Assembly: GCA_963620575.1 (NCBI GenBank)
Contig: CAVFBC010000001.1
Coordinates: 111,912-175,911, forward strand
From: Alistipes putredinis
GTDB taxonomy: Bacteria > Bacteroidota > Bacteroidia > Bacteroidales > Marinilabiliaceae
Reading direction: 5' to 3'
DNA: 64,000 nucleotides
Shown: piece by piece, positions 1 through 64,000 of the stretch
How the letters are laid out: the number at the start of each line of letters is the position of its first letter
How positions within the stretch are numbered: the stretch's first letter is position 1
Program-made: the position numbers and the translations under genes
The notes under the pieces: model-generated
What the model saw: only the letters and a program-made list of their open reading frames with translations
What the model was told of the DNA's origin: nothing
Databases searched by the model: none

Positions 1-126
1 GGGCAAAGGCTAAATTCCGAGGTAGGATATATACCGATAGCCGACTCTGTAAGGCAGCTATCATTAGAAAAACTCAAAAAAGGTATATAGCCATTTTTAT
101 TCATAGTTGCGCATACTCAAATAGAG

Positions 127-162
127 AAGCCAACTTTGCGGCCTAAGCCGTGAAGTTGGCTT
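127..162 (+). terminator. Stem-loop, probably the terminator of the gene lying upstream of the window
   Basis: Perfect 10-bp inverted repeat aagccaactt (127-136) / aagttggctt (153-162), followed by T-rich taactttgttt. Confidence 0.35.
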
Positions 163-169
163 AACTTTG
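162..169 (+). promoter_or_regulatory. Bacteroidota-type -7 promoter box (TAnnTTTG)
   Basis: taactttg lies 41 nt upstream of the ATG at 210. Confidence 0.4.
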
Positions 170-209
170 TTTCCTAAGACATTAATTCATCCCAAAAGCA
201 TAGTAACAA

Positions 210-1682
210 ATGAAACAGGCGACTTGGCGAAAACATCACAAATGGTTCGGCATAATTGCAGGTTTTTTCCTTGTCATGTTCTGCTGGAGCGGAATAATAT
301 TAAACCACAGAGGATTCTTTTCTAACTGTGAAGTGAGCAGGGGTATGCTCCCTTCGAGTTATCAGTTTAATAATTGGAATGGGGGTATCTTGCGTGGCAT
401 GATGCAGTCAAGTGGCGGTAGTACTTATCTATATGGTAACAGTGGAATTTGGAGGAAAGACAGTCTGAATGGCTATCAAGAGTTTAATTCAGGTTTGCCT
501 GATGGCGTTGATAACAAAAACATCCGCGCAATTGTCGAAGTGTCTATTTCAGACAAATGTAATTATATATTCGCACTAAGCACGACACAACTTTATAGGC
601 TTGAATCTGAAGAAAGATGGATTCCCATTGACTTGATTTCAGATGACGAGCGAATGTCTGACTTGGTATACGAGCGAGACACTCTCGTCGTCATCGGCAG
701 GTCTCACTTATACACTTCAGTTTACCCATTTACCGACTTCCAAAAGACATCCTTAAAACCATCAGACGAATATGATGGCAAAACAACCCTCTTTAAGACA
801 ATATGGATGTTACATAGTGGCGAGATGTTCGGTTTGGTCGGCAAGATTGTAATGGATATTGTAGCTGTCATATTGATTTTGCTCTACATGACAGGTGTGA
901 TATATTGGCTGCTGGTGGCGAAAACAAAGAGGCAGGCTAAGAGAGGTATGGCCTCTCAAAATAAATGCATTTTGCCCCACATCCGGCGCAGTTTCAACTG
1001 GCATGAGTTTTTGGGTCGGAAAACAATTGTGGTGACTCTGTTCGTATGTTTAACTGGGTGGTGTCTTCGCCCGCCATTGATGGTAATAGGCGTGTTGACT
1101 CGCGTGCCAGCCATACCGCATACTGAGTTGGCTGATCCTAACCCATGGCATGATAAGTTAAGGGCATTGAGATATGATGAGAAAATGGGCGATTGGCTTC
1201 TATCCTCATCCGATGGCTTCTATTCGCTTAAAAATCTAAGTGCTAAACCCATGCAGATTAGAGATGCTCCACCCGTAAGTGTGATGGGAATTAATGTCAT
1301 GCGACATGGCGAGTCCGAATGCTCTTGGTTAATAGGCTCTTTCTCTGGATTATACGTTTGGAACCGGATTAATGGGGTCTCCCTTGACTATTTCACAGGT
1401 TCTGAGCCCCCGCAGAAAAAAGGTATTCCCATTGGCGAGCATGACGTGTGTGGCTGGATGAATGGCCCAGTCGAATATACGTCAGGAACTAATGTTGAGC
1501 CTATGCCTGATAATTTCAGGGACCTGCCTATGTCGTTGTGGAATTTGGCTCTTGAGGTGCACACTGGGCGGATTTACACATTTATGGGTATGTTCAGCAC
1601 ACTTCTTTGGGTTTTCTTGGCTGGGGCTGCAGCCTTATGGTCCATATGGACCGGATGGAAAATAAGGCGAGCAAAGAGATAA
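210..1682 (+). CDS. PepSY-associated TM-helix domain membrane protein
   Basis: N-terminus WRKHHKWFGIIAGFFLVMFCWSGIILNH is the typical PepSY_TM signature. Further TM helices occur mid-protein and at the C-terminus. Confidence 0.75.
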   Translation: MKQATWRKHHKWFGIIAGFFLVMFCWSGIILNHRGFFSNCEVSRGMLPSSYQFNNWNGGILRGMMQSSGGSTYLYGNSGIWRKDSLNGYQEFNSGLPDGVDNKNIRAIVEVSISDKCNYIFALSTTQLYRLESEERWIPIDLISDDERMSDLVYERDTLVVIGRSHLYTSVYPFTDFQKTSLKPSDEYDGKTTLFKTIWMLHSGEMFGLVGKIVMDIVAVILILLYMTGVIYWLLVAKTKRQAKRGMASQNKCILPHIRRSFNWHEFLGRKTIVVTLFVCLTGWCLRPPLMVIGVLTRVPAIPHTELADPNPWHDKLRALRYDEKMGDWLLSSSDGFYSLKNLSAKPMQIRDAPPVSVMGINVMRHGESECSWLIGSFSGLYVWNRINGVSLDYFTGSEPPQKKGIPIGEHDVCGWMNGPVEYTSGTNVEPMPDNFRDLPMSLWNLALEVHTGRIYTFMGMFSTLLWVFLAGAAALWSIWTGWKIRRAKR

Positions 1683-1775
1683 TTCGTTTTTAACTATCGG
1701 AAAGTGAACGATATGCGCACTGTTGCGTAGAAGAAGGAGAGTGTATTACTCGTTACCTTTCTAAAAAGTTCTCTT

Positions 1776-2918
1776 ATGTCCGAATCTCCATCTAATGTCC
1801 GTATTCACGGCAAAAGCCAAAGCCGCACTGTGCTTGGCATTGTGAACGCCTATTTGGTGATGCACCCTGAGACTACTGTCGAAAAGCTGCGAGAGGCCTT
1901 TCCTTGCAAAGTAGCTCATAAATTTGCCAAGTGGGGTGAAGAGAATCCCGACCCAATGAAGCGCGAGGGCCTTTTCCATGTAATTGAGATGAAAGATGGC
2001 AAGCGCGTCTGGAAGGCGACTGGCGAGGCTGTTGTGCCGACAACGACAATTTTTGAGCAGGAGGACGAGACAATCCATCTCTCTGATGGAACAGAAGTTG
2101 CCATGGAGAGTACCTGGGTTGTGGACGATTACCTTGCCATGGTCGATTGGGCAAGGCAGTATGGTATCGAGATAGCGTCTTTTCAAAAAGCGGACGGTGG
2201 TTTCGTAAAAGGCTCTTTCTCGCTTGAGTATTTGCATGGTTACTCACCTGTAGAGTCTAACATCTCACGGTCAGCGCCACTTTATGTAGTGGCAGAACCC
2301 AAGAGTGAAGAGGTCTCCGAGAAGCAATCACAAAAAGAAGTCTCGCTTCAGCCGGCCTCCATTTGGCCAATGCTGCTTTGCGCTTTGCTTGTGCTTCTGC
2401 TTGTAGTGCTAATTTTGTGGCTGCACTCATTCTGTGCGTGCCATTCAATTGTTCGAGACAAGAATCTCACAGCGACAGAGACTATCATTCAGAAGCCAGA
2501 GAATGTTTGTGAAGACAGTCTAAAGTCTGTAGTTTCTGCGCAAACTGATACGTCGTCAACATCTGTATTAGAGGAACAGAAGGCTCAAGTGGCCCAAATC
2601 CAAAACACATTCAACTCGATAAAATTCCCTAAGGGTAAGGCTGCGCTTGACGATGAGAAGAAATCCGCGCTAAATGATTTAATATCTACCATGAAGAGCA
2701 ATCCAGCAATGAAAATCAGAATTACTGGACATTCAAGCTCAGATGGTGACCCGACTTACAATCAGAAATTGTCTGAGCAGAGAGCCCGTGTTATTGTTGA
2801 GTACATAAAGAGCCAAGGAGTAGAGCCAGACAGGTTAGAAGCTGAGGGTAAAGGAAGCTCGCAGCCGGTGAGTGACAACCCCGAAGAGAATCGAAGGACC
2901 GAGATGACAGTCTTGTGA
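1776..2918 (+). CDS. OmpA-family peptidoglycan-binding protein with a signal-less N-terminal domain and a single TM helix
   Basis: The C-terminus ITGHSSSDGDPTYNQKLSEQRARVIVEYI...RLEAEGKGSSQPV...NRRTE matches the OmpA_C motif. There is one hydrophobic helix, IWPMLLCALLVLLLVVLILWL. No signal peptide is present. Confidence 0.8.
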   Translation: MSESPSNVRIHGKSQSRTVLGIVNAYLVMHPETTVEKLREAFPCKVAHKFAKWGEENPDPMKREGLFHVIEMKDGKRVWKATGEAVVPTTTIFEQEDETIHLSDGTEVAMESTWVVDDYLAMVDWARQYGIEIASFQKADGGFVKGSFSLEYLHGYSPVESNISRSAPLYVVAEPKSEEVSEKQSQKEVSLQPASIWPMLLCALLVLLLVVLILWLHSFCACHSIVRDKNLTATETIIQKPENVCEDSLKSVVSAQTDTSSTSVLEEQKAQVAQIQNTFNSIKFPKGKAALDDEKKSALNDLISTMKSNPAMKIRITGHSSSDGDPTYNQKLSEQRARVIVEYIKSQGVEPDRLEAEGKGSSQPVSDNPEENRRTEMTVL

Positions 2919-2938
2919 TATATGATTATAGAATTGAA

Positions 2939-2970
2939 CAACCCGTGTTTCCGACATGGGTTGTTTTTTT
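2939..2970 (+). terminator. Rho-independent terminator
   Basis: 9-bp stem caacccgtg/catgggttg (one G-U pair) followed by T7. Confidence 0.7.
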
Positions 2971-3161
2971 ATGCAGTAAAGATCCACTTATTTGAAATAT
3001 AGAAGGCGGCTATACGTTATCAAAATGGTCAGATGTATCTGATATCAAGTCTGACCAATAGGTTTTTAGAAGGGATGAGGGGCCTAATGCCAAACGTGGC
3101 TGGACCCCTCTTTTGTTTGTTGTTGGTATAACACCATGTTGATAATTTCGATAATGTATTA

Positions 3162-3169
3162 TATTTTTG
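3162..3169 (+). promoter_or_regulatory. Bacteroidota-type -7 box (TAnnTTTG)
   Basis: tatttttg lies 61 nt upstream of the ATG at 3230. Confidence 0.35.
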
Positions 3170-3229
3170 TCGGGAATAATTAATTCATCAATAAACACAA
3201 GATTACACTAACCAAACCCTTTTGAGAAA

Positions 3230-4405
3230 ATGAGAGGAAGAATACTTTTCGCCATTTTAGCCTCTTTTGCGGCAACTTACGCCCAAGCACAGGTGGATGC
3301 CGACATAAAAGAAGAGCAGCCTCAAATTAAGCAACAAAATGAGCCATGGTATAAGAACGTCACCCTCAATGGATTTACCATGATGGGGCTTACCACAACC
3401 AAACAGGATGGCGGTAGCAATAGTTCTTTTAATATCAACTTGGCGAGATTAGCAGTGAGCGGAGTTGTGGATGCGAAGGCGGCTGGCCCTTTCTTTTGGA
3501 AGGCTCAGCTTCAAATTAATGGCAACGTGGCTTCGCTCGGAAGTTCGGCACGAATGACAGACTTTTTTGTCGAGTGGCGCAAATACGAGTTCGCACGTGT
3601 GACCGTGGGCGAGTTTTCTCTCCCGTTCACCTTTGAGAGTCCTTTTCATCCGCTTGATGTGGGATTTTCAGACAATGCGCTCTCTGTACTCAAGTTGGTT
3701 GGATATTCAGACAGGTCAGGGCAGAGAAGTAGCAATGGACGCGATTTGGGCGTAATGGTTGAGGGTGATTTTCTTCATGCGTCTGATGGTCACACGATTT
3801 TCCATTACGGCTTATCGGTGGTCAATGGCCAAGGCCTTAATACTAAGGATCTTGACGGAAGGAAAAATATAGTCGGTCAGGTGTGGGTTTCGCCTGTTGA
3901 GACCTTGCGCATAGGTTTCTCGGGTTGGGATGGGACTTTTTGCAGGGATGGCGAGTGGACCGATGATGATGGACGGAAAGTCACAGGGCTTATTTCACTT
4001 GCCCAGCATCGTTACGCCATTTCGGCCGATTGGAACAAAAATGGTTTGACTGCGAGAGCCGAATACATACATTCAACGGGTAACGGCTTCGCTTCGCAAG
4101 ATGATGGCCATACAACTGATGTGTCTCTCAACGAATACGGAAACAAGGCAGATGGATTCTATGCCCTCGTCATGGTGCCTGTATTCCAAAATTCTTTGCC
4201 AGGCAAGATGCGGGTAAAGGCAAGATATGATCTTTATCGGCCCGCAGCCGAAATGTCCTCATCTAAAAGCATAACCAATGTGGCGGCAGATTATTGGTTC
4301 ACGCCAAAAGTAGGATTAGCAGTGGAGTATGGTCACGTGAACGACCGTACGCTGACCCGCCACAACTATAACTATTATGACTTCGAGGTGCAATTAAGGT
4401 TTTAA
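3230..4405 (+). CDS. Outer-membrane beta-barrel porin (possibly OprO/P-like)
   Basis: Signal peptide ending AQAQ, alternating beta-strand pattern and C-terminal aromatic ...EVQLRF. The family assignment is from memory only. Confidence 0.55.
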   Translation: MRGRILFAILASFAATYAQAQVDADIKEEQPQIKQQNEPWYKNVTLNGFTMMGLTTTKQDGGSNSSFNINLARLAVSGVVDAKAAGPFFWKAQLQINGNVASLGSSARMTDFFVEWRKYEFARVTVGEFSLPFTFESPFHPLDVGFSDNALSVLKLVGYSDRSGQRSSNGRDLGVMVEGDFLHASDGHTIFHYGLSVVNGQGLNTKDLDGRKNIVGQVWVSPVETLRIGFSGWDGTFCRDGEWTDDDGRKVTGLISLAQHRYAISADWNKNGLTARAEYIHSTGNGFASQDDGHTTDVSLNEYGNKADGFYALVMVPVFQNSLPGKMRVKARYDLYRPAAEMSSSKSITNVAADYWFTPKVGLAVEYGHVNDRTLTRHNYNYYDFEVQLRF

Positions 4406-4438
4406 CCCTAAAAATGGGGCCTCATACATGAAAACGAT

Positions 4439-4473
4439 TACGCCCGTGAGCCTGATTAAGGTTCACGGGCGTA
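4439..4473 (+). terminator. Stem-loop terminator
   Basis: 11-bp perfect stem tacgcccgtga/tcacgggcgta. The following T-tract is weak. Confidence 0.45.
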
Positions 4474-4745
4474 AAGCTTTTGGGAAATAATTGGTCGGTC
4501 GAGTGTGTGACCTCAGCCGACCACGAGCATGTAGTTGATTGGACTGATTTTTCAGACAATTGACTCATCACGAGGCAAGTCCATTAATTCATGTGCGTGT
4601 ATTTCATAAATCAGTTACACCTAAATCTATGCAATTACCATGCCAAAACGTTCAATACCCTCGAATTATTGGACATTTTAGTTACTCTATCAAGTTTTGA
4701 AAATATTTTCTTATATTTAGAAGCGTTTTTTAACCTGATGACCTA

Positions 4746-6341
4746 ATGAAAAGCAGAATTTTGGGCATTATTGCCGCCATAGCGGGTTCTTGCGCGGCTA
4801 TGGCAGTCAATCCCTACTTGCCACTTTGGGAGTTTATACCAGACGGTGAGCCTTATTTATTTGAAGACCCGGACAACCCGGGGAAATACAGGGTCTACAT
4901 ATATGGCTCTCATGACATAGAGGATAGTATGTATTGTGGGCGTAATCAGGTCGTTTGGTCGGCTGCGGTGGACAACCTTAATGACTGGCGGTATGACGGT
5001 GTAATCTTTGAGAGCAAAAAGGACCGCGATGGGAATTGGCTCTATCCGGACAGCATAGGCGACGTGCTTTACGCCCCCGATGTAACAACAGTGCGCGAGA
5101 AGGATGGGCGCACAGCATATTATCTCTACCCGAACAATCAGGCGTGGGGTAGGAATGGAATGGTGGCAAAGAGTTACAGGCCCGATGGCCCCTTCGAGGT
5201 TTGCAATTGGAGTAAGACAAACCCAACTGAGACTGATGGCGTGCTTCGCTTCGACCCGGCCGTTTTTACGGATGACGATGGGCGTGTGTATGGCTACTGG
5301 GGGTTCAACAACTCTTGGGGGGCTGAGCTTGATCCATCTACAATGGCTACCGTCAAGCCAGGGACTCAGGCTATTGAGGACTTGATACCAGGTAACAGGC
5401 AGGACACCGTGTTTCGGTTCTTCGAGGCGTCCAGCATGCGTAAGGTCAAAGATAAATATATACTGATATACAGCAGGATAACAAACAACGGAGAGTTCGG
5501 ACTCTGGCCAACAAACTACACTCTTGCCTATTGTTATAGCACATCTCCACTCGGTCCATTCACCTATGGTGGCACAATTATAGACGGACGAGGAAAAGAG
5601 TTGCAGCCTGATGGCTCTTTCCGTGCAACAGCCACTTATTATGGAAATACGCACGGAAGCATATTAGAGGTCAATGGCCAGTGGTATGTATTCTATCACA
5701 GGCAGGCGGGCACTACGGAGTTTTCTCGTCAGGCTATGGTAGCACCGATAACTGTCGAGGTCGAGGAGGGACCGGGTGGACGAGTATCAATATCTGAAGC
5801 CGAGTACACGTCTGAGGGTTTTGAACTTGAAGGTCTTGACCCGTTTCGCAAATACGCAGCTGGGATTGCGTGCTACTATACAAACCCGGTGGCTATGCAT
5901 CAGGAGTACCCAAATATGATTTACACTGGCTCGCATACGAAAATTTGCCGGGTAGAGTATGATGGCAAGATCGACCCTTACGATATGTCCATCAGTAAAT
6001 GTCCCATGGTAAACAATACGTCGGGTTCTGTAGTTGGCTACAAATATTACAACCTAAGCAAGACAAAAGGGCTCAAAAAACTCAGTTTGAATGTTGAGTA
6101 TGTTCCGGAGGGTGTTGATGGCATGATTGATGTGTATCTCGACAGGCCAGACCCGAAAACTGGCATCAGAATAGGGTCCATCAAATTATCAGCAAAAGAG
6201 TCACAGACACTTAAGACAGCATATATCGATGCCAAGGTGCTTCGCAAGAAAGAAGGAAAGCACGCCTTGTTCTTCGTTTTCAATTCGCCAGTGCAAGGCA
6301 AGTCGCTTTGTACAATTCATAGTTTGCAGTTTGTGAAGTAG
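4746..6341 (+). CDS. Glycoside hydrolase family 43 (xylosidase/arabinofuranosidase-type) with a C-terminal beta-sandwich
   Basis: Signal peptide. NPYLPLWEFIPDGEPYLFEDPDNPGKYRVYIYGSHD and ...GNTHGSILEVNGQWYVFYHRQ are typical of the GH43 five-bladed propeller. Confidence 0.8.
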   Translation: MKSRILGIIAAIAGSCAAMAVNPYLPLWEFIPDGEPYLFEDPDNPGKYRVYIYGSHDIEDSMYCGRNQVVWSAAVDNLNDWRYDGVIFESKKDRDGNWLYPDSIGDVLYAPDVTTVREKDGRTAYYLYPNNQAWGRNGMVAKSYRPDGPFEVCNWSKTNPTETDGVLRFDPAVFTDDDGRVYGYWGFNNSWGAELDPSTMATVKPGTQAIEDLIPGNRQDTVFRFFEASSMRKVKDKYILIYSRITNNGEFGLWPTNYTLAYCYSTSPLGPFTYGGTIIDGRGKELQPDGSFRATATYYGNTHGSILEVNGQWYVFYHRQAGTTEFSRQAMVAPITVEVEEGPGGRVSISEAEYTSEGFELEGLDPFRKYAAGIACYYTNPVAMHQEYPNMIYTGSHTKICRVEYDGKIDPYDMSISKCPMVNNTSGSVVGYKYYNLSKTKGLKKLSLNVEYVPEGVDGMIDVYLDRPDPKTGIRIGSIKLSAKESQTLKTAYIDAKVLRKKEGKHALFFVFNSPVQGKSLCTIHSLQFVK

Positions 6342-6370
6342 GAAGCCAAAGAACAAAAACTCATAGAGAA

Positions 6371-6425
6371 ATCAAACACCCCGTTACAAAATGCGGAACA
6401 TGCATTTTGTAACGGGGTGTTTGAT
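6371..6425. terminator. Bidirectional terminator between convergent genes
   Basis: 24-bp perfect inverted repeat atcaaacaccccgttacaaaatgc / gcattttgtaacggggtgtttgat with a 7-nt loop. Confidence 0.7.
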
Positions 6426-6457
6426 ATAGATTGAGTTTCTAATTCTTAAGAAGATAT

Positions 6458-7450
6458 TTAATCTTCATTCAGAATGTTGTTTAATGTGTTGGCGTCTATG
6501 CCTGTGCAGGCGGATATGGTATCGATGGACATTCCGTTTTCGAGCATATTTTTGACCATTTGCCGTATCGCCTCCTTCTTACCCTCTGCTTTACCCTTCT
6601 GCAAACCTTCTTTCCTACCCTCTTCTCTACCTTGAACTCTACCTTGTGCCATGCCTTGAGCCATGCCTTTCTGTAAAGCCTCCTCAAGATGCTTTTTTGC
6701 CTCGACTTCAAAAGTATAGTTATCCCTCATCACCTTTATCGCATGGTCATATTTTCTTCTCTCGGCAGGGGTTAGCTCTGCCAATGAGGCTATTGAGGAT
6801 AGCTTTTTGAAAACGGCACTTTTGGCTGCGTATGGCATTCTGTCGAGTGTATCCATGTTTTTAAGTATGTATATCCATCTTTCAAAGTCTGATGAGCATT
6901 CCTCAGGCTCGCTCTTGGCGAAAAGGGGAAGTTGAAGGAAAATCATTCGTAATTTGTTGCTTACAATCTCCCCTGTCTCCCTGTTAGTTATGACAGCGTC
7001 TGTGCGGAACTTATGGAGTGACGCATCTTCGAAATTCATAAAGGCGACTCCATAAACAGCCTTTATGTCATATTGCCACATCGGGCCCTTTTCACCCTGT
7101 TCGGCTATTGAACGTGAGGTGTAGAACAGCATACGGTCAATGAAATTGTCTTGTTTGCGGTTCTGCATCTCGACAATGATATATTCACCTGAGTCCGTTA
7201 GGCAATATATGTCATATATCAAGGCTCTGTCTGCTGATGAGCGTCCGTTTCGCTCCTTGTTAAGGAACTCTATGTCCAAAATGTGGCGCTCCCCGACAAG
7301 GAGACTGTTCAGGAAGTCTATTAGAAGATCCTTATTGACTTCTTGCCCAAAAATCTTCTTGAATCCGAAATCAGTGAACGGGTTTATGAATTTAGCCATA
7401 TAGTCTGGTTCTAATCCGCCTGTGGCAAATATAGGTAATTGGTTGAACAA
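6458..7450 (-). CDS. Rpn-family recombination-promoting nuclease / PD-(D/E)XK putative transposase
   Basis: N-terminus FINPFTDFGFKKIFGQE...LLIDFLNSLL, and a C-terminal G/E/K-rich repeat QGMAQGMAQGRVQGREEGRKEGLQKGKAEGKKEA typical of this family. Confidence 0.8.
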   Translation of the reverse strand: MFNQLPIFATGGLEPDYMAKFINPFTDFGFKKIFGQEVNKDLLIDFLNSLLVGERHILDIEFLNKERNGRSSADRALIYDIYCLTDSGEYIIVEMQNRKQDNFIDRMLFYTSRSIAEQGEKGPMWQYDIKAVYGVAFMNFEDASLHKFRTDAVITNRETGEIVSNKLRMIFLQLPLFAKSEPEECSSDFERWIYILKNMDTLDRMPYAAKSAVFKKLSSIASLAELTPAERRKYDHAIKVMRDNYTFEVEAKKHLEEALQKGMAQGMAQGRVQGREEGRKEGLQKGKAEGKKEAIRQMVKNMLENGMSIDTISACTGIDANTLNNILNED

Positions 7451-7570
7451 ATCAAGCTTCTCAATGAGTTAAAGTTATTAAGGCAAATTATTAGGCCACC
7501 CGTATGAATTGATGTGTATCTCTTTGATTTACAAATCAGTTATGTTAATACAACTTCTTCGTTCGTCCGC

Positions 7571-7610
7571 CAAAAACAAAGAAGGGCGGCAGAAACAAGT
7601 TCTGCCGCCC
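7571..7610 (-). terminator. Rho-independent terminator oriented for the minus strand
   Basis: 11-bp perfect stem gggcggcagaa/ttctgccgccc. On the minus strand it is followed by ttctttgttttt. Confidence 0.55.
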
Positions 7611-7921
7611 CTCACCGCTATGAGAAAAATCACAATCAAAAATGACATTGCCGTTGCAATGCTGCCCAGTCACCGTCGCGGCCCAGGCTCACTCAATGAA
7701 AAACTCCTTTCGACAGCAAAGTTACCAACTCTCTTTAAAACAGCAATAGCAAGAGCAAAAAAAATGAATATTCACTGCGATTTTTTTTGCTTTTGCAGCG
7801 TTGAACTGCATTTCGTCACTTAAAAATGCTCTTTTTATAACGCAAAGTCATTTTATAATTACAACTTGTCAAAAACATAACACAATATTATTTTGAGGTA
7901 GAATCATACTCTATATTTGCA

Positions 7922-7929
7922 TTACGCTA
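7922..7929 (+). promoter_or_regulatory. -7 box (TAnnTTTG) with no long ORF downstream
   Basis: tatatttg. Together with the stem-loop at 8057-8099 it would bound a transcript of roughly 165 nt. Confidence 0.3.
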
Positions 7930-8056
7930 ATGAGGGGAATGACTCTCGAAAATGTAATATATCATTTGAGTCGTGGGTGTGGCTCGTGTTCAGTAAAAGT
8001 GTTTAGCACCCATTGGACTCTTATGAAGGAGATTTAAGGTAGTGATAAGTAATCAT

Positions 8057-8099
8057 AGCCCGGCTATAGTTGTGAAACTGTAGCTGGGTTTTGCTTTTT
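8057..8099 (+). terminator. Stem-loop plus T-tract
   Basis: 13-bp stem agcccggctatag/ctgtagctgggtt (three G-U pairs) followed by ttgcttttt. Confidence 0.4.
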
Positions 8100-8283
8100 G
8101 GGGTCGGTCAAAGGCTTTCTTTATAGTGTCAAAACGCATATGATTTTAGAAGCAGTCTTATTTACTTTGTTTTTGTAAGCAAATAAGGCGGTTTTGCTTA
8201 CTCTTTTGTGCGTATATCACTGAAAATGCACAATTATCATGTTAAAGTGCTCCCGTCCTCTTTTAATTTAATGTTTCATGCGT

Positions 8284-8291
8284 TAAATTTG
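8284..8291 (+). promoter_or_regulatory. -7 box (TAnnTTTG) upstream of gltB
   Basis: taaatttg lies 175 nt upstream of the gltB ATG, implying a long leader. Confidence 0.3.
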
Positions 8292-8465
8292 TGACGTTTT
8301 GAAAGATAAATACTCTCGTCAACGACGATACGTTTATTTCAAAACACAACTTATTAATGAAAAACCTCCTCTCGCGAGGGGTGTGAAGGTCCAGCCCTCA
8401 CTCAATTTTGAACCACACCCCCCTCGGAAACAAGGGAACAGACAAAAAACACAATAAAAAAGACC

Positions 8466-11400
8466 ATGACAACGACAAAGACATTGTCTCAGGCACAAGC
8501 GACGGGTTTCGGGCGTATGCCTAAGGCCCAGGGTCTATATGACCCCGCCAACGAGCATGACGCGTGTGGTGTCGGCTTCGTTGCTAACATCAAGGGCGAG
8601 AAGACGCACGACATTGTGATGAGGGGTCTGCAGGTGAACGTCAACATGACTCACCGCGGAGCCGAGGGCGCCGACAACAAGAGTGGTGACGGCGCAGGCA
8701 TCCTCATCCAGATGCCACACGAGTTTTTCAAATCGGTCATGCCGGATGTCCCTGAGTTCGGCAAATACGCATCAGGACTTGTTTTCCTCCCCAAGAACGA
8801 GGAGGCGGCAAAGAAGTGCGTTGACAACCTCAACCATTATGTCGAGGCCGAGGGCCTCTCTGTCATTGGTTGGCGCGATGTCCCTGTTGACAGCAGCTGC
8901 GTTGGCGAGATTGCCTTGCGCAATGAGCCGCGTATCCGCCAGATCTTTGTCCGCAGCCATGGCGAGGAGACGGATAAGTTCGAGCGCAAACTTTACATGG
9001 TCCGCAAGCAGGCCGAGATAAGGGTCCGCCAGAGCAATATAATTGACAAGGAGTCATATTATGTAGTCTCTCTCTCAAGCCGCACTTTCATCTATAAGGG
9101 TATGCTAACCCCGAAGCAGCTTGGTGAGTACTTCCTTGATTTGCGCGACCCTAAGTGCAAGAGCGCCATTGCCGTGGTCCACTCACGTTTCTCTACCAAT
9201 ACGTTCCCGACTTGGGATCTTGCCCAGCCTTTCCGCATGCTGGCACACAACGGTGAGATTAACACCATCCGCGGCAACCGCCTCTGGATGCAAGCGCGAG
9301 AGGGAATCCTCCAGAGTGACCTCTTTGGCGACGACCTCAAGAAGTGCTTCCCTATAGTCGAGCCCAACATGAGCGACTCGGCGTCTTTTGACAATGTATT
9401 CGAGTTCCTTGTCCAGGCCGGGCGCACCATGCCTCAGGCCCTCACGATGATGGTGCCGGAGAGCTGGAACGACAAGAACCCTATTCCTGACTCTCTCAAG
9501 GCTTATTACGAGTATCACTCGACCATCATGGAGCCGTGGGACGGGCCTGCCGCTCTCGTCTTCACAGATGGACGTTACGTCGGTGGCACGCTCGACCGCA
9601 ACGGTCTGCGACCCAGCCGCTATGTCATCACTAAGAATGACATGATTGTCATGGGCTCTGAGGTAGGTGTGCAGATTTTCGAGCCTGAGGATATAAAGGA
9701 GAAGGGCCGTCTGCGCCCTGGTAAGCTGCTCCTCGTCGATACCCAGTTGGGAACTATCATACCCAACGATGAGGCTAAGCTCCAGATCGCTCGCATGCAC
9801 CCATACGAGAACTGGCTGCGCAACAACCGTTTCAGCCTCGACGACATCAAGACCGAGGTCAAGGCCCCAGAGTCTGTTGTGCCCGATGACAAGTTCGACA
9901 CCTATAAGAAGGTGTTCGGATACAACAAGGAGGACTTCAAGCTCACAATCGCGCCCATGGCCAACACGGGCAATGAGCCGAGCAGCTCGATGGGTAATGA
10001 CACCCCGACGGCAGCCTTCAGTGAGAAGCCGCAGAACCTCTTCCAGTATTTCCGTCAGACTTTCGCGCAGGTCACCAACCCGCCAATCGACTCCATCCGA
10101 GAGGGGCTTGTCATGAGCTTGACGCACTACATTGGCTCCATCATGGGCAACCTCTTGGCAGAGGAGCCTCTGCAGTGCCGCACCCTTAAGTTTGACAGCC
10201 CTATCGTCTCAAACACCGACTTGGCTAAGATCAAGGACGGCAAGAACTCACAGTTCACTCATGTCACCATCCCCACCCTCTTCCCTGTCGGGTCTGGCGG
10301 TGTGGGCCTTCAGAACGCCCTCCACAACATCTGCAAGCAGGCTGAGGACGCTGTCGATGCGCAAAAGAACTATATAATCCTGTCTGACAAGGGTATCAGC
10401 GAGGACATGGTGCCCATCCCGAGCCTTTTGGCAGTGGCCACAGTACACCATCACCTCATCCGCGCTAAGAAGCGTATGCAGGTCGGTCTCATCGTCGAGA
10501 CTGGTGACGCCCGCGAGGTCATGCATTTCGCTCTCCTTCTTGGCTATGGCGCATCAATCATTAACCCGTATCTATGCTTCGTCTCAATCGAGCATCTCAT
10601 CCGCGAGGGTCAGATTACGACAGACTATGTCACGGCGCGTGACAACTACATCCACGCTGTCGACAAGGGCATCCTCAAGATAATGAGCAAGATGGGTATC
10701 TCGACCCTTCTCAGTTATCATGGAGCTCAGCAGTTTGAGAGCATTGGCCTCAGCCAGGAGGTCATCGACAGCTGTTTTGTCGGCACACCGAGCAAGATAG
10801 GCGGCCTCGGTTTCAAGGAATTGGCGACAGAGGCTGAGATGTTCCACAAGCGCGCATTTGGCGAGCAGCCTTTCGCAGGCTCTGACGTGTTTGACATTGA
10901 CGGTCGTTTCGCATATCGCAAGTATGGCGAGCGACACGGCTGGAACCCGGACAGCATTGCTCTTCTGCAGTGGGCTACGAGCCAAAACGACTATAATAAG
11001 TTTAAGGAGTTCAGTGCCAAGGTTAACGCTGACAATGCTTCTCCACTCTTCATCCGCGGTTTCCTCAAGTTGAAGGATGCCCAGCCAATATCGGTAGATG
11101 AGGTTGAGAGTGAGGAGGAAATCATGAAGCGCTTCTGCACTGGCGCAATGAGCTTCGGCGCCATCAGCAAGGAGGCTCATGAGGCCATGGCAATTGCCAT
11201 GAACAGCATCGGAGGCCGCTCTAACACTGGTGAGGGCGGTGAGGATTCTGAGCGTTTCAAGAGCAACCTCCGCTCTTCAATCAAGCAGATAGCCTCTGGC
11301 CGTTTCGGTGTCACGAACAACTATCTCGTCAATGCCGACGAGCTGCAAATTAAGATTGCGCAGGGTGCTAAGCCGGGTGAGGGTGGCCAGTTGCCTGGTT

Positions 11401-13034
11401 TCAAGGTGAACAACATCATCGCCAAGATGCGTAACTCTACCCCGGGCATCACCCTCATCTCTCCCCCACCTCATCATGACATCTACTCGATTGAGGACCT
11501 CAAGCAGCTTATTTTTGACCTCAAGTGCACCAACCCCCACGCCAAGATAAGCGTCAAGCTCGTTTCTGAGAGTGGTGTAGGCACCATCGCCGCTGGTGTG
11601 GCAAAGGCAAAGGCTGACCTCATTGTCATCTCGGGTGCCGAGGGTGGCACAGGCGCAAGCCCCGCCAGCTCAATCAAGTATGCTGGTATGCCGGTCGAGA
11701 TTGGTCTGGCCGAGACTCAGCAGACACTTGTCATGAATAACCTCCGTGGACGTGTCAAAATCCAGACTGATGGTCAGCTGAAGAATGGCATGGACGTTGT
11801 CAAGATGGCCTGCCTTGGCGCTGAGGAGTATGGTTTCGCCACCTCGGCCCTCATTGTCCTGGGCTGCGTTATGATGCGTAAGTGCCACCTGAACACTTGC
11901 CCCACAGGCATTGCCACTCAGGATGAGGAGCTGCGCAAGCGTTTCCGCGGCAAGAGCGAGTACCTTGTCAACTACTTCCGTTTCCTCGCTCGTGAGGTAC
12001 GTGAGATTTTGGCCTCGATGGGAGCTCATTCGCTCAATGACATCATTGGACGCTCTGACCTCCTTGAGCAAGACAAGACTGTTGGCAACTGGAAGACATC
12101 CGGCATCGATATGAGCCGAATCACCTATTTCCAGGAGGCAGGCAAGCGTTTTGCCATCTACAACACAACTGAGCAGGATCATGACCTCGCCGGCGTTATG
12201 GACTACGACCTCATCGCGCAGAGTGAGGCTGCCCTCCAGAGCGGTCAGAAGGTTTGGATCAGCAAGGACATTAATAACGTTGACCGTACTGTCGGCGCTA
12301 TGCTCTCTGGCGAGATCTCAAAGATCTATGGCGAGAAGGGCCTCCCAGAGGATACCATCAATGGCACTTTCTTCGGCTCGGCTGGTCAAAGCTTCGGAGC
12401 ATTCCTTGTCCCTGGCGTGACTTTCCGTCTTGAGGGTGAGAGCAATGACTACCTTGGCAAGGGTCTTTCCGGTGGCAAGATTATCGTTGTTCCGCCTGTT
12501 GGCAGCAAGTTCGTCCCCGAGGATAACATCATCATTGGCAACACAGTGCTTTATGGCGCTACGACTGGTTTCGTCTCAGTCCGCGGCGTAGCCGGCGAGC
12601 GTTTCGCTGTCCGTAACTCTGGCGCCTCGGCAGTCGTCGAGGGTGTGGGTGACCACTGCTGCGAGTACATGACTGGTGGACGTGTAGTGGTCATCGGCAA
12701 GACGGGTCGCAATTTCGCGGCAGGCATGAGCGGTGGTATCGCCTACGTGCTCGATGAGGACGGTGACTTCGACTTCTATTGCAACAAGGGTCTTGTCGAC
12801 CTCTGTCCTCTCGATGACAAGGCGGATATCCTTGAGCTTCAGGGCATGCTCTCTAAGCACCTGCTTTACACCAACTCGGCCAAGGCAAGGCGTATCCTGT
12901 CCAACTGGAACAAATACGTCCACAAGTTTGTCAAGGTCATCCCGTTCGAGTATAAGAAGGTCCTCGAGGAGCGGAAACTTAAGGAGCTTGAGAAGAAGCT
13001 CACTGGCAACGAGGAGAGCAACATCCACAATTAG
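8466..13034 (+). CDS. gltB: Glutamate synthase large subunit
   Basis: 1522 aa. The N-terminal CGVGFVA Ntn-amidotransferase motif, the central FMN/Fe-S domain and the C-terminal GXGDHxCEYMTGG GXGXG domain are all present. Confidence 0.97.
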   Translation: MTTTKTLSQAQATGFGRMPKAQGLYDPANEHDACGVGFVANIKGEKTHDIVMRGLQVNVNMTHRGAEGADNKSGDGAGILIQMPHEFFKSVMPDVPEFGKYASGLVFLPKNEEAAKKCVDNLNHYVEAEGLSVIGWRDVPVDSSCVGEIALRNEPRIRQIFVRSHGEETDKFERKLYMVRKQAEIRVRQSNIIDKESYYVVSLSSRTFIYKGMLTPKQLGEYFLDLRDPKCKSAIAVVHSRFSTNTFPTWDLAQPFRMLAHNGEINTIRGNRLWMQAREGILQSDLFGDDLKKCFPIVEPNMSDSASFDNVFEFLVQAGRTMPQALTMMVPESWNDKNPIPDSLKAYYEYHSTIMEPWDGPAALVFTDGRYVGGTLDRNGLRPSRYVITKNDMIVMGSEVGVQIFEPEDIKEKGRLRPGKLLLVDTQLGTIIPNDEAKLQIARMHPYENWLRNNRFSLDDIKTEVKAPESVVPDDKFDTYKKVFGYNKEDFKLTIAPMANTGNEPSSSMGNDTPTAAFSEKPQNLFQYFRQTFAQVTNPPIDSIREGLVMSLTHYIGSIMGNLLAEEPLQCRTLKFDSPIVSNTDLAKIKDGKNSQFTHVTIPTLFPVGSGGVGLQNALHNICKQAEDAVDAQKNYIILSDKGISEDMVPIPSLLAVATVHHHLIRAKKRMQVGLIVETGDAREVMHFALLLGYGASIINPYLCFVSIEHLIREGQITTDYVTARDNYIHAVDKGILKIMSKMGISTLLSYHGAQQFESIGLSQEVIDSCFVGTPSKIGGLGFKELATEAEMFHKRAFGEQPFAGSDVFDIDGRFAYRKYGERHGWNPDSIALLQWATSQNDYNKFKEFSAKVNADNASPLFIRGFLKLKDAQPISVDEVESEEEIMKRFCTGAMSFGAISKEAHEAMAIAMNSIGGRSNTGEGGEDSERFKSNLRSSIKQIASGRFGVTNNYLVNADELQIKIAQGAKPGEGGQLPGFKVNNIIAKMRNSTPGITLISPPPHHDIYSIEDLKQLIFDLKCTNPHAKISVKLVSESGVGTIAAGVAKAKADLIVISGAEGGTGASPASSIKYAGMPVEIGLAETQQTLVMNNLRGRVKIQTDGQLKNGMDVVKMACLGAEEYGFATSALIVLGCVMMRKCHLNTCPTGIATQDEELRKRFRGKSEYLVNYFRFLAREVREILASMGAHSLNDIIGRSDLLEQDKTVGNWKTSGIDMSRITYFQEAGKRFAIYNTTEQDHDLAGVMDYDLIAQSEAALQSGQKVWISKDINNVDRTVGAMLSGEISKIYGEKGLPEDTINGTFFGSAGQSFGAFLVPGVTFRLEGESNDYLGKGLSGGKIIVVPPVGSKFVPEDNIIIGNTVLYGATTGFVSVRGVAGERFAVRNSGASAVVEGVGDHCCEYMTGGRVVVIGKTGRNFAAGMSGGIAYVLDEDGDFDFYCNKGLVDLCPLDDKADILELQGMLSKHLLYTNSAKARRILSNWNKYVHKFVKVIPFEYKKVLEERKLKELEKKLTGNEESNIHN

Positions 13035-13165
13035 AAACTGATTTTGGCTTGTCAGTCTACGGCTTCCCTTTTGTAAGGGATAATGCCAATGACGCCAAGG
13101 CAGGCAACATTTTCTGACGTGGATGCCCACGAGTAAGTGATAAAAATTAATTGAAATCCTCAGAC

Positions 13166-13221
13166 CATGCGGGGGCGGGTGCGATACCCCTGCAAGAGGC
13201 GAAAACCTCCGCCCCCGCATG
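13166..13221. other. GC-rich intercistronic stem-loop between gltB and gltD
   Basis: 13-bp perfect inverted repeat catgcgggggcgg / ccgcccccgcatg with a 30-nt loop and no T-tract. Confidence 0.6.
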
Positions 13222-13246
13222 TGTCTTCAAAAGATAAGACATTGAT

Positions 13247-14671
13247 ATGGCAGATCCTAAAGGATTTATGAAGGTGGCCCGCAAGGAAGGCGGCTACCGT
13301 GCCCAGGCCGAGCGTGTAGAGGACTACAGCGAGGTGGAGCAGACGTTGGCCGATGCCGATCGTCAGCTTCAGGCCAGCCGATGCATGGATTGCGGTGTGC
13401 CCTTCTGCCACTGGGCATGCCCCCTTGGCAATAAGAACCCCGAATGGCAGGATGCCGCTTTCAGGGGTGATTGGGAGACGGCTTACAACATCCTCCACTC
13501 AACCAGCAATTTTCCCGAGTTCACTGGTCGTATTTGCCCGGCTCTTTGTGAGAAGAGTTGTGTTTTGGCCATTGACAATGAGGCCGTAACCTGCCGTGAG
13601 AACGAGTGCTCTGTCGTTGAGCACGCTTACAGTCTCGGCATTGTTCAGCCGCGCATTCCTGCGCAGCGCACTGGCAAGAAGGTGGCCATCATTGGTGGTG
13701 GACCTGCAGGTCTCGCTTGCGCTGATTTGCTCAATCAGGCTGGTCACACAGTAACGGTATTTGAGAAAGATAATGCCATTGGCGGTCTGCTCCGCTTCGG
13801 CATACCCGACTTCAAACTCTCTAAGAAGGTCATTGACCGTCGCCTTGCCATTCTTCAGGCAGAGGGTATCACCTTCAAGACTGGCCAGCATGTGGGCGTC
13901 AACGTAAAGCTTGATAAACTCCGCAAGGATTTTGACGCTATCGTTGTGACTATTGGCGCAGGTCAGCCTCGTGACCTCAAGGTTGAGGGACGCGACCTCA
14001 GGGGTGTTCATTTCGCACTTGAGTTCCTTCAGCAGCAGAACCACGTTAACCGCGGTGACGCTGTTAAGGATGCTGATCGTATTTTGGCTACTGGCAAGCC
14101 CGTGCTCGTCATTGGTGGTGGTGATACTGGCTCAGACTGCGTCGGAACCAGCAACCGCCAGAAGGCGCGCTCAGTCATGCAGATTGAGATTATGCCTAAG
14201 CCGAGCGAGAACCGTCAGCCGGGCAACCCTTGGCCTTATTGGCCCAATGTCCTCAAGACCACAAGTAGCCATAAGGAAGGTTGTGACCGCCGTTGGAGCT
14301 TGAATACCAAGCGTTTTATTGGTGAGAACGGTCAGGTCAAGAAAGTTGAGCTTGTCGAGGTTGAGTGGAAAAAGGATGCCAACGGTCGTTGGCAGATGAC
14401 TGAGAAGCCTGAGACAGCCTACACTGTCGATGCTGAGCTCGTGCTTCTGTGCATGGGCTTCCTCTCCCCTGTTCACGAGGGTCTCGTCACCGAGCTTGGT
14501 GTTGAACTTGATCAGCGTGGCAACATCAAGGTGGACAAGAACGGAATGTCGAGCGTCGAGGGTGTCTTTGCCGCTGGCGACGCTGCCACTGGCGCAAGCC
14601 TCGTGGTCCGTGCAATAGCTCGTGGACGCGAGACTGCCGAGGGAGTCCATAATTACCTGATGAAAAAGTAG
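13247..14671 (+). CDS. gltD: Glutamate synthase small subunit (NADPH)
   Basis: N-terminal Cys clusters CMDCGVPFC / CPLGN, and the Rossmann motifs VAIIGGGPAGLACA and VLVIGGGDTGSDC. Confidence 0.95.
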   Translation: MADPKGFMKVARKEGGYRAQAERVEDYSEVEQTLADADRQLQASRCMDCGVPFCHWACPLGNKNPEWQDAAFRGDWETAYNILHSTSNFPEFTGRICPALCEKSCVLAIDNEAVTCRENECSVVEHAYSLGIVQPRIPAQRTGKKVAIIGGGPAGLACADLLNQAGHTVTVFEKDNAIGGLLRFGIPDFKLSKKVIDRRLAILQAEGITFKTGQHVGVNVKLDKLRKDFDAIVVTIGAGQPRDLKVEGRDLRGVHFALEFLQQQNHVNRGDAVKDADRILATGKPVLVIGGGDTGSDCVGTSNRQKARSVMQIEIMPKPSENRQPGNPWPYWPNVLKTTSSHKEGCDRRWSLNTKRFIGENGQVKKVELVEVEWKKDANGRWQMTEKPETAYTVDAELVLLCMGFLSPVHEGLVTELGVELDQRGNIKVDKNGMSSVEGVFAAGDAATGASLVVRAIARGRETAEGVHNYLMKK

Positions 14672-14755
14672 TCCAAGCGGCCTGACAGGTTTTTCCCGTC
14701 GGGCTAAAACTTCGGGCTAAGAATATAATCTGTTAGTCTGGTTTTTTTATTGTCA

Positions 14756-14797
14756 AGCCTTCGCAATGGATGTGATATCCGTTGCGAGGGCTTTTTC
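14756..14797 (+). terminator. Rho-independent terminator of gltBD
   Basis: 15-bp stem agccttcgcaatgga/tccgttgcgagggct (two G-U pairs) followed by ttttcg. Confidence 0.6.
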
Positions 14798-14822
14798 GTT
14801 TGTGACTATGTTGTTTATATGC

Positions 14823-14830
14823 TAAATTTG
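14823..14830 (+). promoter_or_regulatory. -7 box (TAnnTTTG)
   Basis: taaatttg lies 75 nt upstream of the ATG at 14905. Confidence 0.35.
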
Positions 14831-14904
14831 TGAATGAATTAAAAAGAAGAGAATACAGCTGAATACTTTAAACACCATACAACCAAATATCTAAATCACT
14901 AAAA

Positions 14905-15792
14905 ATGAGAATTAAATTATTTGCGGCGGCACTCACCATGCTGTCTGTCGGATTCTCCTCATGCGACAAGGAGGAGGTCTACATGATGTTGAGCAACGGT
15001 CAAAATGATTCAACCTACATTGGACAGTCACGAGTTGATACCATTGTAATTGACGCGTCACGGATTGACACTATTGTCATTAGCCGAACCGACACCATCT
15101 ATGTGAAAAACGACGGTGGTGAGACAGAGGATGATTTGTCTCAGCTCAAGGCCGTTGACCTCGGCCTCTCAGTCAAATGGGCCAGTGCCAATGTTGGCGC
15201 CACCTATCCGTGGAATTATGGCTCTTATTTCGCATGGGGCGAGACGAGCAGCAAGGACAACTATTCGAGGGATTCTTATAAATGGTATGATGGTACTTAT
15301 ACCACAACAGATTTTGGTGTAACTAAGTACGACATCTCATCCACAGGTGATGGACTTGCCATTCTCGAGGCAGAGGATGATGCGGCAACGCATATTCTCG
15401 GATCTGGTTGGCGCACTCCGACAGCCGATGAGTGGTCTGAGCTTATCGATTCGAGAAAGTGCACAATGGTTATAATGAAAGACTATAAAGGCACAGGTAT
15501 CAATGGTATGCTCATAGTCAGCAACACCAATGGTAATTCGATATTCCTTCCGGCAAATGGTTACTCTCCCTCTACCGAATTGAAGGATGGCGGTACCAAT
15601 GGTTACTATTGGACTTCAACTGTGGCACCTGCTGATTACTCTACCACCGGTAAGAGTGTTAAATATGCGTCAATTTACTGCCAAAGCTCAGCATCGATTA
15701 AGCTTGTCAGTTCGATGACCGCAAGTAATAGTTATTCAATCACTCGTTATTTAGGAATGACTGTCCGTCCTGTTTATGACGAATCAAAGTAA
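14905..15792 (+). CDS. Lipoprotein with a Fib_succ_major/DUF1566-like C-terminal domain
   Basis: Lipobox GFSSC; three short peptide repeats SRVDTIVI/SRIDTIVI/SRTDTIYV; motifs YFAWGET, GWRTPTADEWSEL, FLPANGY and GYYWTS. The family name is recalled, not searched. Confidence 0.5.
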   Translation: MRIKLFAAALTMLSVGFSSCDKEEVYMMLSNGQNDSTYIGQSRVDTIVIDASRIDTIVISRTDTIYVKNDGGETEDDLSQLKAVDLGLSVKWASANVGATYPWNYGSYFAWGETSSKDNYSRDSYKWYDGTYTTTDFGVTKYDISSTGDGLAILEAEDDAATHILGSGWRTPTADEWSELIDSRKCTMVIMKDYKGTGINGMLIVSNTNGNSIFLPANGYSPSTELKDGGTNGYYWTSTVAPADYSTTGKSVKYASIYCQSSASIKLVSSMTASNSYSITRYLGMTVRPVYDESK

Positions 15793-15823
15793 AGCAGTAA
15801 AACAGAATTCATAAACAAGAGCA

Positions 15824-15861
15824 ATCGCCCCGCCAAACTTGAAAGAGTTTGGCGGGGCGAT
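15824..15861. terminator. Bidirectional terminator between convergent genes
   Basis: 16-bp perfect stem atcgccccgccaaact/agtttggcggggcgat followed by ttgtttctt. Confidence 0.75.
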
Positions 15862-15911
15862 TTGTTTCTTATCTACACCCTTAATAACTAATGTGTTTAT
15901 GCATGACAATT

Positions 15912-18836
15912 TCAGTCAGCCCCGTCCCGAATGCTGCGTAACAAGGTCAGCAAATCATCTTCGCGCTGCAGATCCATCTTTTTGCGCAGTCTGTAGCGGA
16001 GCATCTCGACTCCGCGGACAGAGATGCCCATGAGCGGTGCGACTTCTTTATTTATCAAGCCCATGACGATGTATACGCACAACTTCTTCTCGTTGTAGCC
16101 AATCCATGGGAAGCGAGCCTGAAGCTTGCGCATGAAACTGTCGTTGACAATGTCGAAGTTCTGCTCAAAGCGTTTCCAGTCGACCTTGTCATCAGCGGCT
16201 TGGGTCAGCTTGCCTTGCAATTGGGCCAAATGCTTTTGAGCCAAAGCGGCATCTTTTGACTCAATGTCCTCTTGCGCCTTGCTCACCTCGCGCTTAATCT
16301 TGGTAATTAGCTCGTTGCGACTGATGGTGTTGAGCATTATGGTTGACAATTCTTGGCTTTTGGCCTTAAGGTCGGCCTCCATTTTCTCATTGCGTAATTG
16401 AAGGATTTCTTTGTCAAGCAGCAGGTTTTGTTGTTTCATTGCCTCCTCCTTGCGTCTCATCTCCTCCTCCTTCTGTTTTGTCAATTTGAGTCGGGCCTGC
16501 CTGTTATGTCTTTTGACGGCGAGCGTAACCACGCCTGCCACAGATGCAGCAGTTAGGCAGTAGAGTGTTATTGCCCACCACGTCATGTACCATGGTGGGA
16601 GGATGGTGAATGCGATTTCGGCAGGTTCGCATAGTGACCCGTCGCTGAGGTTCGTGGATATACTGAAAATATATTCGCCAGGCGAAAGGTACGTATATTC
16701 CTTGCTTAAGGATTCATCTGTGACTCCATAAAGATCCTCTCCATCACGTGTCAGGCGGCATGTGAATTTAAGGTGGCGAGTCTCCCCCGGTGTGCAACCA
16801 TAGGTGATTCTGACAGAGTTCTGGTTATAGGGAATCTCCACCTTAGGAACATCCTGGTCAAATGAATAGCCGTAGAGCGTGGTCTCATGTCCTGGTGTTA
16901 TGGATGACATTTGCCTGATGAAGAGGGATGTGTGCAGGCTTTGGTTGCGATTGGCTGCGTTATGCATGTCGGCTAAGGCGAAACCTTGAACGCATGTGAC
17001 CACGGCTTGCCCATTGCCAATGGGGGTTAGGTCTGTGAAGCCATATATATAGAACGAGGGTAGGTTCCATACAACAAGTGGCCTCTCTGCATATTGTCCG
17101 GAGTGCGGGTCAAATGGGCGGACTTTGAGTGCGTCGCCGTTTATGTACCATATGTTGCCACTGATGTCTTTTGACAGGCATGAGTAGAATGTGTCGGGGC
17201 CGTCTAATAGGTTGAGAATGCTCGCATCATTCGTCAGTTCTCCCTCTTTGTCGGTCATGTAGCTCTTGTCCCCACTGCTTATAACGATTTGCCCATCGAA
17301 ATTCATGACGTTGCTCCATGGGTTCTCCCCATTTGGCTGGTCAAAAACAACCTCGCTCACGCAGCGTGTCATGTCTGGGCTTAACTCAAGGCGCACCACC
17401 TTTTTTTCAGAACAAGCCCAGATGCGTCCTTTCTTGTCTATCTCGAAAGTTTTTATCTGTGTCGGGACTCCTTCAACCTTGTTAACCAAAGATAGAGCGC
17501 CGCTCAATTCCCTGATGATGTAAAAGCCCTCATACCCGCATGCCACAGCGGTGTGGCTGTCATTTGGGAGAGGCTTGACTTGCCAAAATCCGTCGCGGCT
17601 GCTGATGGTGCGCAACTCTCCGCCATCTGTTACTTCAAACAATCCGTTTGTGTGGCTACATATCGTATGGCCCCAAAGTCGAGAAAGCCCCCACACTTGG
17701 CCAACAGAGCCCTTTATGTAATTGGCTTGGAATGTCGTCTGCCCTGCGGGTTGTGGAAAAGGTGTGCTGAAAAGTCCGCGGTTTGTGCCGAGCAAAAGTT
17801 CGTTGCCGTGCAATAGTGTGGCATACCCGCTGCCAAAGTCGCTCTGTGTGTCATATAGTTGGCTCATAGCCGAGCTGACCTCAATGCGGTCAATTCCGTT
17901 GTCCAAGCCGCACCACAGGTTACCGCTGTTATCAAACTTCAAAGAGAGTATAGTGTTATTCTGCAAGCCGTTTGCGGTGGTGACATATTGTGCGTCGCGC
18001 CCGTCAAGGTCGGTTATGGCGACACCTCCCGCGATGGTCCCTTGCGCTATATATTTGTCGTTAACAGCAATACTGAAGAGGCTGTATTTTGCCACATAGT
18101 CATCGGCCTCCGTCTTTTGCCGTCTTATTTGTCCGTCATGGTAGACATAGAGTCCCGAGTTTGCGGTGGCAATCAGAAGACTGCCGCCACGAAATGGCTC
18201 GATATGCTTAATTCCCATCTGGGCTATCTTGTCCGAACCGGCAATTGGACCAGAAAATCTGCCATTTTTCAGTGCGAATATGCCGTCCTGACGAGCAATG
18301 AATAGGGTGTCGGCAGCTACGCACCCCGAATTTATTTGGGCTGGACACGCAATCTTGCTTACCTCTTGCCTACTTGTGTTGTGGACGTAGACGCACGTGT
18401 GTGTTATGAAGTAGACTTCGTCATGACTGACGTCAATCTGCCACACGTCACCCAAATCAGGCACACTTGGTCTGAGGCTGTCGGATAGGCTTTTATATTC
18501 CAATCCGCCCTCGCCATTATCCACAAACATCCCGAACTCATTATTCCCACCGCAATAGACGTCACCATTGTCAGTGATTTTGACGGCCCGCGCCGAAGAT
18601 GAGCGTGAGAGACCATATAAGCTCCATCGCGAGCCGTCATACTCCACCATGCCATAGTTGTTGGCGAAATAGACCCACCCGTTTCTCTGGATGTCTATGT
18701 CCCAGTTTTGAGTCCCAGCCGCATAGTCGAACCGCGAGAAACTTGAAATGGGAATCTGCCATGATGCCACAGTCGGACTATTGGCCCAAAAGGTCAAGAC
18801 GAGCGCAGCTACCAATGTAACGGGGCGAAGGTTCAT
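15912..18836 (-). CDS. PUL regulator: beta-propeller (Reg_prop) / Y_Y_Y sensor, TM helix, coiled coil and C-terminal LuxR-type HTH
   Basis: 974 aa with an N-terminal signal and long propeller-like repeats. It has a TM helix WWAITLYCLTAASVAGVVTLAV and a C-terminus NEKKLCVYIVMGLINKEVAPLMGISVRGVEMLRYRLRKKM. It is divergent from susC. Confidence 0.8.
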   Translation of the reverse strand: MNLRPVTLVAALVLTFWANSPTVASWQIPISSFSRFDYAAGTQNWDIDIQRNGWVYFANNYGMVEYDGSRWSLYGLSRSSSARAVKITDNGDVYCGGNNEFGMFVDNGEGGLEYKSLSDSLRPSVPDLGDVWQIDVSHDEVYFITHTCVYVHNTSRQEVSKIACPAQINSGCVAADTLFIARQDGIFALKNGRFSGPIAGSDKIAQMGIKHIEPFRGGSLLIATANSGLYVYHDGQIRRQKTEADDYVAKYSLFSIAVNDKYIAQGTIAGGVAITDLDGRDAQYVTTANGLQNNTILSLKFDNSGNLWCGLDNGIDRIEVSSAMSQLYDTQSDFGSGYATLLHGNELLLGTNRGLFSTPFPQPAGQTTFQANYIKGSVGQVWGLSRLWGHTICSHTNGLFEVTDGGELRTISSRDGFWQVKPLPNDSHTAVACGYEGFYIIRELSGALSLVNKVEGVPTQIKTFEIDKKGRIWACSEKKVVRLELSPDMTRCVSEVVFDQPNGENPWSNVMNFDGQIVISSGDKSYMTDKEGELTNDASILNLLDGPDTFYSCLSKDISGNIWYINGDALKVRPFDPHSGQYAERPLVVWNLPSFYIYGFTDLTPIGNGQAVVTCVQGFALADMHNAANRNQSLHTSLFIRQMSSITPGHETTLYGYSFDQDVPKVEIPYNQNSVRITYGCTPGETRHLKFTCRLTRDGEDLYGVTDESLSKEYTYLSPGEYIFSISTNLSDGSLCEPAEIAFTILPPWYMTWWAITLYCLTAASVAGVVTLAVKRHNRQARLKLTKQKEEEMRRKEEAMKQQNLLLDKEILQLRNEKMEADLKAKSQELSTIMLNTISRNELITKIKREVSKAQEDIESKDAALAQKHLAQLQGKLTQAADDKVDWKRFEQNFDIVNDSFMRKLQARFPWIGYNEKKLCVYIVMGLINKEVAPLMGISVRGVEMLRYRLRKKMDLQREDDLLTLLRSIRDGAD

Positions 18837-19202
18837 GCTTCTTTATGAATTATGGATTGGTTTTTACAAATGCAAAATAATATAAAAATTAAGATTTTAT
18901 CTCTATGAGACTACGACAAAGTAATCTACAGACCATCGCTGCAGAGTATTAAAGAGTGAGGTATGTAGACATTCCGACCTACCTTTTTGAGAGTTGAAGT
19001 TTTTTGTAAACGTTTGGTGCTAATTAATTTAAGCTGATTGTGTAGTATGGCTTCTGCTCTCCATGATTTTTGATGCGTATTCGTGTTGTGCATTTTTAAA
19101 CATATGCAGGGGTGTTTGTGACCAATTTTGTGATGTCAGCCTCGGGAAGAGAAACGAGGTTTTTGATAACAACCGACGACAAACGAAAACATAATTTAAT
19201 TT

Positions 19203-22200
19203 ATGAAAACGCTCAAAAATATCCGTAGGTGGATGACCGCGACAGCGTTCGCCCTCTTGACGCCAATATACTTGTTAGCCCAGACGACGAGTGTGAGCGG
19301 CAAGGTGACGTCAAAGGACGACGGACTGCCATTGCCATTCGTCAACATAAGCATCAAGGGCACCACGACAGGAACCATATCAGACATAGACGGCAATTTC
19401 TCTTTGAAGATTAACAAGGGCGATGTGCTCGTCTTCTCATTCATAGACTGCAAGAAGATTGAGATGCCATATGACGGCCAGCAGAGTCTTAGTGTCATCA
19501 TGGAACGTGATGACCAGATGCTCGAAGAGGTTGTGGCAGTGGGCTATGGCACCATGCGAAAGAGCGACGTGACAGGCGCAGTGACATCGGTCAAGGCCGA
19601 GTCTCTCAAACAGACGCCTTCAGCTGGTCTCGATCAGGCTTTGCAAGGCAGGGCTGCGGGCGTCACTGTCAACGCTAACAGTGGTCAGCCGGGCGCATCG
19701 GCCGAGGTCAGAATCCGAGGCATCGGCAGTGTTGTCGGTGACTGCTCACCAATCTATGTAGTAGATGGAATCATAACAGACGACATATCATTCCTCGCTC
19801 CGTCTGACATTGTCTCAACCGAGATTTTGAAAGACGCCTCAGCAACGGCAATCTATGGTTCGCGTGGTGCTAATGGAGTGATTCTCGTCACAACCAAGAG
19901 CGGTGGCAAAGGGCATGGCACCATCATGGTGGACGCTTATTTCGGCATTCAGAACAGGTGGCGTAAGCTTGACCTCATGCGTCGTGACGAGATGGCATTG
20001 ACCAAGTTGCGCATCGACCCCATGAAAAACAGCGCAGGCCAATTGGCTGACTACATGAATGACGGCTTCAATGAGTGGATGCAGGTCTATAATATCTCAA
20101 ACTCCGACTATGCCCCGGCGGCCATGACAAAGTCAAATCCTACGGGTTTCGACTATTCGTCAGTCGACACTGACTGGCAGGATGAGGTTTTCAGATCAAA
20201 CGCTAAGGTGCAGAGTTACAGCATATCTATGGATGGCGGAAATGACAATGGACATTACGCCTTCAGCTCCAACTACTTCAGCCAGGACGGAACAATCATT
20301 GGTTCCGACTACATGCGTTTCACCGTCCGACTCAATGCTGACTATAAGATTAAGGACTGGCTCAAGATTGGCGAGCACATCTCTTTCTCAACATCCAAGG
20401 GCCGCAACGCAATGAATAACAGTGCAAGCCCCGGGGCGTCAATCATTTCGGCGGCTCTCGCCATGGCACCTTGGGATCCGACGCACTATCCCGCGGGGAC
20501 AATATCAGCGAGCGGCAAGAGGGATCTCAGTAACCAGATTGCCGCATCGACCAACTTCAAGAATGTGACCAATCCTTTCTCCATGGTGCAGCACAGCCAC
20601 CCCGAGGATAAGGTCGAAAGGCTTATAGGCGACGTGTATTTTGACGTGACTCCATTTGATGGCCTTGTGTGGCACACGTCTGTCAGTCTTGACATGGGTG
20701 TCAACCGAAGCCGGCTTTTTAAGGAGAAATATGAGCACTCGTCTTTTGACAAGGCGGATAAGAACTTCATTTCGAGTAGCATGACCCGCTCGTCTACTTT
20801 TGCCGAGGAGACCACCGTGACATACTCTAAGAAGATTGGTGTCAATTTCTTCAGCGTCATGGCTGGCCAGACAATGGAGCAATATGTCTCTTACAAGATT
20901 GGTGGCTCGGGTGCCTCGGTCGTCAATGCGCAAAACTCTAATAACTGGTACTTGAATCAGGCGACAGAGGATCGCACGGAGGCGGGTGACGAAGTGGCGC
21001 GCAACAGGCGCCTCTCTTTCCTCGGCCGTGTGCACTACTCCCTCATGGACAAGTACATGGTCACGTTCAACTTCCGAGGCGACGGAACGAGCAAGTTCCC
21101 GCAAAACACATGGGGTTTCTTCCCGTCCACCGCACTTGCGTGGCGCATTAGTGAGGAGGATTGGATGCCAGAGGCGAGCAGCCTCGCCTATCTCAAGCTC
21201 AGGCTTGGATGGGGACGCGTCGGCAATGACAAGGTGGGTGATGACGCCTTCACCATGAAGATGTTCACCTCGGGACCCACTTTCGTGGACTACCCCCTCG
21301 GCAAGGACCAGAGTTTGGCATCCGGCTCAGCCGTCCTCACACTGGTAAACAAGAACGGCAGGTGGGAGAACAATGAGCAGTGGAACGCAGGCATCGACTT
21401 CGGCCTGCTTGGTGGAGACCTTGAGGGCTCGGTGGACTGGTTCCTTCGCGACACAAAGGACGCCTTGCTCTATGTAGACTCCCCAGCCCATGCAGGTAAC
21501 CGATATTCTCTCTTGGCCAATGTGGGGACTCTCCGAAACCATGGCGTCGAGATTCAGCTTGACTATCATAAGCAGGCTGGGCCCGTTAACTTCTCTGTTG
21601 GAGGCAATGTCTCGTTCATCAAGAACAAACTGCGTCAGCTTAACGGCGGCCAACCACTCTGGGGCGACCGCACGGTATGCGACAAGGGATTGGCAATGAA
21701 CACCTTCTGGGGATATGAGTTCCAAGGCGTCTATCAGTCTGACGAGGAGGCGCTTGCCCATCAGTTCGCCTATTCGGCCGATGAGATATCCGTGCACGCA
21801 GGCGATGCCAAATATAACGACCGTAATGGTGACGGCAAGATTAATGACGATGACCGCACTGACCTCGGCTCGCCATTCCCATGGCTGACCTACGGCTTCA
21901 ACCTCTCAGCCAATTATATGGGTTTTGACCTGTCGGCCTTCTTCCAGGGTGTCTATGGCAACAAGATATATAACGCCTTGCGCGAGAGGACAGAGGGTGC
22001 TGGCGACGAGTGCACCCTAAGCACATCGATGCGAAATGTATGGGTCGGATATAAGGACGCCATAAGGAATAACTTGTCAAAACGTGGAGTCGATTGGCAG
22101 GCCATGGAGAACAGGTCCGGCACCATCCCCAATCCCACGGGAGCGTCAAGCAACAAGTATAATAACGACCGCCTCATTGAGGATGGCTCCTACCTGCGCC

Positions 22201-22406
22201 TCAAGACTCTCCAGCTCGGCTACACGCTGCCCGCCTCTGTCGTCCAGAAAGCCAAACTTCAGAAGGTGAGGTTCTACGTCAGCTGTACCAACCTCTTCAC
22301 AGTCACAGATTACACGGGCTATGACCCTGAAGTGGGCGGTGGTGTGGACTACGGCAACTACCCTCAGAGCCGCACTGTATCTTTTGGACTCAACATGAGT
22401 CTCTAA
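19203..22406 (+). CDS. susC: SusC/RagA-family TonB-dependent transporter
   Basis: Carboxypeptidase-regulatory-like N-domain (SGKVTSKDDGLPLPFVNISIKGTTTGTISDIDGNFSL), plug region VVAVGYGTMRKSDVTGAV and a C-terminal barrel ending FGLNMSL. Confidence 0.95.
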   Translation: MKTLKNIRRWMTATAFALLTPIYLLAQTTSVSGKVTSKDDGLPLPFVNISIKGTTTGTISDIDGNFSLKINKGDVLVFSFIDCKKIEMPYDGQQSLSVIMERDDQMLEEVVAVGYGTMRKSDVTGAVTSVKAESLKQTPSAGLDQALQGRAAGVTVNANSGQPGASAEVRIRGIGSVVGDCSPIYVVDGIITDDISFLAPSDIVSTEILKDASATAIYGSRGANGVILVTTKSGGKGHGTIMVDAYFGIQNRWRKLDLMRRDEMALTKLRIDPMKNSAGQLADYMNDGFNEWMQVYNISNSDYAPAAMTKSNPTGFDYSSVDTDWQDEVFRSNAKVQSYSISMDGGNDNGHYAFSSNYFSQDGTIIGSDYMRFTVRLNADYKIKDWLKIGEHISFSTSKGRNAMNNSASPGASIISAALAMAPWDPTHYPAGTISASGKRDLSNQIAASTNFKNVTNPFSMVQHSHPEDKVERLIGDVYFDVTPFDGLVWHTSVSLDMGVNRSRLFKEKYEHSSFDKADKNFISSSMTRSSTFAEETTVTYSKKIGVNFFSVMAGQTMEQYVSYKIGGSGASVVNAQNSNNWYLNQATEDRTEAGDEVARNRRLSFLGRVHYSLMDKYMVTFNFRGDGTSKFPQNTWGFFPSTALAWRISEEDWMPEASSLAYLKLRLGWGRVGNDKVGDDAFTMKMFTSGPTFVDYPLGKDQSLASGSAVLTLVNKNGRWENNEQWNAGIDFGLLGGDLEGSVDWFLRDTKDALLYVDSPAHAGNRYSLLANVGTLRNHGVEIQLDYHKQAGPVNFSVGGNVSFIKNKLRQLNGGQPLWGDRTVCDKGLAMNTFWGYEFQGVYQSDEEALAHQFAYSADEISVHAGDAKYNDRNGDGKINDDDRTDLGSPFPWLTYGFNLSANYMGFDLSAFFQGVYGNKIYNALRERTEGAGDECTLSTSMRNVWVGYKDAIRNNLSKRGVDWQAMENRSGTIPNPTGASSNKYNNDRLIEDGSYLRLKTLQLGYTLPASVVQKAKLQKVRFYVSCTNLFTVTDYTGYDPEVGGGVDYGNYPQSRTVSFGLNMSL

Positions 22407-22445
22407 CCAGCAAAATCTGTTTAACCTCATCAAGAACCCTTCATC

Positions 22446-24011
22446 ATGAACAAACATATTGTCATAGGAGCGGCGGCAGCCATAATCGCTTTGCCCTCTT
22501 GCGACGACTGGCTTCAGGAGCCATCCCCCGGAGTCTCAAAAATCGAGGACTACTTCTCCGGGTCTGAGACCGCGGTGCAAAATGTCAACGGGTGCTACGT
22601 GCCTCTCATGTGGGAGTATAACGACACTTATTTCCCCGAGTGGTTTATTGGCGATGTGGTGTCTGACGACGCTCTCAAGGGTGGGCAGAACACTAACGAC
22701 ATGGCCGATGTATATGACATGGAGAACTGGAAGACCATGGACAACAACGGCTTCCTCCTTGACTTCTTCCGTGCGCAATACCAAGGTGTGGCGCGCTGCA
22801 ACCTTTGCATCAGCTATGTCGGCGAAATGACGACGGGCGAAGACTTCTCGCTCCAGCTCCGAAACCGCATCCTTGCCGAGGCGCATTTCCTCAGGGCCTA
22901 CTATTACTTCCGCCTTGTCAGAGTCTTTGGAGGAGTGCCACTCGTCGACTATGTCGTTGACAGTGACACCAAATGGAATCTTGAGCGGTCCTCGGCAACG
23001 GACGTGTTTGACTTCATCAAGGAGGATCTGAAATTCGCTGAGGAGTATCTGCCCCTTAAGAGTGAATATGAGGATTCTGACCTTGGCAGGGCCACGAAAG
23101 GTGCCGCTCAGGCCATGCTCCTCAAGGCCAACCTCTACACCCACGACTATGAGGAGGCCCGCAAATGGGGCAAAAAGGTCATTGACAGTGGCGAGTACTC
23201 TCTTTGCGCGGACTATGCCGACAACTTCACTCTCGATGGTGAGAATGGCCCAGAGTCGGTCTTCGAAATCCAATATGCCGAGGATCCGACAAGTGACTAT
23301 GGCGAGGGTGACGGTTTCACGCGCGGATGCTTTGATGTCATTATGATGCGCTCACGCTCCAGTGTTTTGGGTGGTGGATGGGGATTTAACCACCCTACTC
23401 AAAACCTCTATGATGAGTTTGAGGACGGTGACATCCGCCGCGATGTTACAATCTTGACCCCATCGGCCGAGCAAATTGAAAACCAGTCGCAAGAGACGTA
23501 TCTCGGCTCTATCTATCACAACCGCAAATATGGTCTCTACATGTCCGACGACAACACGTCTTATTACAAGCTGACCCACCCTACTCGTGGACCTATAAAC
23601 AACAAGCAGATTCGTTACTCGGATGTCCTGCTGATGTACGCCGAGGCTTGCGCCGAGACGGGAGATGAGTCTGAGGCGGTCAGCGCGCTCAATCTTGTCA
23701 GGGAGAGAGTCGCTATGCCCGACTATCCCGGCTACGCCATCTCAATAAATGGGCAGACCATTTCAAGCCCCACGCTGACTGAAGCCATTCGCCATGAGAG
23801 GCGTGTAGAGCTGGCCATGGAGGGACACAGGTGGTTTGACCTCTGTCGATGGGGTGTGGCAAAAGAGACGATGGATGCATACAAGGCTACGGAGTCCGCT
23901 GAAGCGCAGTCACACATGGCTGAGTTCATCAAAGGCAAACATGAGCTTTTCCCCATCCCGTCAGAGGAGATGGATCTTAACTCGGCTCTTACGCAAAATC
24001 CTGGCTACTAA
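22446..24011 (+). CDS. susD: SusD/RagB-family glycan-binding lipoprotein
   Basis: Lipobox ALPSC, motifs AEAHFLRAYYYFRLVRVFGGVPL and RHERRVELAMEGHRWFDLCRWG, immediately downstream of susC. Confidence 0.95.
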   Translation: MNKHIVIGAAAAIIALPSCDDWLQEPSPGVSKIEDYFSGSETAVQNVNGCYVPLMWEYNDTYFPEWFIGDVVSDDALKGGQNTNDMADVYDMENWKTMDNNGFLLDFFRAQYQGVARCNLCISYVGEMTTGEDFSLQLRNRILAEAHFLRAYYYFRLVRVFGGVPLVDYVVDSDTKWNLERSSATDVFDFIKEDLKFAEEYLPLKSEYEDSDLGRATKGAAQAMLLKANLYTHDYEEARKWGKKVIDSGEYSLCADYADNFTLDGENGPESVFEIQYAEDPTSDYGEGDGFTRGCFDVIMMRSRSSVLGGGWGFNHPTQNLYDEFEDGDIRRDVTILTPSAEQIENQSQETYLGSIYHNRKYGLYMSDDNTSYYKLTHPTRGPINNKQIRYSDVLLMYAEACAETGDESEAVSALNLVRERVAMPDYPGYAISINGQTISSPTLTEAIRHERRVELAMEGHRWFDLCRWGVAKETMDAYKATESAEAQSHMAEFIKGKHELFPIPSEEMDLNSALTQNPGY

Positions 24012-24075
24012 CTCATAGTGGCTATTTAGAAGCTACAATAATCGCACAAACAGAAACAACCAAAAACTTTTTATC

Positions 24076-25059
24076 ATGAAAATGACAAGATTCTTCGCAT
24101 TTGCGGCAATGACTGCTGCTGTGCTGACATCGTGCAGCAAGGATGACAACGATGACGAAGTTGTACCTGACAACGAAGTCAAAGTTGAGAGCGTTACCCT
24201 CTCTGCCACAACGGCCGAGGTCAAGGTGGGCGAAGTGCTCACCCTCACCGCCACCCTTCAGCCTACCGGCGCAAAGGGCGACATTGTCTGGGCTTCATCA
24301 GACGAGAAGGTCGCCACAGTGTCTGCTGGCACTGTGACTGGCGTTGCTGAGGGCACGGCCATCATTTCTGCCTCGGTAGGTGACATCGTCGCCAACTGCC
24401 AAGTCAAGGTCGCCAAGGCCGAGGAGGAGAAGAATGACGAGCAGCAACTCTCTGGTTCTAACTTCTATGTCTTCCAAATGGATGGCGCAACCTATGATTC
24501 TCTTGGTGACAAGGTCAAGATGGACCTTAGGACAGATGAATCCACCAAGTTCCTCTATGTCTGGAACGACACTTATGAGGCAGGAACGACATCTGGCAAG
24601 AACTTCTTCGGCATTGCTGACTCTTGGATTTCGCTCAAGGTCACCAATGCAGGCTGGTCTGGCTGCGGCTTCTGCTATGGTACTGACGAGAATCCCTACG
24701 ACCTCTCGGCCCTCTATGACATCTATCAGAACCCCTCTGAATACTATTTCCACATTGCCATGAAGTCCACTGACAACGCTTCGCATTGCGTCATCCTCTA
24801 TGGTGACGGCACTGAGGTCAAGTATGGCATAGGCGGCGCTTATGTTGACAATGGTGTCAGCTATGAGTCTCTCGGCTCTCTCACCCGCGATGGCGAGTGG
24901 AACGAGATTGAGGTGCCAATGTCCAAGTTTGTAGACAAAGGCCTCATCTACAGCGAGAACTGGAAGCCCACCACGGGCCAGAACCTCGTAGCTTTCCTCT
25001 CAGGCGGTGTCCAGGGCACACAGCTCCAGATTGACGCCATGTACATCTACAAGAAATAA
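24076..25059 (+). CDS. Surface glycan-binding lipoprotein (SGBP position) with a Big_2 Ig-like domain
   Basis: Lipobox LTSC; Big_2-like segment VESVTLSATTAEVKVGEVLTLTATLQP...VTGVAEGTAIISA; occupies the position after susD. Confidence 0.6.
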   Translation: MKMTRFFAFAAMTAAVLTSCSKDDNDDEVVPDNEVKVESVTLSATTAEVKVGEVLTLTATLQPTGAKGDIVWASSDEKVATVSAGTVTGVAEGTAIISASVGDIVANCQVKVAKAEEEKNDEQQLSGSNFYVFQMDGATYDSLGDKVKMDLRTDESTKFLYVWNDTYEAGTTSGKNFFGIADSWISLKVTNAGWSGCGFCYGTDENPYDLSALYDIYQNPSEYYFHIAMKSTDNASHCVILYGDGTEVKYGIGGAYVDNGVSYESLGSLTRDGEWNEIEVPMSKFVDKGLIYSENWKPTTGQNLVAFLSGGVQGTQLQIDAMYIYKK

Positions 25060-25164
25060 TTATTAGTGGTTCCTGAAAACTTGCGCATGATGCCTTTGCG
25101 GCCTTTATGGTGCTCTGATGTCGTGCGCAAGTTTTTTCCTTTTTAATCAATAACCCTCATTACC

Positions 25165-26223
25165 ATGATCTCTATCAAAATGTCGTCTTGCCTCCTCCTG
25201 CTCGGCCTTGCCGTTTGTGGCTGCTCATCAGACGAGAGTGACGCCTCGCCCGTCGCCACTGTCTCTGTGACCATTGACGGACCTGTCACTTTAGCCATGG
25301 ATGAGGGCGACACGCGTCAACTCTCAGCCACGGCTTCTGATGGCTCTTCGGTGGTCTGGACAAGTTCCGACCCACAGGTGGCTGTCGTGTCAGATGACGG
25401 ACTTGTAACAGCCATCGGCTACGGCAAGGCGCAAGTTAAGGCCTCTGTCGGCTCTGCTTCGTCTTCGCGGACTGTCTTAGTGCGAGGCTATACCCTCGTC
25501 TGGTCAGATGAGTTTGACGGACAAACACTTGACGATGCAAAATGGAACATCGAGACAGGTGCCGGAGGCTGGGGCAACAACGAGAAGCAATGTTATACGG
25601 GCCGAAGTGAAAACCTCAGAGTCTCCGATGGAAACCTTGAGATACAGGCCCGCAAGGAGAGCTACTCCAGCGCAAACTACACGTCGGCCAGGATAACCAC
25701 AAAAAACAAAGCAAGTTTTACCTTCGGAAAAATGGAGGCCCGGATTAAGCTCCCTTCTGGTGGCGGAACATGGCCCGCTTTCTGGATGCTTGGCTACGGA
25801 TCTTGGCCCTATTGTGGCGAGATTGACATAATGGAGCATGTGGGCAACAATCCGTTCATGACCTCTTTCGCTCTCCACACGCAGCAAGCCAACGGACTGA
25901 AAGGCAATAACTGGAACTCGCAAAAAACAAACATGGCCGTTGAAGGTGAATGGCATACTTTCGGTGTCGTCTGGGAGGATAATTACCAGAACACAGGTAT
26001 GGATGCTATTGTCTTCACCATAGACGGCGTCGAATATGCCAAAAAGAGACAGCAGACGGAAGACAAGTCCGAATGGCCTTTCAATGACGATTTCTTTATA
26101 ATACTCAACATGGCTCTTGGCGGAAACATGGGTGGGACGATCAATGATGACATTTTTGAGCAAGACGTGGTCATGTATGTTGATTATGTCCGTGTCTACC
26201 AGAAGAAATACCCTGAGCTATGA
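25165..26223 (+). CDS. GH16 endo-beta-1,3-glucanase (laminarinase-type) with an N-terminal Big_2 domain
   Basis: Lipobox VCGC. WSDEFDG...KWN, the catalytic GEIDIMEH (ExDxxE), WPAFWMLG and VDYVRVYQ are present. Confidence 0.9.
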   Translation: MISIKMSSCLLLLGLAVCGCSSDESDASPVATVSVTIDGPVTLAMDEGDTRQLSATASDGSSVVWTSSDPQVAVVSDDGLVTAIGYGKAQVKASVGSASSSRTVLVRGYTLVWSDEFDGQTLDDAKWNIETGAGGWGNNEKQCYTGRSENLRVSDGNLEIQARKESYSSANYTSARITTKNKASFTFGKMEARIKLPSGGGTWPAFWMLGYGSWPYCGEIDIMEHVGNNPFMTSFALHTQQANGLKGNNWNSQKTNMAVEGEWHTFGVVWEDNYQNTGMDAIVFTIDGVEYAKKRQQTEDKSEWPFNDDFFIILNMALGGNMGGTINDDIFEQDVVMYVDYVRVYQKKYPEL

Positions 26224-27512
26224 AATCATACTCAGTGACAATCTGCATGTCAGTCCTGATGGCATTTCTCATGGGGTCTTGCTCCGATGATGTGCAGTCG
26301 GGCTCGACTGGCGAAAACACAACTGAGGTGCGACACGTGCCGCGCCGCAGTGCAAAGCGAGGTGTCGGCTATTCATTCCAACTTCCGCAGACGGATATGC
26401 TCCTCCTCTCGAGTGGCATCAGCTGGTTCTATAATTGGGGCCCGTCTTGCTCTGATGATATAACCTCAGAGGCGGAAAGATATTCCATCGGTTTTGTGCC
26501 GATGGCTTGGAATAACCACTATGATACTGTAGCTATTGCAAAATCTTCTGCTATCTTTGGATGTGAGTATCTATTGGCTTTCAATGAGCCCAATCTGACT
26601 AACGAGGCCAACATGACACCCACTCAGGCTGCTGCTTATTGGCCTGCGCTCAGGTCTTTCGCCAAGAGTCATAACCTTAAGATTATATCCCCCGCCCTCA
26701 ATTATGGCACTCTGCCAGGATACTCAGACCCCACCGTCTGGCTCGATGAGTTCCTGTCTCAAGATGGCGTCTCGGCCGAGGATATTCATGCCATAGCCTT
26801 ACATTGCTACATGAGTTCTGCCTCTTCACTCAAGGGCTTTATTGATAAGTTCAGGAAATATGGCAAACCAGTGTGGCTGACTGAGTTTTGCGCTTGGGAT
26901 GAGAGCATAACATCTGCCGAGTCTCAGATTGCCTATATGAGTGAGGCTGTGTCCTATCTTGAGGAGAATGACCTTGTGGCGCGATATGCGTGGTTCATCC
27001 CTCGTCACAATGGCTACCCCTATATGGCACTTCTTGAGGATGAAAGACTTACTGATGCCGGACATGTCTATGTGGGAGCCTCGTCGGCTGACAAGGGGGC
27101 ATTCGCTCTCCCATCGCAGGTGTGGCCGGCGTCTCAATATCAGGCATCTAATGTGTCGGAGTGCATGGACGCCGATGTCGAGTTCAAATCCGCACCGCGT
27201 CTGCGCATAGCGCAAGATGCTAAGGCTGTGACCGACTTGGAGGTGACCGACTTCTCTACTGGCAAATGGCTGCAATATGGTGTGGATGCGACAACTGGGG
27301 TCTCGTCACTTACATTGAGGCTCAACACAAAGGTAAGCTCTGATGTCACCATAAGTGTTGATGGCTCAGAGGCCGTGAACACGCAATTATCAACCTCAGG
27401 CGAGTGGCAAGAGGTTTCCATGCCCATTGATGTTCCACGTGGCACACACGAGGTCCGCATTTCAGTAGTTAAAGGCTCACTCTCTCTCGGATGGCTGCGT
27501 TTTGGCAATTGA
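26220..27512 (+). CDS. Clan GH-A 'glycosyl hydrolase catalytic core' enzyme (GH128/GH158-type beta-1,3-glucanase) plus a C-terminal beta-sandwich
   Basis: Lipobox MGSC; KRGVGYSF...ISWFYNWGP...FNEPN...WLTEFC pattern of an (alpha/beta)8 retaining hydrolase. The start overlaps the GH16 stop as ATGA. The family call is from memory and synteny. Confidence 0.65.
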   Translation: MKSYSVTICMSVLMAFLMGSCSDDVQSGSTGENTTEVRHVPRRSAKRGVGYSFQLPQTDMLLLSSGISWFYNWGPSCSDDITSEAERYSIGFVPMAWNNHYDTVAIAKSSAIFGCEYLLAFNEPNLTNEANMTPTQAAAYWPALRSFAKSHNLKIISPALNYGTLPGYSDPTVWLDEFLSQDGVSAEDIHAIALHCYMSSASSLKGFIDKFRKYGKPVWLTEFCAWDESITSAESQIAYMSEAVSYLEENDLVARYAWFIPRHNGYPYMALLEDERLTDAGHVYVGASSADKGAFALPSQVWPASQYQASNVSECMDADVEFKSAPRLRIAQDAKAVTDLEVTDFSTGKWLQYGVDATTGVSSLTLRLNTKVSSDVTISVDGSEAVNTQLSTSGEWQEVSMPIDVPRGTHEVRISVVKGSLSLGWLRFGN

Positions 27513-27556
27513 ATGGCAAAGTCAAAGTGGTTGTTTAAATAAAAAAATCCACCATC

Positions 27557-29788
27557 ATGATATTTAAAACAAATCGAATAATCCTTGCGGCGGCGTCGCT
27601 CGCTCTCGTCTCGTGCTCACAGCCTAAGACAGATCCAGTTGAGCAGAAGATAGACGAGCTTTTGCTCAAAATGACGCTTGACGAGAAAATTGGTCAGCTC
27701 AACCAGATTAACGGTGTTGGCGGGGCCTCGCCTGAAATGGTCGAGCAGGTGCGCAGTGGCATGGTCGGCTCCATCCTCAACGAGGTCGACCTCGCCACTG
27801 TCAATGAGTTGCAACGAGTGGCAGTTGAGGAGTCGCGTCTCGGAATACCACTTGTATATGCCAGAGATGTAATCCATGGTTTCAAGACCATCTTCCCCAT
27901 CCCGCTTGGTCAGGCGGCAACATGGAACCCGACGCTCGTCGAGCGTGGTGCGCGCATCGCTGCCATTGAGGCCTCGACGAGGGGCGTGAGGTGGACTTTC
28001 TCGCCCATGATTGACGTGTCGCGAGACGCCCGTTGGGGACGAATAGCTGAGTCTTTTGGCGAGGACACTTATCTTTCCACAGTCCTTGGCGAGGCCATGA
28101 CACTCGGGTATCAGACCTCGGACCTTTCGCAGCCTACGTCCATAGCGGCTTGTGCCAAGCATTTCTGCTGCTATGGCGCTTCTGAGTCAGGACGTGATTA
28201 TAACACAACCTGGATTCCTGAGGTCCAGTTGCGTGACACTTATCTGCCTCCATTCCGCCGCCAGGTTGAGATTGGCGCAGCCACTTTCATGTGCTCTTTC
28301 AATGACATCAATGGCGTGCCATCTTCAGGCAATGAACATCTCAATATTGACATCTTGCGAAAAGAGTGGAGTTATGATGGTCTTTTGGTCTCAGACTGGA
28401 ATAGCATTGGCCAGATGGTAACCCATGGAGTGGCAGAAGACCTGGGGCAGGCTTCCGAATTGGCTCTTCACTCGCGTGTGGGCATGGACATGATGTCTTT
28501 CGCATATACTCAAAATGCCAAGAGGTTAGTGAATGAGGGAAAGGTCTCAATGGATGAGGTTGACAATGCTGTGCGTGATGTGCTCCGACTCAAATTCCGT
28601 CTTGGGCTTTTTGATAATCCTTACACTGTAGTCTCAAACGATTCAACCTATTGCGACAAGTTCCTTGCCGATGCGAGGGAAGCTTGTATCCAGAGCACCA
28701 TCTTGCTCAAGAATGACGGTCTCCTCCCTTTGGCGGATGGCCTCTCGGTTGCTCTCATAGGTCCATTGGCCGACAGCGGCGTCGATCAGATTGGCACCTG
28801 GTCTTTCGATGGCGAGCCAGACCATTGTGTCACTCCTGTTGCGGCCTTCAAGCAAGAGGCTGCGTCACGCGTGGCAATTGCTGAACCCGGACTCAAATAC
28901 AGCCGAGACAAGGCGGATGATGATTTTAACAGGGCGCTTAATGCTGCTGCAAAGGCTGATGTGACTATTTTCTTCGCTGGTGAGGAGTCTATTCTTTCTG
29001 GAGAGGCCAAATGCAGGGCTGATGTTTCACTCCCGGGTCGTCAGACTGAATTGCTTGAGGCTCTCAAGAAGGCTAAGCGTAAGGTCGTGCTCGTTGTCAT
29101 GGCTGGCCGTCCGCTCGCCATCAGCAAGGAAGTCGAGTTGGCCGACGCTGTTCTCTATCAGTTCCATGGCGGGACGATGGCTGGGCCTGCATTGGCAGAT
29201 GTTATTCTTGGCAAGGCGTCACCCTCTGGCCGTCTGCCGGTCTCGCTCCCGCGAATGTCTGGTCAAGTCCCTCTTTACTATAACCATAAGAATACAGGAC
29301 GCCCTGCTGAGAACATTGTCATGATGGACGATATTGTCCCGGGTGCGCCTCAGTTCTCACTCGGTGCCACAAGCTACCACCTCGATGCAGGTGATGGCCC
29401 TCTCTTCCCCTTTGGTTTTGGACTCTCCTACGGGTCGTTTGACTATGCCGCGCCGACGCTCTCGTCCACGACAATGAGCATGACCGACACACTCACCATC
29501 TCTTGTGACATCAAGAACACAAGTGGTGTCGATGCCATGGAGACGCCCCAGTTGTATGTCCGTGATCGAGTCGGCTCACTCTGTCGACCCATCCGTGAGC
29601 TCAAAGGGTTCACCAAGGTGATGATTCCCGCAGGTCAGACCACAACTGTGTCATTTAAACTTACTGCCAATGACTTGGCTTTCTGCCATTTGGATAATAA
29701 GTTTTATGCCGAGGCTGGCGACTTTGACCTATGGGTGGCTTCTAATGCGGAGGCTGGTCTGCCGGTCCGCTTCACGCTAACTAAGTAA
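27557..29788 (+). CDS. GH3 beta-glucosidase
   Basis: Lipobox LVSC; MTLDEKIGQL, KHFCCYGASESGRDYN and GLLVSDW (nucleophile Asp); C-terminal Fn3-like domain. Confidence 0.92.
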   Translation: MIFKTNRIILAAASLALVSCSQPKTDPVEQKIDELLLKMTLDEKIGQLNQINGVGGASPEMVEQVRSGMVGSILNEVDLATVNELQRVAVEESRLGIPLVYARDVIHGFKTIFPIPLGQAATWNPTLVERGARIAAIEASTRGVRWTFSPMIDVSRDARWGRIAESFGEDTYLSTVLGEAMTLGYQTSDLSQPTSIAACAKHFCCYGASESGRDYNTTWIPEVQLRDTYLPPFRRQVEIGAATFMCSFNDINGVPSSGNEHLNIDILRKEWSYDGLLVSDWNSIGQMVTHGVAEDLGQASELALHSRVGMDMMSFAYTQNAKRLVNEGKVSMDEVDNAVRDVLRLKFRLGLFDNPYTVVSNDSTYCDKFLADAREACIQSTILLKNDGLLPLADGLSVALIGPLADSGVDQIGTWSFDGEPDHCVTPVAAFKQEAASRVAIAEPGLKYSRDKADDDFNRALNAAAKADVTIFFAGEESILSGEAKCRADVSLPGRQTELLEALKKAKRKVVLVVMAGRPLAISKEVELADAVLYQFHGGTMAGPALADVILGKASPSGRLPVSLPRMSGQVPLYYNHKNTGRPAENIVMMDDIVPGAPQFSLGATSYHLDAGDGPLFPFGFGLSYGSFDYAAPTLSSTTMSMTDTLTISCDIKNTSGVDAMETPQLYVRDRVGSLCRPIRELKGFTKVMIPAGQTTTVSFKLTANDLAFCHLDNKFYAEAGDFDLWVASNAEAGLPVRFTLTK

Positions 29789-29907
29789 TCTGCTAAGTTT
29801 TCATAAGATGTTAATCGTCCCTTGCGCAGAGATGCGTGGGGGACGATTTCCCGCATACTTAATCTACCATTGTAACCGCTTTACAAATAATTATTTGTGT
29901 GGCTTTG

Positions 29908-29954
29908 GAAATAAAATATCCGCCCCGCAGGTGTTCTTATACCTGTGGGGCGGA
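29908..29954 (-). terminator. Rho-independent terminator of the minus-strand pst/nitroreductase unit
   Basis: 14-bp stem tccgccccgcaggt/acctgtggggcgga (one G-U pair). On the minus strand it is followed by atattttatttcc. Confidence 0.65.
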
Positions 29955-29996
29955 TGTCTCTATATTTATCATTAACCCGTGCAGGGTTATCTTACC

Positions 29997-30617
29997 TTAC
30001 CAGACGTTGTTTTTGTGGATATTCTCCACTTTCCATTTGTCTTTTACCTCAGGCTGCTCTGCGGGAACTCCCACACAGATTACGCAAAGGGGCTTGACGT
30101 AGCTCGGAAGGTTCAGAATTTCAGTCAGTTTAGCAACGCGCTCCTTGTTCGGTGTCACTCCGCACCACACTGCGCCAAGACCGGTGGCGTGCGCTGCGAG
30201 CAGGATGTTCTCAGTGGCTGCCGAGGCGTCTTGAATCCAATAGGCTTTGTTGTCGCCTTCAAGGGCTTTCTCCTCATTTCCGCAGACTACAATAACTTGT
30301 TTGCATCCGTCAGAGATGCGGGTGTTTGGCAGTTGGGCCTGGATGGTGTCCAAAAGGGTCTGGTCATCAACAACCACAAAATCCCATGGCTGTTTGTTCA
30401 CGGCCGATGGGGCGGCCATGCCGGCGCGGAGCAGGGTCTCAATCTGAGCGTCGGTCAGCTTCTCACCATTGAATTTACGAACACTCGTACGGCTCATAAT
30501 GGCCTCTATGGCCGACATCTCTTTGTCATTATGTATCATGCTGTTGTCCGTTTGTGAGCAGCCTATGCCCAAGGCTATGAGAGCCATGCAGAAGGCCGCC
30601 GTGATTTGTCTTTTCAT
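29997..30617 (-). CDS. Nitroreductase-family flavoprotein with an apparent lipoprotein signal peptide
   Basis: RTSVRKF...APSAVNKQPWDFVVV...AAHATGLGAVWCG is a nitroreductase fold. The N-terminus MKRQITAAFCMALIALGIGCSQ looks like an SPII signal. Confidence 0.8.
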   Translation of the reverse strand: MKRQITAAFCMALIALGIGCSQTDNSMIHNDKEMSAIEAIMSRTSVRKFNGEKLTDAQIETLLRAGMAAPSAVNKQPWDFVVVDDQTLLDTIQAQLPNTRISDGCKQVIVVCGNEEKALEGDNKAYWIQDASAATENILLAAHATGLGAVWCGVTPNKERVAKLTEILNLPSYVKPLCVICVGVPAEQPEVKDKWKVENIHKNNVW

Positions 30618-30691
30618 CTCGTATGTGTCGTGTTATGCGTTTTCTACGTGAGCCAAGTTATAAAAAAATCGTCAGCCTTTCAAATATTGCC

Positions 30692-31531
30692 TCACACCTT
30701 GTTCTTAGAAAAATACCTCATTATCAAGCGACCTGTGACACTGAGAGCAAGCACGATGATTGTCAATACGACAGCCGCCGCATATGCTCGATTCTGTACA
30801 TCTACCTGTGGCACTGACAGTTGGAAGAATACCGCTAACGGTAATGTGGCGGCCTTGTCGCCCAAACTCTCGGGAATGTAGTCTGTGAACCCGGCTGTGA
30901 ACATGACACCAGCTGCGTCGCCCATGGCTCTGCCCACTGACAGCAATGTGGCGGTGGCAATGGCTGGGGCAATCTGCCTCACCACTATGCCAATGGTCTC
31001 AATTTTTGTGGCGCCGAGTGAATAGGCGGCCTCTAAAAGGTCTTTGGGAATGGTGCGGGCCACTTCGTCCATGCTGCGTATCAAGATTGGCACTATAAGC
31101 AGCGTCTCCACAATGATGCCACCAAGGAGCGAAGCCCTCATGCCCATCATGACCATGATGCTGAAAGCAAAAGCTCCATAGACTATGCTCGGGATGCCAA
31201 ACAAGACATCGAAAGCTAACCTCGCAATGTAAGCGAATCGTGAGCCTTTACGCAAAAAGACGTTCAGGTAGAACACGACGGGAATGCTTATTGCCAATCC
31301 AATAACAGTGGCCCCAAGTACAATGTATACTGACCCCGCAATGGCATTGAGAAAGCCACCCTCTTTGCCAATGTAGAAGCCTGCGCCAGGCAACTCACTA
31401 ACCATCTCCCATGTCAGAACAGGCAAACCCTTGCTAAAGATGCTCCACAAAACACTGGCCACGCTGACGGCCACTATGCCGAGCGACAACCACATCAGGC
31501 CACGGAATATTATCTCCTCTGTATGCTTCAT
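30692..31531 (-). CDS. pstA: Phosphate ABC transporter permease PstA
   Basis: Multi-TM permease with the EAA-type motif DEVARTIPKDLLEAAYSLGATK. The start is set at the internal ATG (MKHTEEI...) 8 nt after the pstC stop. The longer ORF start at 31708 overlaps pstC. Confidence 0.88.
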   Translation of the reverse strand: MKHTEEIIFRGLMWLSLGIVAVSVASVLWSIFSKGLPVLTWEMVSELPGAGFYIGKEGGFLNAIAGSVYIVLGATVIGLAISIPVVFYLNVFLRKGSRFAYIARLAFDVLFGIPSIVYGAFAFSIMVMMGMRASLLGGIIVETLLIVPILIRSMDEVARTIPKDLLEAAYSLGATKIETIGIVVRQIAPAIATATLLSVGRAMGDAAGVMFTAGFTDYIPESLGDKAATLPLAVFFQLSVPQVDVQNRAYAAAVVLTIIVLALSVTGRLIMRYFSKNKV

Positions 31532-31538
31532 CTCTGTT

Positions 31539-32501
31539 CTAATATTTCTTGACGCTCTTGAGATATATCCTCGCGCCAAGGTTAAAAATGAGGACAATGG
31601 CGAATAGTATGAATGCGGCGAACATGAGTGCCGATTCGTAGAGCGGCACCGAAAGCATCTCGCCATAATTGTTGGCAATGAGAGCCGGAATGGGATAGCA
31701 GGCGTCAAGCAGACTGCCAGGGACCTTAATCAGGTTTCCGCACACCATCAGCACAGCTATTGTTTCGCCCAGGGCGCGACTTATGGCCAATACGGTCGAT
31801 GCCACTATGCCGGGTAATGAAGCTTTCAGGACAACGTGCTTTGTTGTCTGCCACCGCGTCGCGCCCAATGCCAATGATGATTCGCGCAGGTCTCTGCCGA
31901 CGTTGTCAAACATCTCCATGAACAGGCTAACCAGCAATGGCAAGATCATGACACTCAGTACCACTGAGCCCGACAGTAGTGTGTAGCCCGAAGTGGCGGT
32001 GCCGACAGCCGGACCTACTATGTCACTCACAATCGGCACGACGACTAATGTGCCCCAAACGCCAAAAATAACTGATGGCAAAGAAGCTAAGATGTCAAGC
32101 AGCGGATAGACAAATCGCCTTACCGACTTCCTCGAATACTCTGTCAGCAGGATGGCAAGCAGCAGAGATGTGGGCAGAGAGATAAGGACGGCCACGCCCG
32201 TGACGTAGAAAGTGCCAGCGATGAAGGCGGCAAATCCAAACTGACCTTTGCTCGGTCTCCATTCGCTTGCCGTGAGCAAATCCCAGAGGCTGTGCTCACT
32301 GAGCAGATCTGACGACTTTGACCATAGTCCCGCCGCAATGCCCGCCACGAGAAGAAGTGCCAAGATGGTGAACAATGTCATGGTTACGGCGGCAATGTGG
32401 TCCTTGACCCTTCGCCATGTCCCTTGACCATTGTCCCCAAACCATTGTCTTGTAATTTTTTTGTCTATATTTTCCTTAACCATCCCAATATCTTTTTCCA
32501 C
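31539..32501 (-). CDS. pstC: Phosphate ABC transporter permease PstC
   Basis: Six-TM permease with DLRESSLALGATRWQT. The alternative start at Met7 would be 32483. Confidence 0.88.
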   Translation of the reverse strand: MEKDIGMVKENIDKKITRQWFGDNGQGTWRRVKDHIAAVTMTLFTILALLLVAGIAAGLWSKSSDLLSEHSLWDLLTASEWRPSKGQFGFAAFIAGTFYVTGVAVLISLPTSLLLAILLTEYSRKSVRRFVYPLLDILASLPSVIFGVWGTLVVVPIVSDIVGPAVGTATSGYTLLSGSVVLSVMILPLLVSLFMEMFDNVGRDLRESSLALGATRWQTTKHVVLKASLPGIVASTVLAISRALGETIAVLMVCGNLIKVPGSLLDACYPIPALIANNYGEMLSVPLYESALMFAAFILFAIVLIFNLGARIYLKSVKKY

Positions 32502-33085
32502 AAAGGTTTTGTGGTAGACCTGACTAAAGGTTCCTCTTTACCACCACTAACCAATATGATGTGTTCGGTGTAACCATAGTCCAAGATGGGCCACTTCTCG
32601 GGCTTAGTGGCGATACGGCGGCTGAAAATCGAGTTGCCCGTCACCACGTCAATCCCGCTGTCTGTTATGCCAGGACTCTTAATCAACTGGTTGTTCATGT
32701 ATGTCACTGGTCGTTTGGCCCCGTCTCTTATGACGTAGTAGTTGCCAATGGCCGCCTCGGTGCCATATTTTTTCAGGGTAAGATAGAGTGCCTGGAGCGC
32801 ATTGCTTTCAAGGTAGTCGCCGCCATCGACAAACATAACCCATTCACCGTGAGTCATCTCAAGCCCTTTGAGCCTTGCGGAGGTGAGTGGAACCTTCTCA
32901 TCCAAATGAATAAACCGCATGCGACGGTCTATCAGATAATTGCGTACCTGGAACTCGCCTTGGTCTGTCGAGCCGTTGTCCACGACCACGCATTCCCATT
33001 GCTGAGCCGTCTGAGCCACTATTGACTGGAGGCACGAAATGATGCTCTGCTCCTCGTTATGAAAGGTGACAATGATGCTTATCAT
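32465..33085 (-). CDS. Short family-2 glycosyltransferase (GT-A fold)
   Basis: ISIIVTFHNEEQSIISCLQSIVAQT...VVVDNGSTD and DGGD (DxD-like). Its 3' end overlaps the pstC start by 19-37 nt. Confidence 0.75.
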   Translation of the reverse strand: MISIIVTFHNEEQSIISCLQSIVAQTAQQWECVVVDNGSTDQGEFQVRNYLIDRRMRFIHLDEKVPLTSARLKGLEMTHGEWVMFVDGGDYLESNALQALYLTLKKYGTEAAIGNYYVIRDGAKRPVTYMNNQLIKSPGITDSGIDVVTGNSIFSRRIATKPEKWPILDYGYTEHIILVSGGKEEPLVRSTTKPLWKKILGWLRKI

Positions 33086-33248
33086 CTTTGCGCTTTTGCT
33101 GTTATATGATCACAAAATTAGTGTCCCACCAATCCTCAGGCAATGACAAATAAAGGTGACTTTCATACCACAACCGTGCTATTGCCCCCGACCGAGCCGG
33201 ACCTTAATTTTGCCAAAAGTGAAATAAAGTGTAATTTTAAGACTGACC

Positions 33249-37309
<4,061 letters not shown>

Positions 37310-37330
37310 TAACAAGAGGTTAACGACACG

Positions 37331-37369
37331 AAAAAAGCCCCTCCGGATGATTATCCGAGGGGCCTTTTT
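37331..37369. terminator. Rho-independent terminator (A-tract / stem / T-tract)
   Basis: aaaaaagcccctccggat gatt atccgaggggccttttt. Confidence 0.8.
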
Positions 37370-38255
37370 CGTTGTAATTAACCAAATACCTATGCAAGCC
37401 GTTGCTTGCACCCTCGCGCCGTCTCCCGACGGGTATGAGGTAATCTCAAAACCTCTATTATGAAAACACTCTAATGCTATTGCTTGCGTTAGCTTATTTG
37501 TCTTTCGACATCACAAAGCTACCACCTATCGCCATCGCGCCAAACTCTTTTCTACCCATGGGCGTTTTTCCTCATCTAAAGTATTCCCTCTTATCCCAAT
37601 TCGCTCTTTTCATCAACGAAAGATACCCTTTCCCCACATCATCGACCTTGCCGATTAATAAAATAATTCACTCCGATGGGCTATAACTCACTCGTGTATA
37701 ACTAAAAAAGGGAGATCGGCTAAATTCAGCCAACCTCCCTTTTTATAAGTCAGAATCAAAAACATCCGCATGACCGTTGTCACTGCGTGGGAACCTACAC
37801 CATCCCGGCTTTCCCAACAAACTAACCTCTATGTGAGAAACAACTCTATAAATGTCTTATGACATAGCAAATCTACCATGACGAAATTTCTTGGCGCAAT
37901 CATTTCAACACAAGTGCCGTTATTCTCAACATTTCAGTTTATGAAGGAACAGGGCGAACAGTATAAAAACTACAAAATATTGTAGTTTAGGGCTTTTCTT
38001 ATTGTTCGGTGTGCTGTTCGTTTGTGTTTTTGTAAACGAGGCGACTTTGATATCTTATATCATGACACTCGTTGAGCATTTTGGCATCATTGTTGAATTA
38101 ATTTTCGGGAGAAAAGCTGTCGTGTTATGTTTGCGGTGTCTAAACAAAGACAAGTGATAGTTTTTCATAATGGAGGTTTTTAGTAGCGATTGCTGAGACA
38201 GCATGAGCGAGTCTGTTCAACGGAACGACTTTTGTTTGATTGTGATTTCTCATAA

Positions 38256-38299
38256 ATAGCGGCCGCGGGATGTTTTCATCCTGCGGCCGCTATTTTTTC
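38256..38299. terminator. Strong stem-loop adjacent to the 3' end of the minus-strand membrane-protein gene
   Basis: 15-bp stem atagcggccgcggga/tcctgcggccgctat (one G-U pair). The T6 tract is on the plus-strand side and tatttatg on the minus side. Confidence 0.6.
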
Positions 38300-38318
38300 T
38301 TGTGGTATCTTCAGTCCC

Positions 38319-39200
38319 CTAAGCCTTCTTTTTCCCGGCAAAGAAACCTAAATAAATGGCTAAGCCAATGAAAACCAATAGTATGCCTCCCATCTGCGGC
38401 GCATATTCCATCGGCTCTACCCAAAACTCCTTAAAGAAATCCATTCGCCCCAATATCTCAACAGGTGTCCAGAACACAATGACGGTCGCTATGGCCATGC
38501 GTATGTTCGACCCCCATGAGCCTATTCTCAATTGCTTGCGGAACATAAGAACGGAGCCGGCTAAGCATATCAGACCGACAATGAAAGTGACTGGGTGGCG
38601 GTCGCCAAGGAAGTTGCTGTCATAGCAGAACATGAGCAAAAGGTAGCATGTCCACATCATGACCATAAGCTCCATGAATGTCACTATTGACGTGTGACGA
38701 GTCATAGGCCGAGCAACAATGTCGTCTCTTTTGCTGCGAAAAACGCGCTTCTGTATCCAGTTGATGGCGCAGCAGCCTGTGCGAGTGCAGAAAACGTAGA
38801 GTATGACCACCATCATCCACAGGCCAAACGTCGCAGGCATGATAAGATATTCCGGTTTGGTCACTACCTCGCCATCTACTATCTCTGGCTGGCAGCCGAA
38901 CCTGTTGGCGTAATATTGAAACAAAAACTCATACCAACCAGTCCAATAAAAAAGGCCGCCAAACAAACCGCAGAGCGTCTGCCGCGTGTCCCCTTTGACG
39001 AACACACCCCAGATGACGATGGCCAAGCCAACGGCTCCCATTGCGAAGCCCGCAACGTGGACGGCCCCCTCTGCTAAGGTCTTCTCCATTATTATCATCA
39101 GTGCATGTCCCAATGGCATGGTGAACAGCACCATCATGAAGGTGGCGATTGATTTCCACCAGTGCAGGCGGCTGTTTTGTGTGCTTGTCTGTCTCTCCAT
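38319..39200 (-). CDS. Polytopic inner-membrane protein of unknown function
   Basis: 293 aa with about 8 hydrophobic helices and no motif I recognise. Confidence 0.6.
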   Translation of the reverse strand: MERQTSTQNSRLHWWKSIATFMMVLFTMPLGHALMIIMEKTLAEGAVHVAGFAMGAVGLAIVIWGVFVKGDTRQTLCGLFGGLFYWTGWYEFLFQYYANRFGCQPEIVDGEVVTKPEYLIMPATFGLWMMVVILYVFCTRTGCCAINWIQKRVFRSKRDDIVARPMTRHTSIVTFMELMVMMWTCYLLLMFCYDSNFLGDRHPVTFIVGLICLAGSVLMFRKQLRIGSWGSNIRMAIATVIVFWTPVEILGRMDFFKEFWVEPMEYAPQMGGILLVFIGLAIYLGFFAGKKKA

Positions 39201-39367
39201 CTATGCGTTTACTGTTGAGAGGTTTATATTATTTATATCTGCTGCGAAAATAATCAAAACTATTCTAAGTACAGATAAGCAATAAAAAAGAAACAGGTTT
39301 GCCCGTTTTTCGTAGAATTATTGCGAAATTTATGCGCATTTTGCCACGACTCTATTAAAAATTGTCC

Positions 39368-41149
39368 ATGAAGAAGTTTAACACCAACAGAATCAGTTTC
39401 TTGGTGCTCGGCCCACTTGGCTTGTTCATCATCCTTATTCTCGGCATCTCCTTTTACGTTTATTTCGCCTTGAAGGCTGATCTCGAAAAGTTGCAATATG
39501 ACAGTCTGACCACCTGCCTGAGCAACCTCCGCGAGAGCATGGATCAGCGTCATGCTGGTTTTGAGCGGGCGGCTGGCCTTTTCAATGATGAGTATGACAC
39601 TTTCTACGATGCTGTGGCCGAAAATGACACCGCCACCATCGAGGATGAGCTTAAGTGGTCCGCATCCCCTGCGCAGGCTGCGGGCTATATATTTGTCAAC
39701 ATGGATGGTGACATCGTCGTCTCGAGTGTCGCACGCAAATATATTGACGAGGAAAAGTTGAGGGAGGTGACTGAGGCTACCGATAAGATGAGCATGATCA
39801 CGGCTGCTGGCGACTTCCTCGGTGACATTGTGACCGAGTACACTTCGTTTGTGGTTAAAAATTTTGATGGAGAGAAGATTGGCATTGTCTACCTCTTGGC
39901 GAGTGACCCCGATTCGCAGATCAGCACCATTTCGCTCCGCAAGCAGATTGGTGGTGATTCTTTCGTCTTCTTCGGTGACAAGTGCGTCCTCTGCACCAAC
40001 GAGGCGCGCGACCCGTCATCTGTCGTGCTCGACCCTGACATCCGCAAGACTGTCTATGAGAAGATGACGGCTTGGAACGGCACCTCCAACATGCTTGGCC
40101 GTCAAGCATATATGTCGTCTGTTCCACTCCTTGACTACACAGGTCGCACAATTGGCTCAATCCTAGTCAAGGCAGACACAAGCAGCACCGACGCTATTAT
40201 TGACTCTGTGCAGTTCATTTTGCCTGTTGTCATCGTAGTTCTCGTTTGCATCTTCGTACTCCTTGCCATCCGACTGAAGAGAAAACTCATTAACCCCATT
40301 GAGAAACTCGTAGGAACACTTGACCGTATTGCTCAGGGCGACTTGACTCAGGTGATTGAGGATGACAATAATTGTGTTGAGATATCAAATCTCACAAAGA
40401 GTATCAGGATAACTGAGGATCGCATCCGCAATGTCATCATCCCTATCCATGACACAGCAGAGGCTCTTCTGAATGCCTCCGGTCAGCTCCAGAGGGCCTC
40501 GGAGAGCCTCTCCAATGCGGCTAACCGTCAAGCTGCCTCACTTGAGGAAATATCCAGCTCTATGGAGGAGATGGGCGCCAACATCCAACAGAACACCGAT
40601 AACTCTCTCCACACCAACAAACTGACTGAGGAGATGAGCGCTATGGCGACAAGGCTCGGCAAAGCCAGTGGCAACAGCTTCGAGGCAATTCAGAATATCG
40701 CAAACAACATTAATGACATCAACGACCTTGTCAGCCAAACAAACATCCTGGCTCTCAACGCCTCTGTCGAGGCTGCGCGAGCTGGTGAACATGGCCAAGG
40801 TTTCGGTGTCGTCGCAAAAGAGGTAGGGCGACTTGCTGAGCAGACCCATGAGACGGCCGACAGCATCAACGAGACTGCAACCAGCAGTATCAATGAGGCC
40901 GAGGAGAGCTATAACCAGACGCAGCAACTCATGCCCCGAATTGAGAAGATTGCGAGCCTCATCAAGGAGATTACTACCGCCTCTGTCGAGCAGTCATCCG
41001 GCGTTCAGCAGGTTAACACAGCCATAATGGACCTCAACCGCGTCACCCAGCAAAATGCCGCTGGCGCTGAGGAGATTGCCGCAAGCACAGTGCAAATGCG
41101 TGACATGATTGACGAGCTTAATAAGTCAGTCTCTATTTTCAAGATTTAG
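39368..41149 (+). CDS. Methyl-accepting chemotaxis protein with a roughly 250-aa extracytoplasmic Cache-like sensor, HAMP and MA domains
   Basis: Two TM helices, HAMP INPIEKLVGTLDRIAQGDLTQ and the conserved hairpin tip [40 protein letters not shown] at 39368; the ORF track starts at an upstream TTG. Confidence 0.92.
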   Translation: MKKFNTNRISFLVLGPLGLFIILILGISFYVYFALKADLEKLQYDSLTTCLSNLRESMDQRHAGFERAAGLFNDEYDTFYDAVAENDTATIEDELKWSASPAQAAGYIFVNMDGDIVVSSVARKYIDEEKLREVTEATDKMSMITAAGDFLGDIVTEYTSFVVKNFDGEKIGIVYLLASDPDSQISTISLRKQIGGDSFVFFGDKCVLCTNEARDPSSVVLDPDIRKTVYEKMTAWNGTSNMLGRQAYMSSVPLLDYTGRTIGSILVKADTSSTDAIIDSVQFILPVVIVVLVCIFVLLAIRLKRKLINPIEKLVGTLDRIAQGDLTQVIEDDNNCVEISNLTKSIRITEDRIRNVIIPIHDTAEALLNASGQLQRASESLSNAANRQAASLEEISSSMEEMGANIQQNTDNSLHTNKLTEEMSAMATRLGKASGNSFEAIQNIANNINDINDLVSQTNILALNASVEAARAGEHGQGFGVVAKEVGRLAEQTHETADSINETATSSINEAEESYNQTQQLMPRIEKIASLIKEITTASVEQSSGVQQVNTAIMDLNRVTQQNAAGAEEIAASTVQMRDMIDELNKSVSIFKI

Positions 41150-41186
41150 GTCGGCATGGGCTCTTCGCCCAATGTCCTATAACAAT

Positions 41187-41229
41187 AAAAAACGCCTCAG
41201 TTTGGTCACCCCAAAACGGAGGCGTTTTT
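41187..41229 (+). terminator. Rho-independent terminator after the MCP gene
   Basis: aaaaaacgcctc ... gaggcgttttt. Confidence 0.7.
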
Positions 41230-41623
41230 GCGTTTCGTCACTACTTTGCCGTGTTTCGTCAATAAGGTTGAGTTGCTCCCTATGCCTTAGCGTAAGGTGC
41301 GTAATTTAGCATCGCAGAACAGAGAAACCATTGCCAATGGCAGGCCACCGGGCCGGTTTCATTTGTGCCGCCCCTCACCCTTGGGCAGTCACAATTGCCA
41401 ATTCAATTCACTTTTCAAGCCATTGGATCCCCATTTGTCAGTGTGAAGAGACGTATGAGGCTCTCTTCATTGCAGGTCTGTTTGGCTGACGCTTTAAGAA
41501 AATCAACATCGCTAAGGATCTTAATGTTGAAGCATCTCCCTTGTGAGATTGAGAAAATGAGACCCCGCGAATTTGAGAATACAATGTGAGTGAAATAACA
41601 TTCATCGTTATTGGACAACATTT

Positions 41624-41667
41624 CAACCCCACCACGTTCTCTGAAACTGTTGGTGGGGTTTCTTTTT
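41624..41667 (+). terminator. Rho-independent terminator with no assigned gene upstream
   Basis: 10-bp perfect stem aaccccacca/tggtggggtt followed by tctttttg. Confidence 0.6.
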
Positions 41668-41769
41668 GCCTCTCAAAACCGAACAGATGATTATTTTCAG
41701 CGTATAATGGTGCGACATCTTTGCGCAGAATTAAATATATGTTGTATCTTTACGTAATTTTAGATTGAT

Positions 41770-42348
41770 ATGCTTATGACTAAAATAGGGGCCAATAAAG
41801 ACTTCCTTGAGTTCGCCTACCAGCTATATCACACAATGCAGGCCAACGAGATTAACCTCGTCTACGAAGGCGTTGTGACGCAGGAGATTACCAAGACATT
41901 TACAGCTCTCACCGAGAAGAACATGGTCAAAAACGAGGAGACCAGCCAGGTGCAGCGCAAGGTCTTCAATGTCATGGTTGAGTGTCTCCAGAACATATCT
42001 AAGCATGCCGACCCGATGGACGGTGAGGAGGATGAGGAACGCCGCGGCATTGTGCTCGTGTCTCATGGCGAGGCGAGCTATAACGTAATCACAGGTAACG
42101 TTATCAAGGCGGAGAAAAAGGCAGGTCTCGAAGCAACCCTTGAGCATATCAACAGCCTCGACAAGGAAGGCCTCTCAGCTCTCTACAAACAGCAGATTCT
42201 TGGTGGTAAGATCTCTGAGAAAGGTGGAGCCGGCCTTGGTTTCATTGACATAGCGAAGAAGAGCGGTAATAAGATCAACTATCAGTTCAAGGATCTTGAT
42301 GACAACTACTGCTTCTTCATCATTATCACGACAATATCACGTAATTAA
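41770..42348 (+). CDS. SiaB-like GHKL-fold protein kinase (anti-sigma-factor-kinase-like)
   Basis: 192 aa. VFNVMVECLQNISKHA (N-box-like) and EKGGAGLGFIDIAKKSG (G-box-like). It lies directly upstream of a DUF1987 gene, as in siaB-siaC. Confidence 0.6.
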   Translation: MLMTKIGANKDFLEFAYQLYHTMQANEINLVYEGVVTQEITKTFTALTEKNMVKNEETSQVQRKVFNVMVECLQNISKHADPMDGEEDEERRGIVLVSHGEASYNVITGNVIKAEKKAGLEATLEHINSLDKEGLSALYKQQILGGKISEKGGAGLGFIDIAKKSGNKINYQFKDLDDNYCFFIIITTISRN

Positions 42349-42369
42349 CAGACACACATACCCTAAACA

Positions 42370-42735
42370 ATGGACGTATTAGAAATAAAAGGCACTGATG
42401 ATACCCCTTCGGTATTGATGAACAAGGATGCCAATGTCATTGAGATCTCCGGCCGTTCACTCCCCGAGGACGTGGCTACCTTCTACAAGCCCGTCATGGA
42501 TTGGATCGACAAATACAAGGAGGAGCCCAATGACCATATCGATGTCTGCTTCAAACTCGAATATTTCAACACTGCCTCTTCTAAAATGCTTCTTGACATT
42601 CTCCTTAAGTTTGAGGCTATCTCTGACAAGGTGACCGTCAAGTGGTATTCTCACGAGGAGGAGGAGGATATCGAGGATGCCGGCAAGGAGTATGAGGACA
42701 TCGTCGAGGTTCCTTTTGAGTTCATTAAGTACTAA
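42370..42735 (+). CDS. SiaC-like DUF1987 regulatory (phospho)protein
   Basis: 121 aa. ISGRSLPEDVATFYKPVMDWI...FKLEYFNTASSKMLLDIL is the DUF1987 pattern, with Thr at residue 68 in YFNT. Confidence 0.7.
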   Translation: MDVLEIKGTDDTPSVLMNKDANVIEISGRSLPEDVATFYKPVMDWIDKYKEEPNDHIDVCFKLEYFNTASSKMLLDILLKFEAISDKVTVKWYSHEEEEDIEDAGKEYEDIVEVPFEFIKY

Positions 42736-42828
42736 AGCGGAGTTTTCCTGTTCGCAGTAAGTTTCGCACCGCTCAGCTTAACTGATTCTGGTGCGCCCCA
42801 CTACCCTATCTATTCCTACTAAAGCATT

Positions 42829-45800
42829 ATGAGTGAGGAGATTCTTGAACACCTGATGAACCTGTTCGGCATTCTTGCCAAGCAGGGTGGCGGTGCAACG
42901 GATGTTGAGATTAACTTCCTTAGTAAGTTTCTCAGCGACCAGATAGCCTCCGCCAAGGTGGGCGAGTATCTCGACAAGTTTAAGGAGAAAGCAAGCGAGC
43001 GCGCCCAGTTTGATGAGACTAAGGGTCAGATTGTCGTCGACATGAAGGATTCGATGAAGACCCTGAAAATCTGCCGCGCAGCAAACAAAGCCCTCTCAAA
43101 GGAGCAGAAAGTTGTCGTGCTTGTCCGACTCTTTGAGATGGAGCAAGTCTATGACGAGGCCTTCGGCGGGAAAATGGTCGCCGTAAAGGCTTGGAAGGGC
43201 AAGAGCCGCAAGGAGGCAGAGGAACTCGATGTCGAGGAGAGTGCTGAGACGATAATTAAGCTCCGTGAGGAGGTGGTCAAGACAGCAGGTGAGACCTTTA
43301 CCCTCGCCAAGGATGAGATTGACAATATCAAGCTCTTCTGCAACGCCCAGACGACCGCCGCCGCTCAACCGGTGGCTAATCTTGATAAACCCGATTTCCT
43401 CATAGCTGATGCTTGTGATGACGCTGCTTATTCTCAGGCGTGCCACATTGTCGATTCTACTATCGACGGCTTTTTCGCAATTCTCCGAATCGACAGCGCA
43501 AATCTTTTTTTCCTTAAATATCAGGGTTCGAGGGATGTCTCTATAAATGGTCTGACTGTAAACCCCGGCACGGTCTACCCTCTGCCGAGCGGATCGTTTG
43601 TCAAGACCCCTCGCGGATTGCTATATTACACGGACATAGCCGCACGACTCTCAAAGGAGGTTAATGTCCAAAAAATCTCCTTCGAGGTTAATCATGTCTG
43701 GTTCCGTTTTAAGACGGGCGGCATAGGCCTCAGAGACATTAATATGTTTGAGGAGCAGGGGAAGCTGGTCGGCATCATGGGTGCGTCTGGCGCTGGCAAA
43801 ACCACTCTTCTCAATGTTCTGTGTGGCAATGAGGCACCGTCTGAGGGCGAGGTCCTCATCAACGGGCTCAACCTGCATACTCAGAAAGAGCAACTTGAAG
43901 GCGTCATAGGCCTCATTCCCCAAGATGATTTGCTCATTGAGGAATTGACTGTCTATCAGAACCTTTATTACAGTGCCAAGCTTTGTTTCAAAGCTCTGTC
44001 TGAGGAGGAGATTAATGCCAAGGTTGAGAAGACTCTCCGTGACCTTGGTCTCTATGAGCGCAAAGATTTGCAGGTCGGCTCTCCTCTCAACAAGATGATT
44101 TCCGGTGGTCAGCGTAAGAGGCTTAACATTGCGCTTGAGCTTATTCGCGAGCCGGGCGTTCTCTTCGTTGATGAGCCTACATCAGGCCTCTCCAGCCGTG
44201 ACTCTGAGAATGTGATGAATTTGCTGCGTGAGTTGGCTCTCAAAGGCAAACTTGTCTTTGTCGTCATTCACCAGCCCTCGTCGGACATCTACAAGATGTT
44301 CGACAAGATGTTTATCCTCGATACCGGCGGTTATCCCGTCTATTATGGTAACCCGACAGAGAGTGTCATTCATTTTAAGACCGAGGATAACCAGACAAAT
44401 GCTGACGTAGGCCAGTGCCCCACTTGCGGTAACGTTAATCCCGAGTTGGTGTTCAACATATTGGATGCCAGCGAGAAGGATGAGTATGGTAATACAACTA
44501 ACCGCCGTAAGAAGAGTGCGGAGGATTGGAACAAGATTTATAATGAGAAGGTTCTCCCAAAGGTCCCGAGAGTGACGACGGTCAAGGAGACTCCGCCTAA
44601 GAGTCTCGACATCCCGAGCTGGTTCAAGCAGTTCTGGATCTACACACAGCGCGATTTCTGGGCCAAGATAAGCAACACACAGTACATAGCGCTCAATATT
44701 CTTGAGGCGCCTGTGCTTGGCTTCATCCTTGCCTACCTCATCCGCTACATTGTTGACCCCGACTCGGATGTCTATGTCTTCCGCGAGAACGCCAACATAC
44801 CCATCTACATATTCATGGGTACGGTGGTCGCCATTTTCTTCGGCCTTATCATAAGTGCCGAGGAGATTTTCAAGGACGCCAAAATCCTTAAGCGCGAGAG
44901 ATTCCTCAACCTCAGCCGCTCGGCATACCTTATGAGTAAGATTTTCATACTCATGGGCATATCAGCCATCCAGATGTTCCTTTTTGTGCTGGTTGGCAAC
45001 TGGGAGATATCGTTCACGGGCATGAACTTTGAGTTCTGGCTCATGCTTTTCACTGTGGCTGTCTCGTCAGATATTTTGGGTCTCATCATATCGTCCACGT
45101 TCAACTCCATCGTCACTATCTATATCATGATTCCACTTATCATGATTCCCCAGATGGTTCTCGGCGGAGCCATGTTCACGTTCGATAAACTTAACAAGGA
45201 TATTTCGGCGGTTGACAAGGTGCCTCTTGTCGCGGAGGTCATCCCCGCACGTTATGCATATGAGGGTCTCATTGTCTATCAGTACAAGAACAATGACTTT
45301 GAGAAGGTTTTCTTTGGAGACGAACTCCTTGAGCGTCAGGCCGATTTCAAGACTGTCTATTATCTGCCCAAGGTAAAGGATGTGCTCGATGCCGCCCGGA
45401 AGACTTACAAGTCAATGCCGGCGGATGACGATGCGGCTAAAGAGCAATACGAGGTAAATCTCGCACTCGTCAAAAACGAGCTCGGCAAGGAGACTCGCCG
45501 TGTGCCCGGCATCAAGTTTGACTCTCTTGACGAGATAACCCCCGAGTCGTTCTGTGACGACGTCTATAACGCGGCTGATGCCTATATCACCCAACTGAAT
45601 GACTTCTATCAGGATCAGTTCATGAAGGCGAATACTATGCGCGAGCGACGTATTAACTACTATCTCGAAAACCAGCCGGATGTCTACAACGCCCTCAAGA
45701 ACAGTTGCTACAACGAGGCTGTCTATGACGTCGTGACGAAGACTTTCGACAAGAATAAGATTCTTCGTGATGGCGACCGACTCATACAAATTAAGGACCC

Positions 45801-46098
45801 TATCTATCAGATTCCTGAGCCAGAGGGTATTCTCCGTTTCCGAAGCCAATTCTTCGCCCCCTATAAGTATTTCTTTGGCACATATATTGAAACTCTCTGG
45901 TTCAATGTGATTGCCGTATGGCTCATATCAGCATTCCTCTACGTAATTCTCTATTATGATGTGGCAAGGCGCTCATTCGAGGCGGTAGAGGATTTGCATA
46001 TCGGCAAAAGATTTGCAAAACTGAAACCAGTTTTCTCAAAGTGCGGATGCGTTATAAAGTCTTGTCTCTCAAAATCTAAGAAAGGGACGGATAAATAG
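42829..46098 (+). CDS. ABCG/White-type ABC transporter (NBD then ABC-2 TMD) with a roughly 300-aa N-terminal extension
   Basis: Walker A GASGAGKTT, signature ISGGQRKRLNIA, Walker B VLFVDEPTSGL, H-loop VIHQPS and C-terminal multi-TM ABC-2 region. The N-terminus has TerB-like helical repeats and an FHA-like beta segment SINGLTVNPGTVYPL; both assignments are weak. Confidence 0.85.
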   Translation: MSEEILEHLMNLFGILAKQGGGATDVEINFLSKFLSDQIASAKVGEYLDKFKEKASERAQFDETKGQIVVDMKDSMKTLKICRAANKALSKEQKVVVLVRLFEMEQVYDEAFGGKMVAVKAWKGKSRKEAEELDVEESAETIIKLREEVVKTAGETFTLAKDEIDNIKLFCNAQTTAAAQPVANLDKPDFLIADACDDAAYSQACHIVDSTIDGFFAILRIDSANLFFLKYQGSRDVSINGLTVNPGTVYPLPSGSFVKTPRGLLYYTDIAARLSKEVNVQKISFEVNHVWFRFKTGGIGLRDINMFEEQGKLVGIMGASGAGKTTLLNVLCGNEAPSEGEVLINGLNLHTQKEQLEGVIGLIPQDDLLIEELTVYQNLYYSAKLCFKALSEEEINAKVEKTLRDLGLYERKDLQVGSPLNKMISGGQRKRLNIALELIREPGVLFVDEPTSGLSSRDSENVMNLLRELALKGKLVFVVIHQPSSDIYKMFDKMFILDTGGYPVYYGNPTESVIHFKTEDNQTNADVGQCPTCGNVNPELVFNILDASEKDEYGNTTNRRKKSAEDWNKIYNEKVLPKVPRVTTVKETPPKSLDIPSWFKQFWIYTQRDFWAKISNTQYIALNILEAPVLGFILAYLIRYIVDPDSDVYVFRENANIPIYIFMGTVVAIFFGLIISAEEIFKDAKILKRERFLNLSRSAYLMSKIFILMGISAIQMFLFVLVGNWEISFTGMNFEFWLMLFTVAVSSDILGLIISSTFNSIVTIYIMIPLIMIPQMVLGGAMFTFDKLNKDISAVDKVPLVAEVIPARYAYEGLIVYQYKNNDFEKVFFGDELLERQADFKTVYYLPKVKDVLDAARKTYKSMPADDDAAKEQYEVNLALVKNELGKETRRVPGIKFDSLDEITPESFCDDVYNAADAYITQLNDFYQDQFMKANTMRERRINYYLENQPDVYNALKNSCYNEAVYDVVTKTFDKNKILRDGDRLIQIKDPIYQIPEPEGILRFRSQFFAPYKYFFGTYIETLWFNVIAVWLISAFLYVILYYDVARRSFEAVEDLHIGKRFAKLKPVFSKCGCVIKSCLSKSKKGTDK

Positions 46099-46187
46099 AG
46101 GGGTGTCTTATTTACCCGAAAAAACGGAAACAAAAATCATCATTCCATAGTATACTAAGGAAGAACAGGCTAATAATTAATTCTACT

Positions 46188-47114
46188 ATGAAAATCATTG
46201 CCAAAATCAATACTATCAAACTGGCCGCGGCTGCCGTCTGCGCATGCCTCATGACCTCTTGCGGCAGCGGCTCGTCAAGCAAAAATGCCAACGAGTTTGA
46301 TACTATCCCTCAAAATCTCATTGGCGAGCCACTTCAACTCTCAGAGAATGTGGTGAACGACATGATTCAGAATATCTCCTCTCCTGTTGAGATGGCAAAC
46401 CAGATTCTCAAGAGTGGAGCAGCTTTTGACCAGTCTGTTCTTAATGACGCTGAGAGGATGAAGGATTACAGCACCAGATTCAAGCGTTCGCTTAACCTTG
46501 GCGTCTATAGTGCGGATCTTGGCTATATCAATACGTTCAATAAGAACAGTGTTGTCGTCTCTTACCTTCTTGCTGTCAAGGAACTCGCTGACGGCATTAG
46601 TGTCGGTCAATTCCTTGATTTCAACACACTAAGCCGACTCGCAAAGAATAACACAAACCTTGATTCTCTCAAGCAGCTCTCCGTCTCAAGCTTCAACGAG
46701 ATGGATAAGTATCTTCGCAAGAATAACCACTCGAGTGTGTCAACAGCCATTGTGGCTGGCGCATGGGTAGAGGGTATCTACATTACTTGCCGAGTCATTG
46801 AGCAAACTAATGACGCTGAACTTATTAACCGACTTGGCGAGCAGAAAGACATTGTCGGCATTCTTCTCATCATCCTCAACAACTATAGCAAGGGCGATGC
46901 TAATTTCCAGGCACTCGTTAGCAAGGTTGACGAAGTGAAGAAGATTTATGACGACGTGGTGATAACTTATGAGCTTGGCGAACCTGTCACGACTGAGAAA
47001 GATGGCATGCTTGTCATCGAGCAGAACGAGATAACTCACGTCAAGATTACGCCCGAGCAGGTCTCAAGCATTATTGCCAAGATTAAGGATCTCCGCCAGT
47101 TTATTGTTGACTAA
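46188..47114 (+). CDS. Helical lipoprotein of unknown function (module copy A, large subunit)
   Basis: Lipobox LMTSC; roughly 65% identical to the product of 47682-48587. Confidence 0.7.
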   Translation: MKIIAKINTIKLAAAAVCACLMTSCGSGSSSKNANEFDTIPQNLIGEPLQLSENVVNDMIQNISSPVEMANQILKSGAAFDQSVLNDAERMKDYSTRFKRSLNLGVYSADLGYINTFNKNSVVVSYLLAVKELADGISVGQFLDFNTLSRLAKNNTNLDSLKQLSVSSFNEMDKYLRKNNHSSVSTAIVAGAWVEGIYITCRVIEQTNDAELINRLGEQKDIVGILLIILNNYSKGDANFQALVSKVDEVKKIYDDVVITYELGEPVTTEKDGMLVIEQNEITHVKITPEQVSSIIAKIKDLRQFIVD

Positions 47115-47144
47115 GAAACCCTACATTTTCCACATACATCTATC

Positions 47145-47588
47145 ATGAAGCAGTTGTTATTATCCCTCGTAGCCATTTTCGGTATGGTCTCTTCTGTCAA
47201 CGCTCAGTGCGGTGACGAGCTCATGAAGCAGGCTCTTGGCGCCATGGGGAATTATCAGTATATCAAGGACTTTGATATTAAACTCCAAGGCGGAACAAGC
47301 AAGGTCGGCACTAAGTTCTCTGTCGTCCTCAACAGCCGTACTCACTATCAGGTCAACATAGCCAATGGCTCCGGCAACAGCGAGAATGTGGTTGTCGAGA
47401 TTTATGACGGCGATAAGTTGATTGGCTCAAACAATGCCAACGGTAAGGTTTTCACTGCTTTCCAGTTCATCTGCTCTAAGACTGGGGCTTACAAGCTCCA
47501 TGTTTGCACAGTAGGTGGAACAGAGGCTTGCGCCCGTGCTGTCCTCTCCCTTGTCAAGCAGTACTCCGAGGCCGAAATGCCTAAGTAG
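47145..47588 (+). CDS. Small secreted 4-Cys beta-rich protein (module copy A, small subunit)
   Basis: SPI signal ending VNA|QCGDE; roughly 94% identical in the mature part to the product of 48593-49033. Confidence 0.7.
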   Translation: MKQLLLSLVAIFGMVSSVNAQCGDELMKQALGAMGNYQYIKDFDIKLQGGTSKVGTKFSVVLNSRTHYQVNIANGSGNSENVVVEIYDGDKLIGSNNANGKVFTAFQFICSKTGAYKLHVCTVGGTEACARAVLSLVKQYSEAEMPK

Positions 47589-47681
47589 CAATCTCGGAAA
47601 ATTAACCAAACGACTAATAATCACAATGTCATCCGATTTGCCTTTGGTAGCGTCGGATTTGATACTAAAAGACTCTTAAAA

Positions 47682-48587
47682 ATGAATTTTAAGGCACTCA
47701 TCGGTGGTCTCGCTGTCCCCGCTGTAATATTCTCTATGGCCTCATGCTCTTGTGGCAGCGATAACGGCCAACTTAATAACAACATCACCGAGGAGAAAGC
47801 AGACTCTGAACTTGTTGTAAGCGGCGAGGTTGTCAGCGACATGATTCAGAATATCTCTTCCCCTGTCGAGATGGCTAATGAGATTAAGAATTCTGGTGTC
47901 GGTTTTTCTAGGGATATTCTCAACGAGGCCGGTAAAGAAGGTCAGTATGAGACAAATTTCAAGAAAGCTGTGAATCTTGGTGTTTATGCTGCCGATCTCG
48001 GCTACATCAACACGTTCAGCAAGACTACTGTTGTTGTCGATTACTTGACCTCTATCAAGCGACTTGCAGACGGACTCGGTGTCGGTCAGTTCCTTGATTT
48101 CTCAACTCTTTCCGCTCTTGCCAAGAATAGCACAAATCTCGATTCGCTCAAGCAGCTCTCTGTCAATAGTTTCAACAACATTGACAAGTATCTTCGTGAG
48201 CAGCATCGTTCAAATATCTCAACTGCCATTGTAGTTGGCACTTGGATTGAGGGCATTTACATCACGGGTCAGGTCATTTCTCAAACCAATGACAAGGGTC
48301 TTGTCGACCGTCTTGGCGAGCAAAAAAATATTGTTGAGATTCTCGACATCGTTGTCAGCAGCCGCACTGAATCTGAATTCAAGAACCTTGGCAAGATGAT
48401 GGGTGATCTCAAGTCAATCTATGACGGAGTCCGAATTACAACCGAGCTGGGCCAGCCTGTGACTAAGGAGGTTGACGGTATGCTTGTCATTGAGCAGAAC
48501 GAGATAACTCATGTTGAGATTACTCCTGAGCAGGTTAACTCTATCATCGAGCAGGTCAACGCCATCCGCAACTCAATCATCCGATAA
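47682..48587 (+). CDS. Helical lipoprotein of unknown function (module copy B, large subunit)
   Basis: Lipobox SMASC; paralog of 46188-47114. Confidence 0.7.
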   Translation: MNFKALIGGLAVPAVIFSMASCSCGSDNGQLNNNITEEKADSELVVSGEVVSDMIQNISSPVEMANEIKNSGVGFSRDILNEAGKEGQYETNFKKAVNLGVYAADLGYINTFSKTTVVVDYLTSIKRLADGLGVGQFLDFSTLSALAKNSTNLDSLKQLSVNSFNNIDKYLREQHRSNISTAIVVGTWIEGIYITGQVISQTNDKGLVDRLGEQKNIVEILDIVVSSRTESEFKNLGKMMGDLKSIYDGVRITTELGQPVTKEVDGMLVIEQNEITHVEITPEQVNSIIEQVNAIRNSIIR

Positions 48588-48592
48588 AGCTA

Positions 48593-49033
48593 ATGAAGAA
48601 GTTTTTCTTTCTCATTGCGGTATTGTTCCTCTCTGCGGGCAGCTCTTTCGCCCAGTGTGGCGACGAGCTTATGAAGCAGGCTCTCGGTGCAATGGGTAGC
48701 TATCAGTACATCAAGGACTTTGACATAAAACTGTCAGCTGGCACAAGCAAGGTTGGCTCCAAGTTCTCTGTCGTCCTTAACAGCCGAACCCACTATCAGG
48801 TTAACATTGCTAATGGCTCTGGCAACTCAGAGAATGTTGTGGTGGAGATTTATGATGGTGACAAGCTGATTGGCTCTAACAGTGCTAATGGCAAGGTATT
48901 CACCGCCTTCCAGTTTATTTGCTCGAAGACAGGTGCCTATAAGCTCCACGTCTGCACTCAAGGTGACACGGAGGCTTGCGCTCGTGCGGTGCTTTCTCTT
49001 GTCAAGCAATATTCAGCTGCGGAGATGCCATAA
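48593..49033 (+). CDS. Small secreted 4-Cys beta-rich protein (module copy B, small subunit)
   Basis: SPI signal ending SFA|QCGDE; paralog of 47145-47588. Confidence 0.7.
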   Translation: MKKFFFLIAVLFLSAGSSFAQCGDELMKQALGAMGSYQYIKDFDIKLSAGTSKVGSKFSVVLNSRTHYQVNIANGSGNSENVVVEIYDGDKLIGSNSANGKVFTAFQFICSKTGAYKLHVCTQGDTEACARAVLSLVKQYSAAEMP

Positions 49034-49072
49034 CACTTCTTCGCCTTCCATTAAGCATAAGCGACAAATCGT

Positions 49073-49107
49073 AAACGCGCGACTTCCGAAATAGGAGTCG
49101 CGCGTTT
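49073..49107. terminator. Bidirectional terminator between the module operon and comEC
   Basis: 12-bp perfect stem aaacgcgcgact/agtcgcgcgttt. Confidence 0.75.
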
Positions 49108-49108
49108 G

Positions 49109-51151
49109 CTATTTAATCTCTATCTCATCCTGTCGTTTCATAATTGTCACGCTAAGTGAAGTCACTCTTTTCCATGCAGCGGCAATTTCGCATTTGGGTC
49201 CTATTATGTATCTCGCATTGTGATTGACAGCAATTTCTGGTCCTAAATTGCAGTTGATCAGGTATATGTCGCAAATGGGCAATGTGTCTATATAATCAGT
49301 GTTGATAACGGCTATTCTCATCTCTTGGGTGCTGATTATAATCCCCCGCCCCAAGCTCTTTATCTCTTTTTCTGTCCACCGCCTCTTTTTCTCGATGTGC
49401 CTTACTGCTTTTATCGCGCTGTGGTTGGTAGTGTCGCTTACATAGGAGACCGAGTTATGCCTGTCTTCTGATAAGACTATGCCCGTCTCGCCATTTGAAC
49501 AGAACAAACATACCCCACTCTCTCGTCTCGTTTCATTGGCAATAAGTACGGATAAGAAGCAAACGAGCGAAAAGCAAAGTGCGCCAAGCCAATGCCGGTC
49601 ACGTTTGCGAAAGGCATAAAAGGCGATGACTATGAGGAGAGACAACGTGGCCGCCTCTGCCATTCCAAAGGCTGTGCATCCTATGGTGGCCATGGGAAGT
49701 GAGGCTGCCCATTCACAATAGCCAATCACCAACGCCAGACACTTGTCTATTACCCATCCTAATCCATTGCTTAATAGAGGAATCCAAGATGTTAACGGGC
49801 AAATGACCGCCCCGATGAAGATCCATCTGATGGGTTCAAGCACCACAAGGTTGTTTATCCAGAAATATGTGGGGAATGAGTTGAAGCAGTAGAGCATGAT
49901 GGGCAAAGTTGCCAATTGAGCCACAATGCTTATTGACAAACAGCCATAAAGCCACTTGATTGGCCCTCTTTGCCTCTCTACAAAGGGTCGCAATGTTGGC
50001 GTGGCAGACAATATTCCTCCCACGGCAGCAAAACTTAACCATAAGCCCGCACTGGTCACAGACGACGGGTCAGCTAATAGGATGACAAACAAGGCAGCCC
50101 ACAAGGAGTGGAAACTTGGCAACCTGCGGCCCAGCACACTCTCTAATGTAAGAAAACTAAACATTATGGAGGATCTTACTATCGAGGGCGCCATGCCTAC
50201 TAAAAGCGCATATGCCCATATGACGCACAATGTTATGACTCCTGATGCGCGTCCCCCAAAAAGCAGGCCCATAAGGAACATAACGGCTGTTGATAAGATG
50301 CCAACATGGAGACCGCTGACAGCAAGGACATGCCCTGTGCCGCAGTCAGAGAACGCCTGTTTGACCTCCTGCGGCAACTCGCTCTTGTCCCCTAAAACGA
50401 GGGCTTGCAAAAAGACTTGGCTCTCATGGCTAACCCCGACCCTTTCAAGTGACGAGAAGAAAAAATCATGCGCCATGCCGCTTATTGATGCCATGTCCAC
50501 AGACTGGCCTTCAATTGTGGCGCTGTCTGCCCTCACTAAGAATCTGAGTCCCTGACTCTTCAGGTACTCCATATAGTCGAAGTCGCCAAATATGTCACTT
50601 CGCGGTGTCGTAAATCGCCCACTTAGCTTCACCTTCATGCCGCACTTCAGACTATGCGAGCTGTCGCAGTCTGTGGCTTTGCTTAGATTGATGGTTCTGC
50701 CCTTGAAGTTGACAAGACCCTTTATTTCTTGGGCATCTTTCCCATTGATAGCGTATGCTCTTACTACTGCGCTCACACGGTTTGTGTCTCGCTTTGTGAT
50801 GTGAGTTATCTCTCCTTCAATCTCGCACTTGCCACCTTCTGTGATAAAGTCGCCCCTGCCGTCACTGCCTCTCGTTACGCCTACTGACATGATAAACAGG
50901 GCGAATGCGCAGATTAGCAGACCGTCGCCCCACCATAGCTTGCACAAATAGCGACGTAGTGAACTTATTATTATGACAATTGCGCACAGGGAGACCGTCA
51001 GAGGCCACAAGTTTACCCCCAATGTTGTCTCTGAGCCAACATATGTTCCAATGGCCAGCATGACAGCCCATGGGGCTAAAGGCCTCTTTCGGACTGACAT
51101 CAAGACATCTTTCGAGAGATGCGAGATTATGTTTGTTAAGATGCGTCTCAT
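49109..51151 (-). CDS. comEC: ComEC/Rec2-family DNA internalisation channel protein
   Basis: 680 aa. It has N-terminal TM helices, an OB-like DUF4131 region (VKLSGRFTTPRSD..FDYMEYLKSQG) and a multi-TM competence domain (GTGHVLAVSGLHVGIL). The start may be the internal Met at about 51100. Confidence 0.8.
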   Translation of the reverse strand: MRRILTNIISHLSKDVLMSVRKRPLAPWAVMLAIGTYVGSETTLGVNLWPLTVSLCAIVIIISSLRRYLCKLWWGDGLLICAFALFIMSVGVTRGSDGRGDFITEGGKCEIEGEITHITKRDTNRVSAVVRAYAINGKDAQEIKGLVNFKGRTINLSKATDCDSSHSLKCGMKVKLSGRFTTPRSDIFGDFDYMEYLKSQGLRFLVRADSATIEGQSVDMASISGMAHDFFFSSLERVGVSHESQVFLQALVLGDKSELPQEVKQAFSDCGTGHVLAVSGLHVGILSTAVMFLMGLLFGGRASGVITLCVIWAYALLVGMAPSIVRSSIMFSFLTLESVLGRRLPSFHSLWAALFVILLADPSSVTSAGLWLSFAAVGGILSATPTLRPFVERQRGPIKWLYGCLSISIVAQLATLPIMLYCFNSFPTYFWINNLVVLEPIRWIFIGAVICPLTSWIPLLSNGLGWVIDKCLALVIGYCEWAASLPMATIGCTAFGMAEAATLSLLIVIAFYAFRKRDRHWLGALCFSLVCFLSVLIANETRRESGVCLFCSNGETGIVLSEDRHNSVSYVSDTTNHSAIKAVRHIEKKRRWTEKEIKSLGRGIIISTQEMRIAVINTDYIDTLPICDIYLINCNLGPEIAVNHNARYIIGPKCEIAAAWKRVTSLSVTIMKRQDEIEIK

Positions 51152-51209
51152 GCAGGCAAAAAAATAACGGCAGCTTGAGGCTGCACCTCAAACTGCCGTG
51201 TTAATCAGG

Positions 51210-51282
51210 TCGGGATTAGGCGACTCGAACGCCCGACCCCCACGTCCCGAACGTGGTGCGCTACCAACTGCGCTAAATCCCG
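51210..51282 (-). tRNA. tRNA-Pro (anticodon CGG)
   Basis: Reverse complement CGGGATT TA GCGC AGTTGGTA GCGC A CCACG TTCGGGA CGTGG GGGTC GGGCG TTCGAGT CGCCT AATCCCG A folds as a cloverleaf with a 7-bp acceptor stem. No encoded CCA. Confidence 0.93.
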
Positions 51283-51292
51283 ATTTGCGGTG

Positions 51293-51300
51293 CAAAGATA
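51293..51300 (-). promoter_or_regulatory. -7 box (TAnnTTTG) for tRNA-Pro
   Basis: On the minus strand tatctttg ends 10 nt before the mature tRNA 5' end. Confidence 0.5.
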
Positions 51301-51331
51301 AGTTATTTTCCCTTTTAACCCACCGCAAAGA

Positions 51332-52447
51332 TTATTTTTTGTCGAAATATTTTACTTGCAAGATGTCCGGACTTTTGAACCTGCGCAAAGTGCAGTCCCC
51401 CATGTGGCGTACTTCAAATAGTTCGCCGCAGCGGAGAATAGGAGCCTCCACTCCGCTGCCCATGACAGAGTCCGACTCATACACGAATGCCTCGTCCCAC
51501 AAACCTTTTTCAATAAATTGCGCCAATGTGTGTGTCCCTCCCTCTACAATGATGGAGTTGACACCCTTGGCTCTCGCTGCCATGATTGCGCTCTCGGCCA
51601 TGTTGCCCGATGTGGCTATGACATATTCAACATTGCCGTCAACAGCCTCTCTCTTGTTGTTTACGACCAAGGTCCGGCCCCCATCTGTAAGCATTTTGCT
51701 GTCAGGGCTTATTGCGCAACTGGGGTCCAACACAATTCTGAGGGGCGAAGGCCCATCCCACAAGCGGGCGGTGAGGCTCGGGTTGTCACTCAGTGCGGTG
51801 CCTATGCCAACCAGGATCGCGTCCTCTGTTGTGCGCTGCTTGTGCGATATCATTAGGGCCTCACTATTGGATATCTTGGCGGGTGCCGGTTTGCCATTGA
51901 CCATGCGTCCCATGAATCCGTCGGATGTGTGCGCCCATTTGAGGATAATGTAGGGACGCTTCTTCTCGTTGTTGGTGAAAAATCTCCTGTTTAGCCACCG
52001 GCATTCGTCTTCCAAGACGCCCACCTTGACTTCCCTGCCTGCCTCGCGCAGTTTCATTATTCCTCGTCCGTCAACTTTGGCGAACGAATCTCTACATCCC
52101 ACGACAATACGCGGGATCTTTTTCTCGATAATGAGGTCGGCGCAAGGTGGTGTGCGACCAAAGTGGGCGCAAGGTTCAAGGCTGACATATATGGTGCTGC
52201 GTTTAAGCAGCTCAGGGTCCGCTACTGAGCGGATGGCGTTGACCTCGGCGTGCGGCTCGCCCGCCTTGTGATGCCATCCCTCACCAATTATCTTGCCATC
52301 GCACACGACGACCGCGCCCACCATTGGGTTGGGGTATGTGTGTCCCTCGGCGTTGAGGGCTAACTGGATGCAGCGGCGCATGTACATCTCGTCCGCACAC
52401 TGACCCAAAGTGTTGGGCGTTTCGCCCTTATTGTCTATTTTTGCCAT
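51332..52447 (-). CDS. ribD: Bifunctional riboflavin biosynthesis deaminase/reductase RibD
   Basis: Deaminase zinc motifs HAEVNA and PCAHFGRTPPC, plus a C-terminal RibD_C reductase domain. Confidence 0.92.
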   Translation of the reverse strand: MAKIDNKGETPNTLGQCADEMYMRRCIQLALNAEGHTYPNPMVGAVVVCDGKIIGEGWHHKAGEPHAEVNAIRSVADPELLKRSTIYVSLEPCAHFGRTPPCADLIIEKKIPRIVVGCRDSFAKVDGRGIMKLREAGREVKVGVLEDECRWLNRRFFTNNEKKRPYIILKWAHTSDGFMGRMVNGKPAPAKISNSEALMISHKQRTTEDAILVGIGTALSDNPSLTARLWDGPSPLRIVLDPSCAISPDSKMLTDGGRTLVVNNKREAVDGNVEYVIATSGNMAESAIMAARAKGVNSIIVEGGTHTLAQFIEKGLWDEAFVYESDSVMGSGVEAPILRCGELFEVRHMGDCTLRRFKSPDILQVKYFDKK

Positions 52448-52455
52448 TATGTTTG
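52448..52455 (+). promoter_or_regulatory. -7 box (TAnnTTTG) upstream of prmC
   Basis: tatgtttg lies 41 nt upstream of the ATG at 52496, abutting the divergent ribD start. Confidence 0.35.
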
Positions 52456-52495
52456 ATGCGTTTGCGCATCCTTCGCAAATATACTAATAATACAA

Positions 52496-53359
52496 ATGTC
52501 AGAGACTGTATCATCCATCTTGAGGCAGATGACGAGTGTGCTGGAACATTCGCTTGGCCACGAAGCGACATCTGCCGCAAGGGCTATAGTCTGTGACTAT
52601 TTCGGCTACTCTTTTACGCAGCTTGTGACGCATTACCCTGATGCCGTAGATGCTGATGTGGCTGACGTACTCCTTGGTCAGGCTGACCTTGTGTCTCAAG
52701 ACATCCCACTGCAATACGTCACAGGCAAGGCGAGTTTTGCCGGACTTGACATTCATGTCGAGCCGGGTGTCCTCATCCCGCGGCCAGAAACCGAGGGATT
52801 GGTGAGTCTTGTTTCGCAGTGGGCTAAAGACCGGGAGGTGGATATTCTTGACATTGGCACTGGGAGCGGATGCATTGCATTGGCTTTGAGCAACGAGTTG
52901 CCAAATTCGACTGTAATGGCGATAGATGCCTCGGAAGAGGCTGTCCGCATTGCACAAGAGAACGCAACGCGTCTCGCCTTGGATGTCGATATCTGCAAGA
53001 TGGATGTATTCTCTGCCGATATGGACAGTCTGATTGTCTCAAACGGGCCATTTGACGTTGTTGTCTCCAACCCCCCATATGTCAAGGAGTCAGAGCGTAA
53101 GGACATGAGACGCAATGTGCTTGACCATGAGCCTGAGATGGCCCTCTTTGTGCCCGACGAAGACCCTCTCGTTTTTTACAAGCGGATTGCTCGTCTTTGC
53201 CGCGCCGGTCTCTTGTCATCTGAAGGCTCTCTGTTTTTTGAGATTAATGAGGCCTTAGGAAGTGAGATGGAGTCAATGCTCCGTGGCGAGGGCTTTTCTA
53301 AAGTCGAGATTCATAAGGATTATGTCGGGAAGGACCGCTTTGCCGTAGCCTCTTTGTAA
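52496..53359 (+). CDS. prmC: Release-factor glutamine N5-methyltransferase PrmC
   Basis: SAM motif ILDIGTGSGCIA and catalytic VSNPPYV. Confidence 0.9.
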   Translation: MSETVSSILRQMTSVLEHSLGHEATSAARAIVCDYFGYSFTQLVTHYPDAVDADVADVLLGQADLVSQDIPLQYVTGKASFAGLDIHVEPGVLIPRPETEGLVSLVSQWAKDREVDILDIGTGSGCIALALSNELPNSTVMAIDASEEAVRIAQENATRLALDVDICKMDVFSADMDSLIVSNGPFDVVVSNPPYVKESERKDMRRNVLDHEPEMALFVPDEDPLVFYKRIARLCRAGLLSSEGSLFFEINEALGSEMESMLRGEGFSKVEIHKDYVGKDRFAVASL

Positions 53360-53400
53360 CTAACTAATATTCAAAATAAAACAAATTATATTCCATCAAT

Positions 53401-53721
53401 ATGGTACAAAATCTTACCGATGACTCTTTCAATGCAGAGGTAGTTGACAAGGGTGGTGTTGCGCTTGTCGATTTTTGGGCAGTGTGGTGCGGACCTTGCC
53501 GTGCGCTTGGCCCACAGGTGGAGCGTGTCTCTGAGGACTACGATGGACGTGTCCGCTTCTACAAGATGGACATTGAGGCTGCTCCTAACACTCCTGCCGA
53601 GTTTGGAGTTATGACTATCCCCACTGTCCTCATCTTTAAAAATGGAGAGGTTGTGGAGCGATTCTCTGGTGTCAAGGCCAAGGATCAGATTGCGCAGTTG
53701 CTCGACAGCGTTCTCGCTTAG
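53401..53721 (+). CDS. trxA: Thioredoxin
   Basis: WAVWCGPC active site, 106 aa. Confidence 0.95.
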   Translation: MVQNLTDDSFNAEVVDKGGVALVDFWAVWCGPCRALGPQVERVSEDYDGRVRFYKMDIEAAPNTPAEFGVMTIPTVLIFKNGEVVERFSGVKAKDQIAQLLDSVLA

Positions 53722-53905
53722 GTCCGATTTGTCGGCAGAAATGCACTTTTTGCCTTATAAATCACAATTAATTAAGAAAAAGAGAAGCTTGTTGGACATT
53801 CCCTTTGGAAAAATGTTATATTCGCGATATAACATAGAAGAGAACCTGCGACGGGCTATCTTCAAGCTAACGAGCATGTGTTAAAGTTGATTGTGATTTT
53901 CTCGT

Positions 53906-53943
53906 AAAGCCCGGGGATTTGTGTCCCTGGGCTTTTCTTTTTT
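53906..53943 (+). terminator. Rho-independent terminator about 185 nt downstream of trxA
   Basis: 12-bp stem aaagcccgggga/tccctgggcttt (one G-U pair) followed by tcttttttg. Confidence 0.65.
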
Positions 53944-54061
53944 GTCACAGCCCAATTCCACTTGATGCACCCGACAGCCCATAACGTTTTACTCTTTATT
54001 GCGTATTACAGCCCGGTTGCCCGATAAAATCATTACTTTTGCGTTGAAAAACATCCCAAAC

Positions 54062-54994
54062 ATGGAAGTCTTCAGCCAAATAGAGAACTATGCCGCGCTC
54101 CCATCGGCGGTCTGCGTAGGTGTCTTCGACGGGCTTCACTTGGGCCACCGCGCGCTCCTTAGCCAACTCAAGGAAGAGGCTGAGAAACGCGGGTTGCTTT
54201 CAGTGGTAGTCACTTTCGACCCTCATCCGCGTATAGCGCTCTCAAAAGGCAATGACCGCGTCGGGCTTCTCACCACCCAGGAGGAAAGGTTGGAACTTTT
54301 GCGAGAGATGGGGATCGACAGGGTTGTCGTCATACCTTTCACCCGTGAGTTCTCTGATCTTACCGCACGGCAGTTCTTGAGAGAATGGGTCGCTGGCAAG
54401 CTTATGGCTCGATTCCTGCTCATGGGCTATAATCATCACTTCGGCTCTGACGATGTCAAGCCGGAAGATTACATATCCTTGGCGGCATCTGAGGGCATAG
54501 AGGCGAAAAGAGGTGAGGCCTTCTCTCTCGCTGGCGGTGTCAAGGTCAGCTCGTCGGAGGTGCGCAAAGCTCTTTCTGATGGCGACGTGGCGCATGCGGC
54601 CCTTCTGCTTGGCAGGGACTATGAGTTCAGTGGCGAGGTATCGCATGGCGACGCCATAGGACGGGCGATAGGCTTCAGGACTGCTAATGTGACCCCCTCC
54701 GATTTCAGCAAGCTTATCCCGGCTGATGGGGTCTATTCCGGTCTCGTCTGCTGGGAGGGACAGCGCCCTCTCCAGTCCGTCATAAATGTCGGTACGCGGC
54801 CCACGGTAGGTGGTAACGACAGAAGGATCGAGGCTCACATAATGAATTTCGATTCGGATATATACGGGCAGCACGTGACGGTCTCTTTCCACGAGAGGTT
54901 GCGAGACGAGTTGAGGTTTGACGACCTCGAATCTCTTGCATGCCAAATAAAAGACGATATGCGAAAAGCGGCAATATCATTTGAAAATCGTTGA
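54062..54994 (+). CDS. ribF: Bifunctional riboflavin kinase / FAD synthetase RibF
   Basis: GVFDGLHLGH nucleotidyltransferase motif and a C-terminal riboflavin kinase (GFRTANV...EAHIMNFDSDIYG). The start is set at the internal ATG MEVFSQ. Confidence 0.9.
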   Translation: MEVFSQIENYAALPSAVCVGVFDGLHLGHRALLSQLKEEAEKRGLLSVVVTFDPHPRIALSKGNDRVGLLTTQEERLELLREMGIDRVVVIPFTREFSDLTARQFLREWVAGKLMARFLLMGYNHHFGSDDVKPEDYISLAASEGIEAKRGEAFSLAGGVKVSSSEVRKALSDGDVAHAALLLGRDYEFSGEVSHGDAIGRAIGFRTANVTPSDFSKLIPADGVYSGLVCWEGQRPLQSVINVGTRPTVGGNDRRIEAHIMNFDSDIYGQHVTVSFHERLRDELRFDDLESLACQIKDDMRKAAISFENR

Positions 54995-55173
54995 CAAATG
55001 TTTAACTTTGTTGCTGAGTATCCGAGCGTATCGGGTAATACAAACAAACAGAAATATAGCCTTTTATAAAACAGGCGCTATCTCGAAACCAAATAATCAC
55101 TTAACTCTAAAAACAGAGCTATTCTATTATGTTGGGAAATAATGATGGCTCCTTTACAAAAGAACGACCGAGC

Positions 55174-55701
55174 ATGCCTATGATAAAGAAATTACTTGTC
55201 ACTCTGGTTTTAACCCTGACGATGGCGCATGGCGCATTCGCCCAGGATCAATTGGCAAAGCCTAAGGCTCTGCTCACTCTTAGTTTCATCCGTTACCTCG
55301 GTTGGAGCGACGCTGCGAGGCAGGGTGACTTTGTCATCGGCGTGGTCCGCGACAGGGAGCTCGCCTCTTGGTTGACGTCTCAGTCCGAAGGTAAGAAATT
55401 CGGCTTCCAAAATGTCGTCGTCAAGAATTTCAAGTCTGTCGACGAGGTGGTAGACTGTCAGGTAATCTACGTCTCCCACAACATCAGCTTCGCCCGCAAC
55501 GCCTCCACCATCATCGACAAGGTCGGCAAGGACACACTGATTATCACGGAAGAGGAGGGCGCCGTCAAGAGCGGGGCGATGATTAACTTTGTCATCCGCG
55601 ACAGCAGGCTCAAATTCGAGCTCAGCAAGAGCAACGCACAAATGTCTAACATACAGTTCGGTCAGAAACTAACTGACATGACTGCAGCGATAAACATGTA
55701 A
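55174..55701 (+). CDS. YfiR-family (DUF4154) periplasmic protein
   Basis: Signal peptide [23 protein letters not shown]|QDQ. The pattern FIRYLGW...VIGVV.D...CQVIYVS...LIITEEEG....GAMINFV..D.RLKFELS..NA matches DUF4154 as I recall it. Confidence 0.6.
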
Positions 55702-55714
55702 TCTTAGAACAACA

Positions 55715-57460
55715 ATGAAGGGTATATCTCTCAAGGAGCGTGTCTCGAAGATGAATCTGGCGCAGAAGCTCGTGTCGGGCTTCGGCGTCATTTGCGTGTT
55801 CATCCTCCTCAACTCAATCCTTACAATAGCCATCCATTTCTACACCCGCAACCTTCAGGAGACTGAGGCTAACGAGTATCTCCCCGTCAAGTCTAACCTC
55901 GAGGTCATGATGAACAAGATTGTCGAGAGCCGCAGACTTGTGGTAAACTGGGTGTTTGTTGATCATCAGCCCAACACGCCAGATAAGGTCAAGCTCGCCG
56001 CCATCGTCAATGAGGAGTTTGACGCTGTCCTCAATGAGGTCAAGGAGGCTACTGCCGATTGGGAGACTCCCTTCACTGACACTCTCGCTATCGTTGACAC
56101 CAAGGTTCACGAGATGTTCGACCTTGAGAAGACCGTCATGAGCAACCTCTCCTCTTTCGACTCGTATGACGACCCCATCCTCCTCATGGAGAGTGAAATG
56201 CTCGTCCAGAGTGATGGCGATGTTGAGATGGCTGAGCGTGAGTTGCAGACTCTCATGTCCTCCCTCAGCGGCATTTGCGACGCCAAGTGCAATGACATTA
56301 AGCATTCTATTAATACCTCTGCCTCCATCCAGCTCGTCTTTGTCATCCTCATGAGTCTCCTCGTGCTCGGTGTGGCTGTGGTTGTCGGCCGAGTCCTCTA
56401 TATGAGCATCATTAATCCTCTCAAACGAGGTGTCGTGTTTGCCGAGGCAATTGGCAAGGGTGACCTCACGGCGCAAGTCCAGGTCGACCAGGATGATGAG
56501 ATTGGTCAGCTGTCCAAAGCCCTCCAGGGCATGGTCGAGAGCCTCAAACACACTGTCGTCTCGATTGAGCGCAACGCTAACGAGCTCGTCACCTCGGGCT
56601 CCCTCCTCAACACTTCAAGCCAGAAACTGTCAAAGGGCGCAAGTGAGCAGGCCGCAAGCGCCGAGGAGGTCTCTACGGCTATTGAGCAGATGGTGGCCAA
56701 CATTGACCAGAACACTGAGAACGCCATAGCAACCGAGAAACTGACCGCCTCGACTGTTGAGAATGTCAACCTCTCAAGCCAGTACTCTGGCGAAGCTGCC
56801 GAGGCTATGAAGACTATATCTGAGAAAATCTCAATCATCTCAGACATTGCGTTCCAAACCAATATACTTGCACTCAACGCTGCCGTCGAGGCCGTTCGAG
56901 CAGGTGAGCAGGGTCGCGGCTTCTCTGTCGTGGCTGCCGAGGTCCGTAAACTCGCTGAGCGAAGCAAGCAGGCCGCCAATGAGATTGTATCCCTTGTTAA
57001 CAAGGGTCTGAAGGTCACTCAGATGGCTGGTGAGAAGGCAAAGGCTCTTGTACCGGACATTGAGAAGACCACCGTGCTCATCAAGGAGATTTCTGCGGCA
57101 AGTATCGAGCAGAAAACAGGTGCCGAGCAGATTAACATGGCGATGCAGAACCTCAACGTCATCACTCAGGAGAACGCTTCAAGCTCCGACGAGTTGACTA
57201 ACAGCTCTGTCCTCCTCTCTTCTCTCGCTTCTAACCTCAAGCAGGCTGTCGGCTATTTCAAGCTTGATGAGGAAGCCGAGGCTGCGACCGGGGCAACGGC
57301 CGAGGTCGAGAAAAAGCCAGAAGAGCCCAAGGCAAAGGTTGAGACGGCAAAGCCAGAGCAGACTCGCCATGAAGACCCAAAGCCTATGGGTGGCGTCAAG
57401 ATTAACCTCGGAAACATTAACTCTAAAGAGTTCGATCTCGACAATTACGAGAAGTTCTAA
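55715..57460 (+). CDS. Methyl-accepting chemotaxis protein (helical periplasmic sensor, HAMP, MA domain, long C-terminal tail)
   Basis: Two TM helices, [27 protein letters not shown] and hairpin tip [37 protein letters not shown]. The tail ends ...DLDNYEKF. The start could instead be Met13 (55751). Confidence 0.92.
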
Positions 57461-57587
57461 TGCCAAAGTAGCTGGAGGTGGAGATGCCAAACCAATGAAT
57501 GATTGGCGTGTCCACCCCATGGCTTTATGAGGCTCGAAGTCCTGAATCCCAGCACAAGTCTTCAAACAGTACACTAAAGGTCAGATT

Positions 57588-57899
57588 ATGAGCAGCGTTT
57601 ATAGCCTCGAGATTTCACAGGCTGACGGCAAGAAGAACTTGAAGTTCGGAGGTGACCTTGTCATTAACCATATTGACAAGATGACCAAGGAACTCCGTGA
57701 GGCTCTCCCCTCGCCTACCGATTTGCGTGTCGAGGTGGCGGATCCGCAGAATATCGACATGACGTTCATTCAGCTTGTAGTAGCCCTCCGCCGGATGACG
57801 GAGAACGCTGGCAAGAAGTTCGAGGTGCAGACCACTCTGAAGGACGACCTGAAGGAGCTGGTTCAAAAGGCCGGCTTAGACAAGGAGTTGAAAGTTTAA
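57588..57899 (+). CDS. STAS-domain protein (anti-sigma-antagonist fold)
   Basis: 103 aa. The alternating beta/alpha pattern KFGGDLVINHIDKMTKELREAL...LRVEVADPQNIDMTFIQLVVALRR is typical of single-domain STAS proteins. Confidence 0.6.
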   Translation: MSSVYSLEISQADGKKNLKFGGDLVINHIDKMTKELREALPSPTDLRVEVADPQNIDMTFIQLVVALRRMTENAGKKFEVQTTLKDDLKELVQKAGLDKELKV

Positions 57900-57969
57900 G
57901 TAAGCCCCTTAGAAAAGACAACTTACAAACCCCCAAATTAACGACATATCCATTTTTTATAGTAACAAT

Positions 57970-58335
57970 ATGGCAAAGACAGTTCTTATTGTAGACGACT
58001 CCGAGAGTATCCGCGAGGTGGTCAACTTCACTTTGACCAACGAGGGCTACGATGTTTTGGTTGGCGTTGACGGCGAGGACGCACTCAAGTTCCTCGATGG
58101 CAGGCCTATCGACATTGTCATCACTGACCTCCACATGCCTAACCTTGACGGCCTCGGTCTCATCCGCAAGGTTCGTGAGATGGATGCTTACAAACACATT
58201 CCTATCCTTTTCCTCACAACTGAGAGCCAGACAGAGAAGAAGATGGAGGCCAAGGAGGCTGGCGCGACGGGTTGGATCATCAAGCCTTTCGTCCCCGCTA
58301 AGCTCCTCAGCGCCATCTCAAGGGTGCTCCGTTAG
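57970..58335 (+). CDS. cheY: CheY-like single-domain response regulator
   Basis: DD (LIVDDS), phospho-acceptor Asp in VITDLHMP, Thr in LTTES and Lys in IIKPF. Confidence 0.92.
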   Translation: MAKTVLIVDDSESIREVVNFTLTNEGYDVLVGVDGEDALKFLDGRPIDIVITDLHMPNLDGLGLIRKVREMDAYKHIPILFLTTESQTEKKMEAKEAGATGWIIKPFVPAKLLSAISRVLR

Positions 58336-58372
58336 AAAATATACCCTCTTCTTAGTCAATGTATTGTAGTCC

Positions 58373-60529
58373 ATGTTAGACAGATTTCAACAGAAATTCG
58401 TAGAGGAAGCGCAGGACAACGTGGCAGCCATCGAGGAGGCCTTGTTCGAGCTCGAAAAGAGTCCGGATGACAAGGAGATCGTCGAGAGGCTGTTCCGCTC
58501 CATGCACACCATCAAGGGTAGCGGCGCAATGTTCGGGTTTAACGACCTGAGCCATTTCACCCACAACCTTGAGACTCTCTATGACTGTGTCAGAAACGAC
58601 ACGGTGAAGGTGAACAGTGATATCATCTCGCTCACTTTCGAGAGTTTGGACTACATCCGGCAGCTTCTTGAGGTCGGCGAGGGAACTCTTACTAACCCCG
58701 ATGACATTCAGCGGCAGAAGGATTACATTGCCAAGATTACCAAGTATTTCCCCGAGGGTCAGACTCTGACCCTCAGCAGTGCCGAGAAGGCGGCCTTAGC
58801 TGCTAAGCAGGCTGCCGGTGGGGCGGCAGCACAGGCTCAAGTCCCTGCTCAGCCCGAGGTCAAGGGGCCAAAGAACTATTTAGTCACCTTCGCGCCTTTT
58901 GAGTCCCTTCTCAATAATGGCACGAACCCCCTCTTCATGCTCGACGACCTCACTGCGCTCGGCAAGTACCGCACCGTGGCTTTCACAGGAGTGGTTCCGG
59001 CACTTGACACGTTCGAGCCTCTGAATCTATATGTCAAATGGCAGGTTGTCCTCAGCACTGATCAGGACGTCAATGACATTAAGGATGTCTTCATCTTCGT
59101 CGAGGATGAGTGCCGAATGGACATTGTCGAGTTGCCCGAGGGTGATATCATCGGTGCGGCAGATAAACTGGACCCGATTCTGAAAAAGGCCATTGAGACT
59201 CAGACCGAGCTCAAGGCTGATGATTTCGTCATCTTCAAGTCTGCTCCTAAACCTGAGCCTGCCAAAACTGCCAAGGCGGCCGAGCAGAGCAAAACAGCCG
59301 GCGCCGCTAAGCAGCAAGAGAGCAAGATAGCGAGTATCCGAGTCTCTGCTGAGAAGATTGATGACCTTGTTAATGCGGTCTCTGAGCTTGTCACCATGCA
59401 GGCTCAGCTCAACCTCTTGGCGGGCAAGCAGACAGACCAAAATCTTGTCGCGATCGCCGAGCAGATGGAAAAGATAACCCGCCAGTTGCGCGAGAACTCT
59501 TTCTCCATCTCCCTTATCCCTCTTCAGGGTGAGCTCGTCCAGTTCCAGAGGCTTGTCAGGGACTTGTGCAACAAGCTCGGTAAGCAAATGGAGTTTGTCG
59601 TGGAGGGTGGTGAGATTGAGCTTGACAAGACCATCATTGACCATCTCAAGGACCCGTTGCTCCATATCATAAGAAACTCAGGCGACCATGGCATTGAGAT
59701 GCCCGATGAGCGAATTAAGAAGGGTAAGAACCCTATGGGTACCATTCTTCTTAAGGCTTTCTATTCGGGCTCGTCAGTCATAGTTCAGGTCTCTGATGAT
59801 GGCAAGGGCATGGACCCTGACAAGATCTTGAAAAAGGCTGTTGAGAAGGGGCTTGTGGATAACACGGCGCGCCTTTCCAAAAAGGAGGTCCTTAACCTAA
59901 TTTTTGCCAGCGGCTTCTCTACTGCCGATAAGGTGAGTGATGTGTCTGGCCGAGGTGTCGGCATGGATGTCGTCAAGAGCAAGATTGCCGAGATACGAGG
60001 CGAGGTCACTGTTGACTCCGAGGTGGACAAGGGTACTACCATCACCATGGAGCTCCCACTGACGCTTTCCATTATAGACGGTCTTCTTACCCGTATAGGT
60101 GGTGAGCAGTATGTATTCCCATTCACTAATGTTGAGCGAATCCTCCAACCCTCAGAGGTCGTGATGAGCGAGAACGGAATGGGCGACTTTTTCACCTATA
60201 ACGGTCAGCAGCTCGTTTTCATCGACCTCAATAAGATTTTCAACGGCTCGACCACAGATTTGTCTAAAGCCAAGCTGCTCATTGTCGGGCAAGGCGATAA
60301 GCGTGTCGGCATGATTGTGGATGCTGTCTTGGGTGAATATCAGATTGTTGTCAAACCCTTGGGACGTTTCCTCCGCTCGGTGGACATGATTTCGGGTGCC
60401 TCTGTCATGGGCGATGGCTCCCTCTCTCTCATCATTGACCCGGGTCGTCTCGTCAACTACTTCAACCAGTTGCGTTTCCGTAGGAAGGCCGCTTTTGCGG
60501 CTCAGGCGGGTGACGCCCAAAACGCATAG
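58373..60529 (+). CDS. cheA: Chemotaxis histidine kinase CheA
   Basis: Hpt with SMHTIKGSG, a dimerisation region, HATPase (DDGKGMD, GRGVGMDVV) and a C-terminal CheW-like domain. Confidence 0.95.
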   Translation: MLDRFQQKFVEEAQDNVAAIEEALFELEKSPDDKEIVERLFRSMHTIKGSGAMFGFNDLSHFTHNLETLYDCVRNDTVKVNSDIISLTFESLDYIRQLLEVGEGTLTNPDDIQRQKDYIAKITKYFPEGQTLTLSSAEKAALAAKQAAGGAAAQAQVPAQPEVKGPKNYLVTFAPFESLLNNGTNPLFMLDDLTALGKYRTVAFTGVVPALDTFEPLNLYVKWQVVLSTDQDVNDIKDVFIFVEDECRMDIVELPEGDIIGAADKLDPILKKAIETQTELKADDFVIFKSAPKPEPAKTAKAAEQSKTAGAAKQQESKIASIRVSAEKIDDLVNAVSELVTMQAQLNLLAGKQTDQNLVAIAEQMEKITRQLRENSFSISLIPLQGELVQFQRLVRDLCNKLGKQMEFVVEGGEIELDKTIIDHLKDPLLHIIRNSGDHGIEMPDERIKKGKNPMGTILLKAFYSGSSVIVQVSDDGKGMDPDKILKKAVEKGLVDNTARLSKKEVLNLIFASGFSTADKVSDVSGRGVGMDVVKSKIAEIRGEVTVDSEVDKGTTITMELPLTLSIIDGLLTRIGGEQYVFPFTNVERILQPSEVVMSENGMGDFFTYNGQQLVFIDLNKIFNGSTTDLSKAKLLIVGQGDKRVGMIVDAVLGEYQIVVKPLGRFLRSVDMISGASVMGDGSLSLIIDPGRLVNYFNQLRFRRKAAFAAQAGDAQNA

Positions 60530-60531
60530 CC

Positions 60532-60978
60532 ATGGATGAAATTAAGTCGGTCACCTCTTTCAAGGTTGGCGGTGAGTACTTCGCCTTCGAGACCGAGTCC
60601 ATAAGACATATTCTTGAGTATAGCGCACCCACTCGTGTGCCGCTGACCAAGCCTTTCATAAAGGGGATTATCAACAACCATGGTAACATGATTCCCGTGG
60701 TTGATTTCCGTGTCCTTGTCGGCAAAGAGTCTGATGACAGCCAACCCGAGCAAAGCATCGTGGTGGTGGCCTTTGAGACGGCTGGCAAGGAGGAACTTTG
60801 TGGTTTCAAGGTCGATGAGATGGACGATGTCTTTGAGTTCTCGCACGAGAATTTCAAACCCGAGGTGGTCATCGATGTGAACCCTGAGGTACAACGCGCG
60901 GCGGCCGGGACTATCAAGGTGGGCGACAAGTTTGTCTACCTCCTCAAGACGTCTGAGCTTGCCGACGCCCTTGTTTAA
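60532..60978 (+). CDS. cheW: CheW coupling protein
   Basis: 148 aa CheW-like fold (FKVGGEYFAFETESIRHIL...IKGIINNHGNMIPVVD); 2-nt gap after cheA. Confidence 0.88.
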   Translation: MDEIKSVTSFKVGGEYFAFETESIRHILEYSAPTRVPLTKPFIKGIINNHGNMIPVVDFRVLVGKESDDSQPEQSIVVVAFETAGKEELCGFKVDEMDDVFEFSHENFKPEVVIDVNPEVQRAAAGTIKVGDKFVYLLKTSELADALV

Positions 60979-61005
60979 ATTTCTCATCACTCCTAAACAG
61001 AGTCA

Positions 61006-61494
61006 ATGGAAGAAGAAATAATCAACTCGTTCCTGACCTTCGAGGTTAATGGCGGAATATACGGATTGCACGTGGCTAAGGTCGTCGAGATTATGGCCTA
61101 CGTCAAGCCTCAGGCCACAGGTGCTTCTGTCCCAGCCATGATTGGCATGGTCGAGCACCGCGGACGAGTGTTGCCACTCATAGATAGTGGGCTGAAGTTT
61201 AACGCAGGCCCAGTTAAAATCACTGAGCAGACCTATATTATAGTCATTTCAGTCCGAAATGGAGACGAGTTGTTCGACGTAGCCTTGGCTGTCGATCTTG
61301 TCCGCGAGGTGATGGAGATACCAGAGGACAAGCGTCTTGCCATTGACACAACATACAAGCCTGGCTATGTGCTCTTCGCAAGCCAGACTCCTGACGGACT
61401 TGGCATGTTCTTCGACCCCGACAAGGTGTTCACAGACACCGATGTCATTAAGATGGCCGAGTTTACAGCCAAGGCCAATAAACAGACCTGCTGA
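61006..61494 (+). CDS. cheW: Second CheW coupling protein
   Basis: 162 aa, FLTFEVNGGIYGLHVAKVVEIM...MIGMVEHRGRVLPLID. Confidence 0.85.
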   Translation: MEEEIINSFLTFEVNGGIYGLHVAKVVEIMAYVKPQATGASVPAMIGMVEHRGRVLPLIDSGLKFNAGPVKITEQTYIIVISVRNGDELFDVALAVDLVREVMEIPEDKRLAIDTTYKPGYVLFASQTPDGLGMFFDPDKVFTDTDVIKMAEFTAKANKQTC

Positions 61495-61498
61495 GCCT

Positions 61499-62377
61499 AT
61501 GCCAGACCTGACTTCATCGCCCTCGGGAAACATAGGAGACGAGTTTGACTGCTTCAGGGCCGAGCTTTCGCAAGCCGACTTCAAGCAGTTTAGCGAGTAT
61601 ATTTATGCGCAGTTCGGAATCAAGATGCCCGAAATCAAGCGCGTGATGCTCCAAGGCCGCCTCCTGAAACGGATCCGGGAGCTCAAGATGAAGTCTTATA
61701 CCGAATACAAGAAATACTTTTTCAGCCCCGAGGGGCAAAGAAACGAGCTTTATAACTTTCTTAGTGTAGTCACTACCAACAAGACCGATTTCTTCCGCGA
61801 GCCTGTCCACTTCGACTTCCTCCGCAATGTGGCTCTCCCGGAGTTCATGGCTGAGGGGCGAAACCGCATCAATGTTTGGAGCGCGGCTTGCTCAAGCGGA
61901 GAGGAGCCCTACACGATGGCTGTGGTCCTCAGTGAGTTCGCCGAGCAGCACCCGGGCTTCTCTTTTAGCATCCTTGGCTCTGACATATCGCAAAACGTCC
62001 TTGAGAAAGCAGCGCGTGGAGTCTATCCGGAAAAATTGGTTGACATGATCCCTCTCGAACTAAAGAGGAAATATTTCCTCCGCAGTAAGGACAGAACTAA
62101 CCCGACAGTGAGGGTCTCACCAATGCTTCAGAGGAACTTTTCTCTGAAATATTTAAACCTGATGGACCCTGTTTACGATATAAACGTTGAATTCGATGTG
62201 GTCTTCTGCCGAAATGTGTTAATTTACTTCGACAGGGAGACTCAGGAGAAGGTTATCCAAAAAATCTGCACCAAGCTCAGAAAGGGAGGATACCTCTGCA
62301 TCGGACACTCGGAGTCCATGAGTAACATGGATGTGCCACTCACTAACGTAAAGCCCACTATTTTCAAAAGAAACTAA
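61499..62377 (+). CDS. cheR: Chemoreceptor glutamate methyltransferase CheR
   Basis: N-terminal helical domain FKQFSEYIYAQFGI and SAM domain INVWSAACSSGEEPYTMA...VVFCRNVLIYFD. The start is set at the internal ATG 4 nt after the cheW stop. Confidence 0.92.
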   Translation: MPDLTSSPSGNIGDEFDCFRAELSQADFKQFSEYIYAQFGIKMPEIKRVMLQGRLLKRIRELKMKSYTEYKKYFFSPEGQRNELYNFLSVVTTNKTDFFREPVHFDFLRNVALPEFMAEGRNRINVWSAACSSGEEPYTMAVVLSEFAEQHPGFSFSILGSDISQNVLEKAARGVYPEKLVDMIPLELKRKYFLRSKDRTNPTVRVSPMLQRNFSLKYLNLMDPVYDINVEFDVVFCRNVLIYFDRETQEKVIQKICTKLRKGGYLCIGHSESMSNMDVPLTNVKPTIFKRN

Positions 62378-62387
62378 CCCGTTCGAT

Positions 62388-63311
62388 ATGGATATCAACA
62401 ACGTCACTGACAAACAACTGCTCAAGCTCCTCAAGCAAAGACTTGAGGATAAGTCTGAAATGGAGAAAAAATTCGCCGAGCTTCAGACTGAGTGCCAGAC
62501 TATGGGCAAGAGGCTTAAGGACTCTGAGGCTCTCAAGAGCCACTTCATATCGAATGTAACAAACGAGATTGTCAACCCTTTCACTTCCATCATCGGCCTC
62601 TCCAAGGCTATTCTCTCTGTCGAGAAGCAGGACTGGAAGAAAATTGTCTCGATGGTGGCTCTCATCCACAACGAGGCTTTCAATCTCGATTTTCAGCTGA
62701 AGAACATCTTCACGGCTGCGAAGATTGAGGCGGGAGAGATTCTTCCCAACGTCCAGAAGGTCCATATCAGGCAGCTCATTCAGAATGTCATAGACTCGTT
62801 CTCTATCGTGACCCGCAAGATGGGTATCGACATTGAGTTCGATTATGAGATACAGCTCGGTTTCGGCGAAAAGGACTATTATTTCAACACCGACTCCGAC
62901 AAGCTCAAACAAATCATCAGCAATATACTCAACAATGCCGTCAAGTACAGCTACAAGGACAGCAAGGTTATTGTTAAGTGTTGGATTGATGACGACCTGC
63001 TTTTCATCTCAATCCAGGATTTCGGAACCGGCATCTCGGAGAAGAACCAGAACATCATTTTTGAGAGGTTTAAGCGTCTCGACACCGGCATCAACTCTAT
63101 CAACCAGGGCCACGGTCTCGGATTGGCCATTGCCAAGGCTCTGCTCGACGTCCTTGAGGGCAAAATTGACATCAAGAGTGTCAAGGGCGAGGGCTCTACC
63201 TTCACCATCTCAATCCCGAGACTCAAGGTCGTCAACACAGACCCGTTCGGCGGCGATGATGGGGGAATGTTTTTTGACACGGACTCTGACGACGACGTGG
63301 ACCTGTTTTAA
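62388..63311 (+). CDS. Soluble histidine-kinase-like protein (DHp plus HATPase_c) with a degenerate H-box
   Basis: No TM or sensor domain. The H-box region reads KSHFISNVTNEIVNPFTSIIG, with Asn where the phospho-His is expected. N box ISNILNNAVKYS, G1 IQDFGTGI and G2 GHGLGLAI are intact. The tail is acidic. Confidence 0.8.
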   Translation: MDINNVTDKQLLKLLKQRLEDKSEMEKKFAELQTECQTMGKRLKDSEALKSHFISNVTNEIVNPFTSIIGLSKAILSVEKQDWKKIVSMVALIHNEAFNLDFQLKNIFTAAKIEAGEILPNVQKVHIRQLIQNVIDSFSIVTRKMGIDIEFDYEIQLGFGEKDYYFNTDSDKLKQIISNILNNAVKYSYKDSKVIVKCWIDDDLLFISIQDFGTGISEKNQNIIFERFKRLDTGINSINQGHGLGLAIAKALLDVLEGKIDIKSVKGEGSTFTISIPRLKVVNTDPFGGDDGGMFFDTDSDDDVDLF

Positions 63312-63323
63312 CCTCCCCGACGA

Positions 63324-63797
63324 ATGGAGTATTCACAGCATTTCTTATACCCCTCGTCATTCTTCGCCAGTAAGGACCCATATGTGGTCAAGACTGTTCT
63401 CGGCTCATGTGTGGCGGTCTGTCTCTGGGACAAGACGTTGCACTATGGAGGCATCAACCACTATATGCTGCCCTATTGGACCGGAAATGACCTGGCTTCG
63501 CCCAAATATGGCAACATAGCCATTGAAAAACTTGTCGAGAAGATGAGGTTCATGGGCTGTCGGGTCGAGGACCTTGAGGCGAAAATCTTTGGCGGTGGCG
63601 AGCTCATCGATTCAATCGACGGACGCTCCGTGACGCAGATTGGCGAGAGGAACATCGAAGTGGCCAAGCGTTTGCTGGCCGAATATAAGATACCCATCGT
63701 AAGCTCGTGCGTCGGTGGAAAGAAGGGACGAAAAATCCTTTTCTTTACCGACAATGCAGAGGTCAGACACAAGTATCTCGATAAGAGGACTTTCTGA
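63324..63797 (+). CDS. cheD: Chemoreceptor glutamine deamidase CheD
   Basis: 157 aa, LGSCVAVCLWD catalytic-Cys motif and GGINHYMLP. Confidence 0.88.
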   Translation: MEYSQHFLYPSSFFASKDPYVVKTVLGSCVAVCLWDKTLHYGGINHYMLPYWTGNDLASPKYGNIAIEKLVEKMRFMGCRVEDLEAKIFGGGELIDSIDGRSVTQIGERNIEVAKRLLAEYKIPIVSSCVGGKKGRKILFFTDNAEVRHKYLDKRTF

Positions 63798-64000
63798 CCA
63801 GCTTCGACACAACAGAAACAATAATCACTGACCGTCCAGCCGATGCGGAGACCCGATTTGGCGTCTCGGCTCGCTGGCCGGCTTGAGTGTTAAATAAGGA
63901 CGGACATTAACAATCCGAGCGGCGCACTTGCCGCAAGGGTTAAGCAGACCCGCAACACGGGCCGAAAGATGAGATTCTAACGGCATGGAAAATAAGATCA

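Follow-up and report, generated by a model that had tools for sequence, protein, structure and literature searches.

On balance, we favour the reading that a gene cluster in the 64,000-nucleotide stretch of Alistipes putredinis DNA analysed here (hereafter the window) represents a module conserved in Bacteroidota that couples a Sia-type partner switch to an ABC exporter and not to a diguanylate cyclase; the analysis suggests that the switch governs envelope export rather than c-di-GMP synthesis. The kinase gene is present in all 80 related loci, and the kinase, SiaC and ABC genes occur there in identical order (80/80). The lipoprotein gene comes next in every locus where the DNA extends far enough, and the small-protein gene follows in all loci reached save two (the second pair of L012, and L078). 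A first-pass annotation of the window had grouped the kinase/SiaC pair with the transporter within a seven-gene unit (g1 to g7). Because pair and transporter are syntenic in all 80 loci, the objection that they might not travel together in other genomes falls away; the unit itself, however, has to be redrawn, as the core comprises five genes (kinase, SiaC, ABC, lipoprotein and small protein) and the seven-gene form is clade-specific.

Hundreds of species in no fewer than two classes of Bacteroidota carry the cluster, gut and rumen Bacteroidales among them, and a genome scan identified at least 567 stretches encoding the N-terminal module of g3 in GTDB species genomes. A full cluster is found in Fulvivirga maritima, of the order Cytophagales, and cultured hosts include Anaerophaga, Carboxylicivirga, Alkaliflexus and Fulvivirga. 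Rarity of the cluster, suggested by a word-indexed search with the N-terminal region that returned only six fragments, was overturned by the genome scan together with a profile search. An exact-sequence look-up of g3 in an assembly collection returned no match. In agreement with the first-pass annotation, no described system of such composition was found in the literature searched on links between DUF1987/DUF6272 and ABC, between TerB, FHA and ABC, or between SiaC, CheR and PP2C.

All seven genes were recovered as annotated, co-directional and on the plus strand (Table 1), with intergenic gaps from g1 to g7 of 21, 93, 89, 30, 93 and 5 nt in order. Each of the two terminators proposed to enclose them corresponds to a hairpin followed by a T-run. 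The upstream hairpin, read directly from the sequence and conserved in L001 and L002, went unreported by the terminator scan because its loop is longer than the 3 to 8 nt that the scan permits; the downstream one is shared by a convergent minus-strand ComEC gene (Pfam Competence, 3.2e-58) ending at 49109. The scan identified no terminator-like sites inside the g1 to g7 intergenic gaps, and the operon structure is backed by the tight gaps, the absent internal terminators and flat GC. Approximately 18 nt upstream of the g1 ATG lies a promoter-like motif, which we take to be a putative instance of the -33 TTTG / -7 TAnnTTTG Bacteroidetes consensus; this block is near-identical in L001, L002, L003 and L008, and the DNA farther upstream diverges. 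Rfam gave a single chance snoRNA match over 41100 to 49200 and therefore no known riboswitch or leader.

Table 1. Features of the g1 to g7 locus, in coordinates of the window.
Feature	Coordinates	Strand	Description
Upstream terminator-like hairpin	41626..41667	+	CCCCACCA, 16-nt loop, TGGTGGGG, then TTTCTTTTT; closes upstream region
Promoter-like motif, Bacteroidetes type	41720..41752	+	TTTG 41720-41723, 21-nt spacer, TATCTTTA 41745-41752
g1, SiaB-family (GHKL-type) Ser/Thr protein kinase, 192 aa	41770..42348	+	Pfam DUF6272 3e-42
g2, SiaC-family (DUF1987) phosphoprotein, 121 aa	42370..42735	+	Pfam SiaC 3.9e-37, 127 bits (cut-off 24.5)
g3, half-size ABC exporter, 1089 aa	42829..46098	+	ABC_tran 301-452, ABC2_membrane 601-818
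g3 residues 1-175, TerB-like helical domain	42829..43353	+	Pfam in relatives and AF2 model
g3 residues 190-275, FHA-like beta domain, degenerate	43396..43653	+	AF2 strands across 190-267
g3 residues 787-1018, ~230-aa hydrophilic domain, predicted periplasmic	45187..45882	+	Hydropathy; between TM5 and TM6
g4, lipoprotein, unnamed family, 308 aa, copy 1	46188..47114	+	Lipobox Cys
g5, small secreted beta-rich protein, unnamed family, 147 aa, copy 1	47145..47588	+	Signal peptide
g6, lipoprotein, copy 2	47682..48587	+	58% identical to g4, BLASTP 2e-117
g7, small secreted protein, copy 2	48593..49033	+	84% identical to g5, BLASTP 6e-93
Downstream intrinsic-terminator-like hairpin	49071..49109	+	16-bp stem, 9 G-C pairs, then T-run; strong

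An upstream MCP gene was rejected as a member of the operon, having its own hairpin and T-run, being separated by a gap of 620 nt and being missing from most relatives. A mobile defence island was likewise rejected because PADLOC gave no defence signature, with only generic ABC-ATPase similarity for g3 and no match for the other six proteins, and because the GC profile shows no island signature. A chemosensory cluster is located 6 kb from g1 to g7.

The likeness of the first two products to SiaB and SiaC, proposed in the first-pass annotation, is borne out by Pfam, NCBIfam and PDB 6kko matches. The g1 kinase scores 167.6 bits on the NCBIfam model SiaB_fam_kinase (cut-off 85) and matches SiaB in PDB 6kko_A (E 7e-14), but it falls below the SiaB equivalog cut-off (86 vs 225) and is therefore a family member, not an orthologue; g2, which matches PDB 6kko_C (E 3e-11), is also under the SiaC equivalog cut-off (75 vs 150), and in both respects the pair differs from its counterparts in SiaABCD of P. 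aeruginosa. The YFNT motif of g2 begins at residue 65, which makes its Thr residue 68 (codon 42571-42573), and this Thr aligns with that of the LNTSS motif of P. aeruginosa SiaC (PDB 6kko). Residues Y65 to K72 (YFNTASSK) are invariant in 81 of 81 SiaC-like proteins, save that S70 is T in one. The residue number given for the phosphosite in the first-pass annotation proved correct both by this alignment and by the published site: Thr68 of P. aeruginosa SiaC is the target of SiaB, and its phosphorylation abolishes the binding of SiaC to its partner (PMC8457831). In the same study SiaC is described as a structural relative of STAS domains, and DUF1987 proteins are proposed as regulators of neighbouring gene products (PMC8457831).

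SiaA and SiaD had been noted as missing, and both absences were upheld: tblastn with three related phosphatases identified no PP2C at E<0.01 in the 64-kb window, and open frames of at least 150 aa contain no GGDEF/GGEEF motif. Nor is any of the conserved gene clusters surrounding the 80 loci a cyclase. In 56 of these loci, Fulvivirga included, a GAF-PAS-PP2C phosphatase gene lies directly upstream of the kinase gene, usually accompanied by CheR, CheB and GAF/PAS genes, and HAMP also occurs in this input layer. An adjacent phosphatase is absent from the window's clade and from the Carboxylicivirga group. Upstream genes of the Carboxylicivirga type were considered as an alternative phosphatase and rejected, since they encode PorZ, a beta-propeller protein, an oxidoreductase and GNAT, all unrelated. 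The comparison of loci indicates that the absence of SiaA in the window's clade is a secondary loss of the phosphatase/CheR/CheB/GAF/PAS block, and in the window's organism the switch would either use an unlinked phosphatase or work otherwise.

The module thus resembles SiaABCD in its SiaB-family GHKL-type kinase, its DUF1987 SiaC with the same N-T motif at residue 68 and a sensor-domain phosphatase of PP2C (SpoIIE) type, which most relatives encode directly upstream in the same operon. Unlike SiaABCD, it has an ABC exporter gene after SiaC and no GGDEF protein, and the phosphatase of the relatives, which is absent from the window and its clade, has GAF and PAS domains and is accompanied by CheR and CheB genes. 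RsbU/RsbV/RsbW are similar in that a sensor-domain PP2C phosphatase opposes a GHKL kinase on a small target-binding phosphoprotein, but the presumed target here is a membrane transporter and not an anti-sigma factor or cyclase, and the phosphoprotein is DUF1987, not STAS.

The g3 exporter is organized as TerB-like domain, FHA-like domain, NBD, TM1-5, predicted periplasmic domain, TM6 and basic tail, with Walker A at residue 318, SGGQ at 425 and IHQPS at 480; conservation of Walker A, the signature, Walker B and IHQPS reaches 97% or more in 72 sequences. Its nearest solved relatives are Pdr5 (7.8e-47), Cdr1, ABCA3/4/1 and ABCG5/1/2. Like these eukaryotic ABCG/PDR and ABCA (type V) transporters, g3 has the NBD before the TMD, an IHQPS H-loop and an extracellular element between the last two TM helices (cf. 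EL3 of ABCG2). It is, however, bacterial and scores far below the cut-off of TIGR00955 (264.5 bits vs 736), and therefore belongs outside the eukaryotic White subfamily, to which it is distantly related; no homologue of its ~230-aa insert was detected, and the N-terminal regulatory module of g3 is foreign to those families. The ABCG-like assignment and the IHQPS motif of the first-pass annotation consequently stand, although IHQPS is not confined to eukaryotes as the label of eukaryote-like hallmark implied. An N-terminal extension is also present, with a length of ~285 residues instead of about 300, and a second extension of ~230 residues between TM5 and TM6 had been overlooked.

A TerB-like domain, suspected in the first pass, is suggested by Pfam TerB (PF05099) matches to 32 of 45 aligned g3 orthologues (best 7e-12) and by precomputed PF05099 on most of the 348 profile-search matches; the g3 of the window itself has no match. 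The AF2 model of this domain consists of helices into which a beta-hairpin is inserted at 116-138 (pLDDT around 85-93), and the alignment reveals an insertion of ~44 aa at about residues 107-150 in the window's clade only. Compared with the PDB by sequence, the N-terminal 289 aa of g3 gave chance-level matches only. Toward the other end of the protein, TM1-5 occupy residues 619-786 and TM6 residues 1019-1047 by hydropathy, with a tail rich in K/R after TM6, and the placing of residues 787-1018 in the periplasm is based on this simple scan and the positive-inside rule. Pfam searches with residues 830-1089 and 788-1018 yielded nothing credible.

The exported proteins belong to two families of their own. 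The g4 lipoprotein has a hydrophobic N-terminus with LMTSC, in which Cys25, the predicted lipidation site, is invariant in 47 sequences; it has no sequence match in Pfam, NCBIfam or PDB, and all 684 homologues of the family are named 'hypothetical'. In the AF2 model residues 1-66 are disordered (pLDDT below 50) and are followed by a helical bundle, a beta-hairpin and a helix, for which Foldseek found no fold match in the PDB (best E 1.4, mostly designed helical repeats). The small protein, whose family includes 213 representatives at E<=1e-3, has no Pfam or NCBIfam match in the case of g5. Gln21 is invariant in 76 of 76 small proteins and lies at the predicted signal-peptidase-I cleavage site, between VNA and QC in g5 and between FA and QC in g7, which fits the Bacteroidetes Q-rule of Gln at +1 after the signal peptide of signal peptidase I substrates (PMC5837995). 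Profiles of both families gave only chance-level sequence matches in the PDB, and no enzyme motifs or known folds were found in either exported partner. The chance-level PDB matches of the g3 N-terminal, lipoprotein and small-protein searches include antibody chains, a kinetochore protein, FliS and nitrite reductase (E 0.055).

Two copies of the lipoprotein and small protein are present as first described, but the '4-Cys' character assigned to the latter is true only of the window's clade: among 76 homologues, Cys22 occurs in 62, Cys110 in 73, Cys129 in 62 and Cys121 in 8. Direct DNA repeats with a spacing of 1473-1479 nt link the lipoprotein genes g4 and g6, and a DNA repeat of 82% identity (47201-47500 and 48649-48948) links g5 and g7; a second lipoprotein copy is confined to loci of the window's clade (L001-L010 and L012). 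Judging from these sequences, g6-g7 is a tandem duplication specific to this clade, and the comparison indicates that the clade lost the upstream block, gained the TerB insertion and duplicated the lipoprotein/small-protein pair.

Correlated divergence was assessed by a mirror-tree analysis of the residual divergence after regression on NBD+TMD distance, with Mantel tests of 500 permutations. The predicted periplasmic domain of g3 correlates with the lipoprotein (r 0.47; 0.43 without the window's clade) and with the small protein (r 0.53; 0.43), and the two exported proteins correlate with each other (r 0.64; 0.58), the Mantel count being 0/500 for all three pairs. Values of r for SiaC are 0.71 with TerB and 0.65 with the FHA-like domain among all sequences, but without the window's clade they drop to 0.19 and 0.28 (Mantel 0/500 for the latter). 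The correlation between SiaC and the N-terminal module therefore reflects mostly one lineage event, and we regard it as weak. Contact of g3 with the exported proteins is more likely to involve its predicted periplasmic domain.

In the favoured reading, a signal-responsive phosphatase and the kinase would set the phosphorylation state of SiaC Thr68, and one form of SiaC, by analogy with SiaC-SiaD the unphosphorylated one, would bind the transporter dimer at its TerB/FHA-like module in the cytoplasm. This binding would switch the ATPase and transport activity of g3. The tethered lipoprotein and the small protein might then receive a substrate or a conformational change from g3 by way of its periplasmic domain. 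That SiaC gates the transporter through the N-terminal module is what we infer, and the correlated divergence outside the window's clade is weakly consistent with it. Membrane domains of the ABCG/ABCA kind usually move lipids or other hydrophobic molecules, and our best guess for the substrate is a lipid-like envelope component.

The FHA-like domain of g3 bears on a reversed logic, in which phospho-Thr68 SiaC would be the active ligand, read by this domain in the way that FHA domains recognise phosphothreonine, and in the fashion of M. tuberculosis Rv1747, whose activation depends on phosphorylation and on its FHA domains. In the model an FHA-like fold adjoins the NBD, and the top Foldseek PDB matches of residues 190-275 are mostly FHA domains (Rad53, CEP170, MEK1, PNKP), at weak E values of 0.2-2; that of CEP170 has a probability of 0.93 and an rmsd of 3.1 A over 85 columns, and the best PDB match of the domain's profile is the MEK1 FHA domain, again weak (E 0.7). 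FHA domains, which the first pass proposed to look for, thus lead the Foldseek list with weak scores, and Pfam FHA matches neither g3 nor its relatives. Rv1747 is similarly a half-size NBD-then-TMD exporter with FHA-type N-terminal regulatory domain(s), whose gene adjoins that of a Ser/Thr kinase (PknF) and which is positively regulated by Thr phosphorylation (PMC3138270), and the correlation of SiaC with the FHA-like domain outside the window's clade would also suit such a ligand. However, the canonical phosphothreonine-binding Gly-Arg and Ser-x-x-His are not conserved in g3: Gly214 is not followed by an invariant Arg, conservation is limited to Ser223 and Asn240-Gly241, and the Ser-x-Asn-Gly-Thr turn (S-L-N-G-T in MEK1) is a variable T-G-x-Q/E-D, as mapped by sequence alignment and not by structural superposition. 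As to differences between the two systems, PknF is Hanks-type and phosphorylates the transporter linker, whereas g1 is of GHKL type and would be expected to act on the separate SiaC; Rv1747 also lacks TerB, a large periplasmic domain between TM5 and TM6 and any lipoprotein or small protein as partner. Considering the unconserved binding residues, the absence of a Pfam FHA match and the fact that phosphorylation abolishes partner binding by SiaC in P. aeruginosa (PMC8457831), we regard this reversed logic as quite unlikely.

Alternatively, g3 might act as a mechanotransducer like FtsEX/LolCDE, with ATP hydrolysis moving the periplasmic domain to activate or release the lipoprotein and the small protein as the real effectors. 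The large predicted periplasmic domain, the two dedicated exported partners that co-diverge with it and were duplicated together in one clade, and the lack of substrate-related enzyme genes in the cluster are in keeping with this. The membrane domain of g3 is nevertheless of the ABC-2/ABCG type, members of which export lipids, polymers or drugs, and not of the MacB/FtsX fold that characterizes the known mechanotransducers, and the exported partners have no enzyme motifs or known folds, so that we assign this role a low probability.

The signal could also run in reverse, g3, by means of its TerB and periplasmic domains, and the exported proteins sensing flux or envelope stress in a BceAB-like manner and reporting to SiaB/SiaC, with the output elsewhere, for example an unlinked cyclase or regulator; this too appears improbable. 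TerB domains are associated with stress-response systems and Pfam TerB is present in g3 relatives, the switch persists in the window's clade although no phosphatase gene adjoins it, the chemosensory cluster mentioned above is only 6 kb distant, and the transporter is the only output candidate of the cluster, which encodes no other output enzyme. However, 56 of the 80 loci already carry a dedicated upstream input layer (GAF, PAS, HAMP, CheR, CheB, PP2C), and a second sensor is therefore unnecessary. The conserved catalytic motifs of g3 are as expected of an active pump, though sensing transporters retain such motifs too, and SiaC acts on an adjacent gene product in the sole studied case (PMC8457831).

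An extension of the favoured reading, possible but doubtful, is that the ancestral cluster encodes an unrecognised Bacteroidota envelope export pathway, leading from a methylation-adapting input through PP2C/SiaB/SiaC to an ABCG-like pump and lipid-like cargo across the periplasm. Its input would be chemotaxis-like, with CheR and CheB acting on GAF/PAS/HAMP proteins instead of classical MCPs, and the novel periplasmic domain might form the trans-periplasm route together with the long-tethered lipoprotein and the small beta-rich protein, each of these two representing a new fold or family.

The cluster is real, widely conserved and unstudied, and ties a SiaC-type switch to an ABC exporter; to our knowledge, such switches have so far had one studied output, the cyclase SiaD. 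It defines two protein families and one transporter domain without known relatives. All three are predicted to be periplasmic or exported, and little is understood of how lipids and lipoproteins move across the envelope in this phylum. Because the cluster is compact, Thr68 offers a point-mutation target and cultured hosts exist, the hypothesis is directly testable. If SiaC does gate the pump, this would represent post-translational control of an ABC transporter by a diffusible phosphoprotein, and DUF1987, DUF6272 and TerB would gain a concrete role.

The ORF list confirmed, with identical coordinates, the seven plus-strand genes that the first-pass annotation had reported: a SiaB-family kinase (g1), SiaC (g2), an ABC transporter (g3), and two copies of a pair made of a lipoprotein (g4, g6) and a small protein (g5, g7). 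The intergenic gaps are 21, 93, 89, 30, 93, and 5 nt, the terminator scan found no terminator-like site within them, and GC content is flat over the operon region. The hairpin at the downstream boundary is common to the operon end and a convergent ComEC gene, and that at the upstream boundary was missed by the scan because only loops of up to 8 nt are allowed. A promoter-like motif, which we take to resemble the Bacteroidetes promoter consensus, belongs to a segment that four related genomes share almost unchanged, and the DNA farther upstream diverges.

Positions of features in the window, in g3, and at related loci (L numbers) from other genomes
Feature	Position	Description
MCP gene	39362-41149 (+)	immediately upstream of the operon; sCache_3_3, HAMP, MCPsignal
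Hairpin of the MCP gene	41188-41222	followed by a T-run
Non-coding DNA	41225-41625	about 400 nt between two hairpins
Conserved block	~41330-41390	GCCAATGGCAGGCCACCGGGCCGGTTTC ... GTGCCGCCCCTCACCCTTGGGC
Upstream boundary hairpin	41626-41667	stem arms CCCCACCA/TGGTGGGG, then TTTCTTTTT; read from sequence
Promoter-like motif	41720-41752	just 5' of g1; TTTG, 21 nt, TATCTTTA
Downstream boundary hairpin	49071-49109	16-bp stem, then T-run; strong
Chemosensory gene cluster	55129-63797 (+)	~6 kb downstream of the operon
TerB-like domain	g3 residues 1-175	
Insertion in TerB domain	43147-43278; g3 residues ~107-150	~44 aa
Predicted beta-hairpin of insertion	g3 residues 116-138	modelled
Beta domain	g3 residues 190-275	AF2 model, mean pLDDT 80, pTM 0.82
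ABC_tran domain	g3 residues 301-452	
ABC2_membrane domain	g3 residues 601-818	
Helices one to five	g3 residues 619-786	hydropathy scan
Hydrophilic stretch	g3 residues 787-1018	~230 aa, between helices five and six (hydropathy scan)
Sixth helix	g3 residues 1019-1047	hydropathy scan; followed by a K/R-rich tail
Long small-protein family members	L081:2472-3500 (P0148)	~340 aa, with GldM third and/or fourth (C-terminal) domains; also P0167, P0172, P0147
Lipoprotein paralogue	L025:17050-17880 (-)	276 aa
Full upstream clusters	L011:85-8945; L082:505-8919	also in L035, L047, L073
Transporter of Fulvivirga maritima (CP089980)	L082:10001-13082	called as two overlapping genes

The MCP gene is kept at its site in eight of 11 close-clade loci, and its identity falls to 45% where that of the ABC protein is still 81%. 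A search of the non-coding DNA between the two hairpins against Rfam gave no match; a block within it is conserved in two related loci (L001, L002) and partly in a third (L009). The chemosensory cluster, which is separated from the operon by ComEC and riboflavin genes, encodes a YfiR/HmsC-like protein, an MCP with HAMP, CheA (Hpt, dimerisation, HATPase, and CheW domains), CheW, CheR, a HATPase_c protein, and CheD.

The first two products belong to the families of a known phosphoswitch. The kinase g1 matches Pfam DUF6272 (3e-42), the NCBIfam SiaB_fam_kinase model (167.6 bits, cut-off 85), and the solved SiaB chain 6kko_A (7e-14), and for g2 the matches are Pfam SiaC (3.9e-37) and, among solved structures, SiaC chain 6kko_C (3e-11). 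Both score under the NCBIfam equivalog cut-offs; they are family members and not orthologues of Pseudomonas SiaB and SiaC. Thr68 of g2 aligns to the LNTSS threonine of Pseudomonas aeruginosa SiaC, the residue that SiaB targets and whose phosphorylation blocks binding to SiaD (PMC8457831). The surrounding YFNTASSK (residues 65-72) is unvarying across 81 orthologues, with the sole exception of S70 to T in one.

To assess conservation, the N-terminal module of g3 was used to scan GTDB at one genome per species; this yielded at least 567 confirmed stretches, and the best 80 of these loci were examined. Kinase, SiaC, and ABC genes occur in identical order and with tight spacing in all 80. The lipoprotein gene was found at every one of these loci that has sufficient downstream DNA, and the small-protein gene follows it in all such loci except two (the second pair of L012, and L078). 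Carriers include Marinilabiliaceae, Salinivirgaceae, Prolixibacteraceae, and other families of Bacteroidales as well as Cytophagales. A profile search retrieved 348 proteins; most of the best 120 have TerB (with or without ABC_tran), and the source names given for them are all from Bacteroidota. The first-pass interpretation is partly supported, with important corrections: the unit is a five-gene core, relatives carry a phosphatase, and the transporter has a predicted periplasmic domain. The second pair is restricted to the window's clade (L001-L010 and L012 among the 80 loci).

When all flanking ORFs were clustered, four more conserved families emerged upstream, all on the operon's strand. 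By Pfam, this block comprises a CheB-REC protein, a GAF-PAS protein, two CheR proteins, CheB, and a membrane GAF protein, together with an 870-aa GAF-PAS-SpoIIE (PP2C) phosphatase encoded immediately 5' of the kinase. The CheR/CheB block is present in 49 of 80 loci. The earlier remark that no phosphatase is present holds for the 64-kb window, throughout which neither a PP2C nor a GGDEF motif was found, but not for the relatives, of which 56 of 80 carry the PP2C gene directly before the kinase. By these frequencies, the common form is a full switch of phosphatase, kinase, and SiaC that has an extensive input layer; Fulvivirga maritima carries the entire set. The window's clade lacks the block and has an MCP upstream in its place. 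Three changes coincide in this clade: the input block is lost, TerB has gained the insertion, and the exported pair is duplicated. The block is also missing in the Carboxylicivirga group, where unrelated housekeeping genes occupy the site. Each of the five full clusters listed in the table has two CheR and two CheB genes and lacks any MCP signalling domain; the GAF/PAS/HAMP proteins of these clusters are candidate methylation substrates.

In the transporter g3, the Walker A, signature, Walker B, and IHQPS H-loop motifs are at least 97% conserved across 72 orthologues. Its best solved relatives are Pdr5, Cdr1, ABCA3/4/1, and ABCG5/1/2, so that "ABCG-like" is a fair label, although the score is far under the TIGR00955 cut-off. 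Kinship to ABCG and ABCA points to a lipid-like or hydrophobic substrate. The first-pass annotation overlooked the hydrophilic stretch between helices five and six, which gave no match in a Pfam search. Given a cytoplasmic NBD and the helices of the hydropathy scan, this stretch is predicted to be periplasmic, at the position of ABCG extracellular loop 3. The N-terminal 285 residues form two domains. Pfam TerB matches the first in 32 of 45 orthologues (best 7e-12), with no match to the window's own copy because of the insertion, which occurs only in its clade. For the second, the top-ranking folds in the PDB are mostly FHA domains, at weak scores (E 0.2-2), and the top PDB sequence match of its profile is the MEK1 FHA domain, again weak (E 0.7). 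The canonical phosphothreonine-binding residues are not conserved, and the domain is therefore called FHA-like and degenerate. In Fulvivirga maritima, the transporter is called as a TerB-ABC_tran piece (402 aa) and an ABC2_membrane piece (629 aa), either a real split or a frameshift.

The lipobox Cys is invariant in the g4/g6 family, for which no relatives were found in Pfam, NCBIfam, or PDB sequences and all 684 homologues are annotated as hypothetical. In the AF2 model (mean pLDDT 75), residues 1-66 are disordered (pLDDT <50); a helical bundle and a long beta-hairpin come next, with a helix at the end. A PDB fold search with it found nothing similar (best E 1.4). A paralogue of about 30% identity that lacks the C-terminal beta-hairpin is encoded on its own amid the housekeeping genes aspS, recJ, and a lipB-like gene, and the helical domain therefore also occurs beyond this operon. 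Both small proteins, g5 and g7, begin with a signal peptide, and the Gln at its predicted cleavage site is invariant, in line with the Q-rule for signal peptidase I substrates in Bacteroidetes (PMC5837995). An exhaustive HMMER search gave 213 representatives of their family, most of about 145 aa; Cys22, Cys110, and Cys129 are common, and a fourth Cys is confined to the window's clade. In several members of about 340 aa that were scanned, the small-protein domain always lies N-terminal of GldM-like third and/or fourth domains, which makes the domain a wider periplasmic module of Bacteroidota. One such gene follows FecR and STN/CarbopepD_reg genes and precedes that of a 1115-aa protein.

A tandem duplication of 1.45-1.48 kb gave rise to the second pair, g6 and g7. 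Identity between the two copies is 58% for the lipoprotein but 84% for the small protein. Lipoprotein copies group by position across the clade, and such grouping is not clear for the small-protein copies. Gene conversion or stronger constraint could account for this pattern.

Composition, conservation, and predicted locations are facts, and the remainder of the mechanism is inferred. In P. aeruginosa, SiaC binds the protein encoded next to it and activates it, which the authors of that study proposed as the general role of DUF1987 (PMC8457831). Here the gene adjoining SiaC is always the transporter, and the TerB/FHA-like module is its only unusual cytoplasmic part. The most economical model would be that one SiaC phosphorylation state binds this module and switches the pump. 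In a correlated-divergence test from which divergence in common with the NBD and TMD had been removed, the correlations of SiaC with TerB (r 0.71 for all sequences, 0.19 without the window's clade) and with the FHA-like domain (0.65 and 0.28) are mostly one lineage event and lend this model weak support. The periplasmic partners co-track (lipoprotein and periplasmic domain, 0.47 and 0.43; small protein and periplasmic domain, 0.53 and 0.43; lipoprotein and small protein, 0.64 and 0.58; Mantel 0/500 permutations for each). All correlations of this type are confounded by phylogeny and indicate co-divergence rather than contact. With the logic reversed, the FHA-like domain would read phospho-SiaC, resembling Rv1747 (PMC3138270), which we consider less likely. 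Also less likely are a transporter acting as the sensor that feeds the SiaB/SiaC switch and an ABC protein serving as a mechanotransducer that acts on the exported proteins.

Nothing in the literature searched describes linkage of a SiaB/SiaC pair to an ABC transporter, or either of the exported families. The switch components and this class of transporter are known; the combination of the two, the periplasmic domain, and the lipoprotein and small-protein families are not.

Follow-up and report, generated by a model that had tools for sequence, protein, structure and literature searches.

A conserved Che-type chemosensory cluster with a histidine-less kinase look-alike and a possible Ser/Thr partner-switch output in Marinilabiliaceae-level Bacteroidota

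Closest described systems

V. cholerae cluster III, P. aeruginosa Che2 and S. oneidensis Che1 are chemosensory systems of class F7 with a non-flagellar or undefined output. The Che2 receptor of P. aeruginosa bears a C-terminal pentapeptide tether. V. cholerae CheY4 is unable to bind FliM (PMC3774744), and the S. oneidensis F7 che1 locus holds a STAS/PP2C-kinase partner switch, CrsA/CrsR (PMC9855816). In S. meliloti, the STAS-only protein CheS is encoded ahead of cheY1-cheA and binds CheA (PMC12654446; PMC8429497). The mechanism of SiaABC has also been described (PMC7647112).

The window analysed here, a 64-kb stretch of DNA assigned to Alistipes putredinis, carries a Che operon which shares with cluster III, Che2 and Che1 the order (STAS)-cheY-cheA-cheW-cheW-...-cheR-cheD-cheB, a CheY4-type CheY, the presence of CheD and the absence of CheZ, CheC and CheV; as in Che2, the receptor has a C-terminal pentapeptide tether. 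It differs from all three in having no Aer2-type soluble PAS-heme receptor, a transmembrane 34H receptor (theirs being 36H), an extra YfiR-like gene, an extra His-less HisKA gene ahead of cheD, a second CheR/CheB set, and a host thought to be devoid of flagella. Physical linkage of a Che cluster to a STAS/PP2C/kinase partner switch is common to this locus and Shewanella, although the switch here is of SiaABC type with a sensor-linked PP2C, whereas CrsR/CrsA has a REC-linked PP2C.

The Che1 (F7) systems of S. meliloti and A. fabrum resemble the locus in possessing CheD and a STAS-only gene of ~100 aa between receptor and cheY-cheA, a likeness of size and position; they drive flagella and have two CheY (phosphate sink) and CheT, whereas the locus here has a single CheY, lacks CheT and shows no flagellar genes in the region viewed. 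Alphaproteobacterial F8 systems (R. leguminosarum Che2; Shinella and Methylosinus plasmid loci), a class in which 34H receptors go with two CheW, likewise have STAS-cheY-cheA first, but have neither CheD nor a His-less kinase and place receptor genes between their two cheW. As in P. aeruginosa SiaABCD (PMC7647112), a PP2C, a SiaB-family kinase and a SiaC with an aligned phospho-Thr are present; unlike there, SiaD diguanylate cyclase is missing, a TerB-ABC-2 exporter gene follows siaC, the phosphatase bears GAF and PAS sensors, and the module is fused to the Che cluster.

Gene content and conservation of the supercluster

An earlier note on this DNA had read ten Che-region genes, separated by gaps of 2-127 nt; both points hold, all ten ORFs being on the + strand at the positions given, and Pfam backs every one. 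Following the ribF stop, a putative Bacteroidetes-type -7 promoter box (TAACTTTG, 55003-55010, + strand) precedes the first gene. The TANNTTTG box is enriched across the window (49 found vs 28.6 expected), and no further + strand -7 box was found between 55592 and 64000, which would fit a single long Che transcript.

The first gene (55129-55701; all genes described here lie on the + strand) encodes a YfiR-like periplasmic protein with a signal peptide (DUF4154; PF13689, 89.9 bits), with a probable true start at 55174 or 55180 and a score of 77.5 bits, under the cutoff, against the NCBIfam YfiR-like model TOL_0243. It is followed by a transmembrane MCP (55715-57460; HAMP and MCPsignal by Pfam, NCBIfam and alignment), a STAS-only protein (57588-57899; PF13466 (STAS_2), 34.3 bits), the single-domain response regulator CheY (57970-58335; Pfam, REC only), CheA (58373-60529), two CheW proteins (60532-60978 and 61006-61494; PF01584, 88.1 and 65.6 bits), a CheR methyltransferase of 292 aa (61499-62377; Pfam), a His-less HisKA/HATPase protein (62388-63311) and the CheD deamidase (63324-63797; PF03975, 93.7 bits). 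The listed cheR ORF begins at TTG 61337, the actual start being ATG 61499; the best solved relative of its product is Salmonella CheR (1AF7/1BC5, 157.5 bits). After a gap of 187 nt, cheB begins at 63985, as had been suspected from an ATG (MENKI...), and is truncated by the window end (63985-64000); in near-identical contigs it encodes a 386-aa CheB with REC and methylesterase domains. Motifs claimed to be intact proved so on reading the sequence: the CheA H-box and N/G1/F/G2 boxes, CheY DD/D/T/K, the CheR SAM motif and the CheD Cys/His pair.

The receptor has a periplasmic domain of ~160 aa, followed by HAMP and a signalling domain of 34H type (two symmetric 7-residue gaps in alignment to Tsr); after these, a linker that varies leads to the conserved C-terminal tail GVKINLG...DNYEKF, whose xYExF is invariant in 29 orthologues. 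A 34H receptor that ends in an xYExF tether makes the pathway, as judged from its sequence, F7/F8-like in class, with cluster III, Che2 and Che1 as the nearest known systems. The proposed likeness to Che2/F7 is borne out by gene order, STAS-CheY-CheA-CheW-CheW-(MCP)-CheR-CheD-CheB being that of a Vibrio chromosome-2, cluster-III-type locus, and by CheY, which among solved proteins comes closest to V. cholerae CheY4 (106.7 bits, 47% identity, vs ~76 bits for flagellar CheYs); strict F7 assignment does not fit, because the receptor is 34H rather than 36H.

CheA contains P1 Hpt, a conserved P2-position domain (~residues 165-255), P3 dimerisation, P4 HATPase and P5 CheW domains, according to Pfam, NCBIfam and a conservation profile. 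The P2-position domain matches the place where CheS binds S. meliloti CheA, a residue range reportedly defined by Dogra et al. in 2012. The STAS protein looks CheS-like: its gene lies directly 5' of cheY-cheA, as in Vibrio, Chondrinema, Chitinophagaceae, Shinella and Methylosinus clusters. Its canonical phospho-Ser position is occupied by Met or Ile, and the corresponding motifs elsewhere (DAAG in Vibrio, DLAG in Chondrinema) have no Ser/Thr; phosphorylation may nevertheless be possible, because an adjoining Thr is kept in 27/28 sequences.

Downstream genes were read from 220-318 kb contigs with identical CheD. Beyond the window end, these near-identical contigs encode CheB, a GAF-PAS protein, CheR, a degenerate CheR, a REC-less CheB, a GAF protein, a PP2C resembling SiaA and a SiaB-family kinase. 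The 'complete operon' of the earlier note is thus intact in its Che genes, but the unit is about twice as long and runs on past CheB: the Che operon is the front half of a ~19-22-gene signalling supercluster in a Marinilabiliaceae-level clade. In 27 species-level gut/rumen genomes, synteny downstream of ribF extends from DUF4154 as far as the GAF protein (at locus L040, as far as the SiaB kinase), and the YfiR-like gene precedes the MCP in all 27, as well as in Carboxylicivirga and Thermophagus. In two cultured species, Carboxylicivirga caseinilyticus and Thermophagus xiamenensis, the array is preserved from DUF4154 to the PP2C, the downstream SiaB-family gene being seen in Thermophagus only, and in JC017, a cultured member of the Marinilabiliaceae, the array is followed by PP2C, SiaB, SiaC, TerB-ABC and orf306. 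Such clusters, described in the earlier note as uncommon in the order, are present throughout this clade, cultured species included; a literature search turned up no Bacteroidota orthologue that has been characterised.

Relative to the window strain, median identity was 97% for CheY (91-100% throughout the clade), 89% for the His-less protein, 85% for CheB, 58% for STAS and 59% for RibF. In synonymous codon use, the Che genes and the rest of the window show a correlation of 0.956, and the Che genes' GC3 of 0.61-0.70 matches gltB and susC, with which similar codon usage had been noted by eye. Given codon use, GC3 and ribF-linked synteny in 27 genomes, the Che pathway is native and vertically inherited. 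The window also contains a genuine PUL, with SusC (19203-22406), SusD (22446-24011), GH16 and GH3 matched, and no match to fli, flg, mot, pil or gld families among ~40 window ORFs. The central reading of the earlier note, that a PUL-bearing member of the Bacteroidales has a Che pathway both intact and native, is accordingly upheld by motifs, codon use and synteny.

SiaC and the TerB-ABC-type exporter are encoded 13 kb upstream of the Che operon. There, a second, orphan MCP with a sCache-type sensor, HAMP and signalling domain (39362-41149; profile matches) precedes a SiaB-family Ser/Thr protein kinase (41770-42348; DUF6272, PF19788, 143.9 bits; NCBIfam SiaB_fam_kinase, 167.6 bits vs cutoff 85), a SiaC-family regulatory phosphoprotein (42370-42735; PF09345, 127 bits) and a membrane exporter that fuses ABC_tran with ABC-2 and is extended at its N-terminus by ~290 aa (42829-46098; profile matches), a candidate SiaC effector. 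SiaC keeps its phospho-Thr: in alignment to P. aeruginosa SiaC (6KKO), YFNT matches YLNT and Thr68 is aligned. Exporter orthologues in JC017 and L047 match PF05099 TerB and lie directly 3' of siaC; in the window copy TerB is under threshold. In many genomes siaC and the His-less gene are on one contig, some just 19-27 kb long. These four genes belong to the Che-linked system.

The histidine-less protein and CheY-P

What had been called a histidine kinase-like protein does match HATPase_c and, weakly, HisKA, but lacks the phospho-acceptor His. Its H-box has the sequence N-E-x-x-N-P; the protein keeps intact N/G1/F/G2 boxes and has an acidic C-terminal tail whose last residue is Phe. Asn takes the place of the His in 29/29 orthologues and, among 143 representatives of the family, in 141; across the family the Asn at His+4 (phosphatase Asn) is 97% and the N, G1, F and G2 boxes 89-99% conserved. 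At every locus whose context was read, the gene lies immediately 5' of cheD. In B. subtilis and T. maritima, the CheY-P phosphatase CheC works with CheD. The His-less protein, which always adjoins cheD and keeps Glu-x-x-Asn, would occupy CheC's place, and its tail recalls the CheY-binding tail of CheZ, although its fold is DHp plus CA, wholly unlike that of CheC or CheZ, and its phosphatase role that of a candidate. In CrdS, H371A retains most phosphatase activity and N375A loses it (PMC3510030). By these features of sequence and gene position, the protein is most likely a dedicated CheY-P phosphatase, despite conservation of all the ATP-binding boxes, which a pure phosphatase would not obviously need.

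Proposed working and alternative readings

From gene content, motifs, conservation and synteny, all directly observed, we infer each protein-protein step and the output of the following scheme: a non-flagellar chemosensory pathway, coupled to a SiaABC-type switch, in which turnover of CheY-P falls to the His-less protein (probability about 0.5). The periplasmic YfiR-like protein and the periplasmic domain of the 34H receptor would provide input, joined by at least one orphan Cache receptor, and receptors would control CheA through the two CheW. The CheS-like STAS protein may dock on CheA and tune phosphotransfer to the lone CheY; CheR, CheB and CheD would adapt the receptors, with the xYExF pentapeptide as enzyme tether. 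The His-less protein, presumably incapable of autophosphorylation, would act on CheY-P, most likely as its dedicated phosphatase. Because the conserved downstream genes point there, the signal would reach not a flagellar motor but a Ser/Thr partner switch of SiaA-like PP2C, SiaB kinase and SiaC phospho-Thr, with the TerB-ABC-2 exporter, encoded directly after siaC, as probable SiaC effector. The second set (CheR, pseudo-CheR, REC-less CheB) probably methylates TM-HAMP-GAF-PAS sensors of the Sia branch, in analogy to RsbM and RsbK: in B. cereus RsbK/RsbM/RsbY, a non-MCP sensor that acts ahead of a PP2C partner switch is the substrate of a CheR-like methyltransferase (PMC12848376). Against this scheme, the PP2C has no receiver domain and no route from CheY-P or CheA to it is visible; multiple receptors with a full adaptation system are more usual for taxis; and other Bacteroidota Che clusters with the His-less protein (L048, L051, L034) have no Sia extension, so the universal CheY target may lie elsewhere.

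In an alternative reading, the His-less protein would not be a phosphatase but would itself carry the output. C. crescentus DivL, a kinase look-alike without phospho-acceptor His, senses a phosphorylated single-domain regulator, DivK-P. DivL is found among the solved relatives of the His-less protein (the likeness, like that to RsbK/RsbM/RsbY, is by analogy alone and does not imply orthology), which might similarly sense CheY-P via its DHp and then, through its intact ATP-binding domain, phosphorylate a Ser/Thr substrate such as STAS. The well-kept N, G1, F and G2 boxes, a match slightly over cutoff to the anti-sigma kinase type HATPase_c_2 (28.5 bits, cutoff 27.4), the near-invariant Thr beside the canonical STAS site and the STAS pairing with a PP2C-kinase regulator in the S. 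oneidensis F7 locus speak for this effector role. We nevertheless consider it quite unlikely: the canonical STAS site is Met or Ile, the Vibrio and Chondrinema motifs offer no Ser/Thr, 58% vs 89% median identity is a poor fit to an obligate enzyme-substrate pair, and the partner in gene order is cheD, not STAS. The view of the cluster as a relic devoid of present function, either decaying or newly transferred, which the degenerate SAM motif of CheR3 and the missing His could suggest, is hardly credible when every ORF is intact, the Che core is better conserved than ribF over 27 species, codon use is native, and His to Asn is fixed, with the other motifs kept, throughout a family that comprises at least 141 clusters at the 50% identity level.

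Ordinary flagellar or type IV pilus chemotaxis, with motility genes beyond the 64-kb window, is very improbable. The genome was viewed through 64 kb plus ~10 kb, and the S. meliloti F7 system with CheS and CheD does serve flagellar chemotaxis; against this, CheY is nearest to VcCheY4, which cannot bind FliM, the cluster contains none of CheZ, CheC, CheX, CheV or FliY, motility families had no match in any of ~50 loci read, and the cluster is common to cultured Marinilabiliaceae. Members of this family are described as gliding and non-flagellated, and Breznakibacter is the former gliding Cytophaga xylanolytica. True taxis for T9SS-driven gliding or surface spreading, in which CheY-P would bias direction or reversal and the adjoining Sia/ABC genes would have a function of their own, would suit the presence of the supercluster in such cultured species, as well as several receptors with differing sensor domains, CheR, CheB, CheD and the pentapeptide tether. 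Extreme CheY conservation is expected of a partner in a conserved machine, the L034 locus has a T9SS SprB-repeat protein gene directly 3' of cheB, and the core Che module occurs with the His-less protein but without Sia genes in other Bacteroidota. We regard it as unlikely, however, since gld, spr and T9SS genes are absent from the window and the conserved cluster, gliding is assumed rather than established for the gut/rumen lineage, and the nearest characterised systems (Che2, cluster III, Che1so) have no motility role; to our knowledge, Che genes are not known in the model gliders. In favour of gliding control, PorX binds PorL, a motor protein of the T9SS, through a CheY-like domain (PMC5005315; PMC10951265).

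Conservation in relatives described as gliding and non-flagellated, together with a signalling unit that includes a His-less kinase look-alike and a Ser/Thr partner switch, indicates that the Che operon probably serves to control something other than swimming.

Extent and conservation of the chemosensory array

All ten open reading frames that the earlier note had assigned to a chemosensory (Che) operon were found between 55129 and 64000 on the plus strand of the window, and Pfam agreed with the names given to them, with all matches above curated cutoffs: DUF4154/YfiR, HAMP plus MCPsignal, STAS_2, a receiver-only CheY, a five-domain CheA, two CheW, CheR, an HATPase_c protein with a weak HisKA match (hereafter the His-less protein, 62388–63311) and CheD. 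The elements by which a Che pathway is recognised, namely an MCP signalling domain, the P1, P3, P4 and P5 domains of CheA, and CheW, were among these. The start of cheR was placed at ATG 61499, although mechanical ORF calling had begun the gene at a TTG. Intergenic gaps among the listed genes span 2–127 nt, as had been described, with 187 nt ahead of ATG 63985; the suspicion that this codon begins cheB was borne out in near-identical contigs, where it opens a 386-aa protein with receiver and methylesterase domains. Both adaptation enzymes, CheR and CheB, are present, and the GSS, His and Asp residues of CheB are visible in the sequence of one such contig (L001). The cheD–cheB spacer (63798–63984, 187 nt) is G+C-rich and folds with a z-score of −2.2 relative to shuffled sequences, with no Rfam match; it was set aside as a conserved element because its length varies and is much shorter in related genomes.

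In synonymous codon use, the Che genes correlated with the other window genes at 0.956, and their GC3 (0.61–0.70) was similar to that of gltB and susC, in agreement with the codon match reported earlier; likewise, flagellar, pilus and gliding families had no match among the roughly 40 window ORFs scanned. Elsewhere the window encodes a SusC/SusD locus that includes GH16 and GH3, as well as gltBD and housekeeping genes. The SusC/SusD locus is a beta-glucan-type PUL (15912–29788), in which a minus-strand Reg_prop-containing regulator is followed by SusC, SusD, a Big_2 protein, GH16, a GH core with CBM6/35, and GH3. A low-GC stretch contains a gene for a PD-(D/E)XK family transposase (6458–7450, minus strand), and an Rfam scan of the whole window returned one tRNA (51210–51282, minus strand, between comEC and ribD) and nothing else.

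A Bacteroidetes −7 box, TAACTTTG, was located at 55003, just 3′ of ribF. No second plus-strand −7 box was seen from 55592 to the window end, and a sigma-70 promoter and terminator scan, the promoter matches of which are uninformative for Bacteroidetes, placed no plus-strand terminator inside the Che cluster. This pattern fits transcription of the Che array as one long message.

The ten genes are intact, as are the catalytic motifs of the Che proteins, but the unit is larger than the 'complete operon' first described, since in near-identical contigs it runs well past CheB. An identical CheD protein was found on contigs of 220–318 kb, in which closely spaced genes continue 3′ of cheD on the same strand, encoding, in order, CheB; a 629-aa TM-GAF-PAS-PAS protein; a second CheR (CheR2); a CheR-like protein with a degenerate SAM motif (CheR3, L001:14697–15497); a REC-less methylesterase (CheB2); a 343-aa membrane protein with a GAF-like C-terminus (GAF_2 scored in the orthologue from the cultured Marinilabiliaceae strain JC017); an 882-aa TM-GAF-PAS-PAS-SpoIIE (PP2C) protein; and a DUF6272 protein which scores above cutoff for the NCBIfam SiaB kinase family. 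The SAM motif of CheR3 reads PCLSSYHE in place of GCSTGEE and its CheR model score is only 29 bits; it is kept in all relatives and is probably a pseudo-enzyme. In one relative (L040), the array could be traced through to the SiaB kinase. A scan of metagenomes with the PP2C protein yielded one useful locus.

Scanning with one genome per species identified 27 genomes encoding CheA at 62–97% identity, obtained from human (Hadza), goat, cattle, yak, sheep, horse and reindeer gut, with taxonomy based on submitters' labels (Bacteroidales or Marinilabiliaceae) and on protein similarity to cultured Marinilabiliaceae. The array lies 3′ of ribF in 27 out of 27, as far as the fetched DNA extends. Median identity to the window strain was 97% for CheY, 89% for the His-less protein, 85% for CheB, 80% for CheD, 78% for CheA, CheR, DUF4154 and GAF-PAS, 73% for the MCP, 59% for RibF and 58% for STAS. 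The Che core is under tighter constraint than a housekeeping gene, as its medians exceed that of RibF. Cultured Marinilabiliaceae carry orthologues of the His-less protein at 65–69% identity. Carboxylicivirga caseinilyticus and Thermophagus xiamenensis retain the array from DUF4154 through the PP2C phosphatase, after which a SiaB-family gene is present in Thermophagus and absent in Carboxylicivirga; CheY identity is 95% and 91% in these two species, respectively, with CheA at only 51% and 47%. Taken together, sequence comparison indicates strong purifying selection on the cluster and family-wide synteny with a SiaABC-type module and exporter.

A few loci departed from the common pattern. In Carboxylicivirga caseinilyticus, cheY and cheA are separated by an additional Hpt-only ORF of 132 aa (L044:5709–6107), absent in the gut lineage and in Thermophagus. 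In one MAG (L028:10001–12538) cheA, matched as two separate segments, exceeds its length in the other genomes by ~400 nt, which suggests an insertion or expansion within a linker region. Four cluster-bearing records (L014, L017, L030 and L032) are titled Pseudobutyrivibrio sp., Bifidobacteriaceae, Eggerthellaceae or Clostridium sp. CAG:343 and are probably mislabelled bins.

Class of the core, its receptor and the STAS protein

The resemblance to Che2/F7-type clusters proposed earlier was upheld as to gene order and not as to strict class. A Vibrio chromosome-2 locus is ordered STAS_2, CheY, CheA, CheW, CheW, MCP, CheR, CheD, CheB, which is the composition of V. cholerae cluster III (PMC3774744), and its order matches that of the window array; as is typical of F7, CheD is included and CheZ, CheC, CheX and CheV are missing. 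The window CheY aligned to VcCheY4 with 106.7 bits (47% identity) versus ~76 bits for VcCheY3 and E. coli CheY, and so resembles, by sequence similarity, a CheY without FliM binding. However, alignment of the receptor to E. coli Tsr revealed two symmetric 7-residue gaps flanking the hairpin, making it 34H and not 36H, while F7 pairs with 36H receptors and F8 with 34H receptors and two CheW (PMC8429497). Strict F7 was dropped on this ground. The window cluster has the 34H receptor and two CheW of F8, but also CheD, which is not part of the F8 core (cheY, cheA, two cheW, cheR and cheB); annotated F8-like loci of Shinella and Methylosinus begin with a STAS gene, as here, but are without CheD. With an order that fits cluster III and a receptor and CheW pair that fit F8, we class the core as F7/F8-like.

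At the C-terminus of the receptor, a variable linker leads to an invariant xYExF, a modified form of the xWxxF tether used by CheR and CheB and reported as frequent among Bacteroidetes receptors (PMC7390727); CheR is nearest to the pentapeptide-binding Salmonella enzyme. The DUF4154 protein at the head of the array does not form a YfiBNR system: it stands alone beside the MCP, with YfiN cyclase and YfiB lipoprotein absent.

The STAS protein consists of a single domain of ~100 aa encoded directly 5′ of cheY-cheA, an arrangement characteristic of CheS. A profile built from 28 orthologues matched STAS proteins directly 5′ of cheY or cheA in Chondrinema (E = 9e-15), a Chitinophagaceae MAG, a distant Bacteroidales MAG (L034) and a Desulfohalobiaceae MAG; no usable relative was found among solved structures. 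Residues 165–255 of CheA form a conserved folded segment between poorly conserved linkers. This is the position in S. meliloti CheA at which CheS reportedly binds (Dogra et al. 2012). S. meliloti CheS is likewise STAS-only and encoded ahead of cheY1-cheA, binds CheA and promotes CheY1 binding (PMC12654446; PMC8429497). By analogy, the best reading of the STAS protein is a CheS-like, putatively CheA-binding component. We rejected a phospho-switch as its principal role, since Met or Ile occupies the canonical phospho-Ser position in 28 out of 28 orthologues, where the SpoIIAA/RsbV/CrsA type has a DSSG motif, and since the related proteins of Vibrio (DAAG) and Chondrinema (DLAG) have no Ser or Thr there; as a Thr beside the canonical site is retained in 27 of the 28 sequences, the protein may nonetheless act as such a switch.

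A HisKA-family protein with Asn for His beside cheD

Where WalK/VicK carry the H-box FVSNVSHELRTPL, the aligned segment of the HATPase_c protein reads FISNVTNEIVNPF. Its phospho-acceptor His is replaced by Asn in 29/29 orthologues, distant L034 included, and it thus lacks the residue that defines a HisKA kinase, while the DHp plus CA architecture is present with N, G1, F and G2 boxes. When 50%-identity representatives were searched exhaustively, ~143 stand-alone proteins of ~300 aa each (P0241–P0390) were recovered, with Asn at the phospho-acceptor position in 141/143. Relative to this position, Glu +1 (93%), Asn +4 (97%) and Pro +5 (99%) are conserved, and so is each of the N, G1, F and G2 boxes. 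The C-terminal tail is acidic, with Phe as its last residue in 100 of 125 cases. Source annotations offer only generic 'histidine kinase' names. The tail was considered as a CheR/CheB pentapeptide and rejected, its position 2 not being aromatic.

In all six contexts read (the Marinilabiliaceae-level clade of the window, L034, L048, L049, L050 and L051) the gene lies directly 5′ of cheD, the usual order being cheR, His-less gene, cheD, cheB; the proteins of the five loci outside that clade share 34–43% identity with that of the window. No CheZ, CheC or CheX is encoded in the cluster. CheC is the phosphatase classically partnered with CheD. Conservation of the His-less protein co-varies with that of CheY, and its Asn +4 occupies the His+4 position at which phosphatase-competent DHp domains have Thr or Asn. 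In CrdS, replacement of His by Ala kills kinase activity and leaves most phosphatase activity, for which Asn +4 is essential (PMC3510030). On these combined grounds, we propose that the His-less protein may serve, together with CheD, as the CheY-P phosphatase of these systems. The phosphatase model does not explain the conserved ATP-binding boxes, which keep alive the alternative that the protein acts as an effector kinase or reads CheY-P in the manner of DivL.

Candidate outputs of the pathway

Thirteen kilobases upstream of the Che array, the window holds an orphan MCP with a Cache-type sensor (39362–41149), a second SiaB-family kinase (41770–42348), a SiaC-family phosphoprotein (42370–42735; PF09345 at 127 bits) and a fused ABC/ABC-2 exporter of 1089 aa (42829–46098) with an N-terminal extension, which is TerB in orthologues; the block (39362–48587) ends in two paralogous ORFs (orf308 and orf301). 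The two SiaB-family kinases scored 167.6 and 142.6 bits against NF038262 (cutoff 85), and the phospho-Thr of SiaC aligned with that of P. aeruginosa SiaC. The SpoIIE domain of the PP2C protein scored 144.7 bits against SiaA, well short of the 700 set as equivalog cutoff, and its N-terminal architecture differs. The Pseudomonas system is a partner switch in which SiaA and SiaB determine whether SiaC is phosphorylated at Thr68 (PMC7647112). No GGDEF domain, and hence no SiaD diguanylate cyclase, was detected in the cluster or window; the ABC exporter follows siaC.

In JC017, genes for PP2C, SiaB, SiaC, the TerB-ABC exporter and orf306 directly continue the Che array. The SiaB-SiaC-TerB-ABC block also occurs in L047, and SiaC and His-less genes share contigs as short as 19–27 kb in many genomes. 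These observations point to an ancestral unit of about 22 genes, from which the SiaB-SiaC-exporter block has been relocated to the other side of ribF in the gut lineage.

Marinilabiliaceae are described as gliding or non-motile, and we infer that the pathway does not drive flagella. One candidate output is the Sia branch: the His-less protein would reset CheY-P, the signal would be integrated with the PP2C/SiaB/SiaC switch, and the TerB-ABC exporter would be its effector, by analogy with siaD lying after siaC. CheR2, CheR3 and CheB2 might then modify the TM-HAMP-GAF-PAS sensors, much as RsbM of B. cereus methylates RsbK upstream of a PP2C switch (PMC12848376). A physical link of this kind has a precedent in the CrsR/CrsA and RpoS system of S. 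oneidensis, where the F7 che1 cluster adjoins a STAS/PP2C/kinase switch, although its authors go no further than that Che1 'could be' involved in RpoS regulation (PMC9855816). Against a Sia output, the PP2C protein has no receiver domain, and the His-less-bearing Che clusters of other Bacteroidota are without Sia genes. The latter keeps a role in taxis during gliding in play, as do the multiple receptors and complete adaptation machinery. Gliding would also suit a gene directly 3′ of cheB in the distant MAG (L034:7926–10637), encoding a 903-aa BNR/SprB-repeat protein with a T9SS C-terminal sorting domain, and the binding of a CheY-like domain of PorX to the T9SS motor protein PorL (PMC5005315, PMC10951265). 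The full version, in which receptors, CheA and the near-invariant CheY steer T9SS-driven gliding while the His-less protein and CheD form a new CheY-P phosphatase module resetting the signal, strikes us as unlikely, at roughly one chance in seven. If true, it would for the first time link a chemotaxis pathway to T9SS gliding and would hint at the original purpose of the enigmatic Che2/cluster-III-type systems.

Each building block is already of a known kind, and the literature searched contained no characterised Che system from Bacteroidota or Marinilabiliaceae. What appears undescribed there is this combination of parts, its lineage-wide presence in hosts thought to be free of flagella, and the cheD-tied family of Asn-for-His HisKA proteins. 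In Pseudomonas and Vibrio, Che2, cluster III and Che1so-type systems are not known to have been assigned an output. Here, such a cluster is under very strong purifying selection and comes joined to a SiaABC-type switch and an exporter as candidate downstream parts; together with the previously unrecognised accessory family, these lead to testable ideas on signal termination and output. Cultured Marinilabiliaceae carry the same cluster, which makes culture work possible. Members of this lineage are frequent in gut metagenomes from humans, ruminants and horses, and a Che-controlled behaviour or envelope response could matter for gut colonisation.

Follow-up and report, generated by a model that had tools for sequence, protein, structure and literature searches.

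The window (the whole 64,000-nucleotide stretch of DNA analyzed here) carries, inside a Bacteroidales chemotaxis operon, a gene for a His-less HisKA-type kinase-like protein, psHK, which most likely strips phosphate from CheY rather than adding it. Judged by its sequence, psHK belongs to a large, conserved, and unstudied family. The explanation that we favor, although tentatively, is that psHK has lost its kinase activity and, as a HisKA-derived phosphatase, acts on CheY~P or CheB~P; its conserved acidic C-terminal peptide, which ends in E-x-F, would be used for docking. The first-pass annotation of the gene had offered three options: a pseudo-kinase scaffold, a kinase with a shifted acceptor His, and a Ser/Thr kinase for the STAS protein of the cluster. 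The first is possible and amounts to a generic version of the explanation favored here, whereas the other two are disfavored by the evidence below. The features concerned are listed in Table 1.

Table 1. Positions in the window of psHK, its elements, and the neighboring chemotaxis genes
Feature	Position	Strand	Basis and remarks
Cluster MCP (TM, HAMP, MCPsignal)	55715..57460	+	Pfam; C-terminus is the pentapeptide NYEKF
STAS_2 protein, CheS-like position, without canonical phospho-Ser	57588..57899	+	Pfam STAS_2 2.7e-8; TM1442 alignment
cheY, proposed psHK substrate	57970..58335	+	Pfam Response_reg
cheA (Hpt, dimerization, HATPase_c, CheW-like domains)	58373..60529	+	Pfam
Two cheW genes	60532..61494 (60532-60978, 61006-61494)	+	Pfam
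cheR, directly upstream of psHK, 10-nt gap	61499..62377	+	Pfam CheR 6e-60
psHK, His-less HisKA-type kinase-like gene	62388..63311	+	ATG start, 307 aa; ORF, Pfam, homologues, dN/dS
Alpha-1, a long helix over residues 8-77: coiled-coil-like extension at the N-terminus and first DHp helix with H-box	62409..62618	+	AF2
DHp hairpin core, residues 46-116, most conserved segment of psHK	62523..62735	+	Pfam HisKA match, identities
His52, proposed "shifted" acceptor	62541..62543	+	Codon CAC; not conserved in family
Asn59 at phospho-acceptor His position	62562..62564	+	Codon AAC; PDB alignments
E60-I-V-N63-P64, retained HisKA E/DxxT/N phosphatase motif and conserved Pro	62565..62579	+	Family alignment
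CA (HATPase_c) domain, residues 120-278	62745..63221	+	N-box 62922-62936, G1 63018-63032, F-box 63060-63068, G2 63108-63122
Acidic C-terminal tail, residues 280-307, predicted disordered, ends ...FFDTDSDDDVDLF	63225..63308	+	pLDDT 50-65
cheD, directly downstream of psHK, 12-nt gap	63324..63797	+	Pfam CheD 9e-27

In a phmmer search against the PDB, the WalK/VicK segment FVSNVSHELRTPLTS aligned to FISNVTNEIVNPFTS of psHK, so the acceptor His corresponds to Asn59. The first-pass annotation had read Asn at the canonical acceptor position by eye, and the profile alignment agrees, with no His there. Asn occupied the same site in all 120 close homologues and in 141 of 142 distant representatives, so neither chance nor a sequencing error explains it; orthologues do conserve this Asn.

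The residues that follow are conserved as well. In the family alignment, the surviving motif reads N-E-x-x-N-P, with E60 present in 134, N63 in 140, and P64 in 142 of 143 members. The E/DxxT/N motif of HisKA phosphatases (PMC3510030, PMC3842833) combines an acidic residue at H+1 with Thr or Asn at H+4 on alpha-1, and psHK has E60 and N63 at these positions. A change from RT to VN after the acceptor had been proposed. Only the Arg is lost, however; in HisKA, the H+4 site canonically carries Asn as an alternative to Thr (PMC3510030), and that E-x-x-N is the HisKA phosphatase determinant had been overlooked. The H+4 Thr/Asn is needed only for phosphatase activity and not for kinase activity (PMC3510030).

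As reported previously, CrdS, which partners a Che3 chemosensory system, retains most of its phosphatase activity as the H371A variant; CrdA~P has a half-life of 0.7 min when wild-type CrdS is present, 2.6 min in the presence of H371A, and 53.5 min by itself (PMC3510030). A precedent for separate kinase and phosphatase HKs exists in PvrS/RcsC (PMC3842833). The acceptor His is needed for phosphatase activity in HK853 (H260A; PMC5727384) and PleC (H610A; cited in PMC3510030). Because some HKs have this requirement, the His-to-Asn replacement could also have killed the phosphatase activity of psHK.

That psHK is a histidine kinase with His52 as its shifted acceptor, be it only within the Marinilabiliales subfamily, is very improbable. 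His52 does lie 7 residues upstream of the acceptor position, as had been pointed out, two helical turns away on the same helix and face, and it is found in all 120 close homologues. However, its conservation within Marinilabiliales is uninformative because the whole DHp is 94 to 100% identical there. Among the 143 aligned family members, His occupied position 52 in only 72 (Asn in 34, Gln in 16), while the rest of the H-box was nearly invariant. In addition, at H-7 the K-S-x-F motif has an ordinary polar site that varies, with E or Q in the canonical HKs of the same search, and no column of the whole protein exceeded 65% His in the family alignment. The shifted-His kinase was rejected on this family-wide pattern. 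Together, the acceptor Asn in 141/142 representatives and the lack of another conserved His would exclude His autokinase activity throughout the family.

The protein might also be a decaying or nonfunctional relic of a histidine kinase, a reading that we find scarcely credible. Its HisKA match (residues 50 to 116 against profile positions 2 to 66; 19.5 bits) falls below the Pfam gathering score of 26.9, and the databases give it the generic label "HAMP domain-containing histidine kinase." However, hundreds of intact orthologues keep the invariant motif and the fixed gene position in at least three phyla. The dN/dS of about 0.03 to 0.055 points to strong purifying selection, with the His-to-Asn change being a family trait rather than decay. 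A pseudogene or sequencing error is effectively refuted by this conservation.

Family representatives, at 33 to 49% identity, came from Bacteroidota, Calditrichota, and Magnetococcales, and the cultured carriers include Alkaliflexus imshenetskii DSM 15055 and Carboxylicivirga species. The first-pass annotation had correctly placed psHK between cheR and cheD but overlooked both this large conserved family and the fixed cheR-X-cheD context. cheR preceded the psHK homologue in 96 of 96 related loci, and cheD followed it in essentially all of them, including those of Calditrichia and Magnetococcales. The cheR-X-cheD-cheB module was fixed, with STAS-cheY-cheA nearby, in Bacteroidota, Calditrichia, and Magnetococcales. 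The searchable literature yielded no description of the psHK family or of an HK in Che clusters that lacks the His.

Pfam, the AF2 helices, and Foldseek all identified a HisKA-type DHp hairpin in psHK, followed by a HATPase_c domain (residues 169 to 278; 1.4e-24, 87 bits). Across the family, HisKA was matched at an E value of ≤0.01 in 65 of 73 members. The AF2 model (pLDDT of 88) contained helices at residues 8 to 77 and 83 to 114. The ATP-binding boxes are intact, as first described: psHK has N179/N183 in the N-box, D211-G213-G215 in G1, F225/R227/F228, and G241-G243-G245 in G2. N179, N183, G213, G241, and G245 are invariant in the family, and D211, G215, F225, R227, F228, and G243 are at least 90% conserved. 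The protein has no TM segment (maximal 19-residue Kyte-Doolittle mean of 1.21, versus 3.04 for the cluster MCP) and no sensor domain, since Pfam found only HisKA and HATPase_c-type domains and no PAS; both points had been noted before. Neither the Hpt (P1), dimerization (P3), and CheW-like (P5) domains of CheA nor a CheC/CheX/CheZ domain (Pfam, E ≤ 0.01) was detected in psHK. Judged by its domain content, CheA is the actual kinase of this cluster.

The closest Foldseek match of the AF2 model was HK853 in its RR468-bound complexes (TM score of 0.85, rmsd of 2.9), and the second best was DivL (4q20, TM score of 0.83). ATP-bound active WalK matched less well (TM score of 0.65). This conformational preference of the model would be weak evidence for a phosphatase. 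In its fold, psHK thus resembles the transmitter-phosphatase state of HisKA kinases (HK853-RR468, EnvZ, and CrdS), as it does in its alpha-1 motif of acidic H+1 and Asn H+4 and in an operon that encodes a cognate single-domain response regulator. Unlike HisKA kinases, the psHK family has Asn in place of the acceptor His and lacks Arg at H+3, so the kinase or phosphotransfer half-reaction would be absent. Also unlike them, psHK has no sensor or membrane domain, carries an added acidic docking-type peptide, and is always located between cheR and cheD.

The match to DivL raises a rival reading, which we consider unlikely: psHK could be a noncatalytic pseudokinase. Its DHp would bind CheY~P (or CheB~P) but not hydrolyze it, and the protein would serve as a sensor, sink, or scaffold for phospho-CheY and pass the signal on, via its tail or CA, to CheD, CheR, or the array of receptors. 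DivL of Caulobacter is a pseudo-histidine kinase with Tyr in place of His, and its acceptor is replaced, with H-box and CA kept, as in the whole psHK family. Its transmitter was repurposed to sense response regulator phosphorylation, and DivL works through binding to a single-domain response regulator in its phosphorylated form (PMC4211667). The highly conserved DHp and the conserved docking-type tail of psHK are consistent with such a role, and because noncatalytic DivL conserves its H-box too, the H-box conservation of psHK is no proof of catalysis. However, DivL is membrane anchored, regulates CckA, and carries several PAS domains, through which it delivers its output; psHK has Asn, lacks PAS domains, adds just a coiled-coil extension plus a tail, lies in a Che operon, and retains an ATP pocket that appears intact. 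Moreover, the near-invariant Asn59 and Asn63 suggest catalytic-grade constraint, and psHK clusters show no other phosphatase.

The slowest-evolving elements of the cluster were the psHK DHp and CheY. Median identities were 100/94/79% for the DHp, matched by 98/96/about 70% for CheY, compared with 91/71/51% for whole psHK and 94/73/49% for the CA. In partial Mantel analysis, DHp distances covaried most with CheY (r = 0.80) and not with STAS (r = 0.00). The control pair CheY-CheR gave an r of 0.77 in the mirror-tree comparison, so the DHp-CheY signal is poorly specific and lends weak support to a phosphatase. CheY itself, 93 to 100% identical across Marinilabiliales, has the residues D9/D10/D53/T83/K105 on reading of its sequence.

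The near-invariant ATP-binding residues are not obviously needed by a pure phosphatase and would equally well fit a kinase acting on another substrate. Such a kinase would phosphorylate Ser, Thr, or Tyr on STAS or another cluster protein through its CA; in Marinilabiliales, the downstream GAF-PAS-SpoIIE (PP2C) protein would reverse this, forming a partner-switching module on the Che pathway. In favor of this quite improbable reading, the N, G1, F, and G2 boxes show little or no variation, HATPase_c_2 also matched psHK (28.5 bits), and STAS, psHK, and PP2C lie in one conserved 17-gene cluster in the lineage of the window. In addition, 47 of 61 STAS proteins carry Thr/Ser one residue past the canonical site. 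The canonical phospho-Ser position itself, directly after the conserved Asp, is however hydrophobic (L/M/I/V) in 61/61 STAS orthologues, and in the alignment to TM1442 of the PDB, a Met of the cluster STAS stands opposite the TM1442 Ser. SpoIIE is present in Marinilabiliales clusters, but PP2C was found within ≤10 kb in only 29 of 57 loci and is absent from the Calditrichia and L124 clusters. STAS is also the fastest-evolving protein of the cluster, without covariation with the DHp.

The RsbW/SpoIIAB-like kinase of STAS suggested earlier is disfavored for these reasons and by its architecture. psHK shares the GHKL ATP-binding domain with these anti-sigma Ser kinases, and the cluster contains STAS and, in the lineage of the window, a SpoIIE-type PP2C. 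Unlike RsbW and SpoIIAB, which are single GHKL domains of about 140 to 160 aa without a DHp, psHK has 307 aa with DHp and CA, and its match to HATPase_c (87 bits) is stronger than that to HATPase_c_2 (28.5 bits). Unlike in their systems, the phospho-Ser is missing from the cluster STAS, the psHK family is not consistently accompanied by PP2C, and no sigma factor is present in the psHK cluster. The STAS gene is the sixth gene upstream of psHK, not the fourth as first counted. Its place before cheY-cheA matches that of the CheA-binding CheS of alphaproteobacteria (PMC12654446), to which it is likened by its STAS domain and position. The Sinorhizobium/Agrobacterium che operons with CheS and CheT have the closely similar layout mcp-STAS-cheY-cheA-cheW-cheR-...-cheD, with an extra phosphatase gene by cheD (PMC12654446). 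By analogy, the cluster STAS would be explained as a CheA-binding accessory, and the slot of a phosphatase would be left.

For the favored phosphatase, we infer the catalysis, the substrate, and the roles of nucleotide and tail as follows. psHK would be a soluble descendant of a HisKA histidine kinase and, as with other DHp proteins, presumably a dimer; it would be unable to autophosphorylate on His and would have been retained as the dedicated partner of a chemosensory response regulator. Both receiver-domain proteins, CheY and CheB (REC), are encoded in the psHK cluster of the window, as they are in related loci. The DHp hairpin would dock phosphorylated CheY, and possibly the CheB receiver too, as HK853 docks RR468. 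Asn63 (H+4), aided by Glu60 and the invariant Asn59, would position the water that hydrolyzes the aspartyl phosphate, while the CA, with its conserved ATP/ADP pocket, would provide a cofactor or regulatory site rather than a phosphodonor site. The acidic E-x-F-COOH peptide may tether psHK to its partner (CheY, CheR/CheB, or the array).

This tail was conserved beyond the window. The acidic end ...DTDSDDDVDLF had been described correctly, and the family motif is F-[FL]-x-D-[DE]-[ED]-E-[ILVT]-F-COOH. Among 354 unique tails, 340 had Phe at -1 and 268 had Glu at -3, and the net charge was about -8 over the last 25 residues. The Phe-ended acidic peptide of psHK recalls the C-terminus of CheZ, which binds CheY.

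In its proposed role as a CheY~P phosphatase, psHK would resemble CheX/CheC/FliY and CheZ. A helix with an acidic residue and an amide is found in CheX (ExxN), in CheZ (DxxxQ), and in psHK (E60-x-x-N63), and the ExxN pair of CheX serves the same phosphatase chemistry (PMC3510030). Unlike these proteins, psHK has the unrelated fold of an HK transmitter and a GHKL nucleotide-binding domain. The psHK-cheD adjacency parallels the cheC-cheD gene pairs of B. subtilis and T. maritima. A role of psHK as a CheD substrate or CheC-like mimic was considered and rejected, since no MCP-like [AST]xx[EQ][EQ]xx[AST] site was conserved in the family and none was present in the window protein. Genes for CheC, CheX, or CheZ were not found in the loci with full Pfam gene tables, which spanned about 20 kb each. 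In a chemosensory class without CheC, CheX, and CheZ in its clusters, psHK would then serve as the phosphatase that terminates the signal.

Every chemotaxis pathway has to terminate its signal, and to our knowledge only a few chemotaxis phosphatase families are known. With more reserve than for the phosphatase activity as such, we suggest that the psHK family may represent a fourth type of phosphatase for CheY~P that has so far gone unrecognized, next to CheZ, CheC/CheX/FliY, and CheT. Such a protein would be an HK made a permanent phosphatase by His-to-Asn replacement, with an N-E-x-x-N catalytic helix, nucleotide gating via the CA, coupling to CheD as for CheC, and an E-x-F tether. The family would also define a chemosensory class, mcp-STAS-cheY-cheA-cheW-cheR-X-cheD-cheB, across Bacteroidota, Calditrichota, and some Proteobacteria, including gliding, nonflagellated gut Bacteroidales. 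If psHK proteins are CheY~P phosphatases, signal reset would be explained in this widespread class without CheZ, CheC, and CheX. psHK would then be a natural, evolution-made "phosphatase-only" HisKA protein and would bear on the unsettled need for the acceptor His in HK phosphatase chemistry. Thousands of database entries labeled "HAMP domain-containing sensor histidine kinase" would, by their sequences, be unable to act as histidine kinases. From the psHK cluster, gut and rumen Bacteroidales also appear to have a Che system that is complete and highly conserved.

The protein encoded by psHK, the His-less HisKA-type kinase-like gene of the window, carries a strong HATPase_c ATP-binding (CA) domain in Pfam (1.4e-24, residues 169 to 278) and a weak HisKA match (19.5 bits versus a gathering score of 26.9), in which residues 50 to 116 match profile positions 2 to 66. 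When psHK was compared with PDB sequences by phmmer, the WalK/VicK H-box FVSNVSHELRTPLTS paired with FISNVTNEIVNPFTS (E of about 1e-31), and the phospho-acceptor position is therefore Asn59. The first-pass annotation had claimed that the acceptor His is missing and had named profile alignment beforehand as the refutation test; this alignment placed Asn59 there and no His, so the observation stands. Since this test found the defining His missing, psHK is, by its sequence, not a canonical histidine kinase. Other features described earlier were also recovered: the N, G1, and G2 boxes are intact, as is the F box; a His (His52) lies exactly 7 residues upstream of Asn59; the protein ends in DTDSDDDVDLF; and no hydrophobic or transmembrane segment was detected, with a maximal Kyte-Doolittle mean of just 1.21 versus 3.04 in the methyl-accepting chemotaxis protein (MCP) of the cluster. 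The databases label the family "HAMP domain-containing sensor histidine kinase"; psHK has neither a HAMP domain nor the acceptor His.

The AF2 model of psHK (pLDDT 88, pTM 0.80) predicts helices at residues 8 to 77 and 83 to 114, the CA domain, and a disordered tail. Its best structural matches were HK853 in RR468 complexes (TM 0.85, rmsd 2.9); DivL matched at 0.83, and ATP-bound active WalK was weaker, at 0.65. The match to DivL would fit a noncatalytic sensor or scaffold, a role that we consider unlikely, and psHK lies outside the DivL family, as it does outside the RsbW, CheC/X, CheZ, and CheA families.

The acceptor-site Asn is a family trait. All 120 closest homologues (65 to 92% identity) retain K[SG]HFISN[VI][TS]NEI[VI]NPF, and a full HMMER search against 1.8 billion cluster representatives yielded, among the best 150, 142 proteins of about 300 aa with 33 to 49% identity. 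Asn occupies the acceptor position in 141 of these 142 representatives, which answers the earlier suggestion to check orthologues for it. Across the family alignment, E60 (134/143), N63 (140/143), and P64 (142/143) are conserved; N179, N183, G213, G241, and G245 are invariant; and conservation is 90% or higher at D211, G215, F225, R227, F228, and G243. HisKA was detected at an E of ≤0.01 in 65 of 73 members. The eight long proteins among the best 150 differ: five have canonical SHE[IL]RTP-type H-boxes, and an H-box pattern search gave no match in the remaining three. Thus, the short Asn-type proteins form a distinct family. One long multidomain kinase from this search (P0220, 979 aa) has two HisKA modules, the first with Gln at the acceptor position (KSHFLANITQEIRTP), another natural His-less H-box, and the second with a normal His.

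Homologues of psHK carry the names Bacteroidales, Marinilabiliaceae, Carboxylicivirga, Thermophagus, and Alkaliflexus, and named family members extend to Marinilabiliales, Cytophagales/Ferruginibacter, Calditrichia, and Magnetococcales. The homologue names, together with the SusC/SusD, GH3, and GH2 genes in the window, point to a Bacteroidales/Marinilabiliaceae-like genome. In NCBIfam, no specific model was found and only generic histidine kinase models matched, far under their cutoffs; a full-text literature search, with subscription literature outside its reach, found no description of the family. The dN/dS of psHK against close relatives was 0.03 to 0.055, with dS near saturation. Judged from these sequences, psHK is a member of a conserved family and not a decayed gene, and a nonfunctional relic is hardly conceivable.

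The gene is embedded in a che cluster whose + strand order in the window is YfiR-like (DUF4154)-MCP-STAS_2-CheY-CheA-CheW-CheW-CheR-psHK-CheD by Pfam. Its position between cheR and cheD is as first annotated; STAS, placed there four genes upstream, is actually the sixth. The coordinates are listed in the table.

Features of the che cluster and other genes in the window
Feature	Position	Strand	Remark
psHK	62388-63311	+	ORF, ATG start, 307 aa
Asn59 codon (AAC)	62562-62564	+	phospho-acceptor position (phmmer vs PDB sequences)
cheR	61499-62377		10 nt before psHK
cheD	63324-63797		12 nt after psHK
STAS gene	57588-57899		
YfiR/HmsC-like periplasmic protein gene	55129-55701	+	DUF4154, 2e-25
Transmembrane MCP gene	55715-57460		directly downstream of the YfiR-like gene
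MCP last five codons (NYEKF)	57443-57457		MCP C-termini
Orphan MCP gene	39362-41149		ends in SIFKI
Other Bacteroidota genes	8466-13034, 19203-24011, 27557-29788, 34064-37309, 49109-51151, 53999-54994		

The cluster continues beyond the window end in the related locus L001 (contig 100% identical; 11603-20664), where cheD is followed by CheB, a GAF-PAS-PAS protein, a CheR-like gene, and a degenerate CheR-like gene (24 bits, subthreshold), and then by a CheB catalytic-domain-only gene, a 335-aa protein without a Pfam hit, and a GAF-PAS-PAS-SpoIIE (PP2C) phosphatase. This continuation looks like a second methylation/demethylation set with a Ser/Thr phosphatase. SpoIIE lies within 10 kb of psHK in only 29 of 57 loci and is therefore a lineage-specific addition.

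The 32 related genome loci all share this gene order. When metagenomes were scanned with the family motif, at least 600 stretches matched; 80 loci were kept, and their genes were labeled with our own HMMs. CheR precedes psHK in 96/96 loci with enough flank, and CheD follows in essentially all 101 loci; nine apparent misses were artifacts of the distance criterion, CheD being shown 3' of psHK in each by maps or tblastn. Within 9 kb upstream, STAS was present in 60 and CheA in 62 of 72 loci. A Calditrichia genome has MCP-STAS-CheY-CheA-MCP-CheW-CheR-psHK-CheD-CheB followed by unrelated genes, a permuted locus reads CheW-CheR-psHK-CheD-CheB-STAS-CheY-CheA, and psHK-CheD adjacency also occurs on Magnetococcales contigs. 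The tandem duplication of CheR-psHK-CheD in locus L122 (metagenome contig Ga0190306_1000020) suggests that the three genes act as one module. CheC, CheX, and CheZ were not found in the loci with full Pfam gene tables.

The first-pass annotation had also offered a kinase using the shifted His52. Position 52 is His in just 72 of 143 family members (Asn in 34, Gln in 16), and no other column compensates: a search of the whole alignment for columns with >65% His found none, the maximum being at G2-box position 242. Since the H-box is otherwise invariant and His52 is missing from half of the members, the family cannot depend on it, and such a kinase is very improbable.

The third proposal was a Ser/Thr kinase for the STAS protein. 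In a PDB alignment, the window STAS has Met opposite the TM1442 Ser that follows the conserved Asp, and this canonical phospho-Ser position is L/M/I/V in 61/61 nonidentical cluster STAS proteins; one residue further on, Thr or Ser occurs in only 47 of the 61. Asp57 and Gln62 are invariant in the window protein and its 61 orthologues, and the motif D-[LMI]-[TSG]-F-[IVL]-Q replaces the D-S-S-G-L-G phosphorylation loop of anti-sigma antagonists. SpoIIAA and TM1442 served as reference sequences in this comparison, and the TM1442 segment also appears independently in the PDB alignment. STAS is also the fastest-evolving cluster protein (median identity of 64/37/25% in three divergence groups). Its place in front of cheY-cheA is that of CheS of Sinorhizobium/Agrobacterium, a STAS-only protein that binds CheA, and CheS-bearing operons also contain cheT, whose assignment as an extra CheY~P phosphatase gene is based on its che-cluster location (PMC12654446). 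The proposed STAS kinase is thus disfavored, and a Ser/Thr kinase or partner-switching module is improbable.

The H-box itself points elsewhere. With positions counted from the acceptor His, psHK lacks this His and also the Arg at H+3, whereas N59-E60-x-x-N63-P64 hardly varies. The first-pass reading of RT changed to VN was right for the Arg; the Asn is no degeneration, since it is the canonical H+4 alternative to Thr. In CrdS, HK853, and two more HisKA kinases, kinase activity alone requires the H+1 acidic residue, and phosphatase activity alone requires the H+4 Thr/Asn; this phosphatase chemistry is performed by an ExxN pair in CheX and by DxxxQ in CheZ (PMC3510030). In Pseudomonas aeruginosa PvrS/RcsC, kinase and phosphatase are split over two HK-like proteins, and the phosphatase is His independent (PMC3842833). 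The pattern in psHK suggests that exactly the residues relevant for the reverse reaction were kept. In addition, the helical hairpin with the H-box (DHp, residues 46 to 117) is the most conserved part, with median identities of 100/94/79% in the three groups, versus 91/71/51% for whole psHK and 94/73/49% for the CA domain. DHp conservation tracks CheY, which shows identities of 98/96% in the two nearer groups and of 47 to 77% in distant loci holding the cluster's CheY. Among the distance-matrix comparisons, DHp-CheY covaried most strongly (partial Mantel r = 0.80), and the value for DHp-STAS was zero; because the control pair CheY-CheR reached 0.77, the DHp-CheY value was counted as weak support only.

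We tentatively propose that psHK may well be a kinase-dead, HisKA-derived phosphatase for CheY~P, possibly also CheB~P, or in a minimal version a module that binds these phospho-receivers. Its mode of working would most resemble that of HisKA kinases in their phosphatase state, and its role would be nearest to CheX, CheC, or CheT. The intact ATP pocket is the main difficulty for a phosphatase. Nucleotide could act as a cofactor of the reaction, as reported for EnvZ, but the pocket is just as compatible with a kinase that has a non-His substrate. The second difficulty comes from histidine kinases, some of which lose phosphatase activity without the His, such as HK853 H260A (PMC5727384) and PleC H610A (cited in PMC3510030).

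The tail of psHK resembles a short docking motif. Phe is the terminal residue in 340 of 354 unique family tails, and Glu stands at -3 in 268; position -2 is I/T/L/V, -9 is Phe, and -8 is Phe/Leu, with a net charge of about -8 over the last 25 residues. E. coli receptors carry a pentapeptide that tethers CheR/CheB. MCPs of the related clusters end similarly in [ND][YF]E[KRSEN][FY], with Tyr or Phe replacing Trp. Glu at -3 and Phe at -1 are common to the psHK tail and the pentapeptide, whereas an aromatic residue at -4 occurs only in the latter. Candidate partners of the tail are CheR/CheB or CheY, to which the CheZ C-terminus binds. The orphan MCP lacks the pentapeptide.

The YfiR-like gene keeps this place in almost every one of the 32 related genome loci, directly before the transmembrane MCP gene. 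The usual partner of YfiR is a diguanylate cyclase; here, the protein may regulate the chemoreceptor from the periplasm. Four loci (L006, L011, L012, and L013) with a Bacteroidales-type Che locus of about 91% protein identity come from bins labeled Eggerthellaceae, Clostridium sp. CAG:343, Bifidobacteriaceae, and Pseudobutyrivibrio, which are almost certainly mislabeled. Elsewhere, the window has unremarkable Bacteroidota genes: the large subunit of glutamate synthase, a SusC/SusD pair accompanied by the glycosidases GH3 and GH2, ComEC, and the bifunctional riboflavin kinase/FAD synthetase gene that lies shortly before the Che cluster.
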